Source: Actinomycetes bacterium (lineage in GTDB: Bacteria; Actinomycetota; Acidimicrobiia; Spongiisociales; JAHEDJ01). Taken from it: a stretch of 64,000 nucleotides of DNA. The position numbers were made by a program, and so were the translations under genes. The notes below the pieces were generated by a model that ran no database searches, was not told the DNA's origin, and worked only from the letters and a program-made list of their open reading frames with translations. Positions 1 through 64,000 of this stretch are shown in pieces. The stretch's first letter is position 1. Each line of letters starts with the position of its first letter. Where the stretch lies: positions 167,136 through 231,135 of the forward strand of contig JAHEDK010000002.1 of the NCBI GenBank assembly GCA_024641245.1, given 5' to 3'.

Positions 1-816
1 GACGCCACACAGGTCGACATCGCTTTCATGGCGGAGTTGCAGCGCGACAACCGCAACCTCGGTGCGGAAGAGGTAACCCCGGCACTGCTGGCAATCCCCA
101 CCGACAAGCCACTCGTTGGAGATGCACAACACATCCTCAACGATTGGGCAACCATCGACGCCTACCAGCAGAGCGCTGATCTCCCGGGCGCCGCCTTGTA
201 TGCCGCGATATGGAGGAACGTGCTCCGGCTCACCTTCCACGACGAGATGCCGGAACGGTTCTGGCCAGACGGAGGCAGTCGCTGGTTCGAAGTGGTCAAC
301 AGCTTGCTCCGGCAACCGGCCAATGCCTGGTGGGACATAGCCTCCACCTCAGATGTGGAGGGTCGAGATGAGATCCTCGAGTTCGCCATCATCGCCGCGA
401 TGAACGAGTTGCGCGACGAACTCGGTGACGACCCGACTGAATGGCGATGGGGCGACCTGCACGAAGCGACCTTCCGGAATGCGACGTTCGGAGAGTCTGG
501 GATCCCTCCCCTGGAGTGGTTGTTCAATCGTGGCCCGTACGCAGTGGGCGGCGGCGGATCGATCGTTAACGCCACGAGTTGGAACGCCGCCGACGGCTAT
601 GAGGTCGTAGCACTGCCTTCGATGCGGATGATCGTCGATCTGTCCAACTTCGAGCGGTCGCGAACAGTCCACCCGACCGGTCAATCCGGGCACATCTACC
701 ACCCCCACTACATCGATATGGCAGAGTCATGGGTGCTCAACGACCTGCACCCGATGCATTGGGATCGCGGCTCGGTCGAAGCCGATGCGGAGGGAACGCT
801 GACGCTGAAGCCTTGA
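1..816 (+). CDS. Penicillin acylase family protein (Ntn-hydrolase), C-terminal part; 5' end outside window
   Basis: ORF runs in-frame from position 1. C-terminal motifs (MRMIVDLSNFERSRTVHPTGQSGH...YHPHYIDM) are typical of penicillin G / AHL acylase beta subunit. Confidence 0.7.
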   Translation, partial: DATQVDIAFMAELQRDNRNLGAEEVTPALLAIPTDKPLVGDAQHILNDWATIDAYQQSADLPGAALYAAIWRNVLRLTFHDEMPERFWPDGGSRWFEVVNSLLRQPANAWWDIASTSDVEGRDEILEFAIIAAMNELRDELGDDPTEWRWGDLHEATFRNATFGESGIPPLEWLFNRGPYAVGGGGSIVNATSWNAADGYEVVALPSMRMIVDLSNFERSRTVHPTGQSGHIYHPHYIDMAESWVLNDLHPMHWDRGSVEADAEGTLTLKP

Positions 817-875
817 GAGCAGTAGGCAGTAGGCAATAGGCAACGGGTGTCTGGTGGATACGCGATACTGGGTGC

Positions 876-1748
876 GTGCGCGAGTACGAATCACCGAAGC
901 CGGCGGAACAGGAATACGGCACCTCGGACCTAGCCGACCGCCTCGACGCGATGAACATGGAGTCGGTCGAGCGGGTATTGCGGCGCGCGATACAGCTTCA
1001 GTTCGACGACGAGCACGGCCCGGACACGCTCAGTCCAGAACACATCGAGCGCATCGCCGGGGAGATCGGCATCGACCCTGCCCACGTCCGCCGGGCTCTC
1101 TTCGAAGAGGCCACCGCCTCCGAGCAAGTCGAAATGACACCTCTCGATCGGTTCCTGGCCCCGGTGCGCATGAAGGAACGCACCATGGTCGTGGGCGACC
1201 TCGCTGAGGTCACCAACACGGTCGACACCTGGCTCGAGAAGCACGAGGGGCTCCAGAAGCGGCGCCTGCACGGACGCGGGATCGTCTGGGAGAAGGATCC
1301 GTCGCCGGTCGCCTCGATTCGCATGGGACTCCACCTCGGCAAGGGCAGCGGAGCCTTGCGGGCGGTCGGACCGGTGACCCATCACGTTCACAGCGTCGAG
1401 CCCGGGAAGCATCTCGTCACGCTCGAAGCCGACACGAGCATCATCGGGAAGACTGCCAAAGGCCTCCTGGCGGCCGGCGCCGGATTGTCGGTTGTGCTGG
1501 CACTGGTGCTCGGCATCATGGGTGCCGGATGGGCCGCGCTTGGCGGCGCGGCGGTGGCGCTCGCCGTGTTCGGTGGCATAGCGGTCACCACGGCCAGACT
1601 GTGGTCCGGTCGCGTTCGCAACGGGCTCAAGCGTGCCCTCGACGCGATTCGCCTGCCGGACGTCAATCGTGTTCACGAATCGATCCTCGATCGGATCGAA
1701 CGGGCGCTCTCCACCGTTCGAGGGCGCGACACTCGCTCCAGGTATTGA
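876..1748 (+). CDS. Hypothetical protein with C-terminal transmembrane segments
   Basis: 290-aa ORF with GC3-rich codon usage and two predicted TM helices near the C-terminus. No recognisable family. Start uncertain: GTG at 876 or internal ATGs. Confidence 0.4.
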   Translation: MREYESPKPAEQEYGTSDLADRLDAMNMESVERVLRRAIQLQFDDEHGPDTLSPEHIERIAGEIGIDPAHVRRALFEEATASEQVEMTPLDRFLAPVRMKERTMVVGDLAEVTNTVDTWLEKHEGLQKRRLHGRGIVWEKDPSPVASIRMGLHLGKGSGALRAVGPVTHHVHSVEPGKHLVTLEADTSIIGKTAKGLLAAGAGLSVVLALVLGIMGAGWAALGGAAVALAVFGGIAVTTARLWSGRVRNGLKRALDAIRLPDVNRVHESILDRIERALSTVRGRDTRSRY

Positions 1749-1795
1749 GACCGAATCAGGCGGCGTACCATGGTGATAACAGAAAGGTCGTCGCC

Positions 1796-1876
1796 GTGAA
1801 GAAGCTACTCATCATCCTCGTCATAGGCGCCATCATTGCCCTCGTCATCAAGAAGGGCTGCGCCGACTCCACCTAG
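1796..1876 (+). CDS. Possible 26-aa hydrophobic micro-protein (VKKLLIILVIGAIIALVIKKGCADST)
   Basis: GTG preceded by AGAAAGG about 9 nt upstream. The product is a single TM-like helix. Speculative. Confidence 0.2.
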   Translation: MKKLLIILVIGAIIALVIKKGCADST

Positions 1877-2032
1877 CAGGGCTGCGAGGGAGACGCACGA
1901 GGTAACCGGCTCGAGTTCAGGAGACCGAGCATCGGGTTCTCACTGAGGTTCCGTGGAAGCCTGTTCACCACAACGTTGCCGGTCGAAGCACCGACCGGAA
2001 TCTCTCGAGACAGATGTGGGTTGACTCCCGAC

Positions 2033-2545
2033 ATGGACGAAAAGACACTTGCGGACTTCCGCCGCTCAAGAGACGAGTTCCTCGGCTCGAGCCGTCGGTC
2101 ACCCCTCCCTCGCCACCTGCGTCGTGACTTTGGCGGCCTGGACTACTTCGAGGGCAACGGTGCACTCGACCTCCATCTCGACTACCACCCGGTGGAGCCG
2201 ACTCCGGTCGAGATAGGAACATCGGACGGACACGTTCGTACGTACTATCGAGCTGCCAAGCTCAGCTTCAACATCGAAGGTGAGCCGGTCGAATTGACTG
2301 CGCTGCGCTCGCCCGGCCATCCCGGCCTATTCCTACCCTTCAGGGACGCTACCTCGGGTAGCGAGAGCTACGGGGCCGGACGCTACCTGGACCTCGAAGA
2401 CCCTGTCGACGGAAAGCTCCACGTCGACTTCAACCTGGCATACAACCCCTACTGCGCCTACTCAGATGACTACTCCTGCGCACTTCCACCCCATGAGAAC
2501 TGGCTGACGGTGCCCATCCGAGCCGGGGAGAGAAGCTTCAAGTAG
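2033..2545 (+). CDS. DUF1684 domain protein
   Basis: C-terminal YNPYCAY...CALPP motif and overall pattern typical of DUF1684. Start set at the internal ATG (MDEKTLADF). Confidence 0.65.
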   Translation: MDEKTLADFRRSRDEFLGSSRRSPLPRHLRRDFGGLDYFEGNGALDLHLDYHPVEPTPVEIGTSDGHVRTYYRAAKLSFNIEGEPVELTALRSPGHPGLFLPFRDATSGSESYGAGRYLDLEDPVDGKLHVDFNLAYNPYCAYSDDYSCALPPHENWLTVPIRAGERSFK

Positions 2546-2718
2546 TGAAGCCACCTGCCATGTAGAGGGATATGAAGCAGAACAACGGCCGCGCCATACG
2601 TGACACGTGAGGGAATTCAACCGCATCACAACGCTGTCCGCGAAGTGATGGTGCTGGCGTGACCAACCCCCGCCGGAAAGCGTAGGGTGAATCGCGTCAC
2701 ACCTTGAGGAGGTAGACC

Positions 2719-3357
2719 ATGGTCACGTCTTCCGAGCCCTTCGCTGCTCGCCTGGACATCGACTACCCCGAAACGCTCGACAGGTTCACGACGTTCTTCC
2801 GGCTGATCTGGATCATCCCGATCGGTATCATCCTTTCCCTGCTCACCGCAACCGGCAACGAAACCGTGGCCGAGACCGGCGAACACATCGAACGGACGGG
2901 CCTCGGTATCACCGGAGGGCTCGCTCTCGCAACGATGCTGATGATCGTGTTTCGGATGCGGTACCCACGCTGGTGGTTTGACTTCGCTCGCGAGCTGACC
3001 CGCTTCGGAGCGCGGGTCGCTGCCTATTTCTTCTTGCTCACCGATCAGTACCCCTCGACCGTTGACGAGCAAGCGGTGCACCTCGAGATCGATTACCCCG
3101 ACGCGGAGCGAGACCTCAATCGCTGGCTGCCACTGGTGAAGTGGCTGCTGGCCATCCCCCACTACATCGTGCTCGCCGTACTGGCAGCCATCGGGATGGT
3201 CGTCTGGGTCATTGCCTGGTTCGCCATCCTCTTCACGGGACGCTATCCCCGCCCGCTCTTCGACTATCTGGTGGGCGTCGGCCGATGGGGACTGCGAGTG
3301 GAGGCGTACGCGTTCCTGCTGGTTACCGACGAATATCCGCCGTTCAGCCTCAAATAG
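2719..3357 (+). CDS. DUF4389 domain membrane protein
   Basis: RLIWIIPIGIIL and WLLAIPHYIVLAVL hydrophobic repeats. GAGGAGG Shine-Dalgarno just upstream of the ATG. Confidence 0.65.
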   Translation: MVTSSEPFAARLDIDYPETLDRFTTFFRLIWIIPIGIILSLLTATGNETVAETGEHIERTGLGITGGLALATMLMIVFRMRYPRWWFDFARELTRFGARVAAYFFLLTDQYPSTVDEQAVHLEIDYPDAERDLNRWLPLVKWLLAIPHYIVLAVLAAIGMVVWVIAWFAILFTGRYPRPLFDYLVGVGRWGLRVEAYAFLLVTDEYPPFSLK

Positions 3358-4285
3358 GCCGTATCTCGCCCCTGTCGCGCCCGAGGAAGGCCTCAATGGC
3401 TCTGATCATGTGACCGGCATGCGTGAGGGGAGCTTCATGGCGAGCTCCGACCAGTTCCACCACCTCTGGATCGCGCAGCAGCGAGGCCAGTTCGTACTGG
3501 ATTTCGGGAAACATCAATTGATCCTCGGTGTTGATTATCACCAGGGCGGGTTGTTCCAGTTTGCCGATCCATGGGCGTGCATCGAAGCGGTTGACGGCTG
3601 CGCCTGCCAGCCAGTAGAGGTCGGGGTCCCGGTTCTGAAACTGCCAGTAGGCCCAGCGCAAGTGCCTGGGAAGCACCGCCCCGACGTTCGCAAGGTAGGC
3701 GGTTCTCGCCCGGGTGCCTTCGGACCTGCTGAGGCGATCGAAGGCCCTGGCCAGCACGATGACTCCCCCTCCCACGAATCGCTCGGCCGCCGAACGAGCA
3801 GGCCCGGCAGACGTGCCGGCCAGGATCAGCTTGTCGACTCGCTGTGGATGCCGGTGGGCCAGTTCGAGGGCGGCCAGTCCGCCCATCGAGTACCCGGCAA
3901 CGGAGGCCTGGTCGATTCCCAGCGCGGTCATGATGCCGGCCAGATCGTCGGCGAGGTCGGCGATCTCATAACGGGCTCGCAACAGATCCGACTTCCCGGT
4001 GTTCCGGCCGTCCGGCACGATCACCCGGTAGTTCTTGGCGAGCCTGCCGATCAACTTCCACCACACGACGAGACCATGATCCCCCCAGCCGTGGACGAGC
4101 ACCAGCGGCGGAGCTACCGGGTTGCCGGCCTCCCGAACGAAGAACTCATTGTCGCCGACGAACACAGACCGCCCGGGCAGGCGGAGCGGGTGTTCTTGCG
4201 CTTCGGCCGGTTTGAGTTGTGGCTCGGGGCCCAGAAGTCTCCAACCGGCCCACAACAAGATGAGCCGCTTCATCCAGCGCATCAT
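3350..4285 (-). CDS. Alpha/beta hydrolase fold protein
   Basis: HGWGD oxyanion motif, GYSMGG nucleophile elbow and a C-terminal His. Start overlaps the stop of the upstream gene (ATGA). Confidence 0.75.
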
Positions 4286-4731
4286 CGTGGCCCGCCCAGC
4301 GCGTCGCGGGCAAACACGTACTCATCCACAGGCCGGCCTTCAATCAGGTGCTCCTGGATGATCCGTTCCATGACCTCGGTCGTGACCGACCGGTACCAGA
4401 CGCCATCCGGATAGACGACGGCGATGGGTCCTTGCTCACAGATGCGGAAGCAGTCGGCCTTGGTCCTCAGCGCCACGGCCCCCCCGTCGATTCTTCCGAC
4501 CGGGGGCGGTTCGCCCATCGACCCCCGCCACGGGGGAGGCGCACTCGCCAACTCCAGGTCCTTCATGCGCCGCTTCACGTACTCCCATACCCTCGATGAC
4601 TCCTCATACGTCGAGCAGCGCGGCGTCGTCTGTTCTGCGCACAGGAACAAGTGGCGGCGCAAACCGCCGATGGATAGTGCCGAGGCGATCTTCTGCAGCC
4701 GTTCGTCGAGATGAAGCGGTCGGTCACTCAT
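4282..4731 (-). CDS. Thioredoxin-like [2Fe-2S] ferredoxin family protein
   Basis: Cys pattern [13 protein letters not shown] ... [20 protein letters not shown] matches (2Fe-2S) ferredoxin / NuoE-like thioredoxin fold. Confidence 0.55.
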
Positions 4732-4859
4732 GAGCCGTTCACGATACCGGGTTGACGGCGGGGCCTCGCCGGGTCTTGATGAAAAGCCGAGCGACTGACG
4801 GAGACGGTCGCGATCCGACCCGGCCGACTGCGCGGCCGATCGGTCTGATCGCAGCCCCT

Positions 4860-5906
4860 TCAGCTCAGGAGGCGGATGCCCGCTCCGGCCACGATTGACC
4901 CGATCACGGCCGCCGCTTCGGTCCGTTCGGCCTCGAGGGCAGCGAGAAGGAAGTCCAGACGATCGGGGTGGACCGAGATCAGCAGACCTCCCGACGTCTG
5001 TGCGTCGGCGAGTACATCTCTGAGTGGTGACCCGACGTCGCCGAAATCCACGTGATCGATCACGGCGGACATATTCCGTATGGACCCACCCGGCAGGATG
5101 CCCTGGGTGGCGAGGTCGAGCACCCCTTCGATCAGTGGAACCGAGGCGGCGTGGACCTCGGCGCCCACTTCCGCCGCCGATACCATCTCATGCAGATGGC
5201 CGAGCAGTCCGAAGCCGGTGACGTCCGTAGCCGCGTTGACCCCGACCGACGTCATGGCTCGGGCGGCCCCTTCATTGAGGGCGGCCATCACTTCGATGGC
5301 CCGCCTCTCCACCCCGGGATCCACACGGCCGTTCTTGATCGCTGTGGCGATGATGCCGGTACCCAGCGGTTTGGTCAGGACGAGTACATCGCCGGGTTGG
5401 GAGCCGGAGTTGGTGACGAGGCGGTCGGGCTCCACGATCCCGGTGATGGCAAAGCCGTACTTCGGTTCCGGATCGTCGATCGAGTGACCACCGACGAGCG
5501 TGCACCCCGCCAGTTCGAGCACAGCCGCGCCGCCGGCGATCACCTCTTCGAGCAAGTCGAAAGGCAGCGTGTCACGGGGCCATCCGACCAGCTGCAGGGC
5601 GGTGAGCGGAGTCCCTCCCATCGCGTACACGTCGGATAGGGCGTTGGCAGCCGCAATACGGCCCCAATCGTAAGGATCATCGACAACCGGGGTGAAGAAG
5701 TCGACCGTCTGGACGAGAGCCGTACCGCCGGGCTCGACGAACACGGCCGCATCGTCACTGGTCTCGAAGCCGACCAGGAGGTCCGGATGACGGGTGACCG
5801 GTGAGTTGCGCAAACGGCGCAGGACCTGCGCCAGCTCGTCAGAACCGAGCTTGCACGCTCAGCCGCTTCCGTGTGAGTACTGGGTCAGACGCGGTTTCAA
5901 GTCCAT
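4860..5906 (-). CDS. selD: Selenide, water dikinase (selenophosphate synthetase) with in-frame UGA selenocysteine codon at 5859-5861
   Basis: The track ORF (4860..5813) lacks the SelD N-terminus. Extending upstream in the same frame gives ATG 5906 (AGGAGG SD) - [15 protein letters not shown]-[TGA]-ACKLGSDEL..., i.e. the conserved SelD GxG(C/U)xxK active site with UGA in the Cys/Sec position. A stem-loop (AGCUCG-GUUCUGA-CGAGCU) follows 11 nt after the UGA. Confidence 0.8.
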
Positions 5907-6067
5907 CTTGGGCACCTCCTTCCTGGTCGCGAGCTGCTGGTCGCTCGTCAAGATGCCAGTTTGGCACGGCCCGGGAATACGGATGCCGTTTGCCTCTGGT
6001 CCCACTCGCTCGGTCTTGAGAAGCTGATCAGGTCATGTCGCCTTTTTCACGCGCTCGAGGCTCTCTC

Positions 6068-6553
6068 ATGGTGAAGGGAGAGTTGCAGGTGCAGGCAGAT
6101 GACGAGCAAGCCTTCACTCGTTTCGTCAAAGAGACGGAACCGCGGCTCTCCTATGCGCTGGCCGCCGCCTACGGGCCGGAGGTCGGCGCGGATGCAACCG
6201 CGGACGCCCTCACCTATGCGTGGGAGAACTGGGACAAGGTTCGGGTCATGAACAATCCAGCCGGCTATCTCTACCGGGTCGGCCAGAGCCGCTCTCGAAT
6301 CTACAGACGGCCACACCTGCTGTTTCCGGGCGTGGCGCCGTTGGAAATTCACGATGTGGAACCCGGACTACCCGGCGCACTCGAGTCCCTCACCCGCAAC
6401 CAGCGGGTGGCGGTAGTACTACTCAACGCACTCGAATGGACCGAGAACGAGGCCGCCGAGTTCCTCGGGGTCTCCCGTTCGACCGTTCGCACCCATGCAG
6501 AACGTGGAATGAACCGGCTGCGTGCCGCCCTGGAGGTGACCGTCGATGCCTGA
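6068..6553 (+). CDS. RNA polymerase sigma-70 factor, ECF subfamily
   Basis: Region 2 (AYGPEVGADATADALTYAW) and region 4 HTH (NQRVAVVLLNALEWTENEAAEFLGVSRSTVRTHAERG). Possible earlier start at 6035. Confidence 0.8.
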   Translation: MVKGELQVQADDEQAFTRFVKETEPRLSYALAAAYGPEVGADATADALTYAWENWDKVRVMNNPAGYLYRVGQSRSRIYRRPHLLFPGVAPLEIHDVEPGLPGALESLTRNQRVAVVLLNALEWTENEAAEFLGVSRSTVRTHAERGMNRLRAALEVTVDA

Positions 6554-7433
6554 CGTCGAAGTTCAACTGCGCACGTACTTCGATTCGAACGTCGAACGAA
6601 TCGACGCCGAAGATGTGGTAGCCGGAACTCGAGTCACCAGTCAGCTGAAGCGCTGGGACGTCCGGGCACGACACCCAATCCGGGTCGCTTCCGCATCTGC
6701 CGTGTTGATGACGGCCGCTATCGGCGCAGTCGCCGTCGGAGCCTGGGCGCTCGGGCGAGGGGGAAGCCGGATTGGAGAGGCCGTTACCACCCCCACTGCT
6801 GCACAACCGTTCGACACCATCGTCTGGCCCATATCGCTGATTGCCGCAGGCGTGGCGATTGCCGCGGCCGTTGTACTGATGACGAAGATGAGAAAGGGAA
6901 ACTCCATGGATACTCTGGAACGCCAAACACCCGAGGTGCGCATCGAGCACCTCCGCAAATCGAATCGCGGCCTGATAATCGCGCTGGTCGTGACAGTGCT
7001 GGCCCTGGCCGGCCTGGGCGGCTGGGTATTGTTCGACAAGGTGCTCGACACCGGCATCGAAGCCGACGTCCAGGCGCTGCTGGACGAGTTCCTCGCCAAC
7101 GCCAACGCGGGCGATCTCGAGGCGAACACCGATCTGTTCACATCCAGGGCGGCCTACATCGAGGGAGACGGCACCGTCTACCCGGCGCAGGACATCCCCG
7201 CGCACTGGGCAGACCTCGAAAGCCGCCTCGGGCAGTTCACCGGTGAGCAACTCGGTGATCCGCTGATCATCGAGGATCCCGATGCCAATCGCTACTTCGT
7301 TTCCATGCCGGGACAAGTCGGCTGGGGACGGGATCCCTACTTCAAGCACTTCCTGACGTTCGTCCTCACCGAGGTCGATGGGGAACTGAAGATCATCAGC
7401 CAGATGGTCAGTCCCCTCGACAACTGGCGCTAA
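6546..7433 (+). CDS. Putative membrane anti-sigma factor with C-terminal SnoaL/NTF2-like domain
   Basis: Start overlaps the sigma factor stop (ATGCCTGA). Three predicted TM helices, then a soluble C-terminal domain. Pairing with the ECF sigma is by position. Confidence 0.45.
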   Translation: MPDVEVQLRTYFDSNVERIDAEDVVAGTRVTSQLKRWDVRARHPIRVASASAVLMTAAIGAVAVGAWALGRGGSRIGEAVTTPTAAQPFDTIVWPISLIAAGVAIAAAVVLMTKMRKGNSMDTLERQTPEVRIEHLRKSNRGLIIALVVTVLALAGLGGWVLFDKVLDTGIEADVQALLDEFLANANAGDLEANTDLFTSRAAYIEGDGTVYPAQDIPAHWADLESRLGQFTGEQLGDPLIIEDPDANRYFVSMPGQVGWGRDPYFKHFLTFVLTEVDGELKIISQMVSPLDNWR

Positions 7434-7441
7434 TCCGTCCA

Positions 7442-7471
7442 GAGCCCGGTGGAAGGGGGTCCACCGGGCTC
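7442..7471 (+). terminator. Perfect 12-bp stem hairpin (GAGCCCGGTGGA-AGGGGG-TCCACCGGGCTC) 9 nt after the anti-sigma stop
   Basis: Read directly from sequence. GC-rich stem without a clear U-tract, between convergent genes. Confidence 0.4.
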
Positions 7472-7525
7472 TTCTCGTTCTTGCGTCAGAGCCAGGCGCC
7501 ACGCGCCCAGAATTGACGCAAGAAC
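7471..7525. repeat. REP-like palindromic element (GTTCTTGCGTCAG - 25 nt - TGACGCAAGAAC)
   Basis: Inverted-repeat arms share the core TTCTTGCGTCA also found at 51746-51794 and 52754-52872. 19 nt (CTTCTCGTTCTTGCGTCAG) are identical to 52818-52836. Confidence 0.5.
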
Positions 7526-7538
7526 GGTTAGGCGAGAG

Positions 7539-8435
7539 TCACCGGCCGGCGTCGAGCGGCACCTCCACCTCCGCTACCCCCCTCAGCTGAACCGACGCCA
7601 CCGCTCCCACGATCAGGACCATGCCGGCAATCTGAACAGAGGCCATCTTCTGGGCAAACATCATCCAGGCGGCGACGGCACCGATGACGGGTTCGGCCGT
7701 TGCGATGACGCCGACGAAGCCGGCGGAAGCTCGCCGCAATGCCTGGAGTTCGAGCATGAAGGGAATCGCCGTTCCGATGATGCCCAACCACGCCAACTCG
7801 ACCCAGACCCTCGGCGACAGGTCGGTCGGAAAGGACCACACCGGCTGAATTCCGGCCCACATCAGCGCCGAAATGGCGAACCCGTAGGCCATGATGCCTG
7901 ACGGCGGCATCGTTTGGCCGAGCCTCTCACCGATAATCAGATACGCGGCGAACGTCAGCGCTGCTGCCAACCCGGCCCCGACGCCGATGAGGTCGATGTC
8001 GGACACCCGCCACACCTCGGCAATGAGACCGGTCCCGATCAGCGCCACGTATGCCGCCCACCAGGTCGACCGACGAATGACTCTTCGTTCAACCCATCTC
8101 ATCCACAACAACACAACGATCGGCGCCAGGAACTGAAGTGTCATACCGGGCCCCACGCCGATGCGGTCGACCGCCTCGTAGTAAGCCGCGTTCACCGCCG
8201 TGAGACTCGCCCCGAACAGAAGCAACAGGGTCCACGAGGCTCGTGCATCCAGCTTTCCCCGAAACCACGCGTACGGCAGCAGTACGACAACGGCCACCAT
8301 CGCCCTCGACTGGGCTGCCCTCGCCGCGCTGATTTCGACGAGGGCGTCGCTGGCGATCGCACCGCTCACGCCGAAGAGCAGCGCGGCGGTAAACGCGTAC
8401 GCAAAGGCCGAACCTCGGATGTTTGTCTCGTGCAC
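7539..8435 (-). CDS. EamA/DMT family transporter
   Basis: Ten predicted TM helices in two halves typical of EamA. Start moved to internal GTG (VHETNIRGSAFAYAF) because the track ATG overlaps the divergent greA start. Confidence 0.7.
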   Translation of the reverse strand: MHETNIRGSAFAYAFTAALLFGVSGAIASDALVEISAARAAQSRAMVAVVVLLPYAWFRGKLDARASWTLLLLFGASLTAVNAAYYEAVDRIGVGPGMTLQFLAPIVVLLWMRWVERRVIRRSTWWAAYVALIGTGLIAEVWRVSDIDLIGVGAGLAAALTFAAYLIIGERLGQTMPPSGIMAYGFAISALMWAGIQPVWSFPTDLSPRVWVELAWLGIIGTAIPFMLELQALRRASAGFVGVIATAEPVIGAVAAWMMFAQKMASVQIAGMVLIVGAVASVQLRGVAEVEVPLDAGR

Positions 8436-8454
8436 AGGGCTATCCTGCCCCGCC

Positions 8455-8931
8455 ATGACCGATCAGACCACTTGGCTCACTCCTGCTGCACACAAGAAAC
8501 TCCAGGAGGAGTTCGAATCCCTCACCACCGAGGGCCGCATACACATCGAAGAACGCATCGCGGAAGCCCGCTCGCACGGCGACATCCGAGAGAATGCCGA
8601 CTACGACGCGGCGAAGAACGAACAGGGGATGATGGAAGCGCGGATTCGGCAACTGCGCCACCTGCTCGACACGGCCGAGATCCGTGAAGCCGAGGACAGT
8701 GGCGTTGTGCAGGTCGGCACGATCGTCACGGTCGTCGATTCAGATGGCAGTTCGACGGAGTATTTCGTCGCGCCGACCGAGAATCGAATCCCCGGGTTTC
8801 TGCTCGCCTCACCAACCGGACCGCTCGGAAGCGCTCTACTCGGTGCCGCGATCGGCGACCAGGTCAGCTATAAGGCCCCCGGCGGAACCTTCACCGTCAC
8901 AGTGGAAGCCGTTCGACCGTTCGAAAATTGA
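8455..8931 (+). CDS. greA: Transcription elongation factor GreA
   Basis: MTDQTTWLTPAAHKKLQEEF...GDIRENADYDAAKNEQG...: the GreA N-terminal coiled-coil and FKBP-like C-domain are conserved. Confidence 0.9.
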   Translation: MTDQTTWLTPAAHKKLQEEFESLTTEGRIHIEERIAEARSHGDIRENADYDAAKNEQGMMEARIRQLRHLLDTAEIREAEDSGVVQVGTIVTVVDSDGSSTEYFVAPTENRIPGFLLASPTGPLGSALLGAAIGDQVSYKAPGGTFTVTVEAVRPFEN

Positions 8932-9054
8932 ATTACCGAGCGGTTCTAGGTTCCAACACTGCACGGAGAGATCCCCCGCCCAGGGTCAATTGCCAAGGGC
9001 CTCCTGCTGCCCGGTTAGCCTGAACCCGATCGACCCCGGCTTTGAGGCCCGCGT

Positions 9055-10461
9055 ATGAAACTTCGTCTCCACAGTCCCCGCGAGCTCGCCACCAGGCTCA
9101 GATTGACCGCGCGCCGCAACCCCGAAGAGGTAGAGGAATACCTCGATACCCACCATGAGGAATGGGAAGCGCTGGCGGAGGCGGACCCGCACGATGCCGC
9201 CGACATCCTCGAGGAACTAGGCGAACAAGCGGCCACCGACCTCATCGCCGATCTCGATCCGGACGACGCCGCCGACGTCCTCGAGGAAATGCGGGACGAC
9301 CTAGCTGCCGACATCCTCGAGGAGATGGACCCGGAGGATGCAGCTGATGTCCTCGAGGAGATGCCCGCCGACGAGGCAGTCGACATCATTCATCGCCTCG
9401 ATCCGGAAGCGCGGATGGAGCTCATCGCCAAGCTCGAGCCGTACTTCACCGACGAAGTCAGACAGTTGCTCGAGTACCCGACGGACACCGTCGGGGGCCA
9501 TATGACTTCATCGTTCGCCTCGCTGCCGCTCGGCATGACCGCAGGTGAGGCGATCGAGCGCATCCGGCAGCTGAACGAAGAGCTCGAAGATCTCTCCTAC
9601 GTCTACATCGTCGATGACGACCGCAAGCTCGTTGGTGTCTTGTCGTTCCGGGAACTGGTGTTCAATCGGCCGGGTGCCGGCCTCGCCGACGTGATGATCC
9701 CGAATCCCATTGGCGTCACTCCCCTCACCGATCGCGAAGAGGCCGCAGAGCTGGCCCAGCGCTACCACCTCTTCAGCCTCCCCGTCGTCGACGACAGTGG
9801 ACGGCTGATCGGCCGGCTCCCCAATGAGGAAATCATGGAGGCGATCCAACTGGAGGCCTCCGAGGACTTCGCGCTGGCGACCGGTGCCGGTGCCCACGAG
9901 ACGGTCTTCACGCCCGTGTTGGGCTCGGTCCGGATGCGGCTCCCCTGGCTCAGTCTCAACCTACTCTTCGCCCTGGTGGTCACATTCGTGATCGAACACC
10001 AAACAGGGATCATCAGTGAGGAGCCCATCCTGGCGGCGTTGATGCCCGTGATCGCCGGGCTCGGCGGCAACAGTGGGTTCCAGAGCCTGGCCGTGGTGAT
10101 CAGGGCCCTCGCCACCGATGACGTCCCGGGTGCTCAGATCTTTTCGGTGATGGGTAGACAACTCGCCATTGGTGTCCTGAACGGAGTGAACCTGGCGGTA
10201 ATCGCCGGGGCCCTCGCCATGTTCCTGATCAACACCGGCGTCTTCAACTCCAACTCGTCGCCCATCACGATGGGGCTTGCGGTGGGCATCGCCGCCTTCG
10301 GAAACGTGACTGTTGCCGGCTTCGCAGGGTCCGGCATACCACTTCTGCTGAGGAAACTTGGACTCGATCCTGCCCAGGCCTCGAGCATCTTCCTGACGTT
10401 GATCACCGACGTCGTCGGCTTCGGTGGGTTCCTGGCCATATCGGCCGCGATCTTGAGCTGA
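9055..10461 (+). CDS. mgtE: Magnesium transporter MgtE
   Basis: Acidic N-domain (DAADILEE repeats), tandem CBS domains, and a C-terminal MgtE membrane domain (GNSGFQSLAVVIRALA...). Confidence 0.9.
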   Translation: MKLRLHSPRELATRLRLTARRNPEEVEEYLDTHHEEWEALAEADPHDAADILEELGEQAATDLIADLDPDDAADVLEEMRDDLAADILEEMDPEDAADVLEEMPADEAVDIIHRLDPEARMELIAKLEPYFTDEVRQLLEYPTDTVGGHMTSSFASLPLGMTAGEAIERIRQLNEELEDLSYVYIVDDDRKLVGVLSFRELVFNRPGAGLADVMIPNPIGVTPLTDREEAAELAQRYHLFSLPVVDDSGRLIGRLPNEEIMEAIQLEASEDFALATGAGAHETVFTPVLGSVRMRLPWLSLNLLFALVVTFVIEHQTGIISEEPILAALMPVIAGLGGNSGFQSLAVVIRALATDDVPGAQIFSVMGRQLAIGVLNGVNLAVIAGALAMFLINTGVFNSNSSPITMGLAVGIAAFGNVTVAGFAGSGIPLLLRKLGLDPAQASSIFLTLITDVVGFGGFLAISAAILS

Positions 10462-10602
10462 ACGCGGAAATCCGGGTCTCGGGGACCCGTTCATAGTTCT
10501 GGTTACAGAACCCGAGTTGATTGCTTCGACGTGAAGAGGTGTTTTCAGCGTGCCGGCACTCGCAAGCCTGAGCCGTTGCCCTCCGAATCGGCGTTATCCC
10601 TT

Positions 10603-12186
10603 CTAGCCCGTACGGCCCGGGAATTCCACAATGTCGGCGGTTCGGCTCATCAATCGATCGACCTCGATCATGGCTCGCACGACATTGGCATCGAACCGGC
10701 TGCCGGCGTGGGCACGCAACTCGGCAAATGCCTGCTCCGGCACCATCCGCGGCCGGTGTGGGCGGTCGGAGGTCATCGCGTCGTACGCGTCCGCCACCAA
10801 AACGATTCTGGCGAACAGCGGAATGTCCGCTTCCTTCAACCGGCGTGGATACCCCTCGCCGTCAAGTTGTTCGTGATGACATAACACGGCATTGGCAACG
10901 TCTTCGTGCACAGCTTCGGCTATCAAATCGAACCCGCTGGCCGCATGCGCGCGGATAGCCGCCCAATCCTCATCATTGAGTGATTCGGTCTTGAGTAACA
11001 CCGAATCGGGAACGGCTAGCATCCCGACATCGTGAAGTAGCCCCGTCAATCTGAGCCGTTCGAGCTCGAAAACCTTCAGTTCCAGAACCGTTCCAATCTG
11101 TGTCGACAGCTCCGCAACCCGCACCGAGTGATCGGCCAGCCACGGCGCCCGCATGCGCAAGGCGGCGAGCAACGTTCCAACAACGGGCGTCATCGAGGTG
11201 AGCGACCGGCCCGAGCCGGCAAACGCCGGGGCGCCACCACTCAGCTTCGTGCAATTCTTGCCCGCCCGCTTGGCCGAGTACAGCGCCCGGTCGGCGGCTT
11301 CGACGATGTCCTTGGCCGACTGTGCATCATGTGGGAAGACCGAAACACCGAGGCTGACCGTCACCTGCCCGACACCAGACATGGGCTGGTCGGCAACTGC
11401 CAGACGGATACGCTCTGCCGCCTGGATCGCCCCTTCGGCATCCGTTTCCGGCATGATGATCCCGAATTCTTCACCTCCAACACGGCAGGCGATGTCGACC
11501 TCCCGGATCTGCCTCCGAAACGCTTCACCCATTCCCCGCAGCACAGCATCGCCGGTGCTGTGACCGTAGTTGTCGTTGACCGCCTTGAAATCATCGATGT
11601 CTGCCATGACTACGGCCAGCGGACGGTCGTAGCGACGGGCGCGCTCGAGTTCCTCACTCAGTCGATCAAAGAAGTATCCATGATTCTTGAGGCCGGTTAG
11701 CCAATCGGTGACTGAGAGCGCCTGCAACTGCGTTACCGATTGTTCGAGTTCCTCGTTCCGCTCCCGCTCACGCTCATAGAGCCGGCTGATCTCCTCGAGC
11801 ACCGGTCTACTGGCCTCGGCCGAGAGAAGGCCGGAACCACTGGAAACAGCCCGGATCGCGCCGATCAGATCTGCAGGCTTGCCTTTCACGACATAGGCGG
11901 CAGTGCCGGTGGATACCATTTCGCCGAGATGGGCTACATCACCGAACGAGGCGATCGCGACAATCTCGAGGCGTTGAGCTGAGAGGTCGCGCAACCGCCT
12001 GGCTGCCGTAACAGCCCCCATACCGGGGAGCGCGACGTCGATGACGGCCACCGTCGGGGACATGACGCGAGCGCGCTGGATGGCTTCCTCACCGGTGGAG
12101 GCTTCCCCAACGACTTCGAAACCGGCTCCTGCCAGCACACTTGCCGTGGCGGCACGAGCAGTTGCATCGTCGTCGACGAGCATCAC
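10603..12186 (-). CDS. Response regulator with receiver, GGDEF (diguanylate cyclase) and HD-GYP (c-di-GMP phosphodiesterase) domains
   Basis: REC N-terminus (MMLVDDD...), GGDEF motif (VGGEEFGIIMP), HD-GYP motifs (LLHDVGM ... HHEQLDGEGYP). Confidence 0.85.
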   Translation of the reverse strand: MMLVDDDATARAATASVLAGAGFEVVGEASTGEEAIQRARVMSPTVAVIDVALPGMGAVTAARRLRDLSAQRLEIVAIASFGDVAHLGEMVSTGTAAYVVKGKPADLIGAIRAVSSGSGLLSAEASRPVLEEISRLYERERERNEELEQSVTQLQALSVTDWLTGLKNHGYFFDRLSEELERARRYDRPLAVVMADIDDFKAVNDNYGHSTGDAVLRGMGEAFRRQIREVDIACRVGGEEFGIIMPETDAEGAIQAAERIRLAVADQPMSGVGQVTVSLGVSVFPHDAQSAKDIVEAADRALYSAKRAGKNCTKLSGGAPAFAGSGRSLTSMTPVVGTLLAALRMRAPWLADHSVRVAELSTQIGTVLELKVFELERLRLTGLLHDVGMLAVPDSVLLKTESLNDEDWAAIRAHAASGFDLIAEAVHEDVANAVLCHHEQLDGEGYPRRLKEADIPLFARIVLVADAYDAMTSDRPHRPRMVPEQAFAELRAHAGSRFDANVVRAMIEVDRLMSRTADIVEFPGRTG

Positions 12187-12264
12187 TCGAATGTCCAGTG
12201 CAGTCCTCCGCGTCGATAGCTTCTGTGTTCCTATCGGCGCGAAACCGGCGATCGTTGAGGAACT

Positions 12265-12801
12265 CTATGAACCGATCTCGTAGCCTGGCACATCCTGGAA
12301 TGGGCCTTCGAAAGAGACCGACGTCCCGTCGACGAGCTTCAGCAGATAGTGGGCCTCGAGATCGGCCTTCTGGTCGTCGGTGAGATCGGCCGGGTCGGCG
12401 AGTACTAGTTCGAGCACCGAAGCGTCGTCGATCACGTGTGCCTCGGCGACGGGGCCGAACGTGTCAACGACATCGAGGATGAGCTGTTCTAGGTCGTGGT
12501 CCGTCACACCACTGCTGACGTCATCCAGGACGATCACGAGAAGATCACCGTTGTCACCGGGACTCCGATGGACGATCTCGTAAGTCGGCAGCGCGGCGAC
12601 CTCGAGCGTAGTAGTGGTCGAGTCACCTTCGTCTCCCTGTGTGTCGACTCCGTCCGCGTCGCCGGAGGTGTCGCCGCTCAGGATGCTCGTAGACGTCGCA
12701 GACGCCTCATCCGTGAGGGTCGTCGTGCTCTCGTCGTCTCCGCTGCACGCGGCTGCTGCCAGGAGAGCGATCAGAAATGGGATCAGAATTCGTATGCGCA
12801 T
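12265..12801 (-). CDS. Hypothetical lipoprotein, acidic and Thr/Asp-rich
   Basis: Signal peptide with lipobox LAAAAC|SG. Start set at MRIRILIPF. Confidence 0.5.
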   Translation of the reverse strand: MRIRILIPFLIALLAAAACSGDDESTTTLTDEASATSTSILSGDTSGDADGVDTQGDEGDSTTTTLEVAALPTYEIVHRSPGDNGDLLVIVLDDVSSGVTDHDLEQLILDVVDTFGPVAEAHVIDDASVLELVLADPADLTDDQKADLEAHYLLKLVDGTSVSFEGPFQDVPGYEIGS

Positions 12802-12873
12802 GACCCTCCAACGTACACGACCATCGCCAAAGTTCCCTATCAACCTGCGTGCGGGAGGGGTAGGATCTGACAG

Positions 12874-14187
12874 GTGAGGCGGATTTGCTGGGAATTCGTG
12901 CTGGTTTTACTCGTGTTTGTTGCGTCGACGGGTCCTGTTGTCGCGCAAGAAACGACAGATCTGCCGACCTGCGCCCCGATCACGCTTGAGGACCTGTTTC
13001 CCGAGTTGTATGCACCGGAGGAACCGGCGGCGGATGACTCGGCTGCCGAAGCCCCGGTGGCGGCGGAAGAACCGCCCGCTGATGCACCGCCGGTAGAGGA
13101 GCCACCCGCGGATATACCGCCGGCAGGCGAGCCTCCTGCCGAAGCTCCACCCCCCGTCGAGGAACCGGCTGAACCCGCCTGCACGCCATTCGTCTACAAC
13201 CTCGACTACCCGGTGGCCGGCAAGTCGGTGGCGGTGTCCTCGTTCGGCGCAGATCGCTCCGACCACCAGCACGCCGGCAACGATATCGCGGCGGCGTCTC
13301 TCACCCCGGTAGTGGCTGCGGCAAGCGGACGGGTTTCCTGGGTCGCTCCGGAGTGCTGCGCGCTGGCCATCCGCCATGACGACGGCTGGACGACCTGGTA
13401 CATCCACCTCAACAACGATACGTTCGGCACAGATGACGGCCTCGGGTGGGGGATCGCGCCGGGGCTGGCGGTGGACACACCGGTTGTGGCCGGACAAATC
13501 ATCGGCTGGGTCGGCGATTCCGGCAATGCCGAAGACTCGCAGCCGCATCTCCATTTCGAGTTGCGGGATCCGTCGGGAACTGCAGTCGACCCGGCGTCCA
13601 GCCTCTCGGCAGGCCGGCAGCGAACGGAGACCCAGGACTTCCGGGGACCATTCGCCGACGACGATGGAAGCCCGTTCGCAGAGGCGATCTCGACACTGAC
13701 ATCGGTGGGGCTTCTAGCGGGATGTGGCGACGATCCGGCCGCCTTCTGCCCCGATACACCGATGACCGGCCTCGAGATTGCCACTCTGGTAGAGCGCATC
13801 ACCGACCTCGACATCACCAACGTACGCCTGGCGAGAAGTCCGGAAGGTCCCTGGCAAGACAGGATGAGGGCGCGAACCGGTTTCGTCCGGCCACCCCGCG
13901 CGTTGTCATCGTGCGCCCTCAGGGCGTTCTGCACCGACGCTCTCATCACCTTTGAAGATCTGAGAGAGCTTGCGGCCCTCCTACAGGAAATGACCTCAAC
14001 CGACCTCGACACGCTCATGACCGTCGAGGATCTGGCGGGTTCGCTGTTGGAGCAGAGCGATGGCAGCACACCGCTCGCCTACTGCAACGCCTCTCTCACC
14101 CGCTACGTTACGAATGGAGAAATGGCAGAGATGATCGCCAGGGCGCTGGGACTGGTCGGCCCACCGCCGTGTGATCAGATCGAGTGA
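12874..14187 (+). CDS. Secreted M23 family metallopeptidase with Pro/Glu/Ala-rich linker and C-terminal SLH-like repeats
   Basis: Signal peptide; HQHAGNDI ... HLHFELR M23 zinc motifs. The C-terminal segments (FADDDGSPFAEAISTL..., YVTNGEMAEMIARAL) resemble S-layer-homology motifs. Confidence 0.65.
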   Translation: MRRICWEFVLVLLVFVASTGPVVAQETTDLPTCAPITLEDLFPELYAPEEPAADDSAAEAPVAAEEPPADAPPVEEPPADIPPAGEPPAEAPPPVEEPAEPACTPFVYNLDYPVAGKSVAVSSFGADRSDHQHAGNDIAAASLTPVVAAASGRVSWVAPECCALAIRHDDGWTTWYIHLNNDTFGTDDGLGWGIAPGLAVDTPVVAGQIIGWVGDSGNAEDSQPHLHFELRDPSGTAVDPASSLSAGRQRTETQDFRGPFADDDGSPFAEAISTLTSVGLLAGCGDDPAAFCPDTPMTGLEIATLVERITDLDITNVRLARSPEGPWQDRMRARTGFVRPPRALSSCALRAFCTDALITFEDLRELAALLQEMTSTDLDTLMTVEDLAGSLLEQSDGSTPLAYCNASLTRYVTNGEMAEMIARALGLVGPPPCDQIE

Positions 14188-15008
14188 GCAGCTGCCAGAA
14201 CGCGCTCCCTGAACGCTGCTCCCAATGCAGGCGTCACCGATCCGCCGGCGAACCTACGCTCCCCCACCCGGCTGACCGGCATCACCTCTTTCACGGTCGA
14301 CAGGACGAAGAACTCTTGCGCACGCTCGAGTCGTACGATCGGGAACCGGCCCTCCCGCACTTCGATACCGAGATCGGCAGCCACCTCCATGGTCACCGTT
14401 CGAGTGATCGAGCTGAGAATGCCGAGATCGAGTGAAGGGGTCTCAACCACTCCGTCGACGACCCAGCCGACCGAATTCGTCGGACCCTCGAGCATGATCC
14501 CTTCCCGACTGATCAGCAATGCGTCGTCGAATCCTGCGGATTTCGCCATGCGCACGGACGCCATGTTTGGTCCGTATGACAGGCCCTTCACTCCTGCCAG
14601 CTCCCATGGAAACCCACCAGAGTGCCATGGGGCTGATATCTCAATCAGCGCCATGGACGGCGGAAGGATCGGCAGTTCCTCCCAAAAGACGATCAGCCTC
14701 GGTGGGGCGTCGATGTGGGCATCGGTACCGCCCCTGGTGGCGATCACGCGCACCACACAGTCCCCACCGTCGGCGGCGGCAGTCGCTACCCAATCGGTGA
14801 TCAAGCTTCGATCCGGCAGCATCGCCTCCATACCGAGAACAGCCGCGCTGTTCATGAGCCGATCGAGGTGAGCGTCGACGGCGAAGGCGACACCATCGTA
14901 TGACCGGAGAGCCTCAAAGCAGCCATCACCTCGTACGACTCCCCAGTCGAACACGGAGATGGAGGCAGTAACGGGGTCGACCTCTTTGCCATCGATCAGG
15001 ACTCGCAT
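14175..15008 (-). CDS. Aminotransferase class IV (branched-chain / D-amino-acid aminotransferase or aminodeoxychorismate lyase family)
   Basis: Fold-type IV PLP pattern (FDWGVVRGDGCFE ... LSTVKEVMPVSRV). Start set at MRVLIDGKEV. Confidence 0.75.
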   Translation of the reverse strand: MRVLIDGKEVDPVTASISVFDWGVVRGDGCFEALRSYDGVAFAVDAHLDRLMNSAAVLGMEAMLPDRSLITDWVATAAADGGDCVVRVIATRGGTDAHIDAPPRLIVFWEELPILPPSMALIEISAPWHSGGFPWELAGVKGLSYGPNMASVRMAKSAGFDDALLISREGIMLEGPTNSVGWVVDGVVETPSLDLGILSSITRTVTMEVAADLGIEVREGRFPIVRLERAQEFFVLSTVKEVMPVSRVGERRFAGGSVTPALGAAFRERVLAAAHSI

Positions 15009-15111
15009 GCGTGAGAGGCTAGCGCTGGTGGGGAAGAGGCAGAAGGCCATCAGCCCCACGGAGGTGGCGGAGGAACTCGGTACTGCGGCGATCTCCGTGT
15101 GTTCGGAATCA

Positions 15112-16821
15112 CTAGCGGCCCTGATACCCGTTCGTGATCGGGAGCCTGCGGTCCTTTCCGAACGCTTTCGTCGTGATCTTCACGCCCGGGGCAGCCTGCC
15201 GCCGTTTGTACTCGTTCTGGTCGACCAAGCGCGCCACGCGGGCAACGACGTCCGGGGCGAAGCCACGAGCAACTACACCGGCTACCGACAGGTCATCCTC
15301 GACGTATGCTCTCAGAATCCCATCGAGCTCGTCGTAATCGGGAAGGCTGTCGCTATCCAGTTGGTCGGGACGCAACTCAGCCGACGGAGGTTTCTCGATG
15401 ATGGAAGGAGGGATCACCTCGCGCTCAGTGTTACGCCATAAGGCCAGGCGGTAGACAAGGGTCTTGAGGACGTCTTTCAGGACCGCGTATCCGCCTGCCA
15501 TGTCCCCGTAGAGAGTGGCATAGCCGACCGCCATCTCAGACTTGTTTCCGGTCGCCACGACCATCCCTCCGAATTTGTTGGAGACCGCCATGAGGATGGC
15601 GCCCCGGATCCGGGCCTGCAGGTTTTCCTCGGCCACTCCAAACGGCTCTCCTGCAAACACGGGCATCAGCGTGCGGAGATAGGCCTCGAACACGTCGTCC
15701 ATCGGCACGACCTCAAAGCGAATCCCCAATCGTTCGGCGAGGTCACGTGAGTCGGTAACCGAACCATCGGAACTGAAGCGAGAAGGCATTGAGATCCCCA
15801 GCACATGCTCTGGCCCCAGGGCATCGGCGGCGATGACTGCAGTCAGTGCGGAATCGATGCCCCCGGAGAGCCCGATTACTACATGGTGGAAGCCGTTCTT
15901 GCGTACATAATCACGCAGTCCAACCACAAGCGCCCCGTAGACCTCCGCCTCGGGTGGTTCGAGTAGCGGGACCGGCGCAACCGGTTCGAGTGGGCGACGT
16001 TCGGCCCGGTCGGATGAGATCGAGTCGATGACGCGATTCGATCGCCTGTCGGAGATCGGCACGTCAACGACAAAGAAGTGCTCGACGAACTGGGGTGCCC
16101 TGTAGAGAAGAGTCCCGTCGGCTGTCAGCACGAGACTGGCACCATCGAAGACCAACTCGTCCTGCCCCCCGACCTGATTGACGTATACCAGAGGAACGCC
16201 TGCCTCGAGGGCGCGCTGCCGCAACATCTCTTCGCGCTCGGTGGCCTTGCCGTAATGGAACGGCGAGGCGTTGATGTTCAGCAAAACCTGTGCCCCACCG
16301 GCTGCTTGTTGCGCTGGAGGCCCGTCGGCAACCCAGATGTCCTCGCAGACGGAGACGCCCGCGGCAACTCCGTCCAATCCCCACAGGGCAGCTTCGTTGC
16401 CGCCGCGGATGAAGTAGCGGGTCTCGTCGAATACGCCGTAATCGGGCAGCAGGACCTTGTGATACACCCCCCGCACCGCGCCGTCGTACAGAAGTCCTGC
16501 TGCATTGGCCAGCGTTCGCTCCATTGCATCGCCGGTGGGAACGCGTCCGCCCCCTGCCCTATCGACGAATCCGACCACCGTCACTGCTCGGCGGGAAGCC
16601 GAAGCCAGACGGTGGAGCACCTCGAGGTTGGCGTCGATGAACCCCTGCCGCAGCAACAGGTCCTCGGGCGGGTAGCCGGTGATGGCCAGCTCAGGCAGGA
16701 CCAGCACATCTGCCTGCTGTTCCTCGGCCCTGGACATTGCTTCGAGGATCTTCACTTCATTGCCCGGGAGGTCGCCGACAACCAGATCGAGTTGCGCACC
16801 CGCTACGCGAAGGTTTTGCAT
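15112..16821 (-). CDS. nadE: Glutamine-dependent NAD+ synthetase
   Basis: N-terminal carbon-nitrogen hydrolase domain (LVLPELAITGYPPED) and NAD synthetase PP-loop (GLSGGIDSALTAVIAADALG). Confidence 0.9.
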   Translation of the reverse strand: MQNLRVAGAQLDLVVGDLPGNEVKILEAMSRAEEQQADVLVLPELAITGYPPEDLLLRQGFIDANLEVLHRLASASRRAVTVVGFVDRAGGGRVPTGDAMERTLANAAGLLYDGAVRGVYHKVLLPDYGVFDETRYFIRGGNEAALWGLDGVAAGVSVCEDIWVADGPPAQQAAGGAQVLLNINASPFHYGKATEREEMLRQRALEAGVPLVYVNQVGGQDELVFDGASLVLTADGTLLYRAPQFVEHFFVVDVPISDRRSNRVIDSISSDRAERRPLEPVAPVPLLEPPEAEVYGALVVGLRDYVRKNGFHHVVIGLSGGIDSALTAVIAADALGPEHVLGISMPSRFSSDGSVTDSRDLAERLGIRFEVVPMDDVFEAYLRTLMPVFAGEPFGVAEENLQARIRGAILMAVSNKFGGMVVATGNKSEMAVGYATLYGDMAGGYAVLKDVLKTLVYRLALWRNTEREVIPPSIIEKPPSAELRPDQLDSDSLPDYDELDGILRAYVEDDLSVAGVVARGFAPDVVARVARLVDQNEYKRRQAAPGVKITTKAFGKDRRLPITNGYQGR

Positions 16822-16862
16822 AGGCGTAGCTTAGGAACGCGTCAACCAACGCAAGGGCGGGA

Positions 16863-19790
16863 ATGAACGGCAATCGGTCACCATCGCGATACGGCATCTG
16901 GCCTGAACTCGCCCTGCGCCTTGCGCGGGCCGGGTGGCTCACCAACGGTGTGGTCGACGAACCGGCCGTTCCCCTCTTGCGCGCCGTCCGTTCTGGGCCC
17001 GATCCGGAGGGTGCACTCGAGCGGATCGCCGCCATCCTCGAGCGAGATCCGGGGGTCGCCGCCCGGACCCTGGAGGATCTCCAGTTCGGTCTCGCACTGG
17101 TGGCTGTGGCAGGAGCCAGCCGGGTTCTCTCTCAACGAGTGCTGCTCGAGCCGGCCATGCTGCCGGGACCGCACGATTCCTCTCCCCGGCCGCCCGATTT
17201 GCATGACATGCATCCCGAAGCCCTGAGAGCCGTCCGGCGCTTTGTTCAGACCTCGATGCTCGGAATCGCCGTGCGCGACCTCATGGGCTACGACGACCTG
17301 CCCGCCGTCGGTAGAGCACTGGCGGTGCTGGCAGACTCGGCGGCGACGTTCGCACTCGAATCCGCCCATAACCAGGTGCGCACAGCGCCGCGCTACGCAG
17401 ATATGCCACCCGTCCCTATCGCGGTCATAGCTATGGGGAAATGGGGTGGCCTGGAACTCAACTACTCCTCGGATATCGACGTTCTGTTCGTTCACGGCAA
17501 CCCCTCGTCCCTGGATGCCGGGCGCGCAACTGAGTACGCCGGAAGAGTCAGCGCGACCTTCATGGCCACACTCTCCCAGGTCACCGCCGATGGTTCCGCC
17601 TATCGAGTCGACGCCGATCTTCGACCGGAAGGGAAGAACGGTCCGCTGGTGCGCACCGTGGAGTCGTACCGCGCCTATTACGAGCGCTGGGCCAGCACCT
17701 GGGAGTTCCAGGCCCTCATCAAAGCCCGCCCGGCGGCCGGTGATGTGGCGCTCGGTGCTTCCTTCCTGGCCGCCATCGAACCGTTTGTCTATCCGGAGAC
17801 ACTCGACCCATCGGCCGTGCGAGAGGTCCGGGAGATGAAGGGACGCATCGAGGGACGAGCCGCCGAACAGGGAATCGACGAGGCCGAGATCAAGCGTGGA
17901 ATCGGGGGAATCCGGGACGTCGAATTCGCGGTGCAACTGCTGCAGTTGGTGCACGGGAGATTCGATCCCCACTTGCGTTCGCCCAACACGCTGAGGACCC
18001 TTCGCACACTCGCCGATGAAGGGTATGTCGGCCGGCCAGACGCAGAGGCAATGGCAACCGCCTACGTGTGGTTGCGCACCCTCGAACACCGGATCCAGCT
18101 GGTGGACCTTCGCCAAACCCACATGCTCCCCATACCCGCCTCTGAGCGCGAACGTCTCGCCAAGGCGATGACCTACCGGGACGGCGCCGCGGGATCCGCC
18201 CTAGCCTCATTCGAGCGTGATCTCGTCACGCACCGGAGCGTGGTGCGAACCATTCACGAGCGCCTGTTCTACCGCCCGCTGCTCGAGGCCTTTGCCGCCT
18301 CCCCGACCATCGCACTCACACCAGAAGGTGTGGCGCGCCAACTCTCGGCCCTCGGGTTCCGGGACGTTTCCGGGGCGCGTCGGGCGGTGGTGGATCTAAC
18401 CGCAGGTCTGTCGAGGCGTTCGAAGCTCATGCAGCAAACGCTCCCTCTGTTGCTCGAGTGGCTGTCACGGTCGCCGGATCCCGATCTGGGTCTCGAGCAA
18501 CTTCGCGTTCTAGTCACGACCACGAAGGACAACGCACCGCTGGTCGCGATACTTCGTGACAATCCGGTGGCGGCGGAGCGACTGTGCTATCTGCTCGGGG
18601 CCAGCCGCGTTGCCGGTAGGTTCATCGACCGCATCCCGCGCTTCCTCCCGGAACTCGGTGACGACAGTCGCATTCGCCGACCTATGAACCCGGCTGAGGT
18701 GAGAACGGACGCAGTCGAGTACGTCATGTTGCGTCCGACACATGAACGCCGATTGAACGCATTACGGAGATACGTCCGCAGCGCAACGCTGCGCATTGTG
18801 GCCAGGGATCTGCTCGACCTGGGCGGGGAACTACCGCCGGCCAGGGAGCTCTCGGACCTGGCGGACGGAGCCGTCGGCGCTGCCTTGCAGATTGCAGGGG
18901 ATGAATTCAGAGGTACGCCAAGTGCCGGGCTTCCATTCTCAGTCATTGCCATGGGCAAATGGGGAGGTCGGTTTCTCGACTACCCATCTGATCTCGATGT
19001 TCTCTTCGTCTACGAGGCCGCCGAAAACCTCCACGGGGAGCCTGCTCGCAGAGCTGCCGACGAACTCGCCCGCCGGTTCAGCGCCGCGCTGGGAAAGGTG
19101 ACCCCGGAAGGCATTGCCTTTAGAGTCGATCCCGGGCTGCGGCCCGAGGGCAAGGACGGCCCCCTCGCCCGCACACTGGACGGATACCGACAGTATTACG
19201 AGCGCTGGTCGGCGGTGTGGGAACACCAGGCGCTCATCAGGGCCCGCTGTGTGGGCGGCGATGCGGAACTTGGCGAACGATTCGTTGCCATGGCAGGGGA
19301 ATTCGCATTTCCGGATCGACTCTCATCGGAGGCCGTCCGCGAGATCCGCACGATGAAGGCTCGTATCGAGGCCGAGCGGATACCTCCCGGCGAGGATCCC
19401 GACTTCCATTTCAAACTGGGCAGAGGAGGTCTGGTCGATGTCGAATTCCTCGTGCAACTACTGCAGATGCGCCGCGGAGCGGTGGTGCCGGCCTTGCGCG
19501 CTCCGGCGACGCTCGAGGCTATAGCCGGAGCCGTCGACGCGGATCAGCTGACTGCCCAGGAAGGCGACAGCCTCACGGCGGCCTACCAGTTCTGCACGAA
19601 GATCCGCAACCGCCTCTACATCCAGACGGGCAGGGACATCGGCTCGCTGCCGACCGATCCGACCGAGCTCGCCCGCCTCGCCTTGTCACTCGGCTATCGA
19701 GGAGGCTCGGTCGGCAAGCTGCGTGAGGACTACCGCAGGGTGACGCGCCGGGCCCGTCGAGTCTTCGAACGACGATTCTATGAGGATTGA
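16863..19790 (+). CDS. glnE: Bifunctional glutamine synthetase adenylyltransferase / adenylyl-removing enzyme
   Basis: 975 aa with two nucleotidyltransferase repeats (VIAMGKWGG...DIDVLFV occurs twice), typical GlnE architecture. Confidence 0.9.
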   Translation: MNGNRSPSRYGIWPELALRLARAGWLTNGVVDEPAVPLLRAVRSGPDPEGALERIAAILERDPGVAARTLEDLQFGLALVAVAGASRVLSQRVLLEPAMLPGPHDSSPRPPDLHDMHPEALRAVRRFVQTSMLGIAVRDLMGYDDLPAVGRALAVLADSAATFALESAHNQVRTAPRYADMPPVPIAVIAMGKWGGLELNYSSDIDVLFVHGNPSSLDAGRATEYAGRVSATFMATLSQVTADGSAYRVDADLRPEGKNGPLVRTVESYRAYYERWASTWEFQALIKARPAAGDVALGASFLAAIEPFVYPETLDPSAVREVREMKGRIEGRAAEQGIDEAEIKRGIGGIRDVEFAVQLLQLVHGRFDPHLRSPNTLRTLRTLADEGYVGRPDAEAMATAYVWLRTLEHRIQLVDLRQTHMLPIPASERERLAKAMTYRDGAAGSALASFERDLVTHRSVVRTIHERLFYRPLLEAFAASPTIALTPEGVARQLSALGFRDVSGARRAVVDLTAGLSRRSKLMQQTLPLLLEWLSRSPDPDLGLEQLRVLVTTTKDNAPLVAILRDNPVAAERLCYLLGASRVAGRFIDRIPRFLPELGDDSRIRRPMNPAEVRTDAVEYVMLRPTHERRLNALRRYVRSATLRIVARDLLDLGGELPPARELSDLADGAVGAALQIAGDEFRGTPSAGLPFSVIAMGKWGGRFLDYPSDLDVLFVYEAAENLHGEPARRAADELARRFSAALGKVTPEGIAFRVDPGLRPEGKDGPLARTLDGYRQYYERWSAVWEHQALIRARCVGGDAELGERFVAMAGEFAFPDRLSSEAVREIRTMKARIEAERIPPGEDPDFHFKLGRGGLVDVEFLVQLLQMRRGAVVPALRAPATLEAIAGAVDADQLTAQEGDSLTAAYQFCTKIRNRLYIQTGRDIGSLPTDPTELARLALSLGYRGGSVGKLREDYRRVTRRARRVFERRFYED

Positions 19791-19877
19791 TCCCGGCGAC
19801 GCGGGCCGACCCTGAAGCCGATACCATTGCGTCCCCGCCGGTTTTGTCACTCCGTCGGCGCGGTCAGGAAGGCAGCG

Positions 19878-21053
19878 ATGAATACCGATGTGAAGCGACT
19901 ACAGAAGATCGTCCGCGAGATCGCTCCGACCGCCATTGATCTCCGCAGGAAGATCCACGCCAATCCCGAACTGGGAAATGCAGAGCACGAAACGACGGCG
20001 CTGGTTGATGCGACACTGCGCGACGTCGGTATCCGGCCACGAGTCCGACTCGGGCACACCGGACTGACGGCTGATCTCGGAGAAGGAGGCACCCTGGTCG
20101 GGTTCCGTGCAGATCTCGACGCGTTGCCGATCACCGAGGCAACCGGCCTTTCGTTTGCCTCGACCAACCCCGGCGTGATGCACGCATGCGGACACGACGG
20201 CCACACCGCCATCGGCCTCGGCATTGCCCTCGCCTTGTCGGAGTACGGGAAGTTGCCGGGGCGAGTCCGATTCATATTCCAGCCTGCTGAGGAGATCTTC
20301 CCGGGTGGTGCCTTCGACATGGTGCGCGAGGGCGTGGTCGAAGATGTCTCTGCGCTGATTGCCTTTCACATGGATCCGACGCTGGCTGCCGGAAAGGTGG
20401 GCCTCAAGATTGGAGCCATCACGAGCTCGTCTGATCGCTTCGAGATCACGATCAGCGGACCGGGAGGTCACACAGCACGACCTCATGAAACGGTCGACGC
20501 CGTATATGCCGCCGGACGGGTGGTGACCGAACTGCCAACGCTCCTCAACCGGACGCTCGATGCCAGGACGCCGATGTCGCTCGTTTTCGGGACAATCCAC
20601 GGAGGCAAGGCCGACAACGTCATACCGACCAGCGTGACAATGACGGGAACGGTTCGCATCCTGGACAAGGGCACGTGGGATTCAATGCCGGATCGCGTGC
20701 AGACGCTTGTTCGGGAGATCGTGGCACCGGTCCACGCCACCGCAGATGTGCACTACCAACGGGGAATACCCCCGGTGATCAACGATGCCGGCGTGCTGTC
20801 CGAGGTCGAGTTCGCCATTCACGAGGTACTCGGGACCCAGGCTGTAGCGGCGACGCATGCCAGCCTCGGGGCGGAGGATTTCGCTCGCTTCCTCGACCTC
20901 GTGCCCGGAGCGTTGCTTCGCCTCGGTTCTGCGGGATACGACGGGAAGGTCGACCTGCACTCCGCCGCATTCGACATCAACGAAGACGCAATCGAGCACG
21001 GAATCCTGGTCGGCGCGGCGAGCCTGCTGCGATTGATGCAGTGCAAGTGGTAG
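19878..21053 (+). CDS. M20D family amidohydrolase (N-acyl-amino-acid amidohydrolase / hippuricase-like)
   Basis: ACGHDGH metal-binding motif and M20 dimerisation domain. GGAAGG SD upstream of ATG 19878. Confidence 0.8.
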   Translation: MNTDVKRLQKIVREIAPTAIDLRRKIHANPELGNAEHETTALVDATLRDVGIRPRVRLGHTGLTADLGEGGTLVGFRADLDALPITEATGLSFASTNPGVMHACGHDGHTAIGLGIALALSEYGKLPGRVRFIFQPAEEIFPGGAFDMVREGVVEDVSALIAFHMDPTLAAGKVGLKIGAITSSSDRFEITISGPGGHTARPHETVDAVYAAGRVVTELPTLLNRTLDARTPMSLVFGTIHGGKADNVIPTSVTMTGTVRILDKGTWDSMPDRVQTLVREIVAPVHATADVHYQRGIPPVINDAGVLSEVEFAIHEVLGTQAVAATHASLGAEDFARFLDLVPGALLRLGSAGYDGKVDLHSAAFDINEDAIEHGILVGAASLLRLMQCKW

Positions 21054-21170
21054 GGAATCGCGTCACCACTCGTTCATCGATTGCCATTGTCGTTTGGCGA
21101 CTGGGCCTGCCAAACCCCAGAACCCAGAACCTAGAACTCAGAACGGGCTCCAGGTACCAGGTACCAGATG

Positions 21171-22193
21171 TCAATCCGCCAGCTTGAACCCCTCCGCGGA
21201 TAGGGCATGGCTCAGAGCTTCCGCCTCGCCGGGGCGAACAGAAAGCGTCAAGACACCTCCGCCACCCTGCGGACCGTGGCGAAGTTGGAGGTCACGCACA
21301 TCAACGGAGCTGAGGGCAAGTGCGCGGCCGACCGCCGCCAGTTCACCGGGATGGTCTTCGAGAATCACCCGTACTGCCATGACCGGCGGGGCGAGTGTCC
21401 GGCGCAAATCCCTCGCTCGCTCCAGGAACTGCATCACGCTCGACTCCGACTCCACATCGTCTGCGATTTCGCCGAGGCGGAGCGCGAAACTCCGGAGTTC
21501 GGAAACAACCGCCGCTCGGTTCTCCCCCAACAACTCCGACCACAGCGCCGGATCTGACAACGCCACCCGCGTCAAGTCGCGGAAGCTACCGGCCGCTAGG
21601 GGAAGAGCCTCGGTATGGCGCTCGGCCTCACCGAGCAGGGTGGCGGCGAGGACCTGCGGGAGGTGACTGACGATCGCCACGGCTAGATCGTGATCGGCAG
21701 CAGACATGCGAACCGGGTTTGCACCCAGCGACACAACGAGGTTCTCCACCCGACTCAGATCGTCGGGGTCGGCGCCATCCTCGACAACGACCCAGCTCGC
21801 CCCACGAAACAAGGCACCCGAGGCGGCACCGGGACCCGATTGTTCGCGCCCGGCCATCGGGTGGGTGCCGACGAAATGATCGAGATGGTTCGCCGCCCGG
21901 CAGATCGGATCCTTCACACCGGCAACGTCGATCACCAGCCCATCCGTGGAGAGGTCGCCGATAGTGGCGATGACGGCGCGGGGTGGACCGGCCAGCACGA
22001 TCAAGGCCGCGCCCTGGATCGCGGCAACCGTCGATGGGGCGGAGGCATCGAGCGCGCCCGCCTCGAGGGCGGTGATGAGCGCTGAGTCGTCCGGGTCCCA
22101 GCCCGTCACATTCCATCCGGTCTGCCGCAGCGCCAGGCCGATTGATGCGCCGATCAAACCCGTTCCGACCACGGCTGCCGATCGAGCCGTCAC
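21171..22193 (-). CDS. tyrA: Prephenate dehydrogenase with C-terminal ACT-like regulatory domain
   Basis: Rossmann GxGxxG (VVGTGLIGASIGLAL), catalytic HPMAG motif, C-terminal ACT-like fold. Confidence 0.8.
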   Translation of the reverse strand: MTARSAAVVGTGLIGASIGLALRQTGWNVTGWDPDDSALITALEAGALDASAPSTVAAIQGAALIVLAGPPRAVIATIGDLSTDGLVIDVAGVKDPICRAANHLDHFVGTHPMAGREQSGPGAASGALFRGASWVVVEDGADPDDLSRVENLVVSLGANPVRMSAADHDLAVAIVSHLPQVLAATLLGEAERHTEALPLAAGSFRDLTRVALSDPALWSELLGENRAAVVSELRSFALRLGEIADDVESESSVMQFLERARDLRRTLAPPVMAVRVILEDHPGELAAVGRALALSSVDVRDLQLRHGPQGGGGVLTLSVRPGEAEALSHALSAEGFKLAD

Positions 22194-23212
22194 CCCTGGA
22201 GACCGACCGCCGCAACAAGCTTGCGGATCGACACCATCAACTCGGCGAACTCCTCGGGCAGCAAGGCCTGGGCTCCATCGACTTTGGCGAGTTCCGGATC
22301 GGGATGAACATCCACCATGAACCCGTCGGCGCCGGCCGCCACCGCCACCCTCGAAAGTGGAGCGACGAGATAGCGATGACCGGCTGCGTGGGACGGATCG
22401 ACGATCACAGGGAGATGCGAAAGGCTCTTCAATATCGGCACCGCCGTGATGTCCAGCGTGTTGCGCGCCGCAGTCTCGAAGGTTCTGATTCCGCGCTCGA
22501 CCATGATGATCTCGTGATTGCCCTCTTTATAGATGTATTCGGCGGCGTTCAACCACTCCTCGATCGTGGCGGTGAACCCTCGCTTGAGCATCACCGGTCT
22601 GGCTTGCCGCCCTACCTCGGTGAGCAGCGTGTAATTGGCCATATTGCGGGTCCCAACCCGCAGAATGTCGGCATACGAGGACACCAGCTCGATGTCGCGC
22701 GGATCGAGTATCTCGGCGACGAACGGCATGTCGAATTCCTCGCGAGCTTCGGCCAGCATCTCGAGCCCGGCCTCGCCGAGACCCTGAAACGAGTACGGCG
22801 AAGTGCGGGGTTTGAACGCATCTCCGCGCAGGACCGTCGCCCCCGCCTTCTTCACGGCCTCGGCGGCCCTGAACAGGAGGTCGCGGCTCTCAACCGCACA
22901 CGGGCCCGCAATCGCCGTGAAGGTACCGCCCCCGATCGCAACGCCGCGCGTATCGATCACCGTGTCTTCCTCCTGGAAGTCACGGCTCACGAATTTGAAG
23001 GGTTTGAGAACGGGCACGGCTCGCTCGACACCCGGCATCGCCTCCCAGGGGAGCTGCTGGATGAGGACGCGATCACCGAGTGCTCCGATGACGGTCCTCA
23101 GTCGACCCTCAGAAATATGCGCCTGTGAGTCGATACTCTCCAAACGCTCCACTACGTGGGCGATGTCGGCAGGGGTCGCGTCTTTCTTCATGACGATGAT
23201 CATGGCGCTCAT
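22190..23212 (-). CDS. 3-deoxy-7-phosphoheptulonate (DAHP) synthase, type I-beta, with N-terminal regulatory domain
   Basis: KDO8P/DAHP-synthase TIM-barrel motifs ([26 protein letters not shown]). Overlaps tyrA start by 4 nt. Confidence 0.85.
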
Positions 23213-23532
23213 TGTCGCAGCGTTTCATCACCTGCGGGATCGCCGAACCCGCTGTCGGCCAGTGCAAGTGCGCGTATAGTCGCTCCGTGCGGCATCGCGG
23301 CCCGGAGCCCCTCGGCCACTTCATCGACAACGCGTGGATCCCACAGGCTGAACAACACAGCTCCGGTTTCATCACCACCAAACAATGCCAGCCTGCATTG
23401 CGGATCTTCGACGAACTCGTCGGTCAACTCCTGCAGCCAATCGGCCGGCAGATCGGGAGGTGACTCGAGAAGGAGCGCTCGCATCTGCGGCATGGTAACG
23501 ACCGAATGAACCCGTCGTCCGGACACGTACAC
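23209..23532 (-). CDS. Hypothetical protein (translationally coupled to DAHP synthase gene)
   Basis: ORF with matching codon bias and ATGA overlap with the downstream gene. No family recognised. Start may be at 23490. Confidence 0.35.
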   Translation of the reverse strand: MYVSGRRVHSVVTMPQMRALLLESPPDLPADWLQELTDEFVEDPQCRLALFGGDETGAVLFSLWDPRVVDEVAEGLRAAMPHGATIRALALADSGFGDPAGDETLRQ

Positions 23533-23540
23533 TTGAGCGC

Positions 23541-24488
23541 ATGAGGCGGATCATGGTGACGGGAGCGGCGACGTGGACGGGCGGCCGCCTCATTCAGAGA
23601 CTCGAGGGTCAACCCGACGTCGAGGTCATCGCAGTCGACGAGTTGCGCCCGAGCGTCGAGTTCAGCTCGCCGATGCACGAACTGGCCATCGACGAACTCG
23701 AGTTCGCTCACTTCTTCCTGGACGCCCGGCCACATGCGTTGGTCCATCTGCAAGCCGTCGATCGGGCGGCGATCCTCGGGCGAGAGAAATCGCACAGCCG
23801 CGTCGTGATGGGTGCACATGGATTGTTCGGCGCCCTGCAGCGATGCACAACGGTCGAGACGGTAGTCATGAAGTCTGATTCCGCGTTCTACGGATCGGGA
23901 CCACGGCAACCCTCCATCCTGACCGAATCAACCGAACCGAGGCGCACAGCCAGCGCCCACACCAGAAGTATCCGCGACATCGAGGAGCTCCTCGCCGAGG
24001 TAGCCGGCGACCTTCCCGCGGTGACCTTCACGACTCTGCGCATCGCCCCCATCATCGGAGCGGAGATCGGGAACCCGATCAGCCGATACCTCCAACTGCC
24101 CGTCGTTCCAACCCTCCTGGGATACGACCCGCGGATGCAGGTCATCTTCGAAGAGGACGCAGTCTCAGCCCTCTTGCATGCTGTGGCCCGGCCGGTTTCC
24201 GGGACCTTCAATATCGCCGCCGATGGTCAGCTGTACCTCAGCCGGATCCTCAGATTGGGCCGCCGCCTCGCCCAACCGCTTCCCGCCCCGCAGCATCGGG
24301 CAACCATGCGGGCACTGCGAGCACTCGGCAACCCATTCCCCGGCAATCTCGAGGACTACCTTCGAAACGGCCGCGTCATGGACACGACGCTGATGAAAGA
24401 ATCGTTCGGGTGGAAACCAAAGCTCACCGCCCGTCAAGCCGTCCTGGCCTCCTATGGGCGCGTCCGCAGTCCCGGGACATCGTCGTGA
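23541..24488 (+). CDS. NAD-dependent epimerase/dehydratase family protein
   Basis: N-terminal Rossmann motif (MVTGAATWTGGRLI) and extended SDR-like layout. Confidence 0.65.
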   Translation: MRRIMVTGAATWTGGRLIQRLEGQPDVEVIAVDELRPSVEFSSPMHELAIDELEFAHFFLDARPHALVHLQAVDRAAILGREKSHSRVVMGAHGLFGALQRCTTVETVVMKSDSAFYGSGPRQPSILTESTEPRRTASAHTRSIRDIEELLAEVAGDLPAVTFTTLRIAPIIGAEIGNPISRYLQLPVVPTLLGYDPRMQVIFEEDAVSALLHAVARPVSGTFNIAADGQLYLSRILRLGRRLAQPLPAPQHRATMRALRALGNPFPGNLEDYLRNGRVMDTTLMKESFGWKPKLTARQAVLASYGRVRSPGTSS

Positions 24489-25684
24489 GCGACTCAATCT
24501 CCGGTCTGCTAGGACGTTTGAGCCGGGACGAACTCAGGGCATTCGCTCGCGCCGCCGATATTCGCGGGCGCTCAACGATGACGAAGGAACAGCTCATTGC
24601 TGCACTGCAACTGGCCCTGCAGCCCCCACCCGAGGAATCCGAGAGAGTGCGAGCTTCGATGCCGTCACTGCCGGATCTGTCCGAAGCGCGCCGCCGCCGG
24701 ATTTCCGCCGGCCGTCGGTTCGAGTGGATGGTTGACAGGCGCAGATCGTGCACGCTGCGGACTATCGAGGGCTTCTCCTGCGGCCTTCCTGCCATTGCCG
24801 AACACGAGCGCTGCGCACTCCATGGGGGGATCGACATCTCCGACCTGGCGGTGCCGGCCGCCGGCCATCTCGGGGCAGACACCTGGCCCGCCCTAATCCG
24901 CCATCTCCTGCTTGCTTCGTACGACAACGATGCCCTCGGGCTCGACCCCGTCGTATCGGAGATGATCTGGCACATTGCCAACTTCCTCTACTTCGAGTAC
25001 TTCAGGGTGGAGGTCGAGGGAATCGAGAACGTGCCGGCAAAGGGGGCAGGCGTCCTGGTGAGCAACCATGCCGGCGCCTTCATCCCCTACGACGGGATGA
25101 TGCTGCAACTCGCCGTCGTCAACGAGGCCGAACTCCCCAGGCGGGTCCGCGTGGTCGGGACCGAGATCCTCAACCTCGTTCCCTTCCTCTCGCACCTCTA
25201 CCGGAAGGCCGGGGCGGCCTTTGCCAGCAAAGAGGACGCTCGCTGGGTACTCAATCACGGCTACCTGCTCGGTGCCTTTCCTGAGGGCGTTCCGGCCTTC
25301 CAGAAACCGCACGCCGAGGCATACCAACTCCGCAGGTTCGGCCGGGGAGGGTTCGCCGCGCTCGCTATCGAGGCCGGAGCTCCGATCATCCCGGTCGCCA
25401 TCGTCGGATCTGAAGACGTCCATCCGGCGCTCTTCAGCTCTCGTCGCCTGGCTCAGTTGTTCAAGCTGTTCTTCCCGCAGCAGCGGGTCGAGGAGATCGG
25501 TGTATTCCTCAACCCGATTCCTCTGCCCGTCAAGTGGCGAATCAGATTTCTCGAGCCCATCGAGATGCCAGGACCCGGCGTCCCGACCGATCGGCTCACA
25601 GTCCTCGAAATCGCCGAGCAGACTCGCGAGGTCATTCAGCTTGCCCTCGACGACATGCTGGAAGACCGCGGTTCGGTCTTCTGA
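24485..25684 (+). CDS. Lysophospholipid (1-acyl-sn-glycerol-3-phosphate) acyltransferase family protein with Rho-N-like N-terminal segment
   Basis: GTG overlapping the upstream stop (GTGA). HxxxxD-type acyltransferase block (SNHAGAFIPYDG), FPEG block, AIEAGAPIIPVAIVGSE. Confidence 0.7.
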   Translation: MSDSISGLLGRLSRDELRAFARAADIRGRSTMTKEQLIAALQLALQPPPEESERVRASMPSLPDLSEARRRRISAGRRFEWMVDRRRSCTLRTIEGFSCGLPAIAEHERCALHGGIDISDLAVPAAGHLGADTWPALIRHLLLASYDNDALGLDPVVSEMIWHIANFLYFEYFRVEVEGIENVPAKGAGVLVSNHAGAFIPYDGMMLQLAVVNEAELPRRVRVVGTEILNLVPFLSHLYRKAGAAFASKEDARWVLNHGYLLGAFPEGVPAFQKPHAEAYQLRRFGRGGFAALAIEAGAPIIPVAIVGSEDVHPALFSSRRLAQLFKLFFPQQRVEEIGVFLNPIPLPVKWRIRFLEPIEMPGPGVPTDRLTVLEIAEQTREVIQLALDDMLEDRGSVF

Positions 25685-25736
25685 ACCGGTTCGGGAGCAG
25701 CTCACGGCCTTAGTCGGGTCGCTGTACGGGCGCCGC

Positions 25737-25770
25737 TTGCAATAGTTAGCAGCCTGCGTTATATTGCTAA
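25737..25770 (+). promoter_or_regulatory. Sigma-70-like promoter TTGCAA-17nt-TATATT. The -10 overlaps a TTAGCA/TGCTAA inverted repeat; predicted leaderless start for the XRE gene
   Basis: AT-rich island in a GC-rich genome. Near-consensus -35/-10 hexamers with 17-nt spacer. The -10 lies about 7 nt upstream of the GTG start codon at 25772. Approximate coordinates. Confidence 0.4.
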
Positions 25771-25771
25771 T

Positions 25772-26155
25772 GTGAGTGATAAACAGGAAGAGAGCTCGGG
25801 AATAGCCGAACTCGGGACGTTCATCCGCCAGCAACGCGAACGTTCCAAGATGTCACTTCGAAGACTGGCCGACCGGGCGGGGATTTCGAATCCTTACCTC
25901 AGCCAGATCGAACGAGGGTTACGGAAACCATCGGCCGAAATCCTGAAATCACTCGCACGGGAGTTGTCGATACAGGCGGAATCGATGTACGTGAGGGCAG
26001 GATTGCTCGACGAAGGCTTCTCACCCCCGACGGTTGTCGAGGCGGTCGAGGCAGACCCGACATTGAGCACCCGTCACAAACAAGTATTGCTCGAGCTCTA
26101 CCGGACTCTCATCGAGGTCGGTGGGGTCGAGCCGGACAATAAGGAGACACCATGA
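25772..26155 (+). CDS. XRE family helix-turn-helix transcriptional regulator
   Basis: HTH_XRE core (MSLRRLADRAGISNPYLSQIERG). Confidence 0.8.
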   Translation: MSDKQEESSGIAELGTFIRQQRERSKMSLRRLADRAGISNPYLSQIERGLRKPSAEILKSLARELSIQAESMYVRAGLLDEGFSPPTVVEAVEADPTLSTRHKQVLLELYRTLIEVGGVEPDNKETP

Positions 26156-26712
26156 TCGAAACGAAGAAGGCGTTCTACGCCGCCGTCGGCGCCCCGCTGG
26201 TCGGTTTGAAGCGGACCGGTGATGCACTGAAGGAACTCTCAGACAAGCTGACCGAGCGGTTTGGTGACGTGAGCGAGAAGCTCACCGACGATGCTCGCAA
26301 GGAGTTCGACCTCTGGGCCGACGAAGGCGAGAAACTCATCGGCAAGATCTCCGAGCAGAAGGTCGTTGAAGACCTGAGTGCCCGGGTCGATCTCGACGAG
26401 ATCCAGGAACGCGTCGGAAAGCTGCGGGACCAACTCGAGGACATCCTCACCTCGTGGCGCGAATCGTTCTCACCGAGCGAGACGATCGAGAAGCCGGTGG
26501 TCGAGGTCGAGAAGAAGCCGGTTGCCAAGAAGCCGGCGGCCAAGACCGCGGCGGCGAGAAAGCCGGCCGCCAAGACGGCTCCGACCAGGAAACCTGCTGC
26601 CAAGAAGGCTCCCGCGTCGAAACCCGCCGCCAAAAAGCCCGTAGCCAAGGCAACCACAGCCAAGAAGCCCGTAGCCAAGAAGCCGGCCGCCAAGGCAACC
26701 GCAGCCAAGTAG
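26152..26712 (+). CDS. HbhA-like coiled-coil protein with lysine/alanine-rich histone-H1-like C-terminal repeats
   Basis: ATGA overlap with the XRE gene. C-terminal AKKPAAK/PAAKTA repeats resemble mycobacterial heparin-binding haemagglutinin / histone-like tails. Confidence 0.5.
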   Translation: MIETKKAFYAAVGAPLVGLKRTGDALKELSDKLTERFGDVSEKLTDDARKEFDLWADEGEKLIGKISEQKVVEDLSARVDLDEIQERVGKLRDQLEDILTSWRESFSPSETIEKPVVEVEKKPVAKKPAAKTAAARKPAAKTAPTRKPAAKKAPASKPAAKKPVAKATTAKKPVAKKPAAKATAAK

Positions 26713-26817
26713 CGGATCGTCCCGGCATGAACGTTGTTGAGGGCCCCTCGGGGCCCTCAACTCGAAGAGAGTGTGCCGTCGATGCACGGCCGGTGCCAGA
26801 CGGGCACCGGCCCGTTT

Positions 26818-27222
26818 CTAATGCTTGACCAGAGGATCGAGGTCTTTGGCGAACTCGATCCAGCGTGAGACCATCGATTCGGTGGGAAGCCGCCGGACGA
26901 GCTTCTTCTTCTCGTTGATCTCGACCATCTTGTTCGTGAGAGAGGTCGCATTCCGGCGGCGGAGTTCCTTGATCGTGTCGACACCAGCAGCCTCGAGCAG
27001 ATCGGAGTACTCGCCGCCGATTCCTTTGCATCTCATCAAGTCGGCGCGGTTGACCCATTCGAGGATCTGCTTCTCGGTGAATCCGGTGGCGGCGGCCAAC
27101 GCTTTGCGACCATTGCGATCGGCGGCTCGCTTCATGAGCGCTTCGGTCGTTCGTATCCCGTTCTTCCTCAGCTTCGTAGCAGTGCGTTGCGCGATCCCCT
27201 CAACGGCGTCGATTGACGGCAC
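26818..27222 (-). CDS. DUF4332 domain protein
   Basis: Overall pattern (GIGGEYSDLLEAAGVDTIKELR) matches DUF4332. Confidence 0.6.
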   Translation of the reverse strand: MPSIDAVEGIAQRTATKLRKNGIRTTEALMKRAADRNGRKALAAATGFTEKQILEWVNRADLMRCKGIGGEYSDLLEAAGVDTIKELRRRNATSLTNKMVEINEKKKLVRRLPTESMVSRWIEFAKDLDPLVKH

Positions 27223-27315
27223 TCCCGCTCCTTTCCCGGTGACTCATCGAGATAGCTCCTCGCCTCGCCGAGGCCTCTTCTCGCCGGCCAGCCTACCGAA
27301 TTCGCCAACCACCCG

Positions 27316-27906
27316 TCAGCTGCGTGGTTGGAGTTCGGCGACGTCGTCCGGCGTGTCGACGTCGCGTGGTGGCATGTGCTCGACCCATACCTCACGTACC
27401 CATTCCGGGTGGGCCTGCAAGAGCCGCTGCGCTCCGGTGTCGCCTTCGAGGCTCATCAGCCGGGTCCAAAGTGAGCGGTCGACGATGACCGGGTTCGACC
27501 ACGTGTACCGGTACCTGGGGACAACGGCCGGCCGTTTCTCTCGTTTGACCACGGTGAGCATCTCAGCGACAACGTCTGCACGAATATCGGGCTGGTCGCC
27601 CATCACGAGCAAGACCTTGTCGGCTCGCGAATCCCTCGTCAGGGAGTCCAGACCCACTCGAAGCGACGAGGCGATGCCTTCCTCGTACTCATCGTTGATC
27701 ACCACGGAAGAATCGCCGAAGGCTACACCATCGAGCACAGCCTCAGCTTCGTGACCGATCACAACCCAGATCTCATCGATTCCAAACGATCGCGTACGCT
27801 CTATAACATGCCCGAGCAACGTTCCCTCTCCCCATGGAAGCAGTTGCTTGGGCGACCCCAGACGGGTGGAGGAGCCTGCGGCGAGAATGAGCGCGGCGAC
27901 CGACAT
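27316..27906 (-). CDS. MobA-like NTP transferase (molybdenum cofactor cytidylyltransferase, MocA-like)
   Basis: LILAAGSSTRLGSPKQLL nucleotide-binding motif. Start set at MSVAALILAAG. Confidence 0.7.
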   Translation of the reverse strand: MSVAALILAAGSSTRLGSPKQLLPWGEGTLLGHVIERTRSFGIDEIWVVIGHEAEAVLDGVAFGDSSVVINDEYEEGIASSLRVGLDSLTRDSRADKVLLVMGDQPDIRADVVAEMLTVVKREKRPAVVPRYRYTWSNPVIVDRSLWTRLMSLEGDTGAQRLLQAHPEWVREVWVEHMPPRDVDTPDDVAELQPRS

Positions 27907-27961
27907 CGAATCCCTTCGGTGTGACGAGGCACCACTATACGGCCGGCGCAACCACCCGGAA

Positions 27962-29014
27962 TCAGTCGGCGGATGGCAGGCTCGACGACCTGCCCGTGCC
28001 GGTGGCGTGCCGGACGAGGACCATCTCCGCCAGAATCTCCACCGCCGTTTCGCGGGCACCATTGGCTCCGAGGTCGAGTCCGATCGGCCCGTGAATCCTT
28101 TCCAGCGCAGATGGTGGTACTCCAGCCCCGGCTAAACGTTCCAGTCGCTTGGCGTGCGTTTTGCGGCTGCCCATCGCGCCCAGATATCGAACATCTCTGG
28201 CAAGCGCAGCCTGGACCACCGGATCTTCGTACCGGGGATCGTGCGACAGTACAACCACGAAGGTGCGCTCATCAAGGGCCAGCCGGTCCACGACTTCCTC
28301 GGGCCAGGCGGTGATGACTTCCCGAGCATCAGGAAACCGATCTGGAGTTGTGAACGCCGACCGCGGATCGCACACGGTCACGGAGAAACCGGCGCAAGCC
28401 GCCAGCGCACTCAGAGTCTGGCCGATTTCAACGGCACCGAAGATCACCAACCTCGGCGGCGGAGCAACGGGTTCGACGAACACTTCACTTCCGGCCACCG
28501 AGGTGATCGTGGGATGCTCGGTGTCCATCACGAGCCGGACCAAGGGCAGGATCGCCTCCACCACCTCCTCGGAGAGGTCCGTCGCGATCAGACCGAGTTC
28601 GTGATCGAAAATACCCCGCGTTCCTGCGCTCGGCCCGTCGACGACGGAGGCGAGCGACCCGGACCGCTGAGAAGCAACGTATTTCCCGACCTCGTCGATC
28701 CGAAACCGATCTATGAACACATCGATGACGCCGCCACAGGACAACCCGACCTCGAATGCAGCCTCATCCGATATGCCGTAGCCGACGAGCTTGCTTTGGC
28801 CGCTCTCGAGCACCTGCTGAGCATGTAGGAACACGTCGTTCTCGACGCATCCGCCCGAGACGGAGCCCTCCATGTCACCGGCCGACGACACCAGGAATCT
28901 GCTGCCGAGCGGTCGGGGCGCCGGACCCTGAACGCGAACGAGGGTGGCGGCCGCGACGGCCTTCCCTTCGGCCTCCCACCGCCGGGCCACCTCGACGCTC
29001 CGTACGAGGTCCAC
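27962..29014 (-). CDS. XdhC/CoxI family molybdoenzyme maturation factor
   Basis: XdhC N-domain (GSVSGGCVE) and Rossmann-like C-domain. Start uncertain. Confidence 0.7.
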   Translation of the reverse strand: MDLVRSVEVARRWEAEGKAVAAATLVRVQGPAPRPLGSRFLVSSAGDMEGSVSGGCVENDVFLHAQQVLESGQSKLVGYGISDEAAFEVGLSCGGVIDVFIDRFRIDEVGKYVASQRSGSLASVVDGPSAGTRGIFDHELGLIATDLSEEVVEAILPLVRLVMDTEHPTITSVAGSEVFVEPVAPPPRLVIFGAVEIGQTLSALAACAGFSVTVCDPRSAFTTPDRFPDAREVITAWPEEVVDRLALDERTFVVVLSHDPRYEDPVVQAALARDVRYLGAMGSRKTHAKRLERLAGAGVPPSALERIHGPIGLDLGANGARETAVEILAEMVLVRHATGTGRSSSLPSAD

Positions 29015-29019
29015 CCGGA

Positions 29020-30225
29020 TCAGCCCTCGAGGAGATGATCGGGGACGTGGTTCCACTCGAAATGACCGCCGTCCGTGTAGGTCCAACCGCCACCCCAGGC
29101 AAAACCCCATTTCTGAAAGATGGCGGCGATATCAGGATCCATACCGATCCGGCCCCCATATGGGTTGTCACTCGGATTGATGTCGATGGCTATGCCCCAC
29201 GTGTGGCGGGAGACGGCGCCCCCTTTGTCCCCCCCACGGATCAGGCGCGGGTTGAAGCAACCGCCGGCGATCTGGAAATCCTGCCGATCGATGTGCGCCC
29301 ACAGGCCTTCATTGATGAGCTCATCGATAGCGGAGCGCAGATAGGGGACGACGACACGATGGCAGCGGAACGGCCCGAGTAGCGGGAGGGTGACGTTGAC
29401 GATGTTCTCGTCTTTCCATGTCTGGTCAATCACGACCCGATCGCCGTCGCCGGTGGGTCGGTAGGAGAACTCACCGAACTTCTCTTTGACGAGCACCGTC
29501 GGCATGACCCCGTCTGGGTCGGCCGGATCATCGCGACTTGAAATCCTCAGCCTGATGTCGGGAAGGCGTGTCCAGAGATCGATCACGATTTCGTCCTGAG
29601 CGCGAAATCCCCATACCGCCATCGACGACTTGCGCTCGAATCCAAAGGACGCCGCAACGGCCTCTGAGAAGACGAGTTCGCTCCACCAGACGGCCTCGTC
29701 CGGGGCGATGGCGCCTACGACCAATCGCTGCCTCGAGCCGTCCCATCCGACGAACTCGACATCGTCGCCGACCTGTGCACCGCGCAGATTCGCCGACGTC
29801 TCCCCGAATACGAGGGTGCCCGCGCGCAGCGCGGCGGCGACGTCACCTCCGATCAGCGGCGCAGCACGGCCCGGGTCGACCGCCAGCGAGGACATGGGGA
29901 TGAAGTAGCCGGGATCGGGCTCCTGTACGACAACTCCGGCGCGATAGACGCCGGTGAGCTGAATCGTCCCACGATGGAGCGCAACAGATCGAGCACCGTG
30001 CTCCGCTGCCACGCCGACGACAGCCAGTTCGGCTTCTGTTGACAGTCCCCCCGGCTCAGTTACACCGATCACCGCGGATCCCAGGGTCCCGCTGGCGGCG
30101 ACCGCGGGAGCCAGCGGTAGACCGAGAACCATCGCCAGCACCATGGCCACGGAAATCGTCGCACGTAAGTGGATGCCCACCGGACGGGCGAAAGCAGCCG
30201 CCCCGGCTGAAGTCCCGAGTTTCAC
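29020..30225 (-). CDS. Secreted M15 family metallopeptidase (D-Ala-D-Ala carboxypeptidase / VanY-like)
   Basis: Signal peptide. C-terminal HxxxxxxD...H zinc signature (SRHTWGIAIDIN ... GGHFEW). Confidence 0.6.
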   Translation of the reverse strand: MKLGTSAGAAAFARPVGIHLRATISVAMVLAMVLGLPLAPAVAASGTLGSAVIGVTEPGGLSTEAELAVVGVAAEHGARSVALHRGTIQLTGVYRAGVVVQEPDPGYFIPMSSLAVDPGRAAPLIGGDVAAALRAGTLVFGETSANLRGAQVGDDVEFVGWDGSRQRLVVGAIAPDEAVWWSELVFSEAVAASFGFERKSSMAVWGFRAQDEIVIDLWTRLPDIRLRISSRDDPADPDGVMPTVLVKEKFGEFSYRPTGDGDRVVIDQTWKDENIVNVTLPLLGPFRCHRVVVPYLRSAIDELINEGLWAHIDRQDFQIAGGCFNPRLIRGGDKGGAVSRHTWGIAIDINPSDNPYGGRIGMDPDIAAIFQKWGFAWGGGWTYTDGGHFEWNHVPDHLLEG

Positions 30226-30264
30226 AAGGCCAGCGTACCCTCCACCAAGTCGACAAGAACTGTT

Positions 30265-30375
30265 TTCTCAGCAATACAAGAGCGCGAAAACGCGCCACAG
30301 CATTGCGGAGAAAGCGTGTAGGAGATTCTCAGCAATACAAGAGCGCGAAAACGCGCCACAGCATTGCGGAGAAAG
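30265..30375. repeat. Two perfect tandem copies of a 50-bp element (11-bp spacer), each with a GCGCG-AAAA-CGCGC hairpin nested in a GCAAT...ATTGC stem
   Basis: Copies at 30265-30314 and 30326-30375 are identical. They lie 4 nt downstream of the rlmD-like stop on the transcribed (minus) strand. Confidence 0.6.
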
Positions 30376-30378
30376 TGT

Positions 30379-31551
30379 CTATCTCAGGCGGAATCGGGCG
30401 ACCGTCTCAACATGGAATGATTGCGGGAACATGTCGACCGGAACCGCGTAATCGAGGTTGTAACCCATCTCCCCGAGCAGCCGGGCATCACGGGCCAGGC
30501 TGGCAGGATCACAGGCAACGTACGCGATCGTCCGCGGCGTCGATCTGGTGATCGAAGCAACGCCGTCGGCGCCCAGACCCGACCTAGGTGGATCACAGAC
30601 GACCACCGTCCACTCGCCCCGGGTGAATCCATCAACCGTCGAAGCCACGACCTCCACCTCGATGCCTGCCGTTGCGCGGTTGTGAACAAGGTCGTCGACA
30701 GCCATTCCTGCGGACTCGACCGCCAGCACGCGTCCTGCGCTCCGCCCCACCGTCAAGCTGAAGAGGCCTCCGCCGGCATACGCATCGAGCAATGTGTCAG
30801 CAGGCGTGACCCCGAGGGCAGCACGTACGAGGTCCACCAGAACTTCCGCGCCCGCAGTGTTGTTCTGAAAGAAAGCCGAAGCCGTCACCCGGAACGCCGT
30901 GTCACCAATCGTCTCTCTGAGAAAGGGATCACCGCTGATCGCTTCGGGGCGCCCCCGCCTGACCCTGCACACCGGGAACGACCAATCGTGTGCGGCCTCA
31001 GGAACGGGGCCCGACACGACCGCCAACCGATCACCGGTATTGATCCCCGCCCGAAGAGTGACGCGATGCATCGGACTGAGGTCGCCCATCTCATCGAGCA
31101 TGGCGCGGAGGGGCTCCGCCAGCAGCGGGCATTCATCCAGCATCTCGAGCTCGCGCGTGCGCCGAAGGTGCAGGGCGGGTCGACCTTGTTGAACGCGGAA
31201 GTCCATTCGATTTCGATAGCCGAACGCAGGGCCGGGCGTCACCGTCTGGCGAACATCGGGATCGTCGATCTTCCCGAGGTGGCGCAGTTGGCCGATCACA
31301 ACGCCGCGTTTCCACACCGCCTGGATCTCACGGGCGGCGAACTGCCACTGGCACCCACCGCAGCGACCGAAGTGCCGACAGGCCGGGGCTATTCGATCTT
31401 CGGAAGGTTCCACGATCGACAGGAGCGCAGCTCGCGACCAGGAACCGCGCTCTTCGAGGACCTCGACATCAACGACTTCCTCGGGAAGCGCGCCGTCCAC
31501 AAACACGGCTTTTCCGTCGAGGCGGCCGACGGCCTCACCTCCGTGCGCCAT
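30379..31551 (-). CDS. 23S rRNA (uracil-5)-methyltransferase RlmD-like (TRAM + SAM MTase)
   Basis: 4Fe-4S Cys cluster (CRHFGRCGGCQWQ), SAM motif (DAYAGGGLFS), catalytic Cys (AYVACDP). Start uncertain (31551-31620). Confidence 0.75.
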   Translation of the reverse strand: MAHGGEAVGRLDGKAVFVDGALPEEVVDVEVLEERGSWSRAALLSIVEPSEDRIAPACRHFGRCGGCQWQFAAREIQAVWKRGVVIGQLRHLGKIDDPDVRQTVTPGPAFGYRNRMDFRVQQGRPALHLRRTRELEMLDECPLLAEPLRAMLDEMGDLSPMHRVTLRAGINTGDRLAVVSGPVPEAAHDWSFPVCRVRRGRPEAISGDPFLRETIGDTAFRVTASAFFQNNTAGAEVLVDLVRAALGVTPADTLLDAYAGGGLFSLTVGRSAGRVLAVESAGMAVDDLVHNRATAGIEVEVVASTVDGFTRGEWTVVVCDPPRSGLGADGVASITRSTPRTIAYVACDPASLARDARLLGEMGYNLDYAVPVDMFPQSFHVETVARFRLR

Positions 31552-31571
31552 GTCGTGAATGCGGATCGTGG

Positions 31572-32024
31572 TCAGGGCAACACCTCGTCGAGGATCTCCA
31601 CCAGCGAACCCTGCAGCCACGACAAGTAGTCGAAGAGCGCCTGATCCGATTCCCGCTCAGCGCCGCCGGGTAGCTCTGCGCGCGCCGATTGCACGAGACG
31701 CGCTTCGGTCAATACCCGAAGCCACGCCTCCGCCTCCGCGGTGGAAAGCACAACACCCTCGACGCCTCCTTCCACGGTCAGCGCGAAGGCGGATCGATCG
31801 GCCGCCCGACCGTGCTGCAGTTCGCTCTCCAACAGCCGGCAGAACTCGGCGTCGGCTTCGTCATCAAGGGGATACGCCCGCAACGCCAGGCGCTCGGCCG
31901 CCGGATCCGGGTCGAACCTGCCAACAGAATCGAGCAAGGTCGGGACGAGTGATAGCAACTCGACTTCCCAGGGAGCCAGCGTCATTCGGACCCCACCCGC
32001 GCACGGCGCAAAAGGTTCACTCAT
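31572..32024 (-). CDS. DUF2017 domain protein
   Basis: Conserved actinobacterial partner of ClpS. The MSEPFAPC N-terminus fits DUF2017. Confidence 0.6.
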   Translation of the reverse strand: MSEPFAPCAGGVRMTLAPWEVELLSLVPTLLDSVGRFDPDPAAERLALRAYPLDDEADAEFCRLLESELQHGRAADRSAFALTVEGGVEGVVLSTAEAEAWLRVLTEARLVQSARAELPGGAERESDQALFDYLSWLQGSLVEILDEVLP

Positions 32025-32251
32025 GCCCGCTCCAGCGTTGCGTCTAGGCCATGGACTCTTAGCCGGAAGCAGGTCAGTTCAACGTGTTCGCGGGCACCGG
32101 CGGCCACGGCGGCGCTCCCGCGGCGGTGAATGTCGAGCATCAGAGAAGTGGCATCGCTCCTGGTCAGATTGAGAAGGCGCCGGAAAACATAGGCAACGTA
32201 GGCGGCCAGATTGACCTCGTCGTTCCACACGATCACATTCCACGTTTCCAT
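32021..32251 (-). CDS. clpS: ATP-dependent Clp protease adaptor ClpS
   Basis: VIVWNDEVNLAAYVAYVFRRLL core. ATGA overlap with DUF2017. Confidence 0.85.
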   Translation of the reverse strand: METWNVIVWNDEVNLAAYVAYVFRRLLNLTRSDATSLMLDIHRRGSAAVAAGAREHVELTCFRLRVHGLDATLERA

Positions 32252-32260
32252 ACCGCGACG

Positions 32261-32515
32261 CTAGTGGACTGGTGGGCGGCGGGTCGCCGGCTGCGCCGGC
32301 GGCTGTAGGCATCTCGCCACCGCCCGCACCCGCGACTCTTCGATCGACATCTCGAAATCGACGCGCGCCACCCGCCATTCCCGGCCGAACTTGACGGCAG
32401 GCAGACGACCGGAACGCAGCACACCGGACACGACGAAGGTCGACACATCCATGCAGTAACAGATATCGGCAACCGACAACCATTCTCTGGCAATAGCAAC
32501 CTCGATGTGATTCAT
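32261..32515 (-). CDS. Excisionase-family / MerR-like helix-turn-helix DNA-binding protein
   Basis: LSVADICYCMDVSTFVVSGVLRSGRLPAVKFGREWRV resembles the HTH_17 excisionase domain. Start at MNHIEV. Confidence 0.5.
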   Translation of the reverse strand: MNHIEVAIAREWLSVADICYCMDVSTFVVSGVLRSGRLPAVKFGREWRVARVDFEMSIEESRVRAVARCLQPPAQPATRRPPVH

Positions 32516-32648
32516 AGCGCCAGGCGCAGTCCCGCCGGCGGCTCTACGGCAAGCGCCGCTCACCTCGCGAAAACCCACCTTCACTCATTCCTCATCGACA
32601 CTGTTGTATATCGTATTCTATCGCTATCTGCCCTCAAGGATGCACAGC

Positions 32649-32957
32649 ATGGATCCACTAAGACATCCGGACCTCATCGAAGTATCTCGCCACCTTCGCC
32701 GGCAATGGGAACGAGTAGTCGAAGCAGAGCAGGCGGCCGCCCGGGCAACGTGGTTACGCCGGCGCACGCTGAGAGATCGCCTGATCGACGCCGAGGACCG
32801 TGGAGAGCAAGCAACCCTTTGGTGCATTGACGGCCGGGCCTCCACCGGCCTCGTGGGTGCGGTCGGTTCGGATCATGTCGTGTTACTCACAGGCGATCGG
32901 AGCCGTTTCGTCCTCCTGCACCAGATCGTCGCGGCCGGATTCGAAGCCGCCGAATGA
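32649..32957 (+). CDS. Hypothetical protein (coupled to the downstream CpaE-like gene)
   Basis: ORF whose stop overlaps the next start (ATGA). No family recognised. Confidence 0.3.
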   Translation: MDPLRHPDLIEVSRHLRRQWERVVEAEQAAARATWLRRRTLRDRLIDAEDRGEQATLWCIDGRASTGLVGAVGSDHVVLLTGDRSRFVLLHQIVAAGFEAAE

Positions 32958-33988
32958 ACCGCCCACGCATGGCCACGGTCCTGTCGGCGCGGGAATGGGA
33001 GCCGAGGCTGGTAGATGCAGCCCGGCGCGATCCGATCGTGAGGATCGTGCGTCGGGCGTATGAACCACAAGACCTGGAGCGCGCCGCACCACTCGACATC
33101 GTGGTGGTTGGATCCGAAACCTCATGGATAACATCCAATCGGATCCGGTTGATACGCCGGAGCGGAACGCACGTCATCGGCGTCTATCCAACAGGCGACG
33201 GACCTGGGCACGAACTCCTTCGTCGAGGCGGCGTCGACGTCGCATTGCCGGACACAACCACCCCGGAAGACCTGTTGAGTGCAGCGTCGGTGGTCGCGGC
33301 GCAGTCCCTAGCTCCGGTAGGCCGGGGCCGGCTCATCTCAGTCACGGGCCCGAGGGGGGCTCCGGGTCGAACAGAAATCGCCGTCTCCGTCGCGTACGCC
33401 ATCGCCGAACGCATCTCGACCGCGATCGTCGACCTCGACACCGAAGCCCCCGGGGTCACCTTCCGGATGGGGTTCGAACCCGGCGCCAACCTCATTGATA
33501 TCGCCGACGCCATCCGCACGACAGATCGACTCGTGGCACGGGATATCCGCCCGAACCTGACGGCGATCGGTGGGCCCGTCCCGCTCCGGACCGACCCCTC
33601 AAACAGGCTCGGAATCGCCGCACTCCTCGACGCCGTCCTGGCAGCATTCCCAGTCACCGTTGCGGATATCGGGCCGTGGAGGCCGGATCACTCGATCCTG
33701 GCCACCAGCGACGCGGCCGTCGTTGTATGTGACGCCTCCCCCATGAGTCTCATCAGAGCAGTGCAGTTCGTTCGCGACTGGGAGGGGCCAATTCCATACG
33801 TTGTCATCAATCGCGTCGGATCTGCGCAGGAGGAGGACATTCTTCGTTCTGCAAGAAGAGCAATGGGATTGGAGCCCCACACCCTCATTCCTGAGCTCTC
33901 GATTATCGATGGACGGGAAGGGCCGGCGCTCCGGCATCTCCTCGAATCCCTCGCAATCGACCTCCTGGCCGGCCCGCTCGATCTATGA
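32954..33988 (+). CDS. Ssd / helicase-secretion-neighborhood CpaE-like ParA-family protein with degenerate P-loop
   Basis: N-terminal receiver-like region, then ISVTGPRGAPGRTEIAVSVAYAIA, a variant deviant Walker A as in actinobacterial CpaE-like (Rv3660c-type) proteins. Confidence 0.55.
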   Translation: MNRPRMATVLSAREWEPRLVDAARRDPIVRIVRRAYEPQDLERAAPLDIVVVGSETSWITSNRIRLIRRSGTHVIGVYPTGDGPGHELLRRGGVDVALPDTTTPEDLLSAASVVAAQSLAPVGRGRLISVTGPRGAPGRTEIAVSVAYAIAERISTAIVDLDTEAPGVTFRMGFEPGANLIDIADAIRTTDRLVARDIRPNLTAIGGPVPLRTDPSNRLGIAALLDAVLAAFPVTVADIGPWRPDHSILATSDAAVVVCDASPMSLIRAVQFVRDWEGPIPYVVINRVGSAQEEDILRSARRAMGLEPHTLIPELSIIDGREGPALRHLLESLAIDLLAGPLDL

Positions 33989-34110
33989 TCGGCGACGGCC
34001 CGGAGTCACAACTTCAAGGGCCGTTGGACCCTGTGCCGCGTTGACCTTTGGCAATACGGTGAAGGGCGGAGAGGAACAACTCAACTACATCGGGAGCCGC
34101 TGTGGCAGGA

Positions 34111-34584
34111 ATGAGCCGTCGGACTTTCTTGAGTCGCGCCACCGCGTCGATTGTCGGCGGGATCGGCGCGCTGATGGGCATCCCCACGGTTGCCTATCTC
34201 ATTTCTCCTGCCAAGGCTCGCGGTGGTCTTGGAGTCGAGGCGATCCCGCTCGGGCCTACCAACAAAGTGCCAATCGGGGAACCCACCCTCTTCAAAGCAA
34301 CCATCGAGCGCAAGACCGGATGGGTCACGCAGGCCGAAGAGCTCGCCTTCTACGTCTTCACAGAAGACGGGCGCAACTTCACGGCACTGTCCAACGTTTG
34401 CACGCACCTTGGCTGCCGGGTGCGGTGGGTCGGCAACGAGAAACAGTTCTTCTGCCCTTGCCACAATGCCGTCTTCACCGAAACCGGGAAAGTGGTTTCG
34501 GGCCCACCGCCCAGAGCCCTAGACCAGTACGAGCTGTCGGTTGAAGGTGACCAGTTGTTCGTCGTCGGGAAGGTCGAAGCATGA
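34111..34584 (+). CDS. Rieske [2Fe-2S] iron-sulfur subunit of a cytochrome b6-type complex (module 1), Tat-targeted
   Basis: MSRRTFLSRA twin-arginine signal. CTHLGC ... CPCHNAVF Rieske boxes. An alternative GTG lies 9 nt upstream (34102). Confidence 0.85.
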   Translation: MSRRTFLSRATASIVGGIGALMGIPTVAYLISPAKARGGLGVEAIPLGPTNKVPIGEPTLFKATIERKTGWVTQAEELAFYVFTEDGRNFTALSNVCTHLGCRVRWVGNEKQFFCPCHNAVFTETGKVVSGPPPRALDQYELSVEGDQLFVVGKVEA

Positions 34585-35270
34585 TCCAGAAGCTCAGTGC
34601 TTGGTTCGAAGAGCGGATGGGATGGAAGCCGATCTGGACGGCACTGGCGCTCCGCAACATCCCCAAGGTCAACTGGCTGTACACGCTGGGCAGCGCCACG
34701 CTCCTCGTCACAGTGAACCAGATTCTGACCGGCATCCTCCTCACCATCTACTACGTCCCCAGCCCTCAGGATGCCTACAACAGCGTTGCCTTCATAACGA
34801 ACGAGATCACTGCCGGCTGGCTCATCAGAGGGCTGCATCATTGGGGTGCCAGTGCGATGGTCGTCCTGGCCGGACTCCACATGCTGCGGGTGGTCTTCCA
34901 CGGCGCCTATAAGTTCCCCCGCGAAATCACCTGGTTCACCGGACTCGGCCTCCTGGCCGTGACGATGGCCTTCGGATTCACCGGGTACTTGCTGCCGTGG
35001 GATCAGAAGGCTTACTGGGCTACCACGGTGGGTACCCGAATGCTGGAGGTGACACCCGTCATCGGTGATTGGCTGCTCCGGATCGCCCGCGGTGGGGAAG
35101 AGCTGTCGGCCGTGACGCTCACCCGGTTCTACGGAACCCATGTATGGGTGCTCCCGTCGGTGCTCCTGCTACTCCTGGGTATCCACCTCTTTCTGGTCGT
35201 CCGCGTCGGCATCAGCGCACCTCCGACACCCAAGGAGACAGACGAGAAGCCCAAAGTGTGGTTCGAATAA
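34581..35270 (+). CDS. Cytochrome b6-like (N-terminal four-helix di-heme b subunit), module 1
   Basis: ATG overlaps the Rieske stop (ATGA). His pairs on helix B (HHWGASAMVVLAGLH) and helix D (THVWVLPSVLLLLLGIH). Confidence 0.85.
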   Translation: MIQKLSAWFEERMGWKPIWTALALRNIPKVNWLYTLGSATLLVTVNQILTGILLTIYYVPSPQDAYNSVAFITNEITAGWLIRGLHHWGASAMVVLAGLHMLRVVFHGAYKFPREITWFTGLGLLAVTMAFGFTGYLLPWDQKAYWATTVGTRMLEVTPVIGDWLLRIARGGEELSAVTLTRFYGTHVWVLPSVLLLLLGIHLFLVVRVGISAPPTPKETDEKPKVWFE

Positions 35271-37669
35271 TGAAACGCGAAGAACGCTCCAAATACCTCG
35301 AGGAGTACGCAGAGGACAAGAAGAAGGGCATCCCGTTCTTCCCGGACGCCGTGTTCAAGGACGTCCTGGTTGCATTGATCGTGTTGATCATTCTCATCGG
35401 CCTCGCCTACTTCGCAGGCGCCCCGCTCGAAGAACGTGCGAATCCATCCGACAGCGACTACACACCTCGACCGGAGTGGTACTTCCTCTGGCTCTTCCAA
35501 CTGCTCAAGTACTTTCCGGGCAACCTCGAGTTCGTCGGCGTCATCCTCCTGCCTGCCCTCGGATTCGCCATCCTCTTCGCCATGCCGTACCTGGACAGGA
35601 CCAAGCTCCGTCACTTCCGCAACCGCAGTTGGGTGATGGCATCAACCGGCGTCGCCGTGGTAGCCATGGGGTTTCTCACAGTCCAATCCATCAGGGAGAC
35701 CCCGGCGCCGGCCGACGTGAGCGGCACCATCAACGCCGCCGTTCTCTTCACCGAGAATTGCTCCGTATGCCACGGCACATCGATCGATGTCCCGACCGGG
35801 ATAAACCTGCATGAGACGATTGCCGGGGGTCACGAGGGGATGCCGGCCTTCGCAGCCACTCTGTCGACCGATGAAATCGATGCCCTCGCAGGATTCCTGG
35901 TCTCTCCGCAGGGAGGGGCGATATTCACCGCCAACTGCGCGGCATGCCACGATTCGAGTGACCTCGCCGCCGCCACCCCGTTCCAGCTCCAGGACGCCCT
36001 GAATCAAGGCACCGCCTACGCGCCGCATGATGGACTCGACATACCCGACTGGTCCGAGGTCCTCTTCGGCCAGGATCGAACCGCGCTCCTCAACTTCTTG
36101 CTTGCTCCGGACGGCCAGCGCCTCTACACGCTCTACTGCTCCGAATGTCACGGAACCTCGATCAGCTGGGAAGGGGAACGAGACGAACTCGAAGCGCTCA
36201 TCCGCCAGGGCGGCAACCACCTCGAGATGACCCAGTGGAGGGACGTGCTGCCGGAGGACCAGATCACCGAACTCGCTCTGTTCGTCGTCGAACCATCCAC
36301 GGCTCCCGGGGGCGAGCAACTGTTTGCACAGCACTGCTCGAGTTGTCACGGCGTGCGGGTGCCGAGCGCTCCCGACATAGAAACCGCCTACAACATCATC
36401 GCCGACGGTGCAGAGCACCGATCGATGCCTGTCTGGGGCGACGTTCTCACCGAGGAGCAGCTAACCGCACTCACAACCTACACGCTCGAAGCCAGTCGCG
36501 GCACACCGGTCATCGTCGGCCAGCAACTGTTCGGTCAATTGTGCTCGTCGTGCCACGGTGACTTCGGTGAAGGCGGCCCGAACCCCGCCGACCCCATCAG
36601 AATCATCCCTCCGATCAGTACGGCGAGCTATTTGGAGACCCGGGACGACGCCACGTTGCGCGCCATCATCTCAAAGGGTCAGTCGGACCAGGGCATGTCG
36701 CCTTTCCTGGAGAGCGAAGGTGGACCGCTGACCGAGGACGAGGTGAATGCCGTGGTTGCGTTCCTCCGTTCGTGGGAATCGGATCCGCCGGTCGATTTGC
36801 CGCCCGATCTTGCCCGTGGACCCGTCGCGGGTGGAAGCGTGCAGGTGTATGCGGCGTTCTGCGCCCAATGCCACGGAGCAGATGGGGCAGGCGGCCCCGA
36901 TTTGGTCGGTCCTTCCTTGACCTCGGCAGAATTCCAGGATTCCTTCACCGATGAGCAACTGCACGAGGCCATCGACCTCGGCCATGCTGCTACTTCGATG
37001 ATCGCCTGGGGCGAGGTCCTCACCGCCGATCAGATCCAGGGACTCGTCGACCACATCCGCTCGCTGGGCGGACGCGGTACCCTGCAGACGATCGTCTACG
37101 AACGCGACATTGCTCCGATCTTCCAGGCGTCTTGCGCCGGTTGCCACGGGTCGTCGGGGGGTTGGGATGCATCCACCATGGAGTCCGTGATCGGCAGCGG
37201 AAGCAGCGGGCCGGCCGTCGTCGCCGGCGATCCCGACGGGAGTCATCTCGTGCAGCGCCTTCGTGGCGAGGGCAACTTGATGCCCCCGGCCGGAGCGCTG
37301 CCGGACAACCAACTCGATCTGATCGTGCAATGGATTGCCGGGGGAGCAACCGCCGAAGTGACAACAGGCGACGCGCAATCCGGCGGCGGCGACATCGGTG
37401 ATTACACGTGGACGAAGGATGTCCAGCCGATCCTGCAGGCCAGTTGCGCGGCCTGCCACGGATCGTCCGGGGGTTGGTACGCGGGGACGTACAGCTCCAC
37501 GATCAACAGCGGCGACAGCGGTCCGGCCGTCGTCCCTGGGAATGCCGACGACAGTTCGATGATCCAACGACTGCTCGGCAACGGCAACCTGATGCCGCCG
37601 GGAGCTCCGCTTTCGGAAGAACAGATCGCCGTCCTGATCTACTGGGTCAACAGCGGCGCCAAGGAATAG
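35270..37669 (+). CDS. Cytochrome b subunit IV-like domain fused to an octaheme c-type cytochrome (two C-terminal PSCyt1-like domains)
   Basis: TAATG overlap with cyt b6. Three TM helices with Qo-site PEWYF motif, then 8 CxxCH (CSVCH, CAACH, CSECH, CSSCH, CSSCH, CAQCH, CAGCH, CAACH). The last two sit in CxxCHG..GG-containing repeats. Confidence 0.8.
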   Translation: MKREERSKYLEEYAEDKKKGIPFFPDAVFKDVLVALIVLIILIGLAYFAGAPLEERANPSDSDYTPRPEWYFLWLFQLLKYFPGNLEFVGVILLPALGFAILFAMPYLDRTKLRHFRNRSWVMASTGVAVVAMGFLTVQSIRETPAPADVSGTINAAVLFTENCSVCHGTSIDVPTGINLHETIAGGHEGMPAFAATLSTDEIDALAGFLVSPQGGAIFTANCAACHDSSDLAAATPFQLQDALNQGTAYAPHDGLDIPDWSEVLFGQDRTALLNFLLAPDGQRLYTLYCSECHGTSISWEGERDELEALIRQGGNHLEMTQWRDVLPEDQITELALFVVEPSTAPGGEQLFAQHCSSCHGVRVPSAPDIETAYNIIADGAEHRSMPVWGDVLTEEQLTALTTYTLEASRGTPVIVGQQLFGQLCSSCHGDFGEGGPNPADPIRIIPPISTASYLETRDDATLRAIISKGQSDQGMSPFLESEGGPLTEDEVNAVVAFLRSWESDPPVDLPPDLARGPVAGGSVQVYAAFCAQCHGADGAGGPDLVGPSLTSAEFQDSFTDEQLHEAIDLGHAATSMIAWGEVLTADQIQGLVDHIRSLGGRGTLQTIVYERDIAPIFQASCAGCHGSSGGWDASTMESVIGSGSSGPAVVAGDPDGSHLVQRLRGEGNLMPPAGALPDNQLDLIVQWIAGGATAEVTTGDAQSGGGDIGDYTWTKDVQPILQASCAACHGSSGGWYAGTYSSTINSGDSGPAVVPGNADDSSMIQRLLGNGNLMPPGAPLSEEQIAVLIYWVNSGAKE

Positions 37670-37811
37670 TCAATACGAAGCACTCAACACGAGGTGCGGC
37701 GTTCGGCCCGTCGCGATTCGACACTCCGTCGGGTCGGGTTGCTACTCTCCACCGCACCCCGGCGCCGAGCCGGGAGTCGTACAGTAGGGTGTCGACGACG
37801 GAGCATCTGGT

Positions 37812-39608
37812 ATGGAGAAACTTCACTTCTTCGACGAGAACATCCCCTGTCTCGCCGCCTGTCCGGTCAACACGAATGCCGGCATGTACGTTGCCGCCAT
37901 CGCAGACGGACAGGATGAACTGGCCTATCTAACCGCTCGCCTCCCCAACCCGTTCGCCTCCGTCTGCGGTCGGGTTTGTGCGGCGCCATGCGAGGACGCC
38001 TGTCGGCGCGGCGAAATCGACAAGCCCATCGCCATCCGGGCGCTCAAGCGATTCGTCACCGATCAATTCGGCGTCGAATCCGGCATGGATACCTACCGGC
38101 AGGTCGCCGCCCCTGCTCTCGAGTCGCGATCACAAAGCGTCGGGATTGTCGGAGGGGGCCCGGCCGGCCTGGCCGCCGCCCACGACCTCCGCCGCCTCGG
38201 CTACGGCGTCACGCTGTACGAAGCCACCGGTCAGCTCGGCGGCATGATGCTGCTGGGGATCCCCGAGTACCGCCTTGATCGATCCCTCCTGGCGGCGGAG
38301 ATCAAGGCCATCACCGACCTGGGCGTCGAGGTTCGGTTGAACACGAAACTCGGCGATGGCATCACGCTCGATGACCTCCGCCGGCAGCACGATGCCCTAT
38401 TCGTGGCCATCGGGGCGACCCTCGGACGCGGACTCGACCTCGAAGGCCACGACGCAGACGGGGTGTTGAAGGCGATCGAGTACCTGATCAACGCCAACCA
38501 GGGGTTCGCAACCGACGTCGGTCAGAAGGTGGTCGTAATCGGTGGCGGCGACGTGGCGATGGATGCAGCAAGGACCGCGCTACGAGCTGCAACCTACGAT
38601 GAGATCGCCCGCCGCCATGCCGAATACGACGAAGAGGACGGGCGCTCATCCATGACGGAAGCCCTCGACGTGGCTCGCACGGCTGCCCGGACTGGTGCTC
38701 AGGACATAACCATCATGTCACTCGAGGCCAAACACGAGATGCCGGCGTCGGAGTTCGAGGTCGAAGAGGCCGAGCACGAGGACATCAAGTTTGTCAACCG
38801 GCGCGGTCCCGCCCGGATACTCACCGCCGATGGCAAGGTCACCGGCATCGAGACGATCGGGGTCACGCGCGTTTTCGACGAGAACGGCCGGTTCTCCCCT
38901 GAATTCGACGATGCAGATCGGCTGACGCTGGAGGCAGACACCATCATCATGGCTATCGGCCAGGCGATCGATGTTGAGGCACTGGGAGCGAACGGCCCTG
39001 AGTTGAGTCCTCGCAAGACAATCCAAGTGGGTGAGGACAGCCTGGCGACTTCGCTTCCGATGGTATGGGCCGGCGGCGATGCAGCCAGGGGCCCGCGCAC
39101 TCTCATCGATGCGATCGCAGACGGCCGGATTGCGGCCCGTGAGATCCACGAGGCGTTTGGCGGCAGCTTCGCCGAGCAGGATACCGGAACCATGGTGCAA
39201 CTGGACCAGTTCCACCGTCTCGACGACATCTACGACCGGGTCCCCCGGGTCGCCGTGCCCACGCTGCCGACGGACCGGCGCATCGGTCTGGCAGAAGTCG
39301 AAACAGGGTTCACCGTCGAAGAGGCCAGGTGTGAGGCACAGAGGTGTCTGCGCTGCTTCGCCAACATCCTGCTCGATACCGACATTTGTGTTTTATGCGC
39401 GCTGTGCGCCGACGTCTGCCCGCTCGACCTGATTTCGCTGGTTCCCTCGGAGGACATTCACCCAGACGAGCCGGGTGGCACGGCGTTAATGTTGAACGAG
39501 CAAAGCTGCATCCGTTGCGCGCTGTGTATTGAGCGATGCCCGACAGATGCACTGTCGATGGGACTGTGGACCGGAGTGGGAGTGCCGAAATTGGGAGCAC
39601 CGGTATGA
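37812..39608 (+). CDS. GltD-like NAD(P)H-dependent FAD/iron-sulfur oxidoreductase with C-terminal 2x[4Fe-4S] ferredoxin domain
   Basis: N-terminal Cys cluster (CLAACPVNTN, CGRVCAAPCEDAC). Two dinucleotide-binding GxGxxG motifs (VGGGPAGLAAA, VIGGGDVAMDAA). C-terminal CLRCF...CVLCALCADVCP and CIRCALCIERCP. Confidence 0.8.
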   Translation: MEKLHFFDENIPCLAACPVNTNAGMYVAAIADGQDELAYLTARLPNPFASVCGRVCAAPCEDACRRGEIDKPIAIRALKRFVTDQFGVESGMDTYRQVAAPALESRSQSVGIVGGGPAGLAAAHDLRRLGYGVTLYEATGQLGGMMLLGIPEYRLDRSLLAAEIKAITDLGVEVRLNTKLGDGITLDDLRRQHDALFVAIGATLGRGLDLEGHDADGVLKAIEYLINANQGFATDVGQKVVVIGGGDVAMDAARTALRAATYDEIARRHAEYDEEDGRSSMTEALDVARTAARTGAQDITIMSLEAKHEMPASEFEVEEAEHEDIKFVNRRGPARILTADGKVTGIETIGVTRVFDENGRFSPEFDDADRLTLEADTIIMAIGQAIDVEALGANGPELSPRKTIQVGEDSLATSLPMVWAGGDAARGPRTLIDAIADGRIAAREIHEAFGGSFAEQDTGTMVQLDQFHRLDDIYDRVPRVAVPTLPTDRRIGLAEVETGFTVEEARCEAQRCLRCFANILLDTDICVLCALCADVCPLDLISLVPSEDIHPDEPGGTALMLNEQSCIRCALCIERCPTDALSMGLWTGVGVPKLGAPV

Positions 39609-40342
39609 CATTGGGCCAACGAATCCGCGAAAGCACGATAGGTCGTTCGATCTGGCGCGCCACCGACCGAACCACCGAACGCGACCAGGCGGCCGGTCAC
39701 TGGGCGAACTTCTTTCTGCACATCTACCCGGTGAAAGTGCGCAAGAAGGAGATCACGTTCCGCTATTCCTGGTATCTAGGTGTGGCGTCGGTGGTCCTGT
39801 TCGGATCGCTGATCGTTTCGGGCATCTACCTGATGTTCTTCTACGTCCCGTCGCCTGCCCAGGCCTACGGCGACATCCTCAACCTGCAAACGCGGGTCGC
39901 GTTCGGACAGTACATCCGCAACGTGCACCGCTGGTCGGCTCACCTCATGGTGCTGGTGGTGGCCGCGCACATGGCCCGGGTGTTTTATCGAGGGGCATAC
40001 AAGAAACCCCGCGAATTCAACTGGGGTATCGGCGTGATCCTCCTCGTGCTCACGCTGCTCCTTTCGTTCACCGGCTACCTGCTCCCCTGGGACCAGCTCG
40101 CCTACTGGGCGGTCACGGTCGGCACCGAGATGGCCGCCTTCGTCCCGCTGATCGGGGACACCGTCAAGGAAATGATGCTGGGTGGGCCGGTGGTTGCTTC
40201 GTCGACGCTGCTGCGGTTCTACGTTCTGCATGTCGCCGTTCTGCCCACGGCTGTCGTTCTCCTCATCACAATCCATATGTGGAGATGGCGCAAAGACAGC
40301 ATGCTCGACGCGGCGAAGGAGGGTGTTGATGTCGACGCCTAG
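39605..40342 (+). CDS. Cytochrome b6-like di-heme b subunit, module 2
   Basis: ATGA overlap with the GltD-like gene. Heme-ligand His pairs (HRWSAHLMVLVVAAH; LHVAVLPTAVVLLITIH). PWDQLAYW motif. Confidence 0.85.
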   Translation: MTLGQRIRESTIGRSIWRATDRTTERDQAAGHWANFFLHIYPVKVRKKEITFRYSWYLGVASVVLFGSLIVSGIYLMFFYVPSPAQAYGDILNLQTRVAFGQYIRNVHRWSAHLMVLVVAAHMARVFYRGAYKKPREFNWGIGVILLVLTLLLSFTGYLLPWDQLAYWAVTVGTEMAAFVPLIGDTVKEMMLGGPVVASSTLLRFYVLHVAVLPTAVVLLITIHMWRWRKDSMLDAAKEGVDVDA

Positions 40343-40865
40343 ACCAGATCAGGAAAATCCTGAGATCGTCGCCGGACAACGGGTGCTCGGGGTTGTTCCA
40401 GGCAAGCCGCCGGGCGGCGACCGCAAGGTTCTGAGCGAGCAGGAACCGGTCATGGTCTGGCCGCACCTACTCGTCCGCCACGGGGTGGCGGCGCTGGTGG
40501 TCATCGCCGTCGTTCTGGTGCTTGCCATATTCTTCGATGCCCCGCTGCGTGAGATCGCCAACCCCACGCTGACGCCCAACCCGGAAAAGGCCCCCTGGTA
40601 TTTCGCGGCGCTCCAGGAGCTGCTCTCGATGTTCCATCCGCTGGTGGCCGGTGTGCTGGTCCCGGGCGCCATCGTCCTCGGGCTCTTCGCGCTTCCGTAT
40701 GTGGATCGGACTTCGACGATCGAGCCGCGGTTCCGCAAGGTGGCGGTGGCGACGTTCACGATCTTCATGGTCGTGTGGATAGTCCTGACGGTTATCGGAT
40801 TCGCCTTCCGCGGCCCCAACTGGGGTTGGGTGTGGCCATGGCAAGAGTGGTACGGAGAGCTATGA
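40329..40865 (+). CDS. Cytochrome b subunit IV-like protein, module 2 (variant Qo motif APWY)
   Basis: Start overlaps the cyt b6 stop. Three TM helices. TPNPEKAPWYF replaces the PEWY box. Confidence 0.75.
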   Translation: MSTPRPDQENPEIVAGQRVLGVVPGKPPGGDRKVLSEQEPVMVWPHLLVRHGVAALVVIAVVLVLAIFFDAPLREIANPTLTPNPEKAPWYFAALQELLSMFHPLVAGVLVPGAIVLGLFALPYVDRTSTIEPRFRKVAVATFTIFMVVWIVLTVIGFAFRGPNWGWVWPWQEWYGEL

Positions 40866-41368
40866 GCAACGGAATCGGTCGGAGAGAATTCCTATCCCGG
40901 GCCTGGAAGTGGGGTGCCGCCCTCATCGGTGTCGCCGGCGGTTGGACCACGTGGGATATCCTGCAGCCCCGGGTCACCGGAGGCTTTGGTGGCGTCATCA
41001 AGACCAAGGCAGCCGACACAGTGCCGGACACCAACGTCGAATCCATCCGGGCCGCCAGAACCTACCTGACGAAGATCGACGGGCAGGTTGTAGCCCTCTC
41101 CGAGAAATGCCCGCACCTCGGTTGCCGGGTGCCGTGGTGTGATTCGTCCGGACAGTTCGAGTGCCCGTGCCACGGCTCGGTCTTCAACCGGGCGGGCGAG
41201 TACCGCGCAGGGCCCGCTCCCCGCGGAATGGACCGCTACGAGTTCGAGACGATCGACGGCATCGTCTACGTAGACACCGGAGCACCGGTATCCGGGCCGG
41301 CAATCGGTGTGGAGACCCTCAACGAACCCGTACGAGGGCCATCGTGTGAGGACAGCTCCCATGGGTGA
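40862..41368 (+). CDS. Rieske [2Fe-2S] protein, module 2, Tat-targeted
   Basis: ATGA overlap. RREFLSRA signal. CPHLGC ... CPCHGSVF boxes. Confidence 0.85.
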   Translation: MSNGIGRREFLSRAWKWGAALIGVAGGWTTWDILQPRVTGGFGGVIKTKAADTVPDTNVESIRAARTYLTKIDGQVVALSEKCPHLGCRVPWCDSSGQFECPCHGSVFNRAGEYRAGPAPRGMDRYEFETIDGIVYVDTGAPVSGPAIGVETLNEPVRGPSCEDSSHG

Positions 41369-41825
41369 GCGTCCGGTTGACCAGGAACTCGAACAGTCGA
41401 CCGTCAGATGGATGCAGGCCGGACTGGCCCTGATGGTCGTCCTGGTGCTGGCGTTTCCCGCCTACCGGCTCCTCGAACCTACCAACCGCGAAGAAGCACG
41501 CGACCTCTTGACGGAAGAACTCGCCGTCCAGGGCGAAGAGCTATTCGCGGGGCAGTGCGCCTCCTGTCACGGCGAAAAGGGGCTGAATGGACCGATCGGT
41601 CCGTCGCTCAACTCGAAGCAGTTCCTGGAGGCGGCCACCGACAGCCAGATCATCAGCCTCGTCTCGGTCGGCGTCCCGGGCTCTCAGATGGGCGCCTACT
41701 CGATCGACTTCGGAGGCCCACTGACACTCGAGCAAATCACCGGCATCGCAACCTATCTGCGCTCGCTGGAGAAAGACGCCCCGGACAATCCTGACTGGCG
41801 AGCAGTAGTAACGCCGGGGAGCTAG
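41361..41825 (+). CDS. Membrane-anchored monoheme c-type cytochrome (c6/c553-like)
   Basis: Start overlaps the Rieske stop. N-terminal TM helix. Single CASCHG heme site. Confidence 0.7.
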   Translation: MGERPVDQELEQSTVRWMQAGLALMVVLVLAFPAYRLLEPTNREEARDLLTEELAVQGEELFAGQCASCHGEKGLNGPIGPSLNSKQFLEAATDSQIISLVSVGVPGSQMGAYSIDFGGPLTLEQITGIATYLRSLEKDAPDNPDWRAVVTPGS

Positions 41826-41879
41826 TCGCGGGTTGCTAGTCGCGGGTTGCTAGCTCACAGGCGACCCTCTCGCGCGTTT

Positions 41880-41901
41880 CTCCCCCGCACCGGCGGGGGA
41901 G
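41880..41901. terminator. Possible bidirectional terminator hairpin (CTCCCCCGC-ACCG-GCGGGGGAG) between convergent cytochrome c and ccmE genes
   Basis: Perfect 9-bp GC stem. Preceded by a 14-bp direct repeat (TAGTCGCGGGTTGC x2 at 41823-41850). No U-tract. Confidence 0.3.
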
Positions 41902-41948
41902 ATGCCGAGGTCCACGAGGCAGAGGGGGTTACTCGCGACCGCGACCCG

Positions 41949-42371
41949 CTACGCGTCCGTCGGGACCTCGTAGGGGTGCCCTTCGTCCTCGGGCGCTTGG
42001 TACTGCTCGTCGTGTTTGACGACCAGCTGGTCGCTGCGGAAGACGTCACCGTCCCAGGCGCCTTCGACGATCGCACCGACGCCTTCGCGGAACAGTTCCG
42101 GTGGGGCTCCCTGGTGCACGATGTGCACTTCATGGGCACCGTCGGACACGGTGAACTCGACTCCATCCGAGGTGGCAACCAGTGTCCCGACTTCGACCTG
42201 ACCGCCGAGCCGGAACCGCTCACCATCGGGGAACTGAGCCCTCTGCTCGATAGCTTCGTTGGGGGTCAAGTAGTAGACGAGGTTCTCGCCGAGGCTGAGA
42301 AACACCATCCATCCGATGATCACAACGATCGCTCCGATGGCGGGAAGTACGAACCAGCGATATCGAGTCAT
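41949..42371 (-). CDS. ccmE: Cytochrome c maturation heme chaperone CcmE
   Basis: N-terminal anchor, OB-fold, C-terminal VVKHDEQY heme-binding motif. Confidence 0.85.
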   Translation of the reverse strand: MTRYRWFVLPAIGAIVVIIGWMVFLSLGENLVYYLTPNEAIEQRAQFPDGERFRLGGQVEVGTLVATSDGVEFTVSDGAHEVHIVHQGAPPELFREGVGAIVEGAWDGDVFRSDQLVVKHDEQYQAPEDEGHPYEVPTDA

Positions 42372-42372
42372 G

Positions 42373-42486
42373 TCAGCCCTCCACCCGGCGGCGGACGCTG
42401 CGCAGGCGCACAGTCAAGAACACCGCATATCCGATCATGAAGCCGTACACCACCGTGTAGGCAAAAACGACCCATCCGTTAGACAT
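42373..42486 (-). CDS. ccmD: Heme exporter protein CcmD (37 aa, single TM)
   Basis: Not in the ORF track. Translation is MSNGWVVFAYTVVYGFMIGYAVFLTVRLRSVRRRVEG. Its start overlaps the ccmC end, and its stop abuts the ccmE start. Confidence 0.55.
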   Translation of the reverse strand: MSNGWVVFAYTVVYGFMIGYAVFLTVRLRSVRRRVEG

Positions 42487-43204
42487 CTCGCACCTTCTCG
42501 AGGTTGGGAGCCGTGATGGCGGCACCGGCGGGCGTGGCATCAGCGGCGGCGGATTGTTCTTCGAGTTGTTCCTCGCCCCTGGCGATGGCCGTCTTGACGC
42601 TCATGAAGGCGAGATAGACCACGGTGAACGCTCCAACGTTGCTGAGCAACGCCAGCAGGATCTCTCCATCGATCGGAGAATCCGGTCGCACCACCGTGAT
42701 CCCCTGGTGCAACGTGCGAACGATGATCACCGAAACGTAGGACAGCGGCACGAGGAAGAAGGCCACGATGCCCAGCACCGCGGATCTCGTCGCCCGCATG
42801 GCCGGGTCGGGAATGCTGCGGCGCAAAGCCAGGTAACCGAGGTAGACGAAGAACATGAGGGCCGTCGTCATCATGCGGGCATCGCCCCAGTCCCAGAACG
42901 TCCCCCACACCGGGTAACCCCAGATCATGCCGGTCATGAGCGCCAGCGCGGTGAAGAACACGCCGACCGAGACGCTGGACTCGGCGATTCGATCGTAAAC
43001 GGGCTTGCGTCTCGCCAGCCACAGGATCGAGGCGGCGAACGTCACAAGAAACGAGAGGTAGGCAAGCCACGCCGAAGGTACGTGCACGTACATGATGCGG
43101 GTGTAGTCGCCCTGCAACTGATCGAGCGGCGCCTGGCCACCGAAGTAGAAGCCGACCAGCACCGCTGCCAGTGCGATCAACCCGAGTATTCGATGTCTAT
43201 TCAA
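42479..43204 (-). CDS. ccmC: Heme exporter protein CcmC
   Basis: WWD domain (GYPVWGTFWDWGD) and conserved His. Confidence 0.85.
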   Translation of the reverse strand: MNRHRILGLIALAAVLVGFYFGGQAPLDQLQGDYTRIMYVHVPSAWLAYLSFLVTFAASILWLARRKPVYDRIAESSVSVGVFFTALALMTGMIWGYPVWGTFWDWGDARMMTTALMFFVYLGYLALRRSIPDPAMRATRSAVLGIVAFFLVPLSYVSVIIVRTLHQGITVVRPDSPIDGEILLALLSNVGAFTVVYLAFMSVKTAIARGEEQLEEQSAAADATPAGAAITAPNLEKVRDV

Positions 43205-43881
43205 CGTGAGGCCTCCTCGAGGAATCGGGCGGTCAGCACACCTACCACTGCCAGCCCGAGTACCACGGCAAGTAGCAGAAGGATGGGAGTGAGGATACTT
43301 GACTTCTGAGCCAACGCTTCATACGTCTGTGATGCTCCGACGAGCAGCGGCAACGCCAGCGGTGCCACCAGCAGCGGTGCCAGCGTGTTACGAGAGCGCA
43401 GACCGGCCGTGATACCGGAGGCGAGCGTACCGATGAGCGCCAGGCCGACGGCCATCAGCAGAAGGACCAAAATCAGGATCGCCCACCCCTCTACCGGGTC
43501 CGGGTTGTAGAGGATGATCGTGGCGGGCGCAAGCACTCCTTCGAACACGAGCAACAGGAGGACGCTCGCCACAACCCTGCCCGCGAACTGCGCGGCCGGG
43601 TCCACGCCGAGCAACACCATCATCTCGCGATTGGCCGAACTCTCTGTGGCCGACTGGCGGAACGTGACCAGCATCCCGAACAGCAGGGTCACGACCCAGA
43701 ACATGCCCGGTCCGATCGAGGCGATGAGTGGACGGTCGGTCCCGATCGCCAGCGGGATGAGCAGCAGCGCAACCGCTCCAAACGGGATCGTGATGTTCAG
43801 GACCTCGCCGGTCCGTCCTTCGACCCGCAGATCCTTCAACCCGATCTCATATGCCTGGCCCCAGAACGACGGACCGCTCAT
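43201..43881 (-). CDS. ccmB: Heme exporter permease CcmB
   Basis: Six-TM ABC-2-type permease in a ccm context. Overlaps ccmC and ccmA by 4 nt each. Confidence 0.8.
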   Translation of the reverse strand: MSGPSFWGQAYEIGLKDLRVEGRTGEVLNITIPFGAVALLLIPLAIGTDRPLIASIGPGMFWVVTLLFGMLVTFRQSATESSANREMMVLLGVDPAAQFAGRVVASVLLLLVFEGVLAPATIILYNPDPVEGWAILILVLLLMAVGLALIGTLASGITAGLRSRNTLAPLLVAPLALPLLVGASQTYEALAQKSSILTPILLLLAVVLGLAVVGVLTARFLEEASR

Positions 43882-44534
43882 GATGAGCTCCCCGCGATCA
43901 CGATCCCACCCGTCAGCTCATAGGTCGATTGCACCAGCGGCAGCATGCGATCGAGTTCGTGGGACACGAAGACGGCGGCGCCACCACGGGAACGGACGTT
44001 CTCGACAACTGCGTCGACGAGTTGTCCGGCCTCTCGATCTAGTCCGGCGTGGGCCTCATCGAGCAGCAGTAGGTCGGGCCTGGTGAGAATCACCCTGGCG
44101 AACTCAACTCGCCGCTGCATACCATGCGACGACTGCTCCGCCCGCCGGTGCTTCGCCCCACCCAGCCCGACCACGTCGAGCATCTCATCTACCCGCTCGT
44201 CAGTGTGGCCCGACAACCGGGCGACGAAGGCGAGATTCTCACGCAGCGTCAACTGCGGGTAGAGCGCCGGTTGATGGCCGATCAGCGCGATCCGGCGCCG
44301 GATCGCAAACGCCGTCGCTTCGCCCATCTCGGTGCCGAACACCGCCACCGAGCCCTCCGTCGGTCGCAGCAACGTGGCCAGCACCCGGAGCAGCGTCGAC
44401 TTTCCCGAACCATTCGGCCCAACGATCCCGGCTGCCTCCCCGGACGGTACCGCCAGCTCCACGCCCTTCAATACCGGCACCCGGCCGTATCGAACGGCGA
44501 CGCCGTGCAGCTGCACTGTGGGAGGTGTGGACAT
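43878..44534 (-). CDS. ccmA: Heme exporter ATP-binding protein CcmA
   Basis: Walker A (GPNGSGKST), ABC signature (SHGMQRR), Walker B (LLLLDEA). Start at MSTPPTVQL. Confidence 0.8.
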   Translation of the reverse strand: MSTPPTVQLHGVAVRYGRVPVLKGVELAVPSGEAAGIVGPNGSGKSTLLRVLATLLRPTEGSVAVFGTEMGEATAFAIRRRIALIGHQPALYPQLTLRENLAFVARLSGHTDERVDEMLDVVGLGGAKHRRAEQSSHGMQRRVEFARVILTRPDLLLLDEAHAGLDREAGQLVDAVVENVRSRGGAAVFVSHELDRMLPLVQSTYELTGGIVIAGSSS

Positions 44535-44804
44535 GACAGACGAGTGTACGCACGCAGCTTCGGGCGCCGAAACGCGACCCCGGATAAACACCACCCGTTC
44601 TCTCCCTTTCGCCACCTTTTCAGGGTTTTATGGCGGGTTTCAACCCAGGCAGGGCCCAAGTGCCCCAGGGCGCGAGGACTTTGCGCTGTTGGTGTGTTTC
44701 CGATATACCCGTATCCTCTGCAATGAGAAACGGGGGACCGACCCTGAATCGCCGCCGGAACGGCTCATTCACACGGTGATCCCCATGGAGGAAGGCACAG
44801 CAAA

Positions 44805-46844
44805 ATGAACGCGACCCTCGGGTATCTCTCGATCCTGGCCGCAGTGGTGGGAGCGCTCGGTATCACCGTGCGGGGTTTCATCGCGATGCGTGATCCGGAG
44901 CGGGCGAACAAAGGGTATCTGGGGTTGCCCGTCATACTGTTCGTGTCCGGAGCCGTCGGCGCAATGTTCTTCCTGGAACTCGGGCTTCTCACCGACGACT
45001 TCTCGATCAAGTACATCGCCAACAACTCCTCGACCACCACCCCGTTTCTCTTCAAGGTCGCCTCTGGATGGGCATCGCTGGAGGGATCGATCGTTTTGTG
45101 GGGTCTGGTCCTGGCCGGCTTCACATTCGCCGTATACGCACGGTTCTTCAGAAGCGAAAGCGGCGACCGGCTCGCAGCAGGGGCTCTGGCGATCATGGGG
45201 CTCATCTCTCTTTACTTCTTCGGGCTAATGGCCACAATCTCCGACCCATTCGCTCGCTGCGTGCAAACGTTCAGCGACGGTGTCGGTTGTGTGACCGGCG
45301 AGAACGCGATCCTCGCCAACGTGATCTCCTCCCCGATCGAAGGGCGCGGCGCCAACGCACTGCTCCAGAACCATTGGCTCATGGCCCTGCATCCACCAAC
45401 GCTCTACGTCGGCTATGTCGGGCTCAGCGTCCCCTTTGCGTTTGCCATCTCGGCGCTCCTCCTCAAAACCACCGGGGCGGCCTGGCTGACCCGGACCCGC
45501 AACTGGACGGTGTTCGCCTGGATGTTCCTCACTGCCGGCATTGTTCTCGGTGGGCTCTGGTCGTATGAGGTGCTCGGCTGGGGCGGCTACTGGGCATGGG
45601 ACCCGGTTGAGAACGCCTCCTTCATGCCGTGGCTGGTCGCGACTGCCTTCTTGCACTCGTCTGTCGTGCAGGCGAGGCGCGGGATGCTGCAGTCGTGGAA
45701 CTTCGTCCTCGTCATCACGACCTTCGCGCTCACGATTCTCGGCACCTTCTTGACCCGCTCCGGCGTAATCGTTTCGGTTCACAGCTTCTCGCAGTCCGCC
45801 ATCGGGCCTGCCCTGTTGATCTTCCTGGTGGTCGTGCTGCTGGGATCGCTCGGGCTCTTCGCGTCAAGGGCTCACACCATCGCCTCTTCTCCCCGGCTCG
45901 ATTCACTCAGCAGCCGGGAAGGGGTGTTCTTGTTCAACAACCTTCTGCTCACCGTGTTCGCGTTCATGGTGCTGACAGGGACGCTCTACCCGCTCTTCGT
46001 TGAGGCGTTCTCCGACTCGACGGTGGGCGTCGGTCGTCCGTTCTTCGATCGCATGGCGATCCCGTTGTCCTTCCTGTTGCTGCTGGCGATGGGCATCGGA
46101 CCGGTCTCGCCCTACCGGGCGGCGAGCGCCCGCGTCGTGTGGGAGCGGATTCGCTGGCCCGTCCGGGTTGCCCTCGGCGCCGCCGCGCTGGCCGTCGTGT
46201 TCGGCTATCGGAACTCGTTCCTGCTGCTCGGTGTTCTGGCCGCCGTGTTCGTCATGGGCGTGATCATCCGCAACCTCTACGACGCCGCCCGGACCAGGGC
46301 AGACAAACTCGGTATCGGACGGAGACAGGCCGCCGCCCGGATCATGCGCGGCGACCCGCACTATTGGGGTGGCCAGATCTCCCACCTGGGCGTTGCGATA
46401 CTGGCACTGGGCATCGCCTTCTCAGCCAACCTGTCGGAGACCGCCACGGTGACCATCGACGCCGGAGATACGGTCAACTTCGCCGGCTTCGAGGTGACCT
46501 ACGAACAGGAGTTCAGCCGCCAGGAACCGGGCCGGTTCGTCACCGGAGCAGACATCACGGTGACCCGGGACGGGTCGGTCGTCGGTACGTACCAGCCACG
46601 GCTGAATCAGTACGGCAACACGCGGGAATCGATCGCCACCCCAGAGGTCGACACCATGTTCTCAGGCGACCTGTACCTCTCGCTCCGCAGCATCGATCCT
46701 TCATCCGTGACCCTCGAGGTCTATTGGTTCCCGTTCATCTGGCTCATCTGGGTTGGAGGCTTCCTGGCGGCCGCCGCCGGGGTCTGGGGATTCGCGGTCA
46801 AGAAGCCCGAACGTTCGGTTGCACGGGACGACACGCGTGTCTGA
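44805..46844 (+). CDS. ccmF: Cytochrome c-type biogenesis heme lyase CcmF
   Basis: About 15 TM helices, WWD domain (WGGYWAWDPVEN), conserved periplasmic His. Confidence 0.9.
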   Translation: MNATLGYLSILAAVVGALGITVRGFIAMRDPERANKGYLGLPVILFVSGAVGAMFFLELGLLTDDFSIKYIANNSSTTTPFLFKVASGWASLEGSIVLWGLVLAGFTFAVYARFFRSESGDRLAAGALAIMGLISLYFFGLMATISDPFARCVQTFSDGVGCVTGENAILANVISSPIEGRGANALLQNHWLMALHPPTLYVGYVGLSVPFAFAISALLLKTTGAAWLTRTRNWTVFAWMFLTAGIVLGGLWSYEVLGWGGYWAWDPVENASFMPWLVATAFLHSSVVQARRGMLQSWNFVLVITTFALTILGTFLTRSGVIVSVHSFSQSAIGPALLIFLVVVLLGSLGLFASRAHTIASSPRLDSLSSREGVFLFNNLLLTVFAFMVLTGTLYPLFVEAFSDSTVGVGRPFFDRMAIPLSFLLLLAMGIGPVSPYRAASARVVWERIRWPVRVALGAAALAVVFGYRNSFLLLGVLAAVFVMGVIIRNLYDAARTRADKLGIGRRQAAARIMRGDPHYWGGQISHLGVAILALGIAFSANLSETATVTIDAGDTVNFAGFEVTYEQEFSRQEPGRFVTGADITVTRDGSVVGTYQPRLNQYGNTRESIATPEVDTMFSGDLYLSLRSIDPSSVTLEVYWFPFIWLIWVGGFLAAAAGVWGFAVKKPERSVARDDTRV

Positions 46845-47250
46845 TTCGATTCGCAAGATCGCGGCGGCGGTGGTGACTATCGGCCTGGCGGTTGTCGTCG
46901 TAATCGGCCTCATCCAGGGCGACCGAACCGATGAAGATCGCGCCCGGTCCATCGGCTCCAGAGTGAAGTGTCCCGTTTGCCAGGGCGTAGCCATTGCCGA
47001 TTCTCCTTCGGAAACTGCCAGAGCGATGATGGACGTCGTCGAAGAGCGAATCGCAGACGGGTGGTCGGACAGACAGATCATCGACTACTTCGCGGAGCGC
47101 TACACCGACAGCATCGTCATCGACCCGCCCTTCAGCGGGAATACGCTGCTCGTCTGGCTGCTGCCGATCCTGGCAGTAGTCGCAGGCTTCTTCATGATCT
47201 TCTCCCGGCGCAAGACGCCGGTGCCAAAACCCGATGAGGTGAAACAGTGA
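46837..47250 (+). CDS. ccmH: Cytochrome c-type biogenesis protein CcmH
   Basis: GTG overlaps the ccmF stop (GTGTCTGA). CPVCQG motif, then a TM anchor. Confidence 0.75.
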   Translation: MSDSIRKIAAAVVTIGLAVVVVIGLIQGDRTDEDRARSIGSRVKCPVCQGVAIADSPSETARAMMDVVEERIADGWSDRQIIDYFAERYTDSIVIDPPFSGNTLLVWLLPILAVVAGFFMIFSRRKTPVPKPDEVKQ

Positions 47251-48080
47251 GCAACTTCAACCAGGAGTCATACGATCGGGCGGTCGCCCGCAAGGAACTG
47301 GCCTTGACCGATCTCGAAGAGCTGGCCCAGCAGGTGGACGACGGTGAGATCGACGCGCCCACCGCGGCAGGACTCCGGAGCGGCTACGAGGCTGAACTCG
47401 GCGCGGCCGAAGCCGAACTGGCCAGACTCGGTCCACCGCCCACTCCCAAGAAGTCGCCCGGTCAAGCGTCGACCAAACGTGCGCCGAGCGAGAACGGACG
47501 GCCGGCCCGGAAGTCGAGCGACTTGAATACTCGTCTGCTGGTCGGCGCCGGCATTCTCATCGTCGCCCTCGTCGTGATTCTCATCTCGGTCCAGAATTCG
47601 GCGCAGCCGGATCCGGCCGCGATGGGCACCCAGGTGACGACGGCAAGCGGCGAGGACCCCTGCGCGGAGCTGGCCGACGCGTTGACCAGTCACTCCGACA
47701 ACGGCTTTCGTCTCGCACTGGCCGACTGCTACGCAGACGTCGGAAACGCCATGTCGGCGATCGAGCACTACCGGGCCGTCGCCGATGCCGAAGGTGCCGC
47801 CGACGGCGAGGTCGCACGGGCAAACGTGGGACTCGGCTTCCTCAACCTTCAAATCGGTGAGCTCGCCAAGGCCGCCGACTACATGCGCGTGGCGCTCGAG
47901 CGCGACGCCGCCAACGTCGAAGCTCAATACTTCCTGGGCATGATGCTCGTCTACGACCTCGGCGATCCGGCCGCAGGAGCCCCATATCTCGAGTCGGTAC
48001 TCGCAACTCCCGACCTGCCGGAGACGGTGATCCTCGAAATCCAGGCAGCGCTCGATGTCGCGGCGGGCGAGGGCTCATGA
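47247..48080 (+). CDS. CcmI/CycH-like TPR-containing cytochrome c biogenesis accessory protein
   Basis: ATGA-type overlap with ccmH. N-terminal coiled region, a TM helix, C-terminal TPR-like helices. Confidence 0.45.
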   Translation: MSNFNQESYDRAVARKELALTDLEELAQQVDDGEIDAPTAAGLRSGYEAELGAAEAELARLGPPPTPKKSPGQASTKRAPSENGRPARKSSDLNTRLLVGAGILIVALVVILISVQNSAQPDPAAMGTQVTTASGEDPCAELADALTSHSDNGFRLALADCYADVGNAMSAIEHYRAVADAEGAADGEVARANVGLGFLNLQIGELAKAADYMRVALERDAANVEAQYFLGMMLVYDLGDPAAGAPYLESVLATPDLPETVILEIQAALDVAAGEGS

Positions 48081-48685
48081 CCAACACGGACCTCGCCGTC
48101 GAGCCGACCCCGGAAGCACCGCAACGCAACCTCAAACTGTGGATAACGACCGGCCTGGCGGCGGTGGCCTTCATCGCGCTCGCCCTCGTGTTCAACAGCC
48201 GGTTTGGCGTTGACCCCCGGGTCGTCGAATCCCCGCTCATCGGGCAACCCGCCCCGAACCTCGAACTCGAGGTTCTCGAGCAGGACGCCATCTCTGGCCC
48301 CATGGCAATGTCGGAATTTCGCGGCAGCGTGGTCGTGGTCAACTTCTTCGCCTCTTGGTGCATCCCCTCCTGTCGCGATGAGCACCCCCATCTCACCGCG
48401 GCCGCCGCCGACTACGCCGACCGCGGCGTCCGGTTCGTTGGAATAGCCACCAGCGACACACCCGAAGACACACGCGGGTTCCTCGACGCGCTCGGGTGGG
48501 GAACCAACTACACCTACCTCAACGATCCCGATGCCAGGGCAGGAGTCGAGTTCGGCACATTCGGAGTTCCCGAAACGTTCGTGATCGACCGGGAGGGGCT
48601 CGTCACGCACAAGTTCACGGGGCCGGTCACATACGATGAACTGGTCGTCGAGTTGGAGAAGGCGTTGACCGAGACGGGTTCATGA
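48077..48685 (+). CDS. ccmG: Thiol:disulfide interchange protein CcmG/DsbE (TlpA-like thioredoxin), unusual CxxxC (WCIPSC) active site
   Basis: Membrane anchor plus thioredoxin fold. The active-site DNA reads TGG TGC ATC CCC TCC TGT. Confidence 0.75.
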   Translation: MTNTDLAVEPTPEAPQRNLKLWITTGLAAVAFIALALVFNSRFGVDPRVVESPLIGQPAPNLELEVLEQDAISGPMAMSEFRGSVVVVNFFASWCIPSCRDEHPHLTAAAADYADRGVRFVGIATSDTPEDTRGFLDALGWGTNYTYLNDPDARAGVEFGTFGVPETFVIDREGLVTHKFTGPVTYDELVVELEKALTETGS

Positions 48686-48794
48686 CGGCGTGCCCGGGAC
48701 AAATGGCCCCACCGTCGAGGCACTAGGCTCCTATGCGCCGCCGGAAGGTCGGGCGAACATTGGTCCGGCGTAGGATCCTGCAGGGGAGACAGGG

Positions 48795-49484
48795 ATGCAG
48801 AGAACAAACGAGCTGACACAAGGCGCGCGGCGGCTGGCCTGGTTGACACTTTTGACGCTCGCATGGTTGTTGTGGATGAGTCAGGCGGCCGCCCACGCCC
48901 AGGAACTCCCGGTACGGGATGATCCGTTCTGGAAGACGGACACCTGCCTCGGCTGCCATCAGCAGTCGGACCTGTCGGTGACGCTGCCATCCAACGAGAC
49001 GCTGCGCCTCGCCGTGTATAGAGGCGCGTACGAAGATTCGGTGCATGGTCGAACAGGAGTGGCCTGCCGCAATTGCCATCTCGACATCACGGGGTATCCG
49101 CACCCTGATCTCACCGCCGGAAGCCTGGCCGAGTTCTCAGAACAGCAGGCCAGTTCTTGCGAGATGTGTCACCGTGACCACTACGGCAAAGTGGCGGATG
49201 AGCTGCATGAGGAGTCCGGTGGGTTGCTGTGCTTCGAGTGTCATGATCCGCACACCACCGGCACCGGCTCCGTCTCGGCAGAAGTGCAAGCCTCCTGCAA
49301 CGCCTGCCACTCCGAGGGTATCGCCATTCCTGTCGAGGGGATTCATGCCGCGCCCGAGGTACCTGTCGCGGAGACCACAAGCGGCGTTACAATCCTGCTC
49401 ATCCTCGGCGGAATCTTCGTCGGTTTCGTCGTCCTCGTCTGGCTGGCGACGGTGGCTTGGCGTGTCGTGCGCGACCGAAGCTGA
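48795..49484 (+). CDS. Pentaheme c-type cytochrome with signal peptide and C-terminal TM anchor
   Basis: CLGCH, CRNCH, CEMCH, CFECH, CNACH. C-terminal hydrophobic helix (ILLILGGIFVGFVVLVWLATVAW). Confidence 0.8.
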   Translation: MQRTNELTQGARRLAWLTLLTLAWLLWMSQAAAHAQELPVRDDPFWKTDTCLGCHQQSDLSVTLPSNETLRLAVYRGAYEDSVHGRTGVACRNCHLDITGYPHPDLTAGSLAEFSEQQASSCEMCHRDHYGKVADELHEESGGLLCFECHDPHTTGTGSVSAEVQASCNACHSEGIAIPVEGIHAAPEVPVAETTSGVTILLILGGIFVGFVVLVWLATVAWRVVRDRS

Positions 49485-49625
49485 TCGGGCCCGTTTCCGC
49501 AGGTTAGCTTGTAGCAATTCCCAATCTTGTGCGCCCTTTCACATGGGTCGAATGACCCTACGCGATCTGCGCGCGGATCCGTCATCATGTCGGTACACGA
49601 GTCGAGTAGCTCCCGGGGAGGAAGC

Positions 49626-51698
49626 ATGAGTCGATTTCGACACACACGCTTGGTTGTGCTTGTCGCCCTGCTGATGGTCTTAGCGGCCTGCACGAGCAGC
49701 GCCGACGACACCACCACTACGGGAGCGGAAGGGTCAACGCCCACGACAGCTCCACCGGTCGTCGAGCCGGCGGAATCCGAGCTCGTGGTTCCGTTCCTAG
49801 CGGCCTGGGTCGGTTCTGGACACAACGACGCGACTGCTGAAGCCTTCGTGCACTGGAATGAGGACGACCCCCAGGTCATTCCGACCAGTTGCGCGAAGTG
49901 CCACAGCACCCCCGGTCACCTCGATTTCCTCGGAGCCGACGGCAGCCCGTTCGGCAGCGTTGAAGCCGACGCCCCCATCGGGACCACGATCCAATGCGAA
50001 GCGTGCCACAACGATGTCACGATCTCCCTGGACAGCGTCGTGATGCCATCGGGTCTCGAACTCACCGGCCTCGGCGACGAATCCCGTTGCATGAACTGCC
50101 ACCAGGGCAGGGAGTCCAAGATCAGCGTGGACGCATCGATTACCGAAGCGGGCGTCGAAGAGGACACCGTCTCCGAGGATCTGGGTTTCCGGAACATCCA
50201 CTACTTCGCGGCTGCCGCCACCAAATACGGTACCGAAGCCAAGGGTGGCTATGAGTACGAGGGCAAGACGTACGATGCGTTCTTCGTCCACGTCGAGGGA
50301 TACTCGACCTGTATTCAGTGCCATGATCCGCACACGCTGGAACTGAAGATCGCCGAATGCTCGACATGCCACACCGGTGTCGCCACGGTTGAGGATCTCC
50401 GAGATGTCCGTATGCCGGGATCACTCGTCGACTTCGACGGAGACGGGAATCTCGAAGAGGGCATCTACTACGAACTCGAGGGCGTGCGGGGACTCTTGCT
50501 CCAGGCCATTCAGGCGTATGCCTCCGAGGTGGCGGGAACCGGCATCACCTACGATGCCAACGCCTACCCGTACTTCTTCGATGAGGCCGGCAAGGGCTTT
50601 GGCGCGTGGACCCCGCGTCTGCTCAAAGCGGCGTACAACTATCAGGTGTCCCTCAAGGACCCGGGAGCATTCGCGCACGGTGGCAAGTACATCCTCGAGT
50701 TGATGTACGACTCGATCGAGAACCTCAACGAAGCCATCTCGTCGCCCATCGACATGACGGCGATGCACCGAATCGACCACGGGCACTTCGCCGGGTCCGA
50801 GGAAGCCTTCCGGCACTGGGACGAGGATGGCGCCGTGCCGGCTTCGTGCTCACGGTGCCACTCGGCTGGAGGCGTGCCGCTGTATCTGCAGGAAGGCGTG
50901 ACGATAACCCAGCCAACTTCCAACGGGTTCAACTGCTCGACGTGCCACAACAGCACGAGCGAGTGGACCCGGTATGAGGTCCTCGATGTGACCTTCCCGA
51001 GCGGTGCGACTATCGACAGCGGCGACCAGAACGCCAACCTTTGCATGACCTGTCACCAGGGCCGTGAATCCGGCGCAAGCGTCGACCGGCGGATCGGAGA
51101 CACCGGGGCGGATACCGTCAGCGACACACTTGGCTTCATCAACGTGCACTACCTGCCGGCGGGCGCCACGCTCTTCGGCAGCGAGGCAGCGGGTGGCTAC
51201 CAGTACGCCGGGCAGACCTATGCCGGAGCCAACGATCACCCCATCGCCACGTGCACGGGTTGCCACAGCGCCCACACACTACAGGTTGAGGTTGAGGCCT
51301 GCGGGGGTTGCCATCAGGGGACGAACTCTGAAGAAGACCTGCAGGACATCCGCATCACCGCCGGCGACTTCGATGGTGACGGCGACGAGGCCGAGGGCAT
51401 CGCCGGAGAGGTCGAGACCATGCGCGAAGCCCTGCTGGCGGCGATGCAGGCGTATGCGGACGCCACGGACGGCGTGAGCCCGATCGTGTACGACGCCCAC
51501 GCCTATCCGTACTTCTTCAACGACGCCGGTGAGAGCTATTCGACCTGGACGCCGCGTCTGCTGAGGGCCGCCTACAACTACCAGTACGCAACGAAGGACC
51601 CTGGTGCGTTCGCCCACAACCCGGCCTACGTGCTCGAGTTGTTGTATGACTCGCTGGCGGACATCGGCGCCGACGTGACGGGGCTGATCAGGCCGTAG
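49626..51698 (+). CDS. Decaheme c-type cytochrome lipoprotein with internal pentaheme duplication
   Basis: GGGAGGAAGC SD before the ATG. Lipobox LAAC. 10 CxxCH. Repeated blocks (NIHYFAAAATKYGTEAKGGYEYEGKTY / NVHYLPAGATLFGSEAAGGYQYAGQTY; AYPYFFDEAG...TPRLLKAAYNYQ occurs twice). Confidence 0.8.
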   Translation: MSRFRHTRLVVLVALLMVLAACTSSADDTTTTGAEGSTPTTAPPVVEPAESELVVPFLAAWVGSGHNDATAEAFVHWNEDDPQVIPTSCAKCHSTPGHLDFLGADGSPFGSVEADAPIGTTIQCEACHNDVTISLDSVVMPSGLELTGLGDESRCMNCHQGRESKISVDASITEAGVEEDTVSEDLGFRNIHYFAAAATKYGTEAKGGYEYEGKTYDAFFVHVEGYSTCIQCHDPHTLELKIAECSTCHTGVATVEDLRDVRMPGSLVDFDGDGNLEEGIYYELEGVRGLLLQAIQAYASEVAGTGITYDANAYPYFFDEAGKGFGAWTPRLLKAAYNYQVSLKDPGAFAHGGKYILELMYDSIENLNEAISSPIDMTAMHRIDHGHFAGSEEAFRHWDEDGAVPASCSRCHSAGGVPLYLQEGVTITQPTSNGFNCSTCHNSTSEWTRYEVLDVTFPSGATIDSGDQNANLCMTCHQGRESGASVDRRIGDTGADTVSDTLGFINVHYLPAGATLFGSEAAGGYQYAGQTYAGANDHPIATCTGCHSAHTLQVEVEACGGCHQGTNSEEDLQDIRITAGDFDGDGDEAEGIAGEVETMREALLAAMQAYADATDGVSPIVYDAHAYPYFFNDAGESYSTWTPRLLRAAYNYQYATKDPGAFAHNPAYVLELLYDSLADIGADVTGLIRP

Positions 51699-51707
51699 CG
51701 TGACAGA

Positions 51708-51733
51708 GGGGGCCGGGCACACACCCGGCCCCC
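51708..51733 (+). terminator. Hairpin GGGGGCCGGG-CACACA-CCCGGCCCCC 10 nt after the decaheme stop, followed by TCGTTGTT
   Basis: Perfect 10-bp GC stem, then a T-rich tract, between convergent genes. Confidence 0.45.
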
Positions 51734-51745
51734 TCGTTGTTCCCC

Positions 51746-51794
51746 CTTCTTGCGTCACTTTGGGGCTCGATGTGCCCGGAAGTGACGCAAGAAG
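51746..51794. repeat. REP-like palindromic element (CTTCTTGCGTCAC - 23 nt - GTGACGCAAGAAG)
   Basis: Same TTCTTGCGTCA core as 7471-7525. It abuts the DUF559 stop codon. Confidence 0.5.
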
Positions 51795-51796
51795 TC

Positions 51797-52720
51797 TCAA
51801 GCAGCCTGGTGGATCGCGGCCAGGACTTCCGCAACAACGGAATCCGGCCGGCCAATCAGGTCCCACCAGGTGTATCGAAGCGTTCTCCAGCCGAGTAGCT
51901 CTGTCTGGTTCTGGATCACGCGGTCTCTGCGAAACGTGGGGCGATCCATGTGAAACGCTTCGGAGTCGAGTTCGATCCGCAGGCGGTGCTCGATGAAGGC
52001 GAAGTCGGCCCGGCATACGAACGTCCCGTCAGGGTTTCTGATCTCCACCTGTGGCGTCGGTTGCGGCGTACGGAGCCCCCACGACCGGCGAAACAGATCT
52101 TCCAGTTCGCTCTCGGTGACGCCATCCCAGTGGAGCCGCTGCTCGACGAACGGCCGTATGACCCCGACTCCCCTGCGGCCGCGCCTGGCGACCCGGCCGA
52201 CCAGCGCGGCAACACCTTCGAGCGTAAAGCTCCGAGTTCTCAGACCTCTATCGAGAGCCGACTCGACCAGCCACGGCGCGCTGGCGCCCAGATCGACGAC
52301 CGTTCGGACCGGAGTGGTCACCGGGATACCCGAGACCTCCGCCGAGTCCTCGGGAGCGAGATCGGTCGACTCGTGAACGACGAACTCCTGATGCGCCCGA
52401 TTCCAGCGGGGCATCACTACCTCGATGCGCGGAGGCTTGCGATCAACCAGGCCGTGCAGGAATGCAGCGGTCTGGTGGGAGGCCAGCGCCAGATCGCCTG
52501 CGGTCGTGGTCGCGATGAGCACGGCCTGATGCCAGTCGCGCGGCACGGCGGGGAAAACGTACGTGCGGTAGGCCACCCGCTCGAGCACTCCGCGGGACGT
52601 CAAACCTTTCAACTGATCTGAGCTGAGCCCTGCCTCAATGACAGCAGCACGATCGACTACGCCGTGTCGCAAGGCGGCCCTCTGAGTGAGAATCTGCAAC
52701 GGTGTCATGCCCAACACCAT
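51797..52720 (-). CDS. DUF559 (Vsr-like endonuclease fold) protein with N-terminal AbiEi-like HTH region
   Basis: C-terminal DUF559 pattern (FVCRADFAFIEHRLRIELDSEAFH). The track ORF extends to 52912 through the REP elements. Start placed at MVLGMTPLQIL. Confidence 0.55.
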   Translation of the reverse strand: MVLGMTPLQILTQRAALRHGVVDRAAVIEAGLSSDQLKGLTSRGVLERVAYRTYVFPAVPRDWHQAVLIATTTAGDLALASHQTAAFLHGLVDRKPPRIEVVMPRWNRAHQEFVVHESTDLAPEDSAEVSGIPVTTPVRTVVDLGASAPWLVESALDRGLRTRSFTLEGVAALVGRVARRGRRGVGVIRPFVEQRLHWDGVTESELEDLFRRSWGLRTPQPTPQVEIRNPDGTFVCRADFAFIEHRLRIELDSEAFHMDRPTFRRDRVIQNQTELLGWRTLRYTWWDLIGRPDSVVAEVLAAIHQAA

Positions 52721-52753
52721 CAAGGTTGGGTGTGACAAATCCCGAACCCAGTG

Positions 52754-52872
52754 AACTTGCGTCAGAAACGGGCGCCGGCCGCCCCAAACTGACGCAAGAA
52801 AGGGATAGGGGCGCCACCTTCTCGTTCTTGCGTCAGTGTTCCGAGCAACGGGCCCAGAAGTGACGCAAGAAT
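52754..52872. repeat. Two tandem REP-like palindromic units (arms at 52754-65/52789-801 and 52823-36/52859-72)
   Basis: Four copies of the TTGCGTCAG/CTGACGCAA core in alternating orientation, upstream of the DUF559 gene. Confidence 0.5.
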
Positions 52873-52939
52873 GAGGAGAGACAGAGAAGTGGGGAGCCTT
52901 TCGGCTCCCCACTTCGGGTGTTCGTTAAGCGACTCTTGT

Positions 52940-53935
52940 CTACGGCAGGCGGCCTGCTCCGTGGCAACTCACGCAGAGGGCATCCGGGATGTTCTTCAGC
53001 AAGTACGCCTTGGTAGACGTATGCGGATAGTCGAAGGATGTCCCATCATCGGGATTGCCGTGGCAGCGCGTGCAGCGCGGATGGTTGTTGTGCGTTTCCG
53101 AGTCCACTCTTGGCTCGTGGCACGATCCGCACCACGCATCCGACCCATCCCGTCCGTCCCACACCAGTGGTGCGTTGGCGAACTGGAAGTTCGGGTTGCG
53201 CGACAACAGCTTGTACCCGTAGGCGTACGAAGTGAAGGCATCACCGTCGGAGTCCTCGAGCGTCGCGTAAGCACAGGCAGCGTTGAATCCGTCTCCAAGC
53301 ACCACCGCGCCATCAGCGGCTGCGCACCAATGCCAGACACCTTCGGCCCCGTCGAAATCGAGGGCCAAAGGAGCACCCCTGCTACCAGCGGCAACAGTTG
53401 TGCCCTCATCGGCAGGGTATACCCACTTGTTGATCAATTGGCCGAAGTCACCGTGTGGCGTGTGGCAGGTGCCGCACGACAACGAGCCTTCGACGGCCGA
53501 GTTCGTAGTACGGCCGTCATACCCGAAAATGAACGCACCATCAGGGCTCACCGAAGCCCCCGGCGTGTGTCCGTTCCCCAGGTTGGAGCTGTACACAGCC
53601 CGATCCGAGGCGGTACCCGACGGCGCTGCCGCCGACCAACCAGGTCGCGGACCTGTGGGATCGGCGCCCATATAGCTATGGCAGGTCGCACAGACGGCCT
53701 CGATGCTGGACAACGCCATCAACGCGTAGGCGCCGGCGGCGTCGTGCACGTCGTGACACTGCAGGCAGAAGTCCGTCGAGGCGCTGTAGCCACCGTGGGG
53801 CGACACGTTGCCGTCATAGGGATCTCCTAGTGCTGGTGGCTCCGTCGGCGTCTGCGCGACGGCAGCCGTCATCGGCACCAACAACGCAGCCACCATGCAG
53901 ACAACGAGACCGACGGTTCGTATTCGTCGTCTCAA
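52940..53935 (-). CDS. Secreted hexaheme c-type cytochrome
   Basis: CLQCH, CATCH, CGTCH, CGSCH, CTRCH, CVSCH. Start taken at TTG 53935 (GGGAGGAGG SD 5 nt upstream), giving signal peptide LRRRIRTVGLVVCMVAALLVPMTAAVAQ. Alternative ATG at 53896. Confidence 0.7.
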   Translation of the reverse strand: MRRRIRTVGLVVCMVAALLVPMTAAVAQTPTEPPALGDPYDGNVSPHGGYSASTDFCLQCHDVHDAAGAYALMALSSIEAVCATCHSYMGADPTGPRPGWSAAAPSGTASDRAVYSSNLGNGHTPGASVSPDGAFIFGYDGRTTNSAVEGSLSCGTCHTPHGDFGQLINKWVYPADEGTTVAAGSRGAPLALDFDGAEGVWHWCAAADGAVVLGDGFNAACAYATLEDSDGDAFTSYAYGYKLLSRNPNFQFANAPLVWDGRDGSDAWCGSCHEPRVDSETHNNHPRCTRCHGNPDDGTSFDYPHTSTKAYLLKNIPDALCVSCHGAGRLP

Positions 53936-54249
53936 TTCACCCTCCTCCCGATCGGGCGCTAGCCCGACGTCATGGGAGCCGACCGCTCCCTCCAGTCCCT
54001 TTCCAAACCGTTCCCCGTGCCGCCCTGCGACTCGGGGTGCCCAATCAACGATCAGGATAATCAGACCTTTTAGGTCAAAATATGCCGATAGCACTTGGCG
54101 TATTCATCACTCTATGTGTTTGTCGACACGGCGTCAAGTTGGAGAAGGGCCCCATAACGACAGGGCCGTTCGGCCCTATCAACGAGGCACACCGCACTAC
54201 CGAAATCGGCCGGAACAGGTATTATTTATCTCAGGGTGGCGGAGGATAA

Positions 54250-55752
54250 TTGACCAAACTCGTCAAGTTTCGAGTAATGGGTGTATTTCGTCAGCGGATC
54301 GTGCTTGCGACCACGCTGAGCGTTTTCTTCGGCGTTCTCACGTTCCTGCCGGCTGCAGCCGGGCCCGGCCAACCCGCGGACGCAGCAGCAAGTTCGATGC
54401 CCCTCACAATCCTTGCGATGGCGCAGGCAGCTGAGTTCCCGGATCCCCACGGCCTCCTCAACGCCAACAGCAACGGGTGTCTCTCCTGCCACGACACACA
54501 CGACGCGCCCGGGCCGGCGTTGCTGGCAACTGCCACCGAAAAGGAAGCCTGCTACCGGTGTCACGATGGGAGCGGTGCCACGGCCAACATCCGGGCAGCA
54601 TTCGGTGAGTCGATACTCGGGGAGAGTACCCAACGTTCATACCATCCCCTCCCCCACGCGCTCGACGGATACTCGGTAACTTGTGGCGACTGCCACACGC
54701 CGCATCAGGCTCGATCCGAGTTCACGAAGCTCCTGCGTATCAACGACGGTTCCGGCGGCTGGGTCTACTCGCCGACCGACACACCGATTGGCAACACCTA
54801 CTGCTACCGGTGCCACGGCACCGATTCTCCATTCCCCGCACCATTCGGCGATCAGACCACGTTCGAGGGAGGCGTACACCAGGTGCTCGGTGGCGATCCT
54901 CCCTCGGGATCGGGCATCCAGTGCGTGAACTGTCACGACGGCCACGGTTCGGCCTACCCGGGCCTCTCGCAACAAGAGGCCACCTGCTTCACCTGCCACA
55001 ACACGGCAACGCCCAACACCAACCCCGATCTGCCCTTCGACACCACCGAACTCGAGTACGCCTTCACGGCCGTAGCCAACGACTACGACGCCACCGACGC
55101 CGACGGCTTGATTCGCATCTACCACCACCCCATCGGCGACGATGAACAAGACGGCGGGAGCCGTCGGGTCGAGTGCGCCTCATGCCACAACGCTCATCGA
55201 GTTGACCGCGACTACTCAGGAACTGGGAGCAAGATTTCGAATCCGGGAGACACCCGGGGGGACGTCGCCATTACGTGGACGGACGGCACGTTCACCCGGG
55301 GCACCATCTCACAGTTTTGCGTTGCGTGTCACCAGGACCCGGCCACGACCGCTCCAATCAACGCCGGCACCTGGGTCCCCTACGACATACGGCTCACCGA
55401 CGACTCAGCCGTCCTCAACGGGAGCGGCGGACCCCACGACACTTTCGACGCAACGTACTATTTCACCAACGAACGGTCTGACCACGGTGCGGGCGCCCAA
55501 CTCGCCTGCACCGCCTGCCACGACCCGCATGGCTCATCGAACGCCTACATGTTGCGCGAGAATGTGATCAGCCCTGGCGGAGCGGGTGTGCCCGCCGGCA
55601 CCGTCGGCCCTCGGGTGACCGGATTCGTCGATGAGGACACCCCAGAACAACAGACAATCCTCTCGGGCTTCTGTGGCAGCTGCCACGGCGATCACCACAC
55701 CCCCAACAGGCTCTGCACACAGTGCCACAATCACGGATCGCCGCGGTTCTGA
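54250..55752 (+). CDS. Secreted undecaheme c-type cytochrome
   Basis: 11 CxxCH (CLSCH, CYRCH, CGDCH, CYRCH, CVNCH, CFTCH, CASCH, CVACH, CTACH, CGSCH, CTQCH). TTG start with GGAGG SD and signal peptide. Alternative ATG at 54277. Confidence 0.75.
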   Translation: MTKLVKFRVMGVFRQRIVLATTLSVFFGVLTFLPAAAGPGQPADAAASSMPLTILAMAQAAEFPDPHGLLNANSNGCLSCHDTHDAPGPALLATATEKEACYRCHDGSGATANIRAAFGESILGESTQRSYHPLPHALDGYSVTCGDCHTPHQARSEFTKLLRINDGSGGWVYSPTDTPIGNTYCYRCHGTDSPFPAPFGDQTTFEGGVHQVLGGDPPSGSGIQCVNCHDGHGSAYPGLSQQEATCFTCHNTATPNTNPDLPFDTTELEYAFTAVANDYDATDADGLIRIYHHPIGDDEQDGGSRRVECASCHNAHRVDRDYSGTGSKISNPGDTRGDVAITWTDGTFTRGTISQFCVACHQDPATTAPINAGTWVPYDIRLTDDSAVLNGSGGPHDTFDATYYFTNERSDHGAGAQLACTACHDPHGSSNAYMLRENVISPGGAGVPAGTVGPRVTGFVDEDTPEQQTILSGFCGSCHGDHHTPNRLCTQCHNHGSPRF

Positions 55753-55936
55753 TGACAGACCCGACCTCCATCACCCGGCGAATGCCATTGGGCCCTACAG
55801 GACACAATTCGACCGCGGGTACCGTCGCGTTAGGACCCGCGGGTGCTGTCAGGAACCGCGGATTGGGCCACATGGGAGAGAGGCGAGGGCCCGCAATGGT
55901 TTGTGAATGCCGTGAGTGGTCGAGAGGGGGCCCACG

Positions 55937-56362
55937 GTGTTGATCACCCGCGAGGTCGACTACGCCGTGCGCTGTGTTCTCGACGTAGCCCGCACCGGGC
56001 ACACCTCCACCGGAGCAGTCGCCGAACGGGCCGGGATACCCCCATCGATCCTCGGGCGCATCGTGGCGGCTGTATCGAAAGCCGGCATACTCACTACCAG
56101 ACGAGGAGTCAAAGGCGGCATCGATCTTGCGCGCGATCCAAGCGAGATCAGCCTGCTTGACGTCATAGAGGCGGTGCAAGGTCCGCTCTTCGTCAACATC
56201 TGCTGCGAGCATCCCGAAACCTGTGACGCCGCTACCAACTGTCCGATCCGACCCGTCTGCGAGGACGCCTTCGACGAGCTGAGACGGGTCTTCTCGGTGA
56301 CCTACGACACATTGCTCAACGGCGGCCACGTTCCTCTCCGCCCGTTCGTCCAAGAGGAGTAG
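55937..56362 (+). CDS. Rrf2 family transcriptional regulator (IscR/NsrR-like, three conserved Cys)
   Basis: N-terminal wHTH (LITREVDYAVRCVLDVA). Cys triad (NICCEHPETCDAATNCPIRPVC), the spacing of Fe-S-binding Rrf2 proteins. Confidence 0.75.
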   Translation: MLITREVDYAVRCVLDVARTGHTSTGAVAERAGIPPSILGRIVAAVSKAGILTTRRGVKGGIDLARDPSEISLLDVIEAVQGPLFVNICCEHPETCDAATNCPIRPVCEDAFDELRRVFSVTYDTLLNGGHVPLRPFVQEE

Positions 56363-56423
56363 GCGTGTATTACCTGGGGACCATTGCGGCCTATAGCGCA
56401 CCCCATCTCGTCGGGTTTTCGCG

Positions 56424-57296
56424 ATGAAGCGACGAACCCAGCTTTACGCGCTCGGCGGACTCCTCATTGTTGTTTCGTTTGCCGCCTGGCGGTTGACGGA
56501 CGATCCGGCAATCGAACCACCGCTGATCCCGATCGCAGCAACCGCCGTGGTCGCAGACTCCGACTTCGACGCGTGCCTCGAGTGCCACGACGACATCGAG
56601 CAATCCCTCCAAGCCGGACTGGTGCAACTCATCGGATTTCGACACGAAGAGCACTTCTCGAATTCCGGCGACGTCGGTTGCGGCAACTGCCACGGTCTCG
56701 ACACGCACGATCGCACCCCGCCGCAGGCACCGACCATGGAGGATTGTTTTTCGTGCCACCTCGACGCCGGGCCGGCTGCCGAGTTGCCGTGTCTCCGCTG
56801 TCACGACAACGCCACTGTGCCACCGCCGCAGAGCCACTTCACCTCAGAGTGGCGCGACGTTCACGGCTCCGGCGCCCTGCTCAGCCAGTCGCTGTGCGAG
56901 ACCTGCCACTCGCGACAAGATTTCTGCACGGCGTGCCACGGTGTCGATATTCCGCATCCAGACGGATGGACCGGCTATCCACACGCACGTGCGACGTTCG
57001 ATTCGGGCATCGAGTCGTGTGCACGCTGCCACGAGCGCGGTCCGGAACTGACGGCTCGCGACGAATGTGACGGCTGCCACCATCCGCAGAACCCCGCAGA
57101 ACCCATCTGGAAGGATGCTCACCCAGAGGTGGTCCGAAGCCAGGGTGGCTCGACGTGCTTCGAGTGCCACGACCCCAACACATGCGCCACATGTCACACA
57201 TCGGGAGTTGAAGACTTCTCCGCCGATCTCAACCGGCTCGAAGTGCCCGGCCCACCAAAGGTCACGGAGTCACCGCCCGAGGACGGTGACTCGTGA
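56424..57296 (+). CDS. Membrane-anchored decaheme c-type cytochrome
   Basis: N-terminal TM helix. 10 CxxCH (CLECH, CGNCH, CFSCH, CLRCH, CETCH, CTACH, CARCH, CDGCH, CFECH, CATCH). Confidence 0.8.
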   Translation: MKRRTQLYALGGLLIVVSFAAWRLTDDPAIEPPLIPIAATAVVADSDFDACLECHDDIEQSLQAGLVQLIGFRHEEHFSNSGDVGCGNCHGLDTHDRTPPQAPTMEDCFSCHLDAGPAAELPCLRCHDNATVPPPQSHFTSEWRDVHGSGALLSQSLCETCHSRQDFCTACHGVDIPHPDGWTGYPHARATFDSGIESCARCHERGPELTARDECDGCHHPQNPAEPIWKDAHPEVVRSQGGSTCFECHDPNTCATCHTSGVEDFSADLNRLEVPGPPKVTESPPEDGDS

Positions 57297-58309
57297 GTCT
57301 GTCCCCGGTACCCATCGGACCGGCGGGACGCTCGCCCGGAATCCCATTCCCGGCACCACCGACCGCCCTCCGGCGATTCTCAACGCAACCACCGCCACCT
57401 CCCGACGGCGAGCCATCTCGCCGTCCCGAGCTTCGTGCCCTCGGTGACGGGGCGGGCTCGGGAAGGGACAACAGGGCATCGGAGCCACGCGGGTCTCGCT
57501 GGCTTCGGCGCCTCGTCATCATCGTCGCGACCGTCGGCGCCCTCGTATTCGTCGCCTCCTGGAGCTACGCCTCGTCATCGCGCAACATGTGCGGAAGCTG
57601 TCATAGCGTCTCGGCGGCTGCAGAATCCGCCGGTGATTCGGTGCACGCAGATATCCCGTGCCTCGCCTGCCACAGGCAAGCGGGCATCGTCGGAGCGTTC
57701 ACCTACCTCCCTGTGCTGCTGCGCGAGTCTGTTCACGAGCTGACTGGACTCTCTATCGCCGAAGGAGTGCTCGACCCCGTCGGATGTGGTTCTTGTCACT
57801 CTTTCCTATCCGACGCGGCGGCGCGAGGCGATCATCCGGACGAGACAGCAGAATGCTCGTCCTGCCACGGCAACGTAGCCCACCCGGGAGCCGGGACGGC
57901 TCCGGAAGGGGACGGCCATCCGTCCGGGTTCTTCGCTTTCCACGGCCGGGATTCCGTCGCTTCGCCCGGATCATGCGCAGAATGCCATAAGAACGACTTC
58001 TGCTCGGCCTGCCACTTCCGCACGGAGTATCCGCATCCGGAAACCTGGACGTCGCTCCATGGTCCGGCGTCAATCGAAGGCGGCCCCGCTGCTTGTGTGA
58101 TGTGCCACGAGCCCACGTACTGTTCGAGCTGTCACGGCGCCGACATCCCCCATCCGGACAACTGGTTCGAGATCCATCATCGGGCAACCGACCCGGCAGT
58201 CGGGTCGGCCTGCCTATCGTGCCATGCAGCCTCCGAGTGCTCCTCCTGCCACGTCCGGCACTCAGTTCACAACGAGCAAGGGCTCTACCAGTGGGACCTC
58301 AAGCCATGA
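57293..58309 (+). CDS. NapC/NirT-like membrane-anchored decaheme c-type cytochrome (candidate quinol dehydrogenase)
   Basis: GTG overlaps the upstream stop. TM helix, then SSRNMCGSCH...CLACH, typical of NapC/NirT N-termini. 10 CxxCH in total. Confidence 0.75.
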   Translation: MSLSPVPIGPAGRSPGIPFPAPPTALRRFSTQPPPPPDGEPSRRPELRALGDGAGSGRDNRASEPRGSRWLRRLVIIVATVGALVFVASWSYASSSRNMCGSCHSVSAAAESAGDSVHADIPCLACHRQAGIVGAFTYLPVLLRESVHELTGLSIAEGVLDPVGCGSCHSFLSDAAARGDHPDETAECSSCHGNVAHPGAGTAPEGDGHPSGFFAFHGRDSVASPGSCAECHKNDFCSACHFRTEYPHPETWTSLHGPASIEGGPAACVMCHEPTYCSSCHGADIPHPDNWFEIHHRATDPAVGSACLSCHAASECSSCHVRHSVHNEQGLYQWDLKP

Positions 58310-59157
58310 AAGGCATCCGGGTGCTCATGACTGTGGTCCTCACTCTCGTACTCGCTGAGGTGACGCTCGTGGCCTTCGTGACCTTCTCCGAGGATGCCCG
58401 GGGCGCGGTCACCGACGCGTGGGCCAAGACCGTGAACGCGTGGGCCGGCTCGGAGGAGCGGGCAGGCAATTTCGAGCTGCTCCTGTCGTCTGCAGACGAG
58501 TTCGCTGCTGAATGGGTCCAGCCATTGTGGAGCGCGCCGGAGGCGGCTCCGGCCGGCACCGGATTCTCCGAATGCGTGACCTGCCACACGGATTACGCCG
58601 AACGTCGCCTGTTCACCGGCGTCTTCATGAATCATCCACTGCATTCGGAGTTGGGAATCGCGTGCGCCGAATGCCACACCGACGTTGCGCATCCCCTCCC
58701 TCTCCCTCCGGCCGAAGAGACTTGTGCAGGGTGCCACAATCAAGTCGAACGAGACGGCCCGGCCTCCGACTGTAGCTATTGCCACAAACCTGGCTCGCTG
58801 GCGCACTATCAGTCACTTGGCGTTCCCGACGGAGCCGCCAACTGCAGCACCTGCCACCTTCCGGATTCGTTCGGGCACACCGATCAGCACGCCTTGACGG
58901 TTACTCCAAGCTTCGATGGAACCGATTCCGCCGTCTGCCTCAACTGCCATCAGGCGGCCGCCTGCGCTCGATGCCATGATTCCTCCCACCCGGCCGACTG
59001 GGTATCCCTTCACGGCGCAGAGGTCCAGGACGCCGGTACCGGCGCCGGCTCCTGCGCGGCGTGTCATTCGACAAACTGGTGCGCTGGAGCCTGCCACCTG
59101 AGTGGAACTCTCCAGGGCGGCAGGCTGCTCCCCCTACCGATCGGAGACGATGACTGA
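58306..59157 (+). CDS. Membrane-anchored octa/nonaheme c-type cytochrome
   Basis: ATGA overlap. N-terminal TM helix. 8 CxxCH plus one CxxxCH (CAGACH). Confidence 0.75.
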   Translation: MKGIRVLMTVVLTLVLAEVTLVAFVTFSEDARGAVTDAWAKTVNAWAGSEERAGNFELLLSSADEFAAEWVQPLWSAPEAAPAGTGFSECVTCHTDYAERRLFTGVFMNHPLHSELGIACAECHTDVAHPLPLPPAEETCAGCHNQVERDGPASDCSYCHKPGSLAHYQSLGVPDGAANCSTCHLPDSFGHTDQHALTVTPSFDGTDSAVCLNCHQAAACARCHDSSHPADWVSLHGAEVQDAGTGAGSCAACHSTNWCAGACHLSGTLQGGRLLPLPIGDDD

Positions 59158-59819
59158 TGGCGAATCGACGAACCTTGCTCGTGCTCGTGGGCACGATCGG
59201 TGCGGTGGCAGCTGCTGCGGCCATCTGGATCGTAGGCGGCGCCGATCCGGATCCACTCATCGCCGAGGTGGATGGGATTCCGATCCGGCAATCACAAGCG
59301 GACTCGCGGATTGAAGGCATCGCCTCGATTCACGGCGACATCACGACGACGCTCGGTAGCGAGTGGAGAGCCACCGTGCTGCAGTCCCTCGTCGATGACG
59401 TGATCGTTCAGATCGAAGCCGACCGGAGATCCCTCGAACCGACCGATGCCGATCTCGAACAAGCAGTCGCCGATACCAAGGCAATGGTGGGTACCGATGC
59501 GGACTGGGAGATCTGGCTTACGGACCAGGGGCTCGACGACGAGGAAGTTGAGCGGCGCCTGACCACCCAGATCAGGACCAACCGTGTGTACGACGCGGTC
59601 ACCGCCGATGTGACTATCGCGCGCACCGACCTCGAGGCCTACTACGAGGCGAACCTCGACCAGTTCACCGTCGACGGCGCCGTCAGAGAACTCTCCGAGG
59701 TCGAAGAGCAAATCAAGGTGGCCGTTGAAAGCATGATGCGAGATCGCGTCTACGCCGAGTGGATCGACGCCCGCCGGGCCGAAGTCATCCTGGAGGTGGT
59801 GCACGATGACTGGCGATAG
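59157..59819 (+). CDS. SurA-N-like membrane-anchored chaperone domain protein
   Basis: Overlaps the upstream stop by 1 nt. Signal-anchor, then an acidic helical domain resembling the SurA N-terminal chaperone region. No PPIase domain seen. Confidence 0.45.
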   Translation: MANRRTLLVLVGTIGAVAAAAAIWIVGGADPDPLIAEVDGIPIRQSQADSRIEGIASIHGDITTTLGSEWRATVLQSLVDDVIVQIEADRRSLEPTDADLEQAVADTKAMVGTDADWEIWLTDQGLDDEEVERRLTTQIRTNRVYDAVTADVTIARTDLEAYYEANLDQFTVDGAVRELSEVEEQIKVAVESMMRDRVYAEWIDARRAEVILEVVHDDWR

Positions 59820-60480
59820 GCAACCCGCCGACAGGGAGCAGAATGTCAACGTCCTCCTGGTCATTGTCGGCTTGTTGACGCTCCTCGTGGTCGGGCTCGG
59901 TGCAGCCGTTGTCTTCATCCAACTCAACTCCGATCCGGTCCCCCAGACGGTTGCCGAACGGGACCTCAATCTCTGGCTGCGCCTCGCCGACGACAATCCT
60001 GATGCCGTATGGGCACAGGTCGGCCTGGGGCAAGCACACCTGGCAGGCCAGGATATGGAGGCCGCCCGGGCTGCCTTCGCAGCGGCCCTGGCCATCGATC
60101 CGGCTTCGCCGGAAGCACTGTTCCAGATGGGGCTCCTCGTCCGAGCAGAGGATCCGAATCTGGCCGTCGATTACCTTCGGCGAGCCGTCGAAGCCGCAAC
60201 GGGAGCAGACAAGGCGCGCCCGAACCTGGCGCTCGGAGATCTTCTGATGGAGCGAGGCGACTGGGAAGCGGCGCGGCTGGCCTATGAGTCGTCCATAGCC
60301 AATCTCCCCTTCCTATTGCCCGCGCACCTGGGACTTGCCCGGTCCCTCGAAGCGCTCGGTGACTCCGACGGTGCCCTTGCCGCCTACCTCCAGGCCTCGG
60401 CCTTCGATCCGACGGATCCCGAGATCAAGGAGGCGATCACTCGCCTCGGAGGCACCCAACCCGAGACAACGAACCCGTAG
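59806..60480 (+). CDS. Membrane-anchored TPR repeat protein
   Basis: TM helix, then three or four TPR-like repeats (AQVGLGQAHLAGQDMEAARAAFAAALAIDP...). Confidence 0.55.
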   Translation: MTGDRQPADREQNVNVLLVIVGLLTLLVVGLGAAVVFIQLNSDPVPQTVAERDLNLWLRLADDNPDAVWAQVGLGQAHLAGQDMEAARAAFAAALAIDPASPEALFQMGLLVRAEDPNLAVDYLRRAVEAATGADKARPNLALGDLLMERGDWEAARLAYESSIANLPFLLPAHLGLARSLEALGDSDGALAAYLQASAFDPTDPEIKEAITRLGGTQPETTNP

Positions 60481-60488
60481 GAGCACCG

Positions 60489-61655
60489 ATGGACAGACCA
60501 CCACCAGGACCGATTGCGCACCAGCCACCGCCGTCTCCAGCGCCGGAATCGGGCAATGCCACCCAGACCACTCGCCGCCTAATGATCGGCATGATCATCG
60601 TGCTGTCACTCGCTGCCATCGGCCTGCTCATCCTCCTCCTGTTGCTCCTTCGATCCGGGGAGGAGCCCCAGTCGCTGGCGATGCCCGACGATTGCCCGCT
60701 CGACATCTCCCGCTCGGTATACGGATACGGAGCGGAGTTGGATCAGTTGCTCAACAAGCCGCTGGCCGTCACATTCGACGGCAGTGAGAACCTCTGGGTC
60801 TCCGATACCGGGAACGGGCGGGTCCTGGCACTCGACACCGATGGGAACCTTCTCAGAATCATCGGCACCGAGGAGGGGGCCGGCCGAATGTTCAGCCCGT
60901 ATGGCCTCGCCTTCGATGAGACCTACCAACGGCTCTACGTTGCCGACTGGACAGCCCGATTCGTGTTCATCTATTCGCCGGACGGGCGGTACATCGAGCG
61001 CATACCCGCAGATGACCAGGATTTGACGATCTTCGGCGAAGCCGGGTTCACGCCGTTCCATGTCGAGGTATGGGGGGCGCAGATAATCGTCTCCAGCAAC
61101 GATGGGCTGTATTTCTTCGACCGGGCGGGGCATGTCACCGACCACTGGGGCCAACGTGGGGCTGAGGCCGGGGAGTTTGCGTTCCCCGATGCCTTCGACA
61201 TCGACCGCACCGCCGGAACGTTCTACGTCGCGGACACTCTCAATCGTCGGGTCGTCGCACTCGATTCCGCAGGCGAAGTCCTGTGGATCTCCGGCCGGCC
61301 AGACCAGGCAGGGGCAATCACCGGGTTCTGGCAGCTCCCGCGGTCTATCACCGTCGGGCAGGACGGAAATGTGTACGTCGTCGACACATTCAGGGCGCAG
61401 GAGAAGTGCTCCGGGATGGGACACGTTGTGGTGCTCGATCCCGGCGGCGAACTCGTCTCCGAATTTGGAGCGGCCGGCAGCCAGGAATGGGCGTTCAGTT
61501 TCCCGGAGAAGCTCGCAATCGGTCCAAACGGTACATTCGGGCTCGCTGACCGAGAAAAGGGTCGCGTGGTGGTGTTCGACGTTGGACAGCTTCCACCGGC
61601 CGACGAGTCCGAGGCGGACAAGTACCTGCAATCGTTCACCCGCTTCGATGATTGA
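60489..61655 (+). CDS. Membrane-anchored NHL-repeat (six-bladed beta-propeller) protein
   Basis: Leucine-rich TM helix, then repeated NHL-like blades (NLWVSDTGNGRVLALD; RLYVADWTARFVFIYS; TFYVADTLNRRVVALD; NVYVVDTF...; RVVVFD). Confidence 0.65.
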   Translation: MDRPPPGPIAHQPPPSPAPESGNATQTTRRLMIGMIIVLSLAAIGLLILLLLLLRSGEEPQSLAMPDDCPLDISRSVYGYGAELDQLLNKPLAVTFDGSENLWVSDTGNGRVLALDTDGNLLRIIGTEEGAGRMFSPYGLAFDETYQRLYVADWTARFVFIYSPDGRYIERIPADDQDLTIFGEAGFTPFHVEVWGAQIIVSSNDGLYFFDRAGHVTDHWGQRGAEAGEFAFPDAFDIDRTAGTFYVADTLNRRVVALDSAGEVLWISGRPDQAGAITGFWQLPRSITVGQDGNVYVVDTFRAQEKCSGMGHVVVLDPGGELVSEFGAAGSQEWAFSFPEKLAIGPNGTFGLADREKGRVVVFDVGQLPPADESEADKYLQSFTRFDD

Positions 61656-61799
61656 GGGTGACGGACCCGGGCCGAAGGCCCAATCATCAAAGGTGTTCCT
61701 GACCCTTTAGTAAGTGACTCAGGTCCCTGGAGCGGCCGGCAGGTCATGCGATAGCTTGACGAGGAGAGATCGGACCAACAACCGATCCCGGAGAGATCG

Positions 61800-62909
61800 A
61801 TGCGCACCAAGCTGCAAGGGTTCGCTCTGTGGGGGATGCTGTTCTTTGCCGTCGTCGGACTCACGGCCCTGTCGGCCGACCCGGCCTCAGCGCAGGATTC
61901 CGCCGACTCGGAAGTCAACAACTACTGCCTGGGATGCCACGAATCCGGGAACATCATTCTCACGTTCCCGTCGGGGGAGATGCTTCCCGCCGTGGTGCCG
62001 CGTACCGTTTTCGACGCCTCTATCCACGGTCAGGTCGGCCTCACCTGCATCGCCTGTCATACCGATATCGGGCAGTACCCACACGACCCCATGTCGGCCG
62101 TCACCCGGCGAGACCTGGCGATCGAGTTGTACACCACGTGCTTCAACTGCCACGAGAGCGAATACACCGACACGCTCGACAACATGCACACCGAAGCTCT
62201 CGCCGGCGGCAACCGGGAAGCCGCCGTCTGCACCGACTGCCACGGCGCTCACAACGTCACCCACCCCAGCGTCGACACAACGGCCATCCCGCGCACCTGC
62301 CGGAACTGCCACTCCGAGATCTACGACCTGTACGCCGGCAGCATCCACGGTGCCGCCCTACTCGAACACGACAATCAGGACGTTCCAAGCTGCACGAGTT
62401 GTCACGGCGTCCACAGTGTTGAAGGACCCTCGCACTCGCAATTCCACCTGTTCTCACCGAAAATCTGCGAGGACTGCCACGCCGATGAAGCTCTCATGGG
62501 CAAGTACGGGATCAGCACGGCGGTCTTCGACACCTACGTAGCCGATTTCCACGGCACGACGGTCATGCTCTTCGAGGAACTGGCGCCCGACCAGAAGACC
62601 AACTCGCCGGTCTGTATCGACTGCCACGGCGTGCACAACATCCTGGCCGCCAACGAGGTCGACTCGACCGTCTACAAGGAGAACCTGCTCCTCACCTGTC
62701 AGCGGTGCCACCCAGACGCCACCGCCAACTTCCCCGACTCGTGGATGAAGCACTACCAACCGACCTCCGACCAGGCGGTCCTTGTCTGGCTGGTCAATTG
62801 GTTCTACCGACTCGTCATCCCCGGCGTCGTGGGGGGCATGCTCGTCTGGGTGACGATCGACGGCATTCGCCACTTGCAGCATCGACGGAAGGCGGCCGAG
62901 AGTGTCTGA
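61800..62909 (+). CDS. Nonaheme c-type cytochrome with signal peptide and C-terminal TM anchor (CbcL periplasmic-domain-like)
   Basis: 9 CxxCH (CLGCH, CIACH, CFNCH, CTDCH, CRNCH, CTSCH, CEDCH, CIDCH, CQRCH). C-terminal helix WLVNWFYRLVIPGVVGGMLVWV. Confidence 0.8.
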   Translation: MRTKLQGFALWGMLFFAVVGLTALSADPASAQDSADSEVNNYCLGCHESGNIILTFPSGEMLPAVVPRTVFDASIHGQVGLTCIACHTDIGQYPHDPMSAVTRRDLAIELYTTCFNCHESEYTDTLDNMHTEALAGGNREAAVCTDCHGAHNVTHPSVDTTAIPRTCRNCHSEIYDLYAGSIHGAALLEHDNQDVPSCTSCHGVHSVEGPSHSQFHLFSPKICEDCHADEALMGKYGISTAVFDTYVADFHGTTVMLFEELAPDQKTNSPVCIDCHGVHNILAANEVDSTVYKENLLLTCQRCHPDATANFPDSWMKHYQPTSDQAVLVWLVNWFYRLVIPGVVGGMLVWVTIDGIRHLQHRRKAAESV

Positions 62910-64000
62910 CGTCCTTGAGCGCGCAGCAGTCGACGTCGAACTGGACGATCGGATACTGCGTTTTGGAAAGGCGGATCGCATCGAGCATGCGGTCCAGGTA
63001 ATCAGCTTCGCCGGCCTCGGCCTCACTGGGCTGATCCAGAAGTTCTTCGAGTCGGCGATTTCTCAGTGGTGGATTGAGTTCCTTGGTGGGTTGCCACAGG
63101 TGCGCGTCATTCATCGCTGGCTGGCGACCATCCTCATGCTCGCCGTCATCTGGCACTTCGGTAAAGCCGGATATCGCACGTACGTCGAACGGCGACCGCG
63201 AGCCATGGTCCCGAGCAAGCGCGACTGGATTGCCATCAAGGAATCGATCGCGGTGCTGGCGGGACGGCGTCACGAACCTGTGAAACAAGGTCGATTCACG
63301 TTCGCGGAGAAGGTCGAGTACTGGTCGTTCGTCTGGGGCACCGTCTTGATGATCGCCACCGGCTATATGCTGTGGAACCCGATTTCCACCGCCAAGTTCC
63401 TCCCCGGTGATTTCATCCCGGCCGCCAAAGCGGCACACGGTGGAGAAGCGATCCTGGCTGTGCTGGCCATCCTCGTCTGGCACATCTACCACGTGCACAT
63501 CAAGCATTTCAACAAGAGCATCTTCACCGGCTACATCAGCCGGGCAGAGATGATCGAAGAACATGGCCTCGAACTCGAGGCGATGGAGGCGGGCAAGACC
63601 GGTCCGCAGGCGACACAAGCCGAGATTGTGGAGCGGCGGCGCAAGTTCCTTCCCGCCTTCGGTGTTGTGGCGGTCCTCATGATGGCCGGCATCTACTGGT
63701 TCGTGAGCTTCGAGGATACGTCGATCGCCACCATCGAGCCCATCGAAAACGTGGTGGCATACAAGCCACTGCCTCCTGAACAGCAGAGCGGCCCGGCGCT
63801 TTCTGGTGACAATCCGCTCCCGACCATCGTCATCCCCGACACCACCCTCCCCACCGAGACGACGGTGCCGCAGGGTGAAGTCACATGGGCCACGGTTGGG
63901 CCCGTTCTGGCCGATAGCTGCGGTACGTGCCATTCGGCCTCGAACTCCATGGGCGGGCTCGACCTTTCGTCGTACGAGGGGGCGCTGGGTTCCGAGGGAG
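62902..64000 (+). CDS. Di-heme b-type cytochrome (FdnI/HydC cytochrome b561 family) with C-terminal c-type heme domain; 3' end outside window
   Basis: Not in the ORF track because it has no stop in the window. GTG overlaps the upstream stop (GTGTCTGA). Four TM helices with His ligands (HRWLATILMLAVIWH; HGGEAILAVLAILVWHIYHVH). The C-terminal soluble region has CGTCH. Confidence 0.6.
   Translation, partial: MSDVLERAAVDVELDDRILRFGKADRIEHAVQVISFAGLGLTGLIQKFFESAISQWWIEFLGGLPQVRVIHRWLATILMLAVIWHFGKAGYRTYVERRPRAMVPSKRDWIAIKESIAVLAGRRHEPVKQGRFTFAEKVEYWSFVWGTVLMIATGYMLWNPISTAKFLPGDFIPAAKAAHGGEAILAVLAILVWHIYHVHIKHFNKSIFTGYISRAEMIEEHGLELEAMEAGKTGPQATQAEIVERRRKFLPAFGVVAVLMMAGIYWFVSFEDTSIATIEPIENVVAYKPLPPEQQSGPALSGDNPLPTIVIPDTTLPTETTVPQGEVTWATVGPVLADSCGTCHSASNSMGGLDLSSYEGALGSEG

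Follow-up and report, generated by a model that had tools for sequence, protein, structure and literature searches.

Standard open reading frame (ORF) calling assigns to the 64-kb stretch of DNA analyzed here (the window) a selD gene whose product lacks the N-terminal active-site loop, and an in-frame UGA codon lies a short distance upstream of the called start. This arrangement raises the question of whether the UGA is a genuine stop or a selenocysteine (Sec) codon within a longer selD gene and, if the latter, which RNA structure serves as its SECIS element. We conclude, with a probability of about 92%, that the locus carries a complete selD gene (selenide, water dikinase, also called selenophosphate synthetase) from an uncultured Acidimicrobiia-like actinobacterium, with Sec at the catalytic residue of the N-terminal loop.

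Anatomy of the gene and identity of its product

The full-length gene has the following parts.

5920-5915, minus strand: Shine-Dalgarno sequence AGGAGG, with a spacer of 8 nt to the start codon (direct read)
5906-5904, minus strand: ATG start codon of full-length selD (direct read)
5861-5859, minus strand: in-frame TGA, codon 16, predicted to be read as Sec and equivalent to Cys17 of the Escherichia coli protein
4862-4860, minus strand: stop codon (direct read)
4860..5906, minus strand: full-length selD coding sequence of 348 codons, including Sec16, plus the stop

The initial annotation regarded the listed ORF as a truncated form of this gene, and direct reading of the sequence agrees with it on each point. 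The listed ORF (4860-5813, 317 aa) uses a TTG start that is Leu32 of the long reading and does lack the catalytic N-terminus, the in-frame UGA is located at 5859-5861 as described, and the ATG at 5906 is indeed preceded by AGGAGG. Upstream of this ATG, the minus-strand sequence is GGAAGGAGGTGCCCAAG-ATG. Fifteen sense codons run from the ATG to the TGA, after which the same frame is open to the stop. The frame is also open over 57 codons 5' of the TGA. Three alternative in-frame starts (GTG 6005, TTG 5951, and GTG 5915) were considered and rejected, since they have neither a ribosome-binding site nor support from homology. Among ordinary stop codons in the window, TGA is also the most frequent and terminates 34 of the 55 predicted genes, and thus we rejected the possibility that UGA has been reassigned.

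The 348-residue read-through product matches TIGR00476, the NCBIfam equivalog model for SelD, with a score of 405.7 bits (cutoff 125), and NF002098 with a score of 379.7 bits (cutoff 299). The TIGR00476 match spans model positions 1-309, wherein model position 1 corresponds to residue 6 of the product. The domains AIRS (PF00586) and AIRS_C (PF02769) are recorded for a 317-aa product identical to that of the listed ORF. In E. coli SelD, the residues at the Cys17 and Lys20 positions of the N-terminal loop are essential. The read-through product can be aligned with residues 7-341 of this protein (PDB 3u0o) with E = 6e-85, and the alignment places U16 on Cys17, C18 on Cys19, and K19 on Lys20. The SHGSG-U-A-C-K segment of the window protein therefore lies on SHGAG-C17-G-C19-K20 of the E. 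coli enzyme, such that the glycine-rich N-terminal loop expected of a SelD protein is present. Thus, the proposal that the upstream in-frame sequence encodes the active-site loop of SelD, with UGA at the Cys/Sec position, is upheld by alignment with SelD proteins, in which homology extends to the first position of the model.

Other hallmarks of the E. coli protein are also retained, including RLTQYSHG-G-x-x-CK, DDAAV, TVDFFTP, NA(L/I)SD(V/I)(Y/F)AMGG, and TDVTGFGL. The conserved Asp-containing nucleotide- and metal-binding motifs, TDVTGFG among them, match those of E. coli in the alignment. The two genes differ in that E. coli encodes Cys17 by UGC or UGU and has no SECIS, whereas the window gene carries UGA. 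We consider it supported that this selD gene encodes its catalytic residue as Sec and that ORF callers lose the first 31 codons.

Conservation of the UGA and of the codons that precede it

Related selD loci were retrieved as DNA, with 80 loci taken from species-representative genomes, 80 from metagenomes, and 12 from close relatives. At the codon that aligns with U16, TGA occurs in 41 of 64 genome loci and in 107 of the 142 related selD loci overall, more than chance would give, and the other 35 carry TGC or TGT. Loci of the TGA type are found in Acidimicrobiia and other Actinomycetota, Gemmatimonadota, Deltaproteobacteria (including Anaeromyxobacter), Methylomirabilota, Chloroflexota, Latescibacterota, and Nitrospinota. 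Truncation by standard ORF calling, which had been suspected for the window gene, is evident in its relatives as well. In a large protein collection, all homologues with 76-98% identity are called as proteins of 298-320 aa with 80-92% query cover, and these are truncated at the same place as the listed window ORF. Homologues with approximately 60% identity in the same collection include full-length proteins of about 347 aa.

The pattern of nucleotide conservation upstream of the UGA was examined in 99 distinct TGA-type sequences. In codons -10 to -1, the first and second positions have entropies of about 0-0.9 bits, with codon -7 alone being free to vary, and third positions have 1.4-1.9 bits in nine of the ten codons. 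Farther 5' than codon -11, entropy approaches its maximum (about 1.9 bits) at every codon position. Conservation therefore ends approximately 11 codons 5' of the UGA, and the pattern is that of a translated peptide under selection, beginning at this point.

The nearest species-representative genomes have SelD proteins with just 62-63% identity, and the close relatives (81-98% identical) give a finer view. Among the 12 loci retrieved from these relatives, 11 are informative and the twelfth begins past the region of interest. All 11 retain the Shine-Dalgarno sequence, the start codon, the UGA, and both of the hairpins described below. A GGAAGGAGGTG-like Shine-Dalgarno sequence is found at an unchanged distance, and the start codon is ATG, GTG, or TTG at the same or a neighboring codon. 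The differences that do occur 5' of the UGA are nearly all synonymous.

Two abutting hairpins downstream of the UGA

Two hairpins are predicted to form within the coding sequence directly after the UGA.

5851-5833, minus strand: hairpin H1, AGCUCG / GUUCUGA / CGAGCU, 6 bp with a 7-nt loop, beginning 7 nt past the UGA
5832-5816, minus strand: hairpin H2, GGCGCAG / GUC / CUGCGCC, 7 bp with a GUN triloop at 5825-5823, the probable SECIS hairpin

The initial annotation quoted H1 and named it as the SECIS element. The hairpin itself is real, since it has a predicted folding energy of -8.4 kcal/mol (2 of 200 shuffled sequences fold as well) and its stem covaries among relatives. It was said to start 11 nt after the UGA, which holds only when numbering begins with the U of UGA as position 1; the spacer between the two is 7 nt. 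The assignment as the SECIS element is less secure, because H1 is conserved but is probably not the hairpin recognized by SelB, for which the adjacent H2 is a better fit. The initial annotation had left out H2, which is the stronger of the two hairpins and directly abuts H1.

H2 has a predicted folding energy of -11.3 kcal/mol, and none of 200 shuffled sequences folds as well. The joint fold of the two hairpins reaches -20.4 kcal/mol. In an ungapped alignment of 41 TGA-type sequences, from which all covariation counts were taken, H2 is 91% paired and has compensatory changes in five of its seven pairs. This covariation couples the third base of an Ala codon with the first base of an Arg, Gly, Cys, or Ser codon. 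For H1, 82% of cells are paired in the same 41 sequences and compensatory changes occur in five of eight pairs. In this case the covariation alters the protein, wherein a change from Leu to Ile is accompanied by a change from Glu to Asp. For the tandem arrangement as a whole, 86% of cells are paired, compared to 28-40% after the partners have been displaced by 1-3 columns, with compensatory changes in 10 of 15 pairs and with none of 500 shuffles attaining the observed values. Among the 99 TGA-type sequences, synonymous sites are constrained at codons +2 to +4, +9 to +11, and +13 to +14, and the third base of the Val codon in the H2 loop is free. The A-Q-V-L-R motif that follows Sec is held in place by H2, a clean example of how an RNA signal can constrain the sequence of a protein.

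The hairpins were also compared between Sec-type and Cys-type genes. When a GU loop and six or more of the seven pairs are required, H2 is present in 83 of 96 Sec-type sequences and in 3 of 34 Cys-type sequences (Fisher p = 2e-16, uncorrected for phylogeny, where the relatedness of the sequences makes such p-values optimistic). On average, H2 forms 6.4 of its 7 pairs in Sec-type sequences and 3.4 in Cys-type sequences. The first loop nucleotide is G in all 74 well-formed relatives, and 71 of these have a GUN triloop.

A published bSECIS consensus (PMC13188914, Fig. 2) sets four constraints. The upper stem has 4-16 bp and carries an apical loop of 3-9 nt, one of the first two loop nucleotides is G, usually with G or U next to it, the loop begins 16-37 nt past the UGA, and the folding energy is -7.5 kcal/mol or lower. 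H2, whose loop begins 33 nt past the UGA, lies within all four of these constraints, and H1 falls outside the range for distance. The H2 spacing is near the far end of the allowed range. Because of its agreement with the consensus, its conserved loop G, and its specificity for Sec-type genes, we take H2 to be the probable SelB site and predict that it is the SECIS hairpin that binds this factor. Together with the SelD hallmarks of the protein, the locus therefore displays every testable feature of a bacterial gene with a Sec UGA and a bSECIS.

It is nevertheless conceivable that the gene is a Sec-type selD in which SelB binds H1, with H2 being incidental or a mere stabilizer. H1 occupies nucleotides 11-29 when the U of UGA is counted as 1, which is similar to the minimal E. 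coli SECIS at nucleotides 15-31 (PMC8659212), and its loop in the window opens with G-U. Its compensatory changes, including the matched Leu-to-Ile and Glu-to-Asp substitutions, also indicate selection on the stem, and H1 pairs better in Sec-type than in Cys-type genes (means of 5.15 and 4.12 of 6 pairs), although this contrast is far weaker than that seen for H2. Against such a role, the H1 loop begins only 13 nt past the UGA (counted from its A), which is short of the consensus distance. A G is present within the first two loop positions of the window sequence (GUUCUGA) but in just 17 of 51 well-formed relatives, where the usual apex is CCC or CCG. Moreover, at least four contiguous pairs from the base of H1 are found in just 51 of 96 sequences. 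We therefore judge it improbable that H1 is the SelB-binding element. With H2 as the preferred candidate for SelB binding, we infer that H1 is a conserved accessory or spacer hairpin. A more ambitious model, which we hold tentatively and think more doubtful than not, is that H1 and H2 form an obligatory two-hairpin SECIS of a widespread SelD clade, in which H1 acts as a spacer at the mRNA entrance of the ribosome and brings H2 into working distance. If so, H1 would be functional in recoding and would be more than a side effect of the K-L...E-L coding sequence.

The H2 apex, CAGGUCCUG, resembles the apex of the SECIS in E. coli fdhF, GCAGGUCUGC, which we verified in 5,413 E. coli genomes; the corresponding stretch of the window selD is CGCAGGUCCUGCG. 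Both elements are hairpins within the coding sequence past the UGA, and both expose G-U in a small loop. In fdhF, G23 and U24 are the contacts for SelB (PMC8659212). The two differ in several respects. Counted from the U of UGA, the loop G-U of the window element occupies nucleotides 37-38, compared to 23-24 in fdhF, and is thus 14 nt farther away. H2 has a triloop whereas fdhF has a tetraloop, a bulged U cannot be discerned in the window element, and the window selD has an additional conserved hairpin, H1, between the UGA and the recognition hairpin. In the E. coli geometry, the UGA and the SelB-binding minihelix are 11 nt apart, whereas the spacer to H1 is 7 nt.

Two-stem bSECIS models for SelD have been described by Mariotti et al. 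2015 (PMC4561486, Supplement S6), wherein stem 2 has a minimal apex of 3-4 nt. In their Clostridiales SelD model, stem 2 lies past stem 1 and fits the bSECIS model on its own, and the window stems have this same tandem arrangement. Their Proteobacteria model instead nests stem 2 inside stem 1. A nested model was considered for the window, with an outer stem that pairs columns 11-15 with 39-43 around H1. This stem is 85% paired, but it has no compensatory change and breaks where column 39 varies, whereas the tandem H2 covaries. Thus, the tandem arrangement of H1 and H2 was preferred.

RNAalifold, when applied to the 41-sequence alignment, predicted three pairs that all lie within H2, and explicit counting of pairs was more informative. 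Rfam returned no SECIS family, either at gathering thresholds across the whole window or in a permissive scan of 5760-5900, though Rfam may not model bacterial SECIS elements. The lone match in the permissive scan was a meaningless flavivirus frameshift element (E = 4.6).

Sec machinery, proposed mechanism, and rival readings

Two genes lie downstream of selD on the same strand.

4282..4731, minus strand: gene for a 149-aa protein with C-x7-C...C-x3-C
3350..4285, minus strand: gene for an alpha/beta hydrolase, with a 4-nt overlap with the gene for the 149-aa protein

These were originally described as a co-directional thioredoxin-like 2Fe-2S ferredoxin and an alpha/beta hydrolase. This is about right, with the caveat that the 149-aa protein has only weak, below-cutoff matches to models of thioredoxin-like 2Fe-2S ferredoxins (NF041612, E = 1.8e-13) and no Pfam match. 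Orthologues of the hydrolase have abhydrolase families on record. Upstream of selD, and divergent from it, are genes for an ECF sigma factor and its probable partner, followed by genes for an EamA transporter and MgtE.

No Sec machinery was recognized in the window. ARAGORN reported no tRNA gene whatsoever in the 64 kb, and hence no tRNA-Sec. This negative result is meaningful because the same program found a tRNA-Sec adjoining selD in 14 Cys-type actinomycete loci that served as controls. Searches of the window with tblastn, in which verified Mycolicibacterium SelA and SelB proteins were used as queries, gave no match, and Pfam scans of the large ORFs in the window revealed neither protein. 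Similarly, 40 Sec-type loci have no tRNA-Sec within 10 kb of selD, and Sec-type loci of Acidimicrobiia have no Sec machinery within this distance of the gene. An Acidimicrobiaceae locus of the Cys type (L014) does carry selA and selB beside selD, and thus the Sec-decoding trait exists in the class.

A scan of the window for in-frame TGA codons with coding-like flanks on both sides identified selD as the only true candidate. Other hits were rejected as the stop codon of GlnE, whose downstream neighbor shares its frame, or as antisense artifacts. The multihaem cytochromes in the window have no TGA between their CxxCH motifs. The sequence GCAGGTNCTGC is matched once more at 58844-58854, but there it lies antisense to a run of cytochrome CxxCH codons and was dismissed as chance.

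The mechanism that we propose begins with translation from the ATG at 5906. When the UGA at codon 16 enters the A site, the downstream structure would present the SECIS, with H1 located at the mRNA entrance and H2, with its exposed triloop G-U, directly after it. The SECIS would then bind the complex of SelB, GTP, and Sec-tRNA(Sec), and Sec would be delivered in competition with release factor 2. In the finished protein, Sec16, Cys18, and Lys19 (Cys17, Cys19, and Lys20 in E. coli) are expected to form the selenide-binding, ATP-dependent active-site loop. Under this scheme, the enzyme would require its own product, selenophosphate, for its synthesis, and the genome would be expected to carry selA, selB, and selC elsewhere, as the initial annotation proposed and as established knowledge of Sec decoding implies.

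Three other readings would remove Sec from this gene. If the UGA were a true stop, SelD would start downstream, at TTG 5813 or later, without its N-terminal loop, and the 15 upstream codons would belong to a separate short ORF or be untranslated. Standard ORF calling yields precisely this model and databases list 317-aa products. We nevertheless consider it highly improbable, because such a protein would lose the loop with Cys/Sec17 and Lys20 that aligns perfectly upstream, codons -10 to -1 are under protein-level purifying selection in 99 sequences, the Shine-Dalgarno sequence is positioned for ATG 5906, and Cys-type homologues run unbroken across the region of the UGA. The idea that selD is a pseudogene, or that the TGA is an error of sequencing or assembly, has in its favor only the presence of the stop codon itself. 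It is scarcely credible, given that 107 independent loci carry an identical TGA, 11 of them in close relatives that come from different samples, and that the frame is intact and under purifying selection on both sides of the TGA. Finally, the UGA might be read through without Sec machinery, by near-cognate insertion of Cys or Trp that is aided by the RNA structure, in a lineage that may have lost Sec decoding. The missing machinery in the window, and within 10 kb of selD in related Sec-type loci, would be explained in this way, and structure-assisted read-through has been proposed for the hymenopteran SPS1-UGA (PMC4561486). However, Sec machinery genes are often unlinked to selD, the G-U of the H2 triloop that SelB recognizes is kept in 74 of 74 well-formed copies, and the same element is found in Deltaproteobacteria such as Anaeromyxobacter, a genus reported to be rich in selenoproteins (PMC1794560). 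The presence of selA and selB in the Acidimicrobiaceae locus likewise shows that the trait occurs in the class, and we regard read-through without Sec as very unlikely. The preferred reading therefore remains a selD gene whose UGA encodes Sec.

Sec-containing SelD proteins are known from many bacteria, with examples in Haemophilus influenzae, Deltaproteobacteria, Clostridia, and Rubrobacter, and the window gene has no essential difference from these. It shares with them a UGA at the position of E. coli Cys17 in a glycine-rich N-terminal loop, a SECIS within the coding sequence directly downstream, the AIRS/AIRS_C body, and conserved post-Sec residues (ELAQVLR) that mirror the RNA structure. 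It is distinguished by its origin in an uncultured Acidimicrobiia-like lineage and by its lack of linked Sec machinery genes. SelD and FdhA are reported to be the two most widespread bacterial selenoproteins, and in the same survey all Sec-decoding organisms without FdhA had a Sec-type SelD (PMC1794560). Recognition of SelD as a selenoprotein in many organisms is routine for recent tools (PMC12013277).

Because Sec-type selD genes are so well known, our finding is a correct re-annotation and not a discovery, and it leaves the understanding of selenoprotein biology unchanged. The correct product is a 348-residue selenoprotein, which replaces a 317-residue enzyme without an active-site loop, and the close homologues with 76-98% identity in the large protein collection all share this truncation. 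The comparative data also point to which of the two hairpins should be tested as the SelB-binding site. For the organism itself, the finding marks an uncultured Acidimicrobiia-like lineage as a probable user of Sec, and this predicts that selA, selB, a tRNA-Sec, and possibly further selenoproteins are encoded elsewhere in its genome.

Selenocysteine machinery near Cys-type but not Sec-type selD

The selD loci fetched for comparison include Cys-type genes, which carry TGC or TGT at the catalytic codon, and Sec-type genes, which carry TGA at this position. Near Cys-type selD, selA and/or selB is present in 14 of 14 Actinomycetes loci (L044, L051, L056, L059-L061, L064, L066, L071-L074, L076 and L079), which include representatives from Mycobacterium, Streptomyces, Rhodococcus, Pseudonocardia and others. 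A gene for tRNA-Sec lies no more than about 3.7 kb from selD in these same 14 loci and directly adjoins it in approximately half of them. One Cys-type locus, L071, also has a molybdopterin oxidoreductase near selD. Among the Sec-type loci of Acidimicrobiia and other phyla, none of tRNA-Sec, selA or selB was found within 10 kb of selD.

A Sec-type subgroup with an apparently different hairpin

Five Sec-type loci (L024, L028, L033, L037 and L080) constitute one SelD subgroup from Actinomycetota, Gaiellales and Thermoleophilia with the motif SHGSGU-ACKLGPKDLGxVM. The register of H1 and H2, the tandem hairpins 3' of the selD UGA in the window, is not retained by this subgroup in columns 17-52 of selD alignment A1, and another hairpin is apparently formed (e.g. 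CCCAAG-GA-CUUGGG). This suggests that the SelD family may have a second SECIS solution.

Sequence differences flanking selD

In every close relative, including L166, whose DNA is about 93% identical to the window, selD and the ferredoxin-like gene are separated by a gene of roughly 1.17 kb that encodes an MFS transporter. The window carries no such gene between the selD stop (4860) and the start of the 149-amino-acid ferredoxin-like gene (4731), and its blastn alignment with L166 jumps from 4856 to 4776 in the window versus 10958 to 12132 in L166. The absence of the transporter gene at 4776-4856 looks like a recent deletion.

L081 (Logan contig SRR12825369) has the truncated selD ORF of 954 nt, with one nucleotide different from the window. 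When L081 positions 1-500 were compared with window positions 5813-5906 and upstream sequence, the 93 nucleotides directly 5' of this ORF carried 23 differences, and the sequence farther upstream was unrelated. L081 retains the UGA as well as H1 and H2. This pattern reflects either recombination at the selD 5' end or a chimeric assembly.

An electron-transfer gene block

Cytochrome c biogenesis and electron-transfer genes, among them at least seven multihaem c-type cytochromes, are densely packed from about 44800 to 64000.

Features of the block and of the region upstream
35069-37669, cytochrome b/c fusion, farther upstream of the block
44805-46844, CcmF
49527-51698, multihaem c-type cytochrome
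51797-52912, minus strand, ORF that matches REase_MTES_1575 weakly and carries an AbiEi antitoxin C-terminal domain, inside the cytochrome block
~52900-54100, minus strand, multihaem c-type cytochrome
54250-55752, multihaem c-type cytochrome
56424-57296, multihaem c-type cytochrome
57293-58309, multihaem c-type cytochrome
~58300-59157, multihaem c-type cytochrome
61800-62909, multihaem c-type cytochrome
62902 to window end, cytochrome b
within the block, Rrf2 regulator
within the block, NHL-repeat protein

A minus-strand ORF at 58285-58806, proposed by composition-based gene picking, is not a real gene but the shadow of two multihaem cytochrome genes on the plus strand. In this Acidimicrobiia-like genome, the block may be a module for electron transfer, whether extracellular or respiratory.

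What the first reader, a model, noticed from the sequence alone, without database searches (positions are those of the whole stretch)
34102..41825. Operon of two tandem Rieske/cyt b6/subunit-IV modules flanking a GltD-like NAD(P)H FeS flavoprotein and a subunit IV-octaheme c fusion
Seen in sequence: eight consecutive plus-strand genes whose starts overlap the preceding stops (ATGA, TAATG). The order is Rieske(Tat) - cyt b6 - SUIV::octaheme c - GltD-like flavoprotein - cyt b6 - SUIV - Rieske(Tat) - monoheme cyt c. Both b6 subunits keep the four heme-ligand His. The GltD-like gene lies inside the coupled string, between the c-heme fusion and the second cyt b6. It has the N-terminal Cys cluster, two dinucleotide folds and two C-terminal 4Fe-4S ferredoxin motifs. 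Established knowledge: Firmicutes bc/b6c complexes fuse SUIV to a monoheme c. Anammox Planctomycetes have Rieske/cyt b complexes that include an NAD(P)H oxidoreductase subunit and multiheme c, which has been proposed to bifurcate quinol electrons. Inference: this actinobacterial-type operon may encode a quinol:cytochrome c / NAD(P)+ module, possibly two complexes sharing a flavoprotein. It could split quinol electrons between a high-potential multiheme c branch and NAD(P)H formation, as in reverse electron transport during metal oxidation or EET. I am not aware of this arrangement having been described outside Planctomycetes.
Basis: partly seen in the sequence, partly recalled or inferred. Interest (0 to 1): 0.9.

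Follow-up and report, generated by a model that had tools for sequence, protein, structure and literature searches.

The report
Flavoprotein-linked Rieske/cytochrome b6 complex, Acidimicrobiia
An uncultured actinobacterium (class Acidimicrobiia) carries two different quinol-oxidising Rieske/cytochrome b6 gene sets side by side, and one always travels with an iron-sulfur flavoprotein, as in anammox bacteria; this linkage also occurs in other phyla and its function is still untested.

Summary
The eight genes and their domains are real. However, they form two gene strings, not one. A conserved 142-nt spacer separates Rieske1-b6-SUIV::octahaem c from flavoprotein(OR)-b6-SUIV-Rieske2-monohaem c.

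The OR string is a conserved five-gene unit. It was complete in 17 of 17 Acidimicrobiia loci with enough sequence. The upstream octahaem module is adjacent only in a narrow clade of about 90% OR identity. Most other Acidimicrobiia instead have a cytochrome c and a divergent COX2-COX1-SCO1 oxidase cluster there.

Module 2 is homologous to the anammox Kustd1480-85-type complex: OR 37.5% identical over full length, b6 46%, and Rieske2 best matches the Kuenenia Rieske structures. It is a distinct subtype. It has no haem c_n cysteine, a 3-TM SUIV, a monohaem c, and an OR with an insertion and an invariant Leu-Glu where Nfn-type and anammox ORs have Tyr-Arg-Arg.

The same OR subtype sits next to Rieske/cyt b genes in Acidobacteriia and Nitrospinota (5 of 5 loci examined). 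Published cyt b phylogenomics had already noted this co-occurrence. "Unknown outside Planctomycetes" is therefore wrong, and "two complexes sharing one flavoprotein" is unsupported.

Quinol-driven NAD+ reduction is the favoured mechanism but is unproven. NADH input is a serious rival.

The parts
34102..34584 (+). Rieske 1 (160 aa, Tat signal SRRTFLS). Box II reads CPCHNAVF, the low-potential-type Ala/Phe pair.
   Evidence: Pfam PF00355 1e-12. Best PDB hits are b6f PetC proteins. Box II motif.
34581..35270 (+). Cytochrome b6 no. 1 (229 aa). It is a canonical b6 type with His86/100/187/202, and has TLGS in place of the CxGG haem-c_n motif.
   Evidence: PF00033 6.8e-50. 183 bits to Synechocystis b6 over the full length. 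Groups with cyanobacterial b6 in an NJ tree.
35270..37669 (+). Subunit IV (3 TM, PEWY motif) fused to eight c-type haem domains (6 class I plus 2 PSCyt1; 799 aa).
   Evidence: PF00032, PF13442 (x7), PF07635 (x2). 8 CxxCH motifs and 3 TM segments. TAATG start.
37670..37811 (+). Non-coding spacer. Its last ~95 nt are a conserved leader with an invariant 11-bp inverted repeat and TGCTACTCT (extended -10-like). It is a likely promoter/operator or 5'UTR of the second unit.
   Evidence: gap. (conservation in 5 loci). (fold). No Rfam match. The simple sigma-70 scan was negative.
37812..39608 (+). Cytoplasmic FeS flavoprotein (OR, 598 aa). It is NfnB/GltD-like with FAD and NAD(P) folds and 16 conserved Cys (enough for four [4Fe-4S] clusters). 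It carries a family-specific insertion (about residues 259-295) and invariant Leu304-Glu305.
   Evidence: Pfam. PDB sequence and fold hits to NfnABC/StnC/NfnB/GltD. 37.5% identity over full length to the anammox-type OR. Alignments. Cys positions.
39605..40342 (+). Cytochrome b6 no. 2 (245 aa), ExtP/'subfamily G'-like. It has the four His ligands (108/122/209/224), an N-terminal extension with His39, and YLGV instead of CxGG (no haem c_n Cys).
   Evidence: Pfam. NCBIfam ExtP 260.5 bits against a cut-off of 290. 46% identity to the anammox b6. Alignments and tree.
40329..40865 (+). Subunit IV no. 2 (178 aa, 3 TM). It has APWY in place of PEWY and lacks the two extra C-terminal helices of the anammox, Latescibacterota and Tectomicrobia SUIV.
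   Evidence: PF00032 5.5e-12. Alignments. TM scan.
40862..41368 (+). Rieske 2 (Tat motif GRREFLS; an alternative start lies at 40838). Box II reads CPCHGSVF, the same Ser/Phe pair as Kustd1480.
   Evidence: PF00355. Best PDB hits are the Kuenenia Rieske structures 9rk3/9rk4. Box II is conserved in all OR-linked Rieske proteins.
41361..41825 (+). Membrane-anchored monohaem class I cytochrome c (154 aa).
   Evidence: PF13442/PF00034. 1 CxxCH and an N-terminal TM segment. Conserved as the fifth gene of the unit.
41949..48685 (.). Context: System I cytochrome c maturation genes (CcmE, C, B, A on the minus strand; CcmF, H, a TPR protein and a thioredoxin-like CcmG on the plus strand).
   Evidence: Pfam. 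Syntenic in L001.
48795..64000 (+). Context: five multihaem c genes (5, 10, 11, 10 and 9 CxxCH), an Rrf2 regulator, an NHL-repeat protein and a b561-type membrane cytochrome b. Together they look like a putative extracellular electron transfer island.
   Evidence: Pfam. Haem counts.

Best explanation
The locus encodes two independent menaquinol-oxidising Rieske/cytochrome b6 complexes.

Module 1 (Rieske1-b6-SUIV::octahaem c) is a canonical b6c-type quinol:cytochrome c oxidoreductase. Its fused chain of eight haem domains passes electrons outward towards the multihaem cytochromes encoded downstream.

Module 2 (OR-b6-SUIV-Rieske2-cyt c) is the Acidimicrobiia version of the flavoprotein-bearing Rieske/cyt b complexes first seen in anammox bacteria.

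Shown here: the five genes form a conserved unit; all subunits are homologous to the anammox-type cluster; and the OR has FAD and NAD folds plus Cys for four [4Fe-4S] clusters and no signal peptide.

Inferred: the OR docks on the cytoplasmic face of the b6 dimer. Quinol oxidised at the Qo site sends one electron to the high-potential Rieske2 and on to cytochrome c. From there it reaches a terminal acceptor: a neighbouring haem-copper oxidase in most Acidimicrobiia, or multihaem cytochromes in this lineage. The second, low-potential electron crosses the b haems and the four FeS clusters to FAD, which reduces NAD+. The nucleotide is probably NAD rather than NADP, given Glu305.

This would give reverse electron flow from quinol to NAD(H) without using proton-motive force.
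For: 1. Unit conservation. OR->b6->SUIV->Rieske->c was complete in 17 of 17 Acidimicrobiia loci with enough downstream sequence, and b6 followed the OR in 20 of 20. The same holds in L035 and L039.

2. Homology to an anammox-type cluster (L025: Rieske-b6-OR-SUIV-936-aa multihaem c). OR is 37.5% identical over residues 5-583 (1.5e-115), b6_2 46% and SUIV_2 39%. By contrast b6_1 is only 34% identical.

3. Rieske2's best solved relatives are the two Kuenenia Rieske proteins from the flavoprotein-containing complexes. Those proteins have measured potentials of +303 and +335 mV, which fit the NAD(P)H-generation scheme (PMC12954380).

4. Every OR-linked Rieske has CPCHG(S/T)xF, the Ser/Phe pattern of Kustd1480. 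Every module-1 Rieske has Ala at the Ser position. One organism therefore encodes a predicted high-potential and a low-potential Rieske.

5. b6_2 keeps the His (His39) that aligns with the His proposed to bind an extra interfacial haem b in the anammox models.

6. The OR has 16 conserved Cys. Its nearest solved folds are the NAD(P)H/FAD modules of bifurcating NfnABC/Stn enzymes.

7. OR homologues of this subtype lie next to Rieske/cyt b genes in 5 of 5 loci examined from other phyla, including chemolithoautotroph-type Nitrospinota.

8. The OR-linked b6 proteins of this subtype have all lost the haem-c_n cysteine. This is consistent with a remodelled N-side.
Against: - No experiment exists for this subtype. 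Even for anammox the mechanism is a proposal supported by Rieske potentials and AlphaFold3 models only (PMC12954380).
- The invariant Leu-Glu in place of Tyr-Arg-Arg points to NADH, the catabolic carrier.
- The hosts are mostly heterotroph-like Acidimicrobiia and Acidobacteriia.
- In most Acidimicrobiia the unit sits in an island with cyt c, COX1, COX2 and SCO1. That island reads just as well as a complete NADH-to-O2 chain with the OR as the input module.
- His39 is also conserved in relatives that lack an OR (Latescibacterota, Tectomicrobia), so it is not OR-specific.
- Docking of the OR on b6 could not be modelled here. My single-chain model is only moderate (pLDDT 67).
- Rieske potentials are inferred from two residues only.
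Confidence: 0.42

Rival explanations
1. Module 2 is an NADH-oxidising respiratory complex. The OR is an electron-input module (functionally NDH-2-like). It feeds NADH electrons through four FeS clusters into haem b_N and the N-side quinone site. The Rieske/b6 core then runs a Q-cycle to cytochrome c and on to the neighbouring oxidase. The result is an integrated NADH:cytochrome c oxidoreductase.
For: - Glu305 replaces the second Arg of the 2'-phosphate-binding YRR motif and is invariant in 25 sequences. This suggests NADH.
- In most Acidimicrobiia the unit is embedded in an island encoding cyt c, COX1, COX2, SCO1 and PCuAC-like proteins. That is a complete chain from dehydrogenase to oxidase.
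- Electron flow in this direction is downhill and needs no special tuning.
- Dibrova et al. view short cyt b as ancestral membrane anchors of cytoplasmic dehydrogenases (PMC5600118).
Against: - The Ser-containing, Kustd1480-like Rieske box, contrasting with the Ala-type Rieske1 in the same genome, is not needed for this function.
- Hauser et al. argue the same route would waste energy compared with complex I.
- The module also occurs in anammox and Nitrospinota, which need reverse electron flow.
- Loss of haem c_n removes the b6-type N-side quinone-reduction cofactor.
Confidence: 0.3
2. The complex is a reversible redox valve. Depending on the NADH/NAD+ ratio, the quinone-pool state and acceptor availability (for example hypoxia), it either draws electrons from NADH or returns them to NAD+, balancing the two pools.
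For: GltD/Nfn-type flavoproteins are reversible in vitro (established knowledge). A DevS/DevR-like GAF sensor kinase and response regulators lie directly downstream of the unit in L039. The neighbouring oxidase has a short 172-181-aa subunit II, which resembles B-family oxidases used at low O2; this rests on my own knowledge and was not tested.
Against: Purely inferential. No regulatory link was tested, and the oxidase family was not determined. NCBIfam gave only sub-threshold CtaD/CoxB hits.
Confidence: 0.15
3. The flavoprotein works on its own as a soluble GltD/NfnB/sulfide-dehydrogenase-like enzyme and is merely co-located with the Rieske/b6 genes.
For: It has no membrane segment of its own. 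Its nearest solved relatives are soluble enzymes.
Against: - There is a 4-nt ATGA overlap with b6_2.
- b6 followed the OR in 20 of 20 Acidimicrobiia loci, and 5 of 5 loci from other phyla carry a Rieske gene next to the OR.
- No gltB or nfnA partner was found in the window or in the loci examined.
- It scores below every GltD equivalog cut-off.
- In Kuenenia the homologous subunits are reported to co-migrate with the Rieske/cyt b complex (cited in PMC12954380).
Confidence: 0.05
4. One reading: the eight genes form one operon encoding two Rieske/b6 complexes that share the single flavoprotein.
For: The eight genes are contiguous and on the same strand, and they stay together in 6 related contigs.
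Against: - A 142-nt spacer with a conserved promoter-like leader lies in front of the OR gene.
- The OR unit occurs without module 1 in all more distant Acidimicrobiia, and module 1 is replaced there by cyt c plus an oxidase cluster.
- b6_1 is a canonical b6 lacking the N-terminal extension and His39 of the OR-linked type.
Confidence: 0.05

Closest known systems
Kuenenia stuttgartiensis Rieske/cyt b complexes Kustd1480-1485 and Kuste4569-4574 (anammox R/b complexes with an NAD(P) oxidoreductase subunit; Kartal 2013, de Almeida 2016, Hauser 2025 PMC12954380)
   Same: - Rieske, split b6 and SUIV together with a cytoplasmic GltD/NfnB-like FeS flavoprotein with four Cys clusters, all in one gene cluster.
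- The OR is homologous over its full length, and b6 is 46% identical.
- The Rieske has the Ser/Phe box of Kustd1480.
- The His aligned with the proposed extra haem-b ligand is present.
   Different: - Monohaem c instead of a hexa- or octahaem c.
- No CxGG cysteine, so no haem c_n.
- SUIV has 3 rather than 5 TM helices.
- b6 lacks the loop insertion before helix D.
- The OR has a 30-50-aa insertion and Leu-Glu instead of Tyr-Arg-Arg.
- Gene order differs.
- In most hosts it is linked to a haem-copper oxidase, that is, an aerobic context.
Cytochrome b 'subfamily G' clusters with large NAD(P)-binding FeS oxidoreductases (Dibrova et al. 2013, 2017; PMC5600118)
   Same: A short cyt b co-occurring with a large NAD(P)-binding, Cys-rich oxidoreductase in taxonomically diverse bacteria. 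My Acidobacteriia and Nitrospinota loci show the same linkage and the same OR subtype.
   Different: Membership of b6_2 in subfamily G is inferred only from its clustering with anammox, Acidobacteriia and Nitrospinota sequences. No reference sequence such as DAMO_0768 was available. Acidimicrobiia did not appear in a word search of the paper's main text; its tree figures and supplement were not held.
Geobacter ExtO/ExtP/ExtQ (Rieske, cyt b and membrane protein of the extHIJKLMNOPQS cluster; PMC5877670)
   Same: b6_2 and SUIV_2 hit the NCBIfam ExtP and ExtQ models best (260.5 and 61.8 bits). Both are Rieske/short cyt b/SUIV complexes associated with multihaem cytochromes.
   Different: Both scores fall below the curated cut-offs (290 and 150). 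According to the paper the Ext cluster has no flavoprotein. It is periplasm/outer-membrane oriented in a diderm.
NfnB / NfnABC / StnC and GltD (NAD(P)H-FAD-2x[4Fe-4S] modules)
   Same: Fer4_20 plus two dinucleotide folds. The best sequence and fold matches are 9bov_A, 9n5u_A, 8oh5_C, 5jca_L, 4ylf_B and 2vdc_G.
   Different: An extra C-terminal 2x[4Fe-4S] ferredoxin domain, an insertion in the NAD domain, Leu-Glu replacing Tyr-Arg-Arg, and no NfnA or GltB partner gene. It scores below all GltD equivalog cut-offs.
Firmicute b6c complex QcrABC (SUIV fused to a monohaem c) and cyanobacterial b6f; comparison for module 1
   Same: Rieske, four-helix b6 with four His, and SUIV with PEWY. As in Bacillus QcrC (established knowledge), SUIV is fused to c-type haem. 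b6_1 scores 183 bits to Synechocystis b6.
   Different: Eight haem domains instead of one. TLGS instead of CxGG, the motif Dibrova 2017 reports for Rubrobacter and Conexibacter short cyt b. Close relatives of the fusion turned up only in the same narrow clade.

Membership tests
Anammox-type Rieske/cyt b complex with NAD(P) oxidoreductase subunit | Rieske, four-helix cyt b6 and SUIV encoded in one cluster | tested here: met
   Pfam. Conserved order in 17 of 17 loci.
Anammox-type Rieske/cyt b complex with NAD(P) oxidoreductase subunit | GltD/NfnB-like FeS flavoprotein with about four Cys clusters encoded inside the cluster and homologous to the anammox subunit | tested here: met
   37.5% identity over residues 5-583 to the OR of L025, E 1.5e-115. 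16 conserved Cys.
Anammox-type Rieske/cyt b complex with NAD(P) oxidoreductase subunit | Hexa- or octahaem cytochrome c subunit in place of cyt f/c1 | tested here: not met
   Module 2 has one CxxCH in a 154-aa cytochrome. The octahaem protein belongs to module 1.
Anammox-type Rieske/cyt b complex with NAD(P) oxidoreductase subunit | CxGG motif for covalent haem c_n in cyt b6 | tested here: not met
   b6_2 has YLGV where the anammox, Latescibacterota and Tectomicrobia proteins have CMGG.
Anammox-type Rieske/cyt b complex with NAD(P) oxidoreductase subunit | SUIV with five transmembrane helices | tested here: not met
   SUIV_2 is 178 aa and ends at WQEWYGEL. It lacks the roughly 100-aa C-terminal extension.
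Anammox-type Rieske/cyt b complex with NAD(P) oxidoreductase subunit | N-terminal His of cyt b proposed to ligate an extra interfacial haem b (Kustd1481 His62 / Kuste4571 His43) | tested here: met
   b6_2 His39 aligns with that His. The His is also present in OR-less relatives, so it is not diagnostic.
Anammox-type Rieske/cyt b complex with NAD(P) oxidoreductase subunit | High-potential Rieske (> +300 mV) despite a menaquinol substrate | tested here: inconclusive
   The Ser/Phe box is identical in type to Kustd1480. The potential itself cannot be computed.
Anammox-type Rieske/cyt b complex with NAD(P) oxidoreductase subunit | Physical association of the flavoprotein with the membrane subunits | not testable with these tools
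   No multimer modelling or proteomics is available. Only gene coupling could be assessed (ATGA overlap).
Glutamate synthase small subunit (GltD) | Scores above the curated GltD model cut-offs | tested here: not met
   TIGR01317 201.6 against 447.7; TIGR01318 226.8 against 483; TIGR01316 279.7 against 471.8.
Glutamate synthase small subunit (GltD) | Adjacent or partnered gltB large subunit | tested here: not met
   No Glu_synthase or GATase gene was found among the window ORFs scanned (some short ORFs were not scanned). None lies next to the OR in any of the loci examined. The rest of the genome is not visible.
NfnAB / NfnABC transhydrogenase | NfnB-like module with a Tyr-Arg-Arg NADPH site and an NfnA-type partner | tested here: not met
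   Fold and sequence are closest to NfnABC/Stn, but Ser-Leu-Glu replaces Tyr-Arg-Arg and there is no nfnA-like neighbour.
ExtP/ExtQ (NCBIfam NF040969 / NF040970) | Score at or above the curated cut-off | tested here: not met
   260.5 against 290 and 61.8 against 150. These are the best-scoring models but remain sub-threshold.
Canonical cytochrome b6 (b6f/b6c) | Four bis-His ligands for haems b_p and b_n | tested here: met
   Both b6 proteins met this in alignments to Synechocystis b6.
Firmicute-type b6c (QcrC = SUIV fused to cytochrome c) | SUIV fused to a single c-type haem domain | tested here: not met
   The fusion is present, but with eight CxxCH.

The most novel reading that the evidence does not exclude
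A Rieske/b6 complex uses Qo-site bifurcation to push one quinol electron uphill onto NAD+ through a docked FeS flavoprotein. This proton-motive-force-independent reverse electron transport would not be an anammox oddity. It would be a widespread module of aerobic or microaerobic Acidimicrobiia, Acidobacteriia and Nitrospinota, driven by O2 reduction through a dedicated neighbouring oxidase, or in this lineage by extracellular electron transfer. The NADH-type, haem-c_n-less subtype described here would be a second mechanistic class of such complexes.
Probability: 0.3. Interest if true: 0.85.

Novelty: new variant of a known kind. Interest (0 to 1): 0.55.

Why it matters
Whether Rieske/cyt b complexes can use their intrinsic quinol bifurcation to make NAD(P)H has been open since it was proposed for anammox bacteria. 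Those organisms are slow-growing and not genetically tractable.

The same flavoprotein linkage exists as a conserved five-gene unit in common soil, freshwater and marine lineages (Acidimicrobiia, Acidobacteriia, Nitrospinota). Several features differ in diagnostic ways:
- no haem c_n;
- an NADH-type nucleotide site;
- a monohaem c;
- a dedicated oxidase next door.

This gives new systems and clear sequence contrasts for testing the idea. One such contrast is a high-potential-type and a low-potential-type Rieske in a single genome.

If the complex works in the NAD+-reducing direction, it changes how reverse electron flow and redox balancing are budgeted in abundant environmental bacteria. If it works in the NADH-oxidising direction, it is an unrecognised fused complex I/III-type entry point to respiration.

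Tried and rejected
1. A single eight-gene operon: rejected because of the 142-nt gap, the conserved leader and the independent distribution of the two halves.

2. A bona fide GltD: rejected (synteny).

3. The conserved leader as a known RNA: no Rfam hit. RNAalifold gave hairpins, but with 5 near-identical sequences there is no usable covariation. The simple sigma-70 scan found nothing.

4. Retrieving the exact Kuenenia proteins by searching with a fragment of the 9rk3 sequence returned only 86-91% relatives. I used an anammox-type metagenome locus (L025) as a stand-in. Its assignment to anammox rests on this similarity, on the Kustd1480-85-like gene content and on the neighbouring ammonium transporter.

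5. Dibrova 2013 (PMC3839093) and the supplement of the 2017 paper are not held. Subfamily G membership could therefore not be tested against reference sequences.

6. The single-chain AlphaFold2 model of the OR is only moderate (pLDDT 67; FeS regions below 50). It was used only to confirm the fold and the position of strand 298-302 before Leu304-Glu305.

7. The metagenome scan for the SUIV::octahaem fusion found only two true relatives, both from the same clade. That scan reaches close relatives only, so rarity beyond the clade is not shown.

8. Literature searches for this arrangement in Acidimicrobiia or Acidobacteria found nothing specific.

9. The listing of cluster members gave no organism names for the large contigs.

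Full report
**1. Observation**

ORF listing and translation and Pfam scans confirm eight plus-strand genes between 34102 and 41825:

| Gene | Coordinates | Notes |
|---|---|---|
| Rieske1 | 34102-34584 | Tat motif SRRTFLS |
| cyt b6_1 | 34581-35270 | |
| SUIV::eight-haem c | 35270-37669 | PF00032 + 7x PF13442 + 2x PF07635; eight CxxCH, |
| flavoprotein (OR) | 37812-39608 | GltD/NfnB-like; Fer4_20, Pyr_redox_2, NAD_binding_8, two Fer4 |
| cyt b6_2 | 39605-40342 | |
| SUIV_2 | 40329-40865 | |
| Rieske2 | 40862 or 40838-41368 | Tat motif GRREFLS |
| monohaem c | 41361-41825 | membrane-anchored |

Both b6 proteins keep the four haem-ligand histidines when aligned to Synechocystis b6. Junction sequences show overlaps at six of the seven junctions.

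The exception is important. The OR reading frame has no possible start before 37812, so a 142-nt non-coding gap lies between the octahaem gene and the OR gene. The OR therefore heads a second translationally coupled string. It is not embedded in a single one.

**2. Organism and conservation**

The OR has hundreds of relatives at 70% identity or more, and where a source names them they are Acidimicrobiia MAGs. A scan of one genome per species returned 24 loci. Most are labelled Acidimicrobiia or Actinomycetota; one bin is labelled Gemmatimonadales and three only as bacterium. I mapped the eight window proteins onto them by tblastn.

- The order OR-b6_2-SUIV_2-Rieske2-cyt c is present in every locus with enough downstream sequence: 17 of 17 complete units, and b6 follows the OR in 20 of 20. 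OR identity ranges from 66 to 91%.
- Module 1 (Rieske1-b6_1-SUIV::c8) is adjacent only in the closest relatives: L001, L002, L006 and L012, plus L035 and L036 from metagenomes.
- In the more distant Acidimicrobiia the gene directly upstream of the OR is a cytochrome c of 240-330 aa. Divergent from it lie COX2, COX1, a 756-819-aa fusion of a b6-like cytochrome b with two [4Fe-4S] motifs and an FlpD/MvhD-like domain, and SCO1. The same layout occurs in a 4.16-Mb contig, there followed by a GAF sensor kinase and GerE-type response regulators.
- None of these oxidase genes is in the window or in L001, L002 or L012. Those loci instead share module 1 upstream and a System I cytochrome c maturation cluster downstream.

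The last ~95 nt of the 142-nt spacer are nearly invariant among the five loci of this clade. They contain an 11-bp inverted repeat followed by TGCTACTCT, an extended -10-like element. No Rfam family matches. I infer two transcription units, but this was not tested.

**3. The two modules differ**

*Module 1 is canonical b6-type.*
- b6_1 aligns end to end with cyanobacterial b6 (183 bits) and groups with it in a distance tree.
- Its SUIV carries PEWY.
- Its Rieske best matches b6f PetC proteins.
- It has TLGS instead of the CxGG haem-c_n motif. Dibrova et al. 2017 report this replacement for the short cyt b of Rubrobacter and Conexibacter.

*Module 2 belongs to a different lineage.*
- b6_2 has an N-terminal extension with the motif FLHIYPVKVR. 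It shares this with cyt b from an anammox-type locus and from Latescibacterota, Tectomicrobia, Acidobacteriia and Nitrospinota.
- Its best NCBIfam models are Geobacter ExtP and ExtQ, just below cut-off (PMC5877670).
- SUIV_2 has APWY instead of PEWY.
- Rieske2's best solved relatives are the two Kuenenia Rieske proteins, 9rk3 and 9rk4. These come from the flavoprotein-containing anammox complexes (PMC12954380).

**4. Direct comparison with an anammox-type cluster**

I used a fragment of the 9rk3 sequence to find relatives and then their contigs. This gave three reference loci:
- an anammox-type locus (L025): Rieske, b6, OR (568 aa), SUIV (280 aa) and a 936-aa multihaem c, next to an ammonium transporter. 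This is the Kustd1480-1485 layout.
- two OR-less relatives, from Latescibacterota and Tectomicrobia: Rieske-b6-SUIV-multihaem c.

Against L025:

| Window protein | Identity to L025 partner |
|---|---|
| OR | 37.5% over residues 5-583, E 1.5e-115 |
| b6_2 | 46% |
| SUIV_2 | 39% |
| b6_1 | 34% |

Module 2 is therefore homologous, subunit by subunit, to the anammox-type complex.

His39 of b6_2 aligns with the histidine that Hauser et al. propose as ligand of an additional interfacial haem b (Kustd1481 His62, Kuste4571 His43). That histidine is also present in the OR-less relatives, so it does not mark OR binding.

**5. The window complex is a distinct subtype**

Compared with the anammox, Latescibacterota and Tectomicrobia proteins, b6_2 and its Acidimicrobiia, Acidobacteriia and Nitrospinota counterparts differ in three ways:
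- They lack the CxGG cysteine (YLGV, YLGS, YLGG).
- They lack the loop insertion before helix D.
- They pair with a SUIV that ends after the third helix instead of having five.

The ORs split the same way.
- The anammox-type OR has IIYRRT after the second Rossmann strand, as do the Nfn-type enzymes.
- The Acidimicrobiia, Acidobacteriia and Nitrospinota ORs have a 30-50-residue insertion. They also have Ser/Cys-Leu-Glu at that position, with Leu304 and Glu305 invariant in 25 sequences.
- In the model, strand 298-302 precedes these residues.
- By the usual rule for two-dinucleotide-fold flavoproteins (my knowledge, not tested), Arg-to-Glu at a 2'-phosphate contact suggests NADH rather than NADPH.

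The cytochrome c partner is monohaem, not multihaem.

**6. The OR itself**

- Its best solved relatives, by both sequence and fold, are the NAD(P)H/FAD/[4Fe-4S] modules of the electron-bifurcating NfnABC and StnABC enzymes. NfnB, GltD and DPD follow.
- It scores below all curated GltD cut-offs.
- It has an extra C-terminal 2x[4Fe-4S] domain.
- No gltB or nfnA partner was found in the scanned window ORFs or next to the OR in any locus examined.
- Sixteen conserved cysteines would build four [4Fe-4S] clusters. This matches the four-cluster wire in the anammox models.

**7. Distribution beyond Acidimicrobiia**

An exhaustive search of 1.84 billion cluster representatives found 3,522 relatives at E <= 1e-30. 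Many are ~600-650-aa proteins matching over the full length at 40-50% identity. The clusters nearest the anammox OR rank at about 90-110.

A profile of 20 such representatives retrieved mainly Acidobacteriia proteins and one Nitrospinota protein. All five contexts I looked up carry Rieske/cyt b genes next to the OR:
- three Acidobacteriia-like loci: cupredoxin-like gene where upstream sequence is available, then OR, Rieske, b6, SUIV, a ~710-aa multihaem c and a cyt c;
- a Nitrospinota locus: EB_dh-type haem protein, OR, long cyt b, Rieske and a multi-domain c-type cytochrome;
- an unclassified bacterium: molybdopterin enzyme, FeS protein, NrfD, cyt c, OR and Rieske.

This matches the statement in Dibrova et al. 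2017 that subfamily G short cyt b co-occur with NAD(P)-binding, Cys-rich oxidoreductases in some planctomycetes "and in many other cases". The linkage is therefore known at the comparative-genomics level. I found no paper describing it in Acidimicrobiia.

**8. Mechanism**

*What is shown.* Module 2 is a conserved five-gene unit. It encodes a periplasm-facing Rieske and cyt c, a dihaem b6 with SUIV, and a cytoplasmic FAD/NAD/4x[4Fe-4S] protein. All are homologous to the anammox-type cluster.

*What is inferred.* The OR docks on the N-side of b6 and exchanges electrons with haem b_N.

*Direction of electron flow.* I favour the Kartal/Hauser scheme: Qo-site bifurcation, with the high-potential electron going to Rieske2 and cyt c, and the low-potential electron going through the b haems and FeS clusters to FAD and NAD+. 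My reasons:
- The only measurements in the family, Kuenenia Rieske potentials of +303 and +335 mV with menaquinone, fit this scheme.
- Every OR-linked Rieske in my set has the Ser(Thr)/Phe box of Kustd1480, while every module-1 Rieske has Ala at the Ser position. This is a within-genome contrast between a predicted high-potential and a low-potential Rieske.
- The haem-c_n cofactor of the b6-type N-side quinone site is lost in exactly this OR-linked subtype.
- The module occurs in lineages that need reverse electron flow (anammox, Nitrospinota).

*The serious rival* is the opposite direction, with NADH feeding the b haems and the complex acting as an integrated NADH:cytochrome c oxidoreductase. 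Three points favour it: the NADH-type Glu305, the mostly heterotroph-like hosts, and an island in most Acidimicrobiia that encodes everything from the flavoprotein to a haem-copper oxidase.

I cannot discriminate between these computationally. My estimates are about 0.42 for NAD+ reduction, 0.30 for NADH input and 0.15 for a reversible valve.

In the window's clade the oxidase island is replaced by module 1. The window and L001 also have a Ccm System I cluster downstream. The window itself further carries five multihaem cytochromes (5, 10, 11, 10 and 9 haems), an NHL-repeat protein and a b561-type cytochrome. This is inference from context only.

**9. Verdict**

- It is wrong about a shared flavoprotein and about absence outside Planctomycetes.
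- The locus is a new variant of a known but functionally unresolved kind of complex. The tandem juxtaposition with a SUIV::octahaem b6c module is specific to one clade.
- Interest is moderate to good (0.55). It offers sharper, testable contrasts and more accessible host lineages for an open bioenergetic question, but it is not a new category.

Noticed in passing
window 41949-48685: A complete System I cytochrome c maturation set: CcmE, C, B, A on the minus strand, and CcmF, CcmH, a TPR protein and a thioredoxin-like CcmG on the plus strand. As far as I know, Actinobacteria normally use System II, so this may have been acquired together with the multihaem cytochromes. It is syntenic in L001.
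   Followed up: partly
window 48795-64000: Five multihaem c-type cytochrome genes (5, 10, 11, 10 and 9 CxxCH), an Rrf2 regulator (55916-56362), an NHL-repeat membrane protein (60489-61655) and a b561/Ni_hydr_CYTB-type cytochrome b running off the window end. Together they look like an extracellular electron transfer island in a monoderm actinobacterium.
   Followed up: partly
window 51797-52912 (- strand): A gene with AbiEi antitoxin C-terminal and MTES_1575 nuclease-like domains sits between the multihaem cytochrome genes. It may be a mobile or defence remnant inside the island.
   Followed up: no
L010 2394-4664 (-); also L004, L009, L013, L019, L020 and L039 4205-6526: A 756-819-aa fusion of a b6-like four-helix cytochrome b, two [4Fe-4S] motifs and an FlpD/MvhD-like domain lies next to COX1-COX2-SCO1. 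It is a second membrane b-cytochrome with a cytoplasmic FeS module and no known function. It may correspond to the large cyt b fusions that Dibrova et al. call subfamily H.
   Followed up: partly
L039 14505-17461: A GAF-GAF-HisKA_3 sensor kinase and two GerE-type response regulators (DevS/DevR-like) lie directly downstream of the OR-b6-SUIV-Rieske-c unit. This hints at hypoxia or redox control of the island.
   Followed up: no
window 37716-37811: A conserved leader upstream of the OR gene. It has an invariant 11-bp inverted repeat (CGATTCGAC...GTCGGGTCG) followed by TGCTACTCT and then a variable GC hairpin. It could be an operator overlapping a promoter, or a 5'UTR structure. An Rrf2 regulator gene is in the window, and another lies upstream of the Acidobacteriia cluster (L029).
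   Followed up: partly
window ~41822-41855: A 14-nt tandem duplication (GCTAGTCGCGGGTT, about 2.3 copies) starts at the stop codon of the monohaem cytochrome c gene.
   Followed up: no
L040 1-6894: In an unclassified bacterium the OR-Rieske pair follows a molybdopterin oxidoreductase, an FeS protein, an NrfD-type membrane protein and a cytochrome c. This amounts to a Psr/ACIII-like quinone module fused in gene order with the flavoprotein-bearing Rieske cluster.
   Followed up: no
L029 6358-6969 and L031 6384-6989: In the two Acidobacteriia loci with upstream sequence, a cupredoxin-like (Copper-bind) protein with a CarboxypepD_reg-like domain lies immediately upstream of the OR gene. It is a possible blue-copper electron acceptor for the complex.
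   Followed up: no
L003 (CAXMRC010000091.1): This contig carries the typical Acidimicrobiia OR unit at 77% identity, but its bin is labelled 'uncultured Gemmatimonadales'. This is probably a binning or labelling error rather than lateral transfer.
   Followed up: no

Follow-up and report, generated by a model that had tools for sequence, protein, structure and literature searches.

A single gene in an Acidimicrobiia genome joins subunit IV (SUIV) of a Rieske/cytochrome b complex to a chain of eight c-type haem motifs, and the encoded protein is the cytochrome c1/f equivalent of its Rieske-b6-SUIV operon. The gene occupies positions 35270..37669 on the plus strand of a 64,000-nucleotide stretch of contig JAHEDK010000002.1 (assembly GCA_024641245.1), which we call the window and to which all coordinates refer. 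The protein is the eight-haem branch of a common family with six to ten haems in Chloroflexota and Acidimicrobiia. This widespread but unstudied family is invariably encoded among genes for multihaem cytochromes. The gene architecture, the conservation of haem motifs and candidate distal ligands, the operon structure and the synteny were established directly and are laid out below.

Subunit IV and eight haem motifs form one gene

The fusion is one open reading frame (ORF) of 799 aa plus stop, with no internal stop codon. Its ATG and the TAA of the preceding cytochrome b6 gene overlap in TAATG, and this start, already chosen in the initial annotation, is supported because the N-termini of homologues align with the fusion protein from residue 1. 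A longer alternative starting with TTG at 35069 was rejected, as it would fall within the b6 gene in another frame. Eight CxxCH motifs, at aa 164, 223, 290, 356, 425, 531, 622 and 726, use every cysteine of the protein (16/16); at the Cys and His frequencies of the neighbouring genes, ∼0.002 CxxCH would be expected by chance per 799 aa. Pfam searches with the whole protein returned Cytochrom_B_C at aa 57-158 (44.1 bits, cut-off 20.7), Cytochrome_CBB3/Cytochrom_C, and two stretches of PSCyt1 (54 bits, cut-off 22). Together with the retention of the fusion in relatives, these results uphold the proposal of an SUIV domain that runs unbroken into an eight-CxxCH region.

The initial annotation had itself named a frameshift that joins two genes as the finding that would overturn its reading. 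More broadly, a frameshift or misassembly might have joined SUIV and multihaem genes, or the CxxCH sites might no longer bind haem. Broken relatives of the gene, the five-haem copies described below, lend this idea what support it has. For the fusion itself such an artefact is effectively refuted, and we consider it exceedingly improbable. The identical 799-aa protein is encoded by the NCBI metagenome-assembled genome (MAG) contig and by two independent read-set assemblies, and 120/120 best homologues, from independent assemblies, keep the fusion as one continuous ORF with the haem sites in register; assembly artefact and frameshift are therefore excluded. The junction (third helix, short linker, first haem domain) is of fixed length, and across the 120 sequences the CxxCH of haems 1-7 and one candidate distal ligand per domain are invariant, which argues for purifying selection on all sites.

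The subunit IV domain and its operon partners

Pfam, PDB sequence matches, helices of the AlphaFold (AF2) model and hydropathy agree on the three-helix SUIV domain with a PEWYF box that had been recognized at the outset (aa 1-143; 35270..35698, plus strand). The transmembrane helices span aa ∼24-48, 85-108 and 120-143 (AF2 helices, hydropathy peaks), and PEWYF, at aa 68 in the ef loop after the first helix, is kept in 119 of the 120 homologues. Residues 1-151 alone scored 46.1 bits with PF00032 (Cytochrom_B_C, cut-off 20.7), and the PDB matches over aa 20-119 were to the C-terminal half of cytochrome b (residues ∼216-318) and to b6f subunit IV. The profile, the three helices with the Qo motif, and the adjacent split b6 and Rieske genes all place the domain in the subunit IV family. 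It is not cyanobacterial/plastid PetD itself, since the TIGR01156 equivalog gave 27 bits versus the 127 required.

Two genes precede the fusion on the plus strand. The first encodes the Rieske 2Fe-2S subunit of this complex (34102..34584; Pfam Rieske, 48 bits), with a twin-arginine signal (SRRTFL) and the cluster motifs CTHLGC...CPCHNAVF, and overlaps by 4 nt the gene of a split cytochrome b6 of 229 aa (34581..35270; Pfam Cytochrome_B, 170 bits). The b6 haem ligands are H86/H100 (x13 spacing) and H187/H202 (x14 spacing); the protein lacks a haem ci site, because it contains no Cys at all. Its score with the NCBIfam cytochrome b6 model was 239 bits, below the cut-off. An operon of Rieske, split b6 and SUIV fusion recurs in ∼80 loci, and in nearly every related locus a Rieske gene precedes the fusion.

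The haem chain

The haem chain opens with six class I cytochrome c domains and ends in PSCyt1 modules, all encoded on the plus strand. The first domain, D1, starts after a linker of ∼10 residues from the third SUIV helix. D1-D4 (aa 152-412; 35723..36505) are minimal class I units of 59-69 aa, D5 (aa 413-518) and D6 (aa 519-609; together 36506..37096) are larger, at 106 and 91 aa, and D7 (aa 610-713) and D8 (aa 714-799; together 37097..37666) are PSCyt1 modules by Pfam. Successive haem sites lie 59, 67, 66, 69, 106, 91 and 104 residues apart, not 45-85 as first noted. Tested domain by domain, D1 and D3-D8 passed the Cytochrome_CBB3 cut-off and D2 stayed below it (21.9 versus 27), while D7 and D8 reached 34.1 and 35.2 bits with PSCyt1 (PF07635, cut-off 22). 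The description of the first six sites as tandem class I domains, with D2 under the cut-off, and of the last two as PSCyt1-like repeats was thus borne out. D7 and D8 are 55% identical, and each carries CxxCHGSSGGW and LMPP (M671, M775); Pfam returned no match to PSCyt2 or PSD1, the usual planctomycete partners of PSCyt1.

Candidate distal ligands that are invariant among the homologues are M191 in D1, H317/M320 in D3, H383/M386 in D4, M476 in D5 and M577 in D6. An invariant Met is found in seven domains; D2 has none and offers only an invariant His (H253). With an N-terminal CxxCH, a distal Met further along and a class I fold, the chain conforms to class I (PF13442/PF00034), and on this sequence evidence seven domains resemble His/Met class I cytochromes; they differ from the tightly packed, bis-His cytochromes that are typical of extracellular electron transfer (EET). 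The latter (MtrC/OmcA, c7/c3 types) we defined by bis-His ligation, ∼30-40 residues per haem and family profile matches. Assignment to this dense type was rejected on the strength of 59-106 residues per haem and conserved Met ligands. The fusion scored under the Pfam cut-offs of Cytochrom_c3_2 and MtrC II-IV, and the 33.2 bits with Cytochrome_C7 (cut-off 24.8) are a sum over the whole protein to which no single stretch contributes a passing score.

AlphaFold predicted well-folded domains with hinges at aa 144-152, 513-518 and 701-708. The second hinge is Pro-rich and parts D5 from D6; the third, the D7-D8 linker, is rich in Gly/Thr/Ala/Asp, flexible and of low pLDDT. The pTM was 0.31 for the full-length protein versus 0.55 for haems 1-6 alone, so the model does not fix the domain arrangement. 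As modelled, the protein resembles a core with a tether attached, and a continuous haem 'wire' along the domains is plausible.

A family of six- to ten-haem fusions

The 120 best homologues contain 7, 8 or 10 CxxCH: seven in most (Anaerolineales/Chloroflexota), eight in the Acidimicrobiia clade of the window protein, and ten in one protein. Genuine six-haem forms also exist, which lack D6 and keep the PSCyt1 end. With six- to ten-haem relatives so common, the octahaem form is not a singular expansion. From PEWY to the first CxxCH the distance is 96 residues, fixed across six- to eight-haem forms. The far end varies, with one to four PSCyt1 modules per homologue, independent duplication of the module in several lineages, and long Pro/Thr/Ala/Glu linkers before it in several homologues. 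Five-haem copies at three loci (L037, L040, L041) end in out-of-frame or masked sequence. Our homologue survey also found SUIV-dihaem fusions to be widespread, which corrects the comparison set of the initial annotation, where known SUIV-c fusions had one haem, or two in actinobacterial QcrC.

Relation to known Rieske/b complexes

Published examples exist in which cytochrome b is joined to class I c or trihaem c7 domains (PMC4122944). Close parallels in layout are Bacillus-type QcrC and the PEWY-cyt c/PDWY-cyt c clades (Kao & Hunte 2014, PMC4122944), in which class I c likewise replaces c1/f. As in the window, the class I c is attached to the positive-side C-terminus of the cytochrome b/SUIV module, the order is Rieske, split b6, SUIV-c fusion, and the hosts are monoderm. 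Bacillus-type fusions, however, have one haem, and that of Ignavibacterium three in the form of a c7 domain, compared with six to ten in the window family, which also differs in its terminal PSCyt1 module and multihaem neighbours. Moreover, Bacillus b6 has the CxGG cysteine for haem ci that the window b6 lacks.

Actinobacterial QcrC is similar in being a membrane-anchored protein with tandem class I c domains that replaces soluble cytochrome c in complex III, and it shows partial sequence and fold similarity to the window protein. It had been cited as a two-haem SUIV fusion. QcrC does carry two haems, but its partner QcrB is a full-length cytochrome b, so that QcrC has no subunit IV fused to it. 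Nor is the window protein a dihaem QcrC, as it scored 68.1 bits with NF050122 (cut-off 200) and matched over aa 411-572 only.

In the anammox complexes Kuste4569-4574 and Kustd1480-1485, of b6-type Rieske/b, a hexa- or octahaem cytochrome c replaces f/c1 (PMC12954380). Compared by description only, these have a separate multihaem subunit with its own helix and a five-helix SUIV (PMC12954380), whereas in the window protein class I and PSCyt1 units, fused to a three-helix SUIV, carry the haems. The ExtOPQ trio of Geobacter sulfurreducens (Rieske, cytochrome b, membrane protein) lies within extHIJKLMNOPQS, a cluster with 4-, 5-, 10- and 12-haem cytochromes that is implicated in Fe(III) oxide respiration (PMC5877670). 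Here too a Rieske/b6/SUIV-like trio is embedded in a multihaem cluster, but ExtQ is devoid of haem domains, and Geobacter is a diderm with a porin-like partner, whereas the window cytochromes are anchored to the cytoplasmic membrane. The ExtP model (NF040969, cut-off 290) gave 224.8 bits with b6 and 260.1 bits with b6′ of the second complex described below, and the ExtQ model (NF040970, cut-off 150) matched the SUIV domain weakly, at 25 bits. All three are related to ExtP/ExtQ but were rejected as equivalogs.

Genomic neighbourhood and alternative roles

Downstream of the fusion, on the plus strand, lies a gene for a GltD-like NAD(P)/FAD plus Fe-S oxidoreductase (37812..39608; Pfam Pyr_redox_2, Fer4_20, Fer4; NCBIfam NAD(P)-binding protein, 458 bits). 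It overlaps b6′ by 4 nt, an order also found at locus L086, and is translationally coupled to a second Rieske/b complex; it is thus context outside the fusion protein. This second complex (39605..41825, plus strand) consists of four overlapping genes, b6′ (39605..40342), SUIV′ (40329..40865), Rieske′ (40862..41368) and a monohaem cytochrome c (41361..41825). System I cytochrome c maturation genes follow (41949..48685; Pfam): the minus strand carries ccmE, C, B and A, and the plus strand ccmF, ccmH and the genes of a TPR and a thioredoxin-like protein. CcmH has a CPVC motif.

The pairing of two Rieske/b complexes raises the question of direction. An extracellular donor, e.g. Fe(II), might feed electrons through surface multihaem cytochromes into the haem chain; the Rieske/b complex would then run backwards, spending proton-motive force to reduce quinone, and in the window organism the GltD-linked complex would make NAD(P)H from quinol. 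Acidithiobacillus handles uphill and downhill flow with separate bc1 complexes, and the window has its two complexes in one tightly packed gene string. The second contains an NAD(P)/FAD/Fe-S subunit, as do anammox Rieske/b complexes, whose GltD-like NAD(P) oxidoreductase goes with a proposed role in NAD(P)H formation (PMC12954380). We nevertheless judge electron uptake improbable. The direction of flow cannot be read from sequence, and the window contains no identified Cyc2- or MtoA-type iron oxidase and no identified carbon-fixation gene. Furthermore, the GltD-linked complex is absent from the Chloroflexota loci examined, so its pairing with the fusion is not general to the family; one locus (L023) has homologues of the second b6, Rieske and monohaem c ∼7-10 kb away.

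The multihaem cytochromes of the window lie at least 11 kb from the fusion, beyond the second complex and the ccm genes, and inspection of N-termini and anchors indicated that all are membrane-anchored. A ten-haem, lipoprotein-like cytochrome with the lipobox LAAC (49527..51698, plus strand; Pfam, N-terminus) is orthologous to a 718-aa multihaem cytochrome of Chloroflexota (L003:14902-17058; phmmer E 9e-258), whose gene sits after the fusion operon there. A nine-haem cytochrome with signal peptide and C-terminal membrane anchor (61800..62909, plus strand; Pfam, phmmer) is orthologous to an 'MtrC-like' gene conserved upstream of the Chloroflexota fusion operon (phmmer E 6e-136). The next gene, which runs off the window (62902..64000, plus strand), encodes an FdnI/HydC-like dihaem cytochrome b fused to PSCyt1 modules (phmmer E 5e-96). 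Its full-length counterpart (L089:2906-4408) has 500 aa, Ni_hydr_CYTB plus PSCyt1, and two CxxCH modules, and its L003 orthologue resembles formate dehydrogenase gamma/hydrogenase cytochrome b in NCBIfam. CbcL combines nine haems with a HydC/FdnI-like b (PMC6295460), and the nine-haem gene and the FdnI/HydC-like b are a split CbcL-like pair.

In Chloroflexota the fusion operon is flanked by the nine-haem cytochrome, the FdnI-like b with PSCyt1 and an NrfH/NapC-like protein with PSCyt1; further neighbours encode a two-component system, NrfCD-like modules, Ccm proteins and additional multihaem cytochromes. We took a Pfam census of the neighbours at ten loci (122 ORFs, the 25 most frequent families displayed); it counted multihaem families in 16-29 ORFs, PSCyt1 in 13, NapC/NirT in 12 and Ni_hydr_CYTB in 7. 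It is this synteny that suggests a link between the fusion and the multihaem cytochromes.

A more conventional use of the chain also has to be weighed. With no outer membrane to hold soluble cytochrome c, a tethered chain could serve ordinary aerobic or denitrifying respiration. Its flexible PSCyt1 end would then reduce a haem-copper oxidase, or nitrite/nitrous oxide reductases, within the same membrane, and the protein would be a longer form of the QcrC of Bacillus or of the dihaem QcrC of actinobacteria (III2-IV2 supercomplex). Both host phyla are regarded as monoderm. His/Met class I domains are typical oxidase partners, so a high-potential acceptor such as an oxidase would suit the chain equally well, and CcoP, small c552/c6 cytochromes, the caa3 c domain and actinobacterial QcrC are the closest matches in sequence and fold. 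In relatives of Anaerolineae, bc-complex and A-family oxidase phylogenies are reported to be congruent, the type of bc complex being unspecified (Ward et al., PMC5826079). Against this stand the conserved neighbours, which are multihaem cytochromes and other quinol:cytochrome modules. COX1 was absent from the 25 most frequent families of the census, and a motif regular expression, run without positive control, found no haem-copper oxidase subunit I within 10 kb at ∼85 loci. In addition, the simpler, dihaem SUIV fusions of related Anaerolineae have no multihaem neighbours and would more readily qualify as a plain complex III. On balance, we regard this conventional role as rather unlikely.

Proposed role

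We give even odds to a role of the complex as a proton-motive menaquinol oxidase whose electrons enter a network of membrane-anchored multihaem cytochromes in monoderm bacteria. We infer that all eight sites bind haem, for which the invariance of the motifs is indirect support, and we likewise infer the order and direction of electron transfer and the final acceptor. The SUIV domain would complete the Qo site with the separate cytochrome b6 and hold the protein in the membrane, with the C-terminus emerging on the outer (positive) face. On that face D1-D5(D6) would form a semi-rigid chain, and the PSCyt1 module(s) would come after it on flexible linkers. Quinol, probably menaquinol, would be oxidized at Qo and pass electrons to the Tat-exported Rieske cluster, from there to haem 1, held at a fixed distance past the last helix, and on through the chain as far as the terminal PSCyt1 module(s). 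Two elements of the original proposal need revision in this scheme. Electrons do not enter the haems straight from the Qo-site subunit, as the Rieske cluster is obligatory in every Rieske/b complex and SUIV is the anchor; and a conduit 'into the periplasm' is doubtful, because the host belongs to Acidimicrobiia, a monoderm class. The PSCyt1 end would instead act as a tethered carrier to the other membrane-anchored multihaem cytochromes of the same island. The complex would then be a Q-cycle, proton-motive entry to a multihaem respiratory network, most likely one that transfers electrons to the cell wall or the cell exterior. CbcL-like and NrfH/NapC-like quinol oxidoreductases, equipped with the same PSCyt1 output module, would work beside it.

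The inner-membrane quinol oxidases of Geobacter include CbcBA. CbcL and ImcH of this set coexist and serve acceptors of different potential (PMC6295460, PMC9129911). With its several coexisting quinol:cytochrome c oxidoreductases, the CbcL/ImcH/CbcBA set appears similar to the fusion island, an analogy of system layout and not homology of the fusion protein. We know of no Geobacter counterpart of the PSCyt1 output module.

More speculatively, monoderm Chloroflexota and Acidimicrobiia may possess a modular respiratory system of their own, in which unrelated quinol oxidoreductases end in tethered PSCyt1 as a common plug; we offer this idea tentatively and rate it as rather unlikely. If it is true, the members would be the Rieske/b6 complex, the split CbcL-like b/nine-haem pair and the NrfH/NapC-like cytochrome, and from PSCyt1 their electrons would reach multihaem cytochromes that span the wall and serve all of them. 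How far the tether reaches would depend on how many PSCyt1 modules it has; in the present organism there are two modules in the fusion and two in the b561 protein, and in Chloroflexota one in each. Energy would be conserved in the high-potential branch, formed by the Rieske/b6 member with its six to ten haems, mostly His/Met, and a proton-motive bc-type complex would be wired straight into extracellular electron transfer.

The subunit IV-cytochrome c fusion is a single intact gene

The fusion between subunit IV (SUIV) of a Rieske/cytochrome b6 complex and a multihaem cytochrome c is encoded at 35270..37669 (+) of the window by a single open reading frame of 799 codons without interruption, whose ATG start overlaps the TAA stop of the preceding gene by a single base (TAATG). 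In the predicted protein, PEWYF lies at residue 68, and CxxCH occurs eight times (residues 164, 223, 290, 356, 425, 531, 622 and 726), accounting for all 16 cysteines; given the frequency of Cys and His in nearby genes, ∼0.002 CxxCH would be expected by chance per protein of this length. An upstream TTG at 35069 was rejected as the start: it falls within the b6 gene but in a different frame, and the homologues begin at the ATG.

The identical protein, with the same neighbours, was found in an NCBI metagenome-assembled genome and in two independent read-set assemblies. These copies, the intact fusion in 120/120 homologues and the invariance of its motifs rule out a frameshift or misassembly. 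The open reading frame and the Pfam assignments bear out the initial annotation, in which a PEWYF-bearing SUIV domain ran unbroken into eight CxxCH; the frameshift that it named as a refuting finding is absent from the independent assemblies and from all 120 best relatives. The spacing of roughly 45–85 residues given there for haem sites 1–6 needs correction, as haem sites are 59–106 residues apart.

Domain anatomy and haem ligands

Pfam places Cytochrom_B_C at residues 57–158, class I cytochrome c families over the rest of the protein and PSCyt1 twice at its end. When the eight haem domains (D1–D8) were searched singly, D1 and D3–D8 scored above the Cytochrome_CBB3 cut-off and D2 below it; D7 and D8 passed the PSCyt1 cut-off, in agreement with the original assignment of the last two haems to PSCyt1-like repeats. 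AlphaFold2 and hydropathy delineate a SUIV domain (residues 1–143) of three transmembrane helices, the first two connected by the Qo-site loop; among solved structures, this region matches b6f subunit IV and the C-terminal half of cytochrome b. After a linker of ∼10 residues follow four minimal class I domains of 59–69 residues each (D1–D4), two class I domains of greater length (106 and 91 residues; D5 and D6) and two PSCyt1 modules with 55% mutual identity (D7 and D8).

Across 120 sequences, the CxxCH motifs of haems 1–7 are invariant, as are the candidate distal ligands M191, M320, M386, M476, M577 and M671 (M775 in D8). D2 contains no methionine at all and offers only the invariant H253. 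From these patterns we infer seven His/Met haems and one His/His haem; on sequence evidence, all eight sites are real and under selection, and haem binding is predicted.

Modelled as a whole, the fusion gave a mean pLDDT of 75, i.e. moderate to good per-domain confidence, but a pTM of only 0.31, with low-confidence stretches at residues 144–152, 513–518 and 701–708 and in the ef loop (50–70). Residues 150–620 modelled alone reached a pLDDT of 85 and a pTM of 0.55. Given this difference and the low-confidence stretches, we read the model as a hinged, semi-rigid core and not as a single compact body. Evolutionarily, the PSCyt1 module at the terminus is labile: one duplication took place in the Acidimicrobiia clade and others, independently, in three or more Chloroflexota-like proteins, including one with four copies, and in several homologues it sits on a long low-complexity linker.

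The fusion is encoded with a Rieske protein and a split cytochrome b6

The two genes upstream of the fusion, with overlapping stop and start codons, encode a Rieske protein and a split cytochrome b6, and the order Rieske, b6, fusion is kept in practically every related locus. The 229-residue b6 has H86/H100 and H187/H202 at the b6-type x13/x14 spacing; it contains no cysteine and therefore no haem ci site. The Rieske protein has a Tat signal and the motifs CTHLGC...CPCHNAVF. Rules relating Rieske sequence to potential are established, and the absence of Ser and Tyr after CPCH suggests by these rules a low-potential, menaquinol-type centre. The distance from PEWY to the first haem motif is 96 residues in all six- to eight-haem forms (100–129 in dihaem forms), and this fixed distance fits a role of D1 close to the membrane, where it would take electrons from the Rieske cluster as c1 or f does. 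A promoter and terminator scan of 33.5–42.5 kb yielded nothing above shuffled expectation, which leaves the operon boundaries undefined. We assign the fusion with high confidence to a b6-type Rieske/b quinol oxidase, as its cytochrome c subunit.

A family of multihaem SUIV fusions in Chloroflexota and Acidimicrobiia

The 120 best database relatives are 47–88% identical to the fusion, and every one combines the SUIV domain with a multihaem tail. Seven CxxCH motifs are present in 102 of them, eight in 17 and ten in one, the first six or seven sites being nearly co-positioned throughout. A scan with one genome per species detected relatives at > 546 loci. By database label, the closest relatives of the window protein are Acidimicrobiia, and the seven-haem majority belongs to Anaerolineales and other Chloroflexota, all of them uncultured.

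Six- to eight-haem fusions were found in Chloroflexota and Acidimicrobiia; two-haem forms are common (Anaerolineae, Elusimicrobia, Bryobacterales, Scalindua), and one Caldilineae protein has four haem sites. Genuine six-haem forms (loci L030, L033, L034 and L035) lack D6, and their D5 is joined to PSCyt1 by a Pro/Thr/Ala-rich linker. Apparent five-haem members (L037, L040, L041) were rejected as frameshifted or N-masked copies, mostly from long-read metagenome-assembled genomes.

In public annotation the protein is named no more specifically than 'c-type cytochrome' or 'mono/diheme cytochrome c family protein', and a full-text literature search did not find a hepta- or octahaem SUIV fusion; 'undescribed' here means not found, which does not prove absence. 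In this sense it is a combination that is undescribed: a six- to ten-haem SUIV fusion, with a chain of His/Met class I domains, not packed bis-His haems, with a variable tethered PSCyt1 end and with a conserved partnership with PSCyt1-bearing CbcL-like and NapC-like proteins. Fusions of one class I cytochrome c to SUIV or cytochrome b are well known, and a trihaem c7 fusion has been recorded in Ignavibacterium (PMC4122944). The b6-type Rieske/b complexes of anammox bacteria have hexa- or octahaem subunits (PMC12954380), but as separate proteins, whereas here the haems are fused to SUIV. Geobacter ExtOPQ is a Rieske/b6/SUIV-like trio within a multihaem cluster (PMC5877670); the window b6 and the b6' of a second complex (see below) scored 225 and 260 bits against the ExtP model, below its cut-off of 290.

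The fusion operon lies among multihaem cytochrome genes

In Chloroflexota, the Rieske-b6-fusion operon is part of a conserved island that usually contains Ccm maturation genes, a HisKA_3/GerE two-component system, six- and eight-haem cytochromes, a nine-haem 'MtrC-like' cytochrome whose gene overlaps that of an FdnI/HydC-like cytochrome b ending in PSCyt1, and an NrfH/NapC-like cytochrome likewise ending in PSCyt1. A 718-residue ten-haem cytochrome and multihaem/Fe-S/NrfD modules are often present. Dihaem-fusion loci have no multihaem neighbours.

The window encodes clear island orthologues of the ten-haem lipoprotein-like cytochrome (49527..51698; E 9e-258), the nine-haem cytochrome (61800..62909; E 6e-136) and the b561-PSCyt1 protein (62902..>64000, running past the window end; E 5e-96), with a complete System I ccm set between these and the fusion operon; further 5- to 11-haem cytochromes are all membrane-anchored. 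For the ten-haem protein, the close match to the Chloroflexota orthologue extends over ∼700 aa (E 9e-258). The region 48795..62909 is dense in haem motifs (∼70 CxxCH) and encodes 5-, 10-, 6-, 11-, 10-, 10-, 8- and 9-haem proteins, each with a signal anchor, C-terminal helix or lipobox, as well as SurA-like, TPR and NHL-repeat beta-propeller proteins with N-terminal anchors. Within it, an AbiEi-antitoxin-like/REase-like gene lies on the opposite strand (51797..52912, −), and an Rrf2-family regulator (∼55937..56362, +), of a type that is typically iron-sulfur or redox responsive, just upstream of ten-haem genes. The System I set (41949..48685) comprises ccmABCE, ccmF, ccmH, a TPR protein and a thioredoxin-like protein. 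For cytochrome c maturation, actinobacteria usually rely on System II, and the presence of System I in an actinobacterial-class genome raises the possibility that the whole cytochrome island was horizontally acquired.

The nine-haem cytochrome, which has a C-terminal anchor, overlaps the start of the FdnI/HydC-like b gene both in the window (61800..62909/62902..>64000) and in a related locus (L003:4496-6827). In Geobacter CbcL, a nine-haem domain is joined to a HydC/FdnI-like dihaem b (PMC6295460); the pair has the same domain content, but split over two overlapping genes. In most Chloroflexota loci this pair adjoins the fusion operon.

Three different quinol oxidoreductases, namely the fusion, the b561-like and the NapC-like protein, share a PSCyt1 end, which suggests a common acceptor. 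In the fusion, the modules carry LMPP (Met); this is replaced by GGHPG or PHF/PHY in the b561-like and NapC-like equivalents (L003:5667-6827, L003:6844-8541, L089:2906-4408 and the upstream partial genes of L090-L092), hinting at a different distal haem ligand and potential in modules that are otherwise homologous. The b561-PSCyt1 of the window's organism (full gene at L089:2906-4408) has 500 aa and two modules (CxxCH at 340 and 432); its Chloroflexota orthologue has 386 aa and one. That PSCyt1 copy number is set organism-wide is supported in the window's organism only, where two b561 modules parallel eight versus seven fusion haems; in two Chloroflexota with an independently duplicated fusion module, the NapC-like neighbour still has one PSCyt1.

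Direction and destination of electron transfer

We propose that electrons would pass from quinol to the Rieske cluster, to haem 1, along D1–D5(D6) and finally to the PSCyt1 module(s) at the tethered end, which may dock with other multihaem cytochromes that the island encodes and that are likewise anchored in the membrane. In this case, the complex would serve a multihaem electron transfer system, probably an extracellular or cell-wall one, as its Q-cycle branch. We hold this path with moderate confidence; an electron-conducting chain leading away from the complex seems the most natural reading of the sequence.

Of the two main rivals, one would make the fusion a built-in carrier chain to a terminal oxidase, by the same monoderm logic as in the QcrC of Bacillus and of actinobacteria. 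It lacks synteny support. Among 122 neighbouring ORFs of ten loci, no cytochrome oxidase family was among the 25 most frequent Pfam families, which include Cytochrome_C7 (29), Cytochrom_c3_2 (29), MtrC/MtrF domain II-IV (17), Paired_CXXCH (16), PSCyt1 (13), NapC/NirT (12), Cytochrome c554 (9), Ni_hydr_CYTB (7) and NrfD (6); a motif regex, run without positive control, matched haem-copper oxidase subunit I in no locus. The other rival, reverse electron flow from an external donor through the fusion, is conceivable in the window's organism, where an NAD(P)-linked second complex is adjacent, but is likewise without synteny support.

This second Rieske/b complex directly follows the fusion (37812..41825, +), its genes all overlapping: a GltD-like NAD(P)/FAD/Fe-S oxidoreductase (37812..39608, +), b6' (39605..40342, +), SUIV' (40329..40865, +), Rieske' with CPCHGSVF (40862..41368, +) and a monohaem c (41361..41825, +). 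The order is kept in the related locus L086. In this Acidimicrobiia genome, the complex resembles the NAD(P)-linked Rieske/b complexes known from anammox bacteria and Methylomirabilis, the cytochrome b subfamily G of Dibrova et al. One Chloroflexota locus has b6', Rieske' and monohaem c homologues (L023:17120-20600, −) ∼7–10 kb from its seven-haem operon, so the two complexes may also be paired outside Acidimicrobiia.

Of the initial interpretation, the reality of the fusion and of eight haem sites under selection stands. Other elements need correction: the protein is one branch of a common family rather than a singular expansion, the comparison with actinobacterial QcrC as the known fusion was mistaken, electrons have to enter via the Rieske protein instead of straight from the quinol-site subunit, and the host of the supposed conduit into the periplasm probably lacks a periplasm in the strict sense.

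In respiration and photosynthesis, energy-conserving quinol oxidation is carried out mainly by Rieske/cytochrome b complexes, whose cytochrome c partner determines the destination of the electrons. The family described here is a partner of a kind not found in the literature searched, a long class I haem chain on a membrane subunit with a duplicable tethered end, and is common in environmental Chloroflexota and Acidimicrobiia, abundant bacteria of soil, sediment and wastewater. If it serves an oxidase, it would take to an extreme the built-in cytochrome c solution that Bacillus and actinobacteria are known to use. If instead it feeds the neighbouring multihaem cytochromes, energy conservation by a Q-cycle, thought to be difficult for low-potential metal respiration, would be possible with extracellular or wall-bound acceptors, and the fusion would offer a tractable model for how monoderms move electrons off the membrane and how chains of His/Met domains conduct them.
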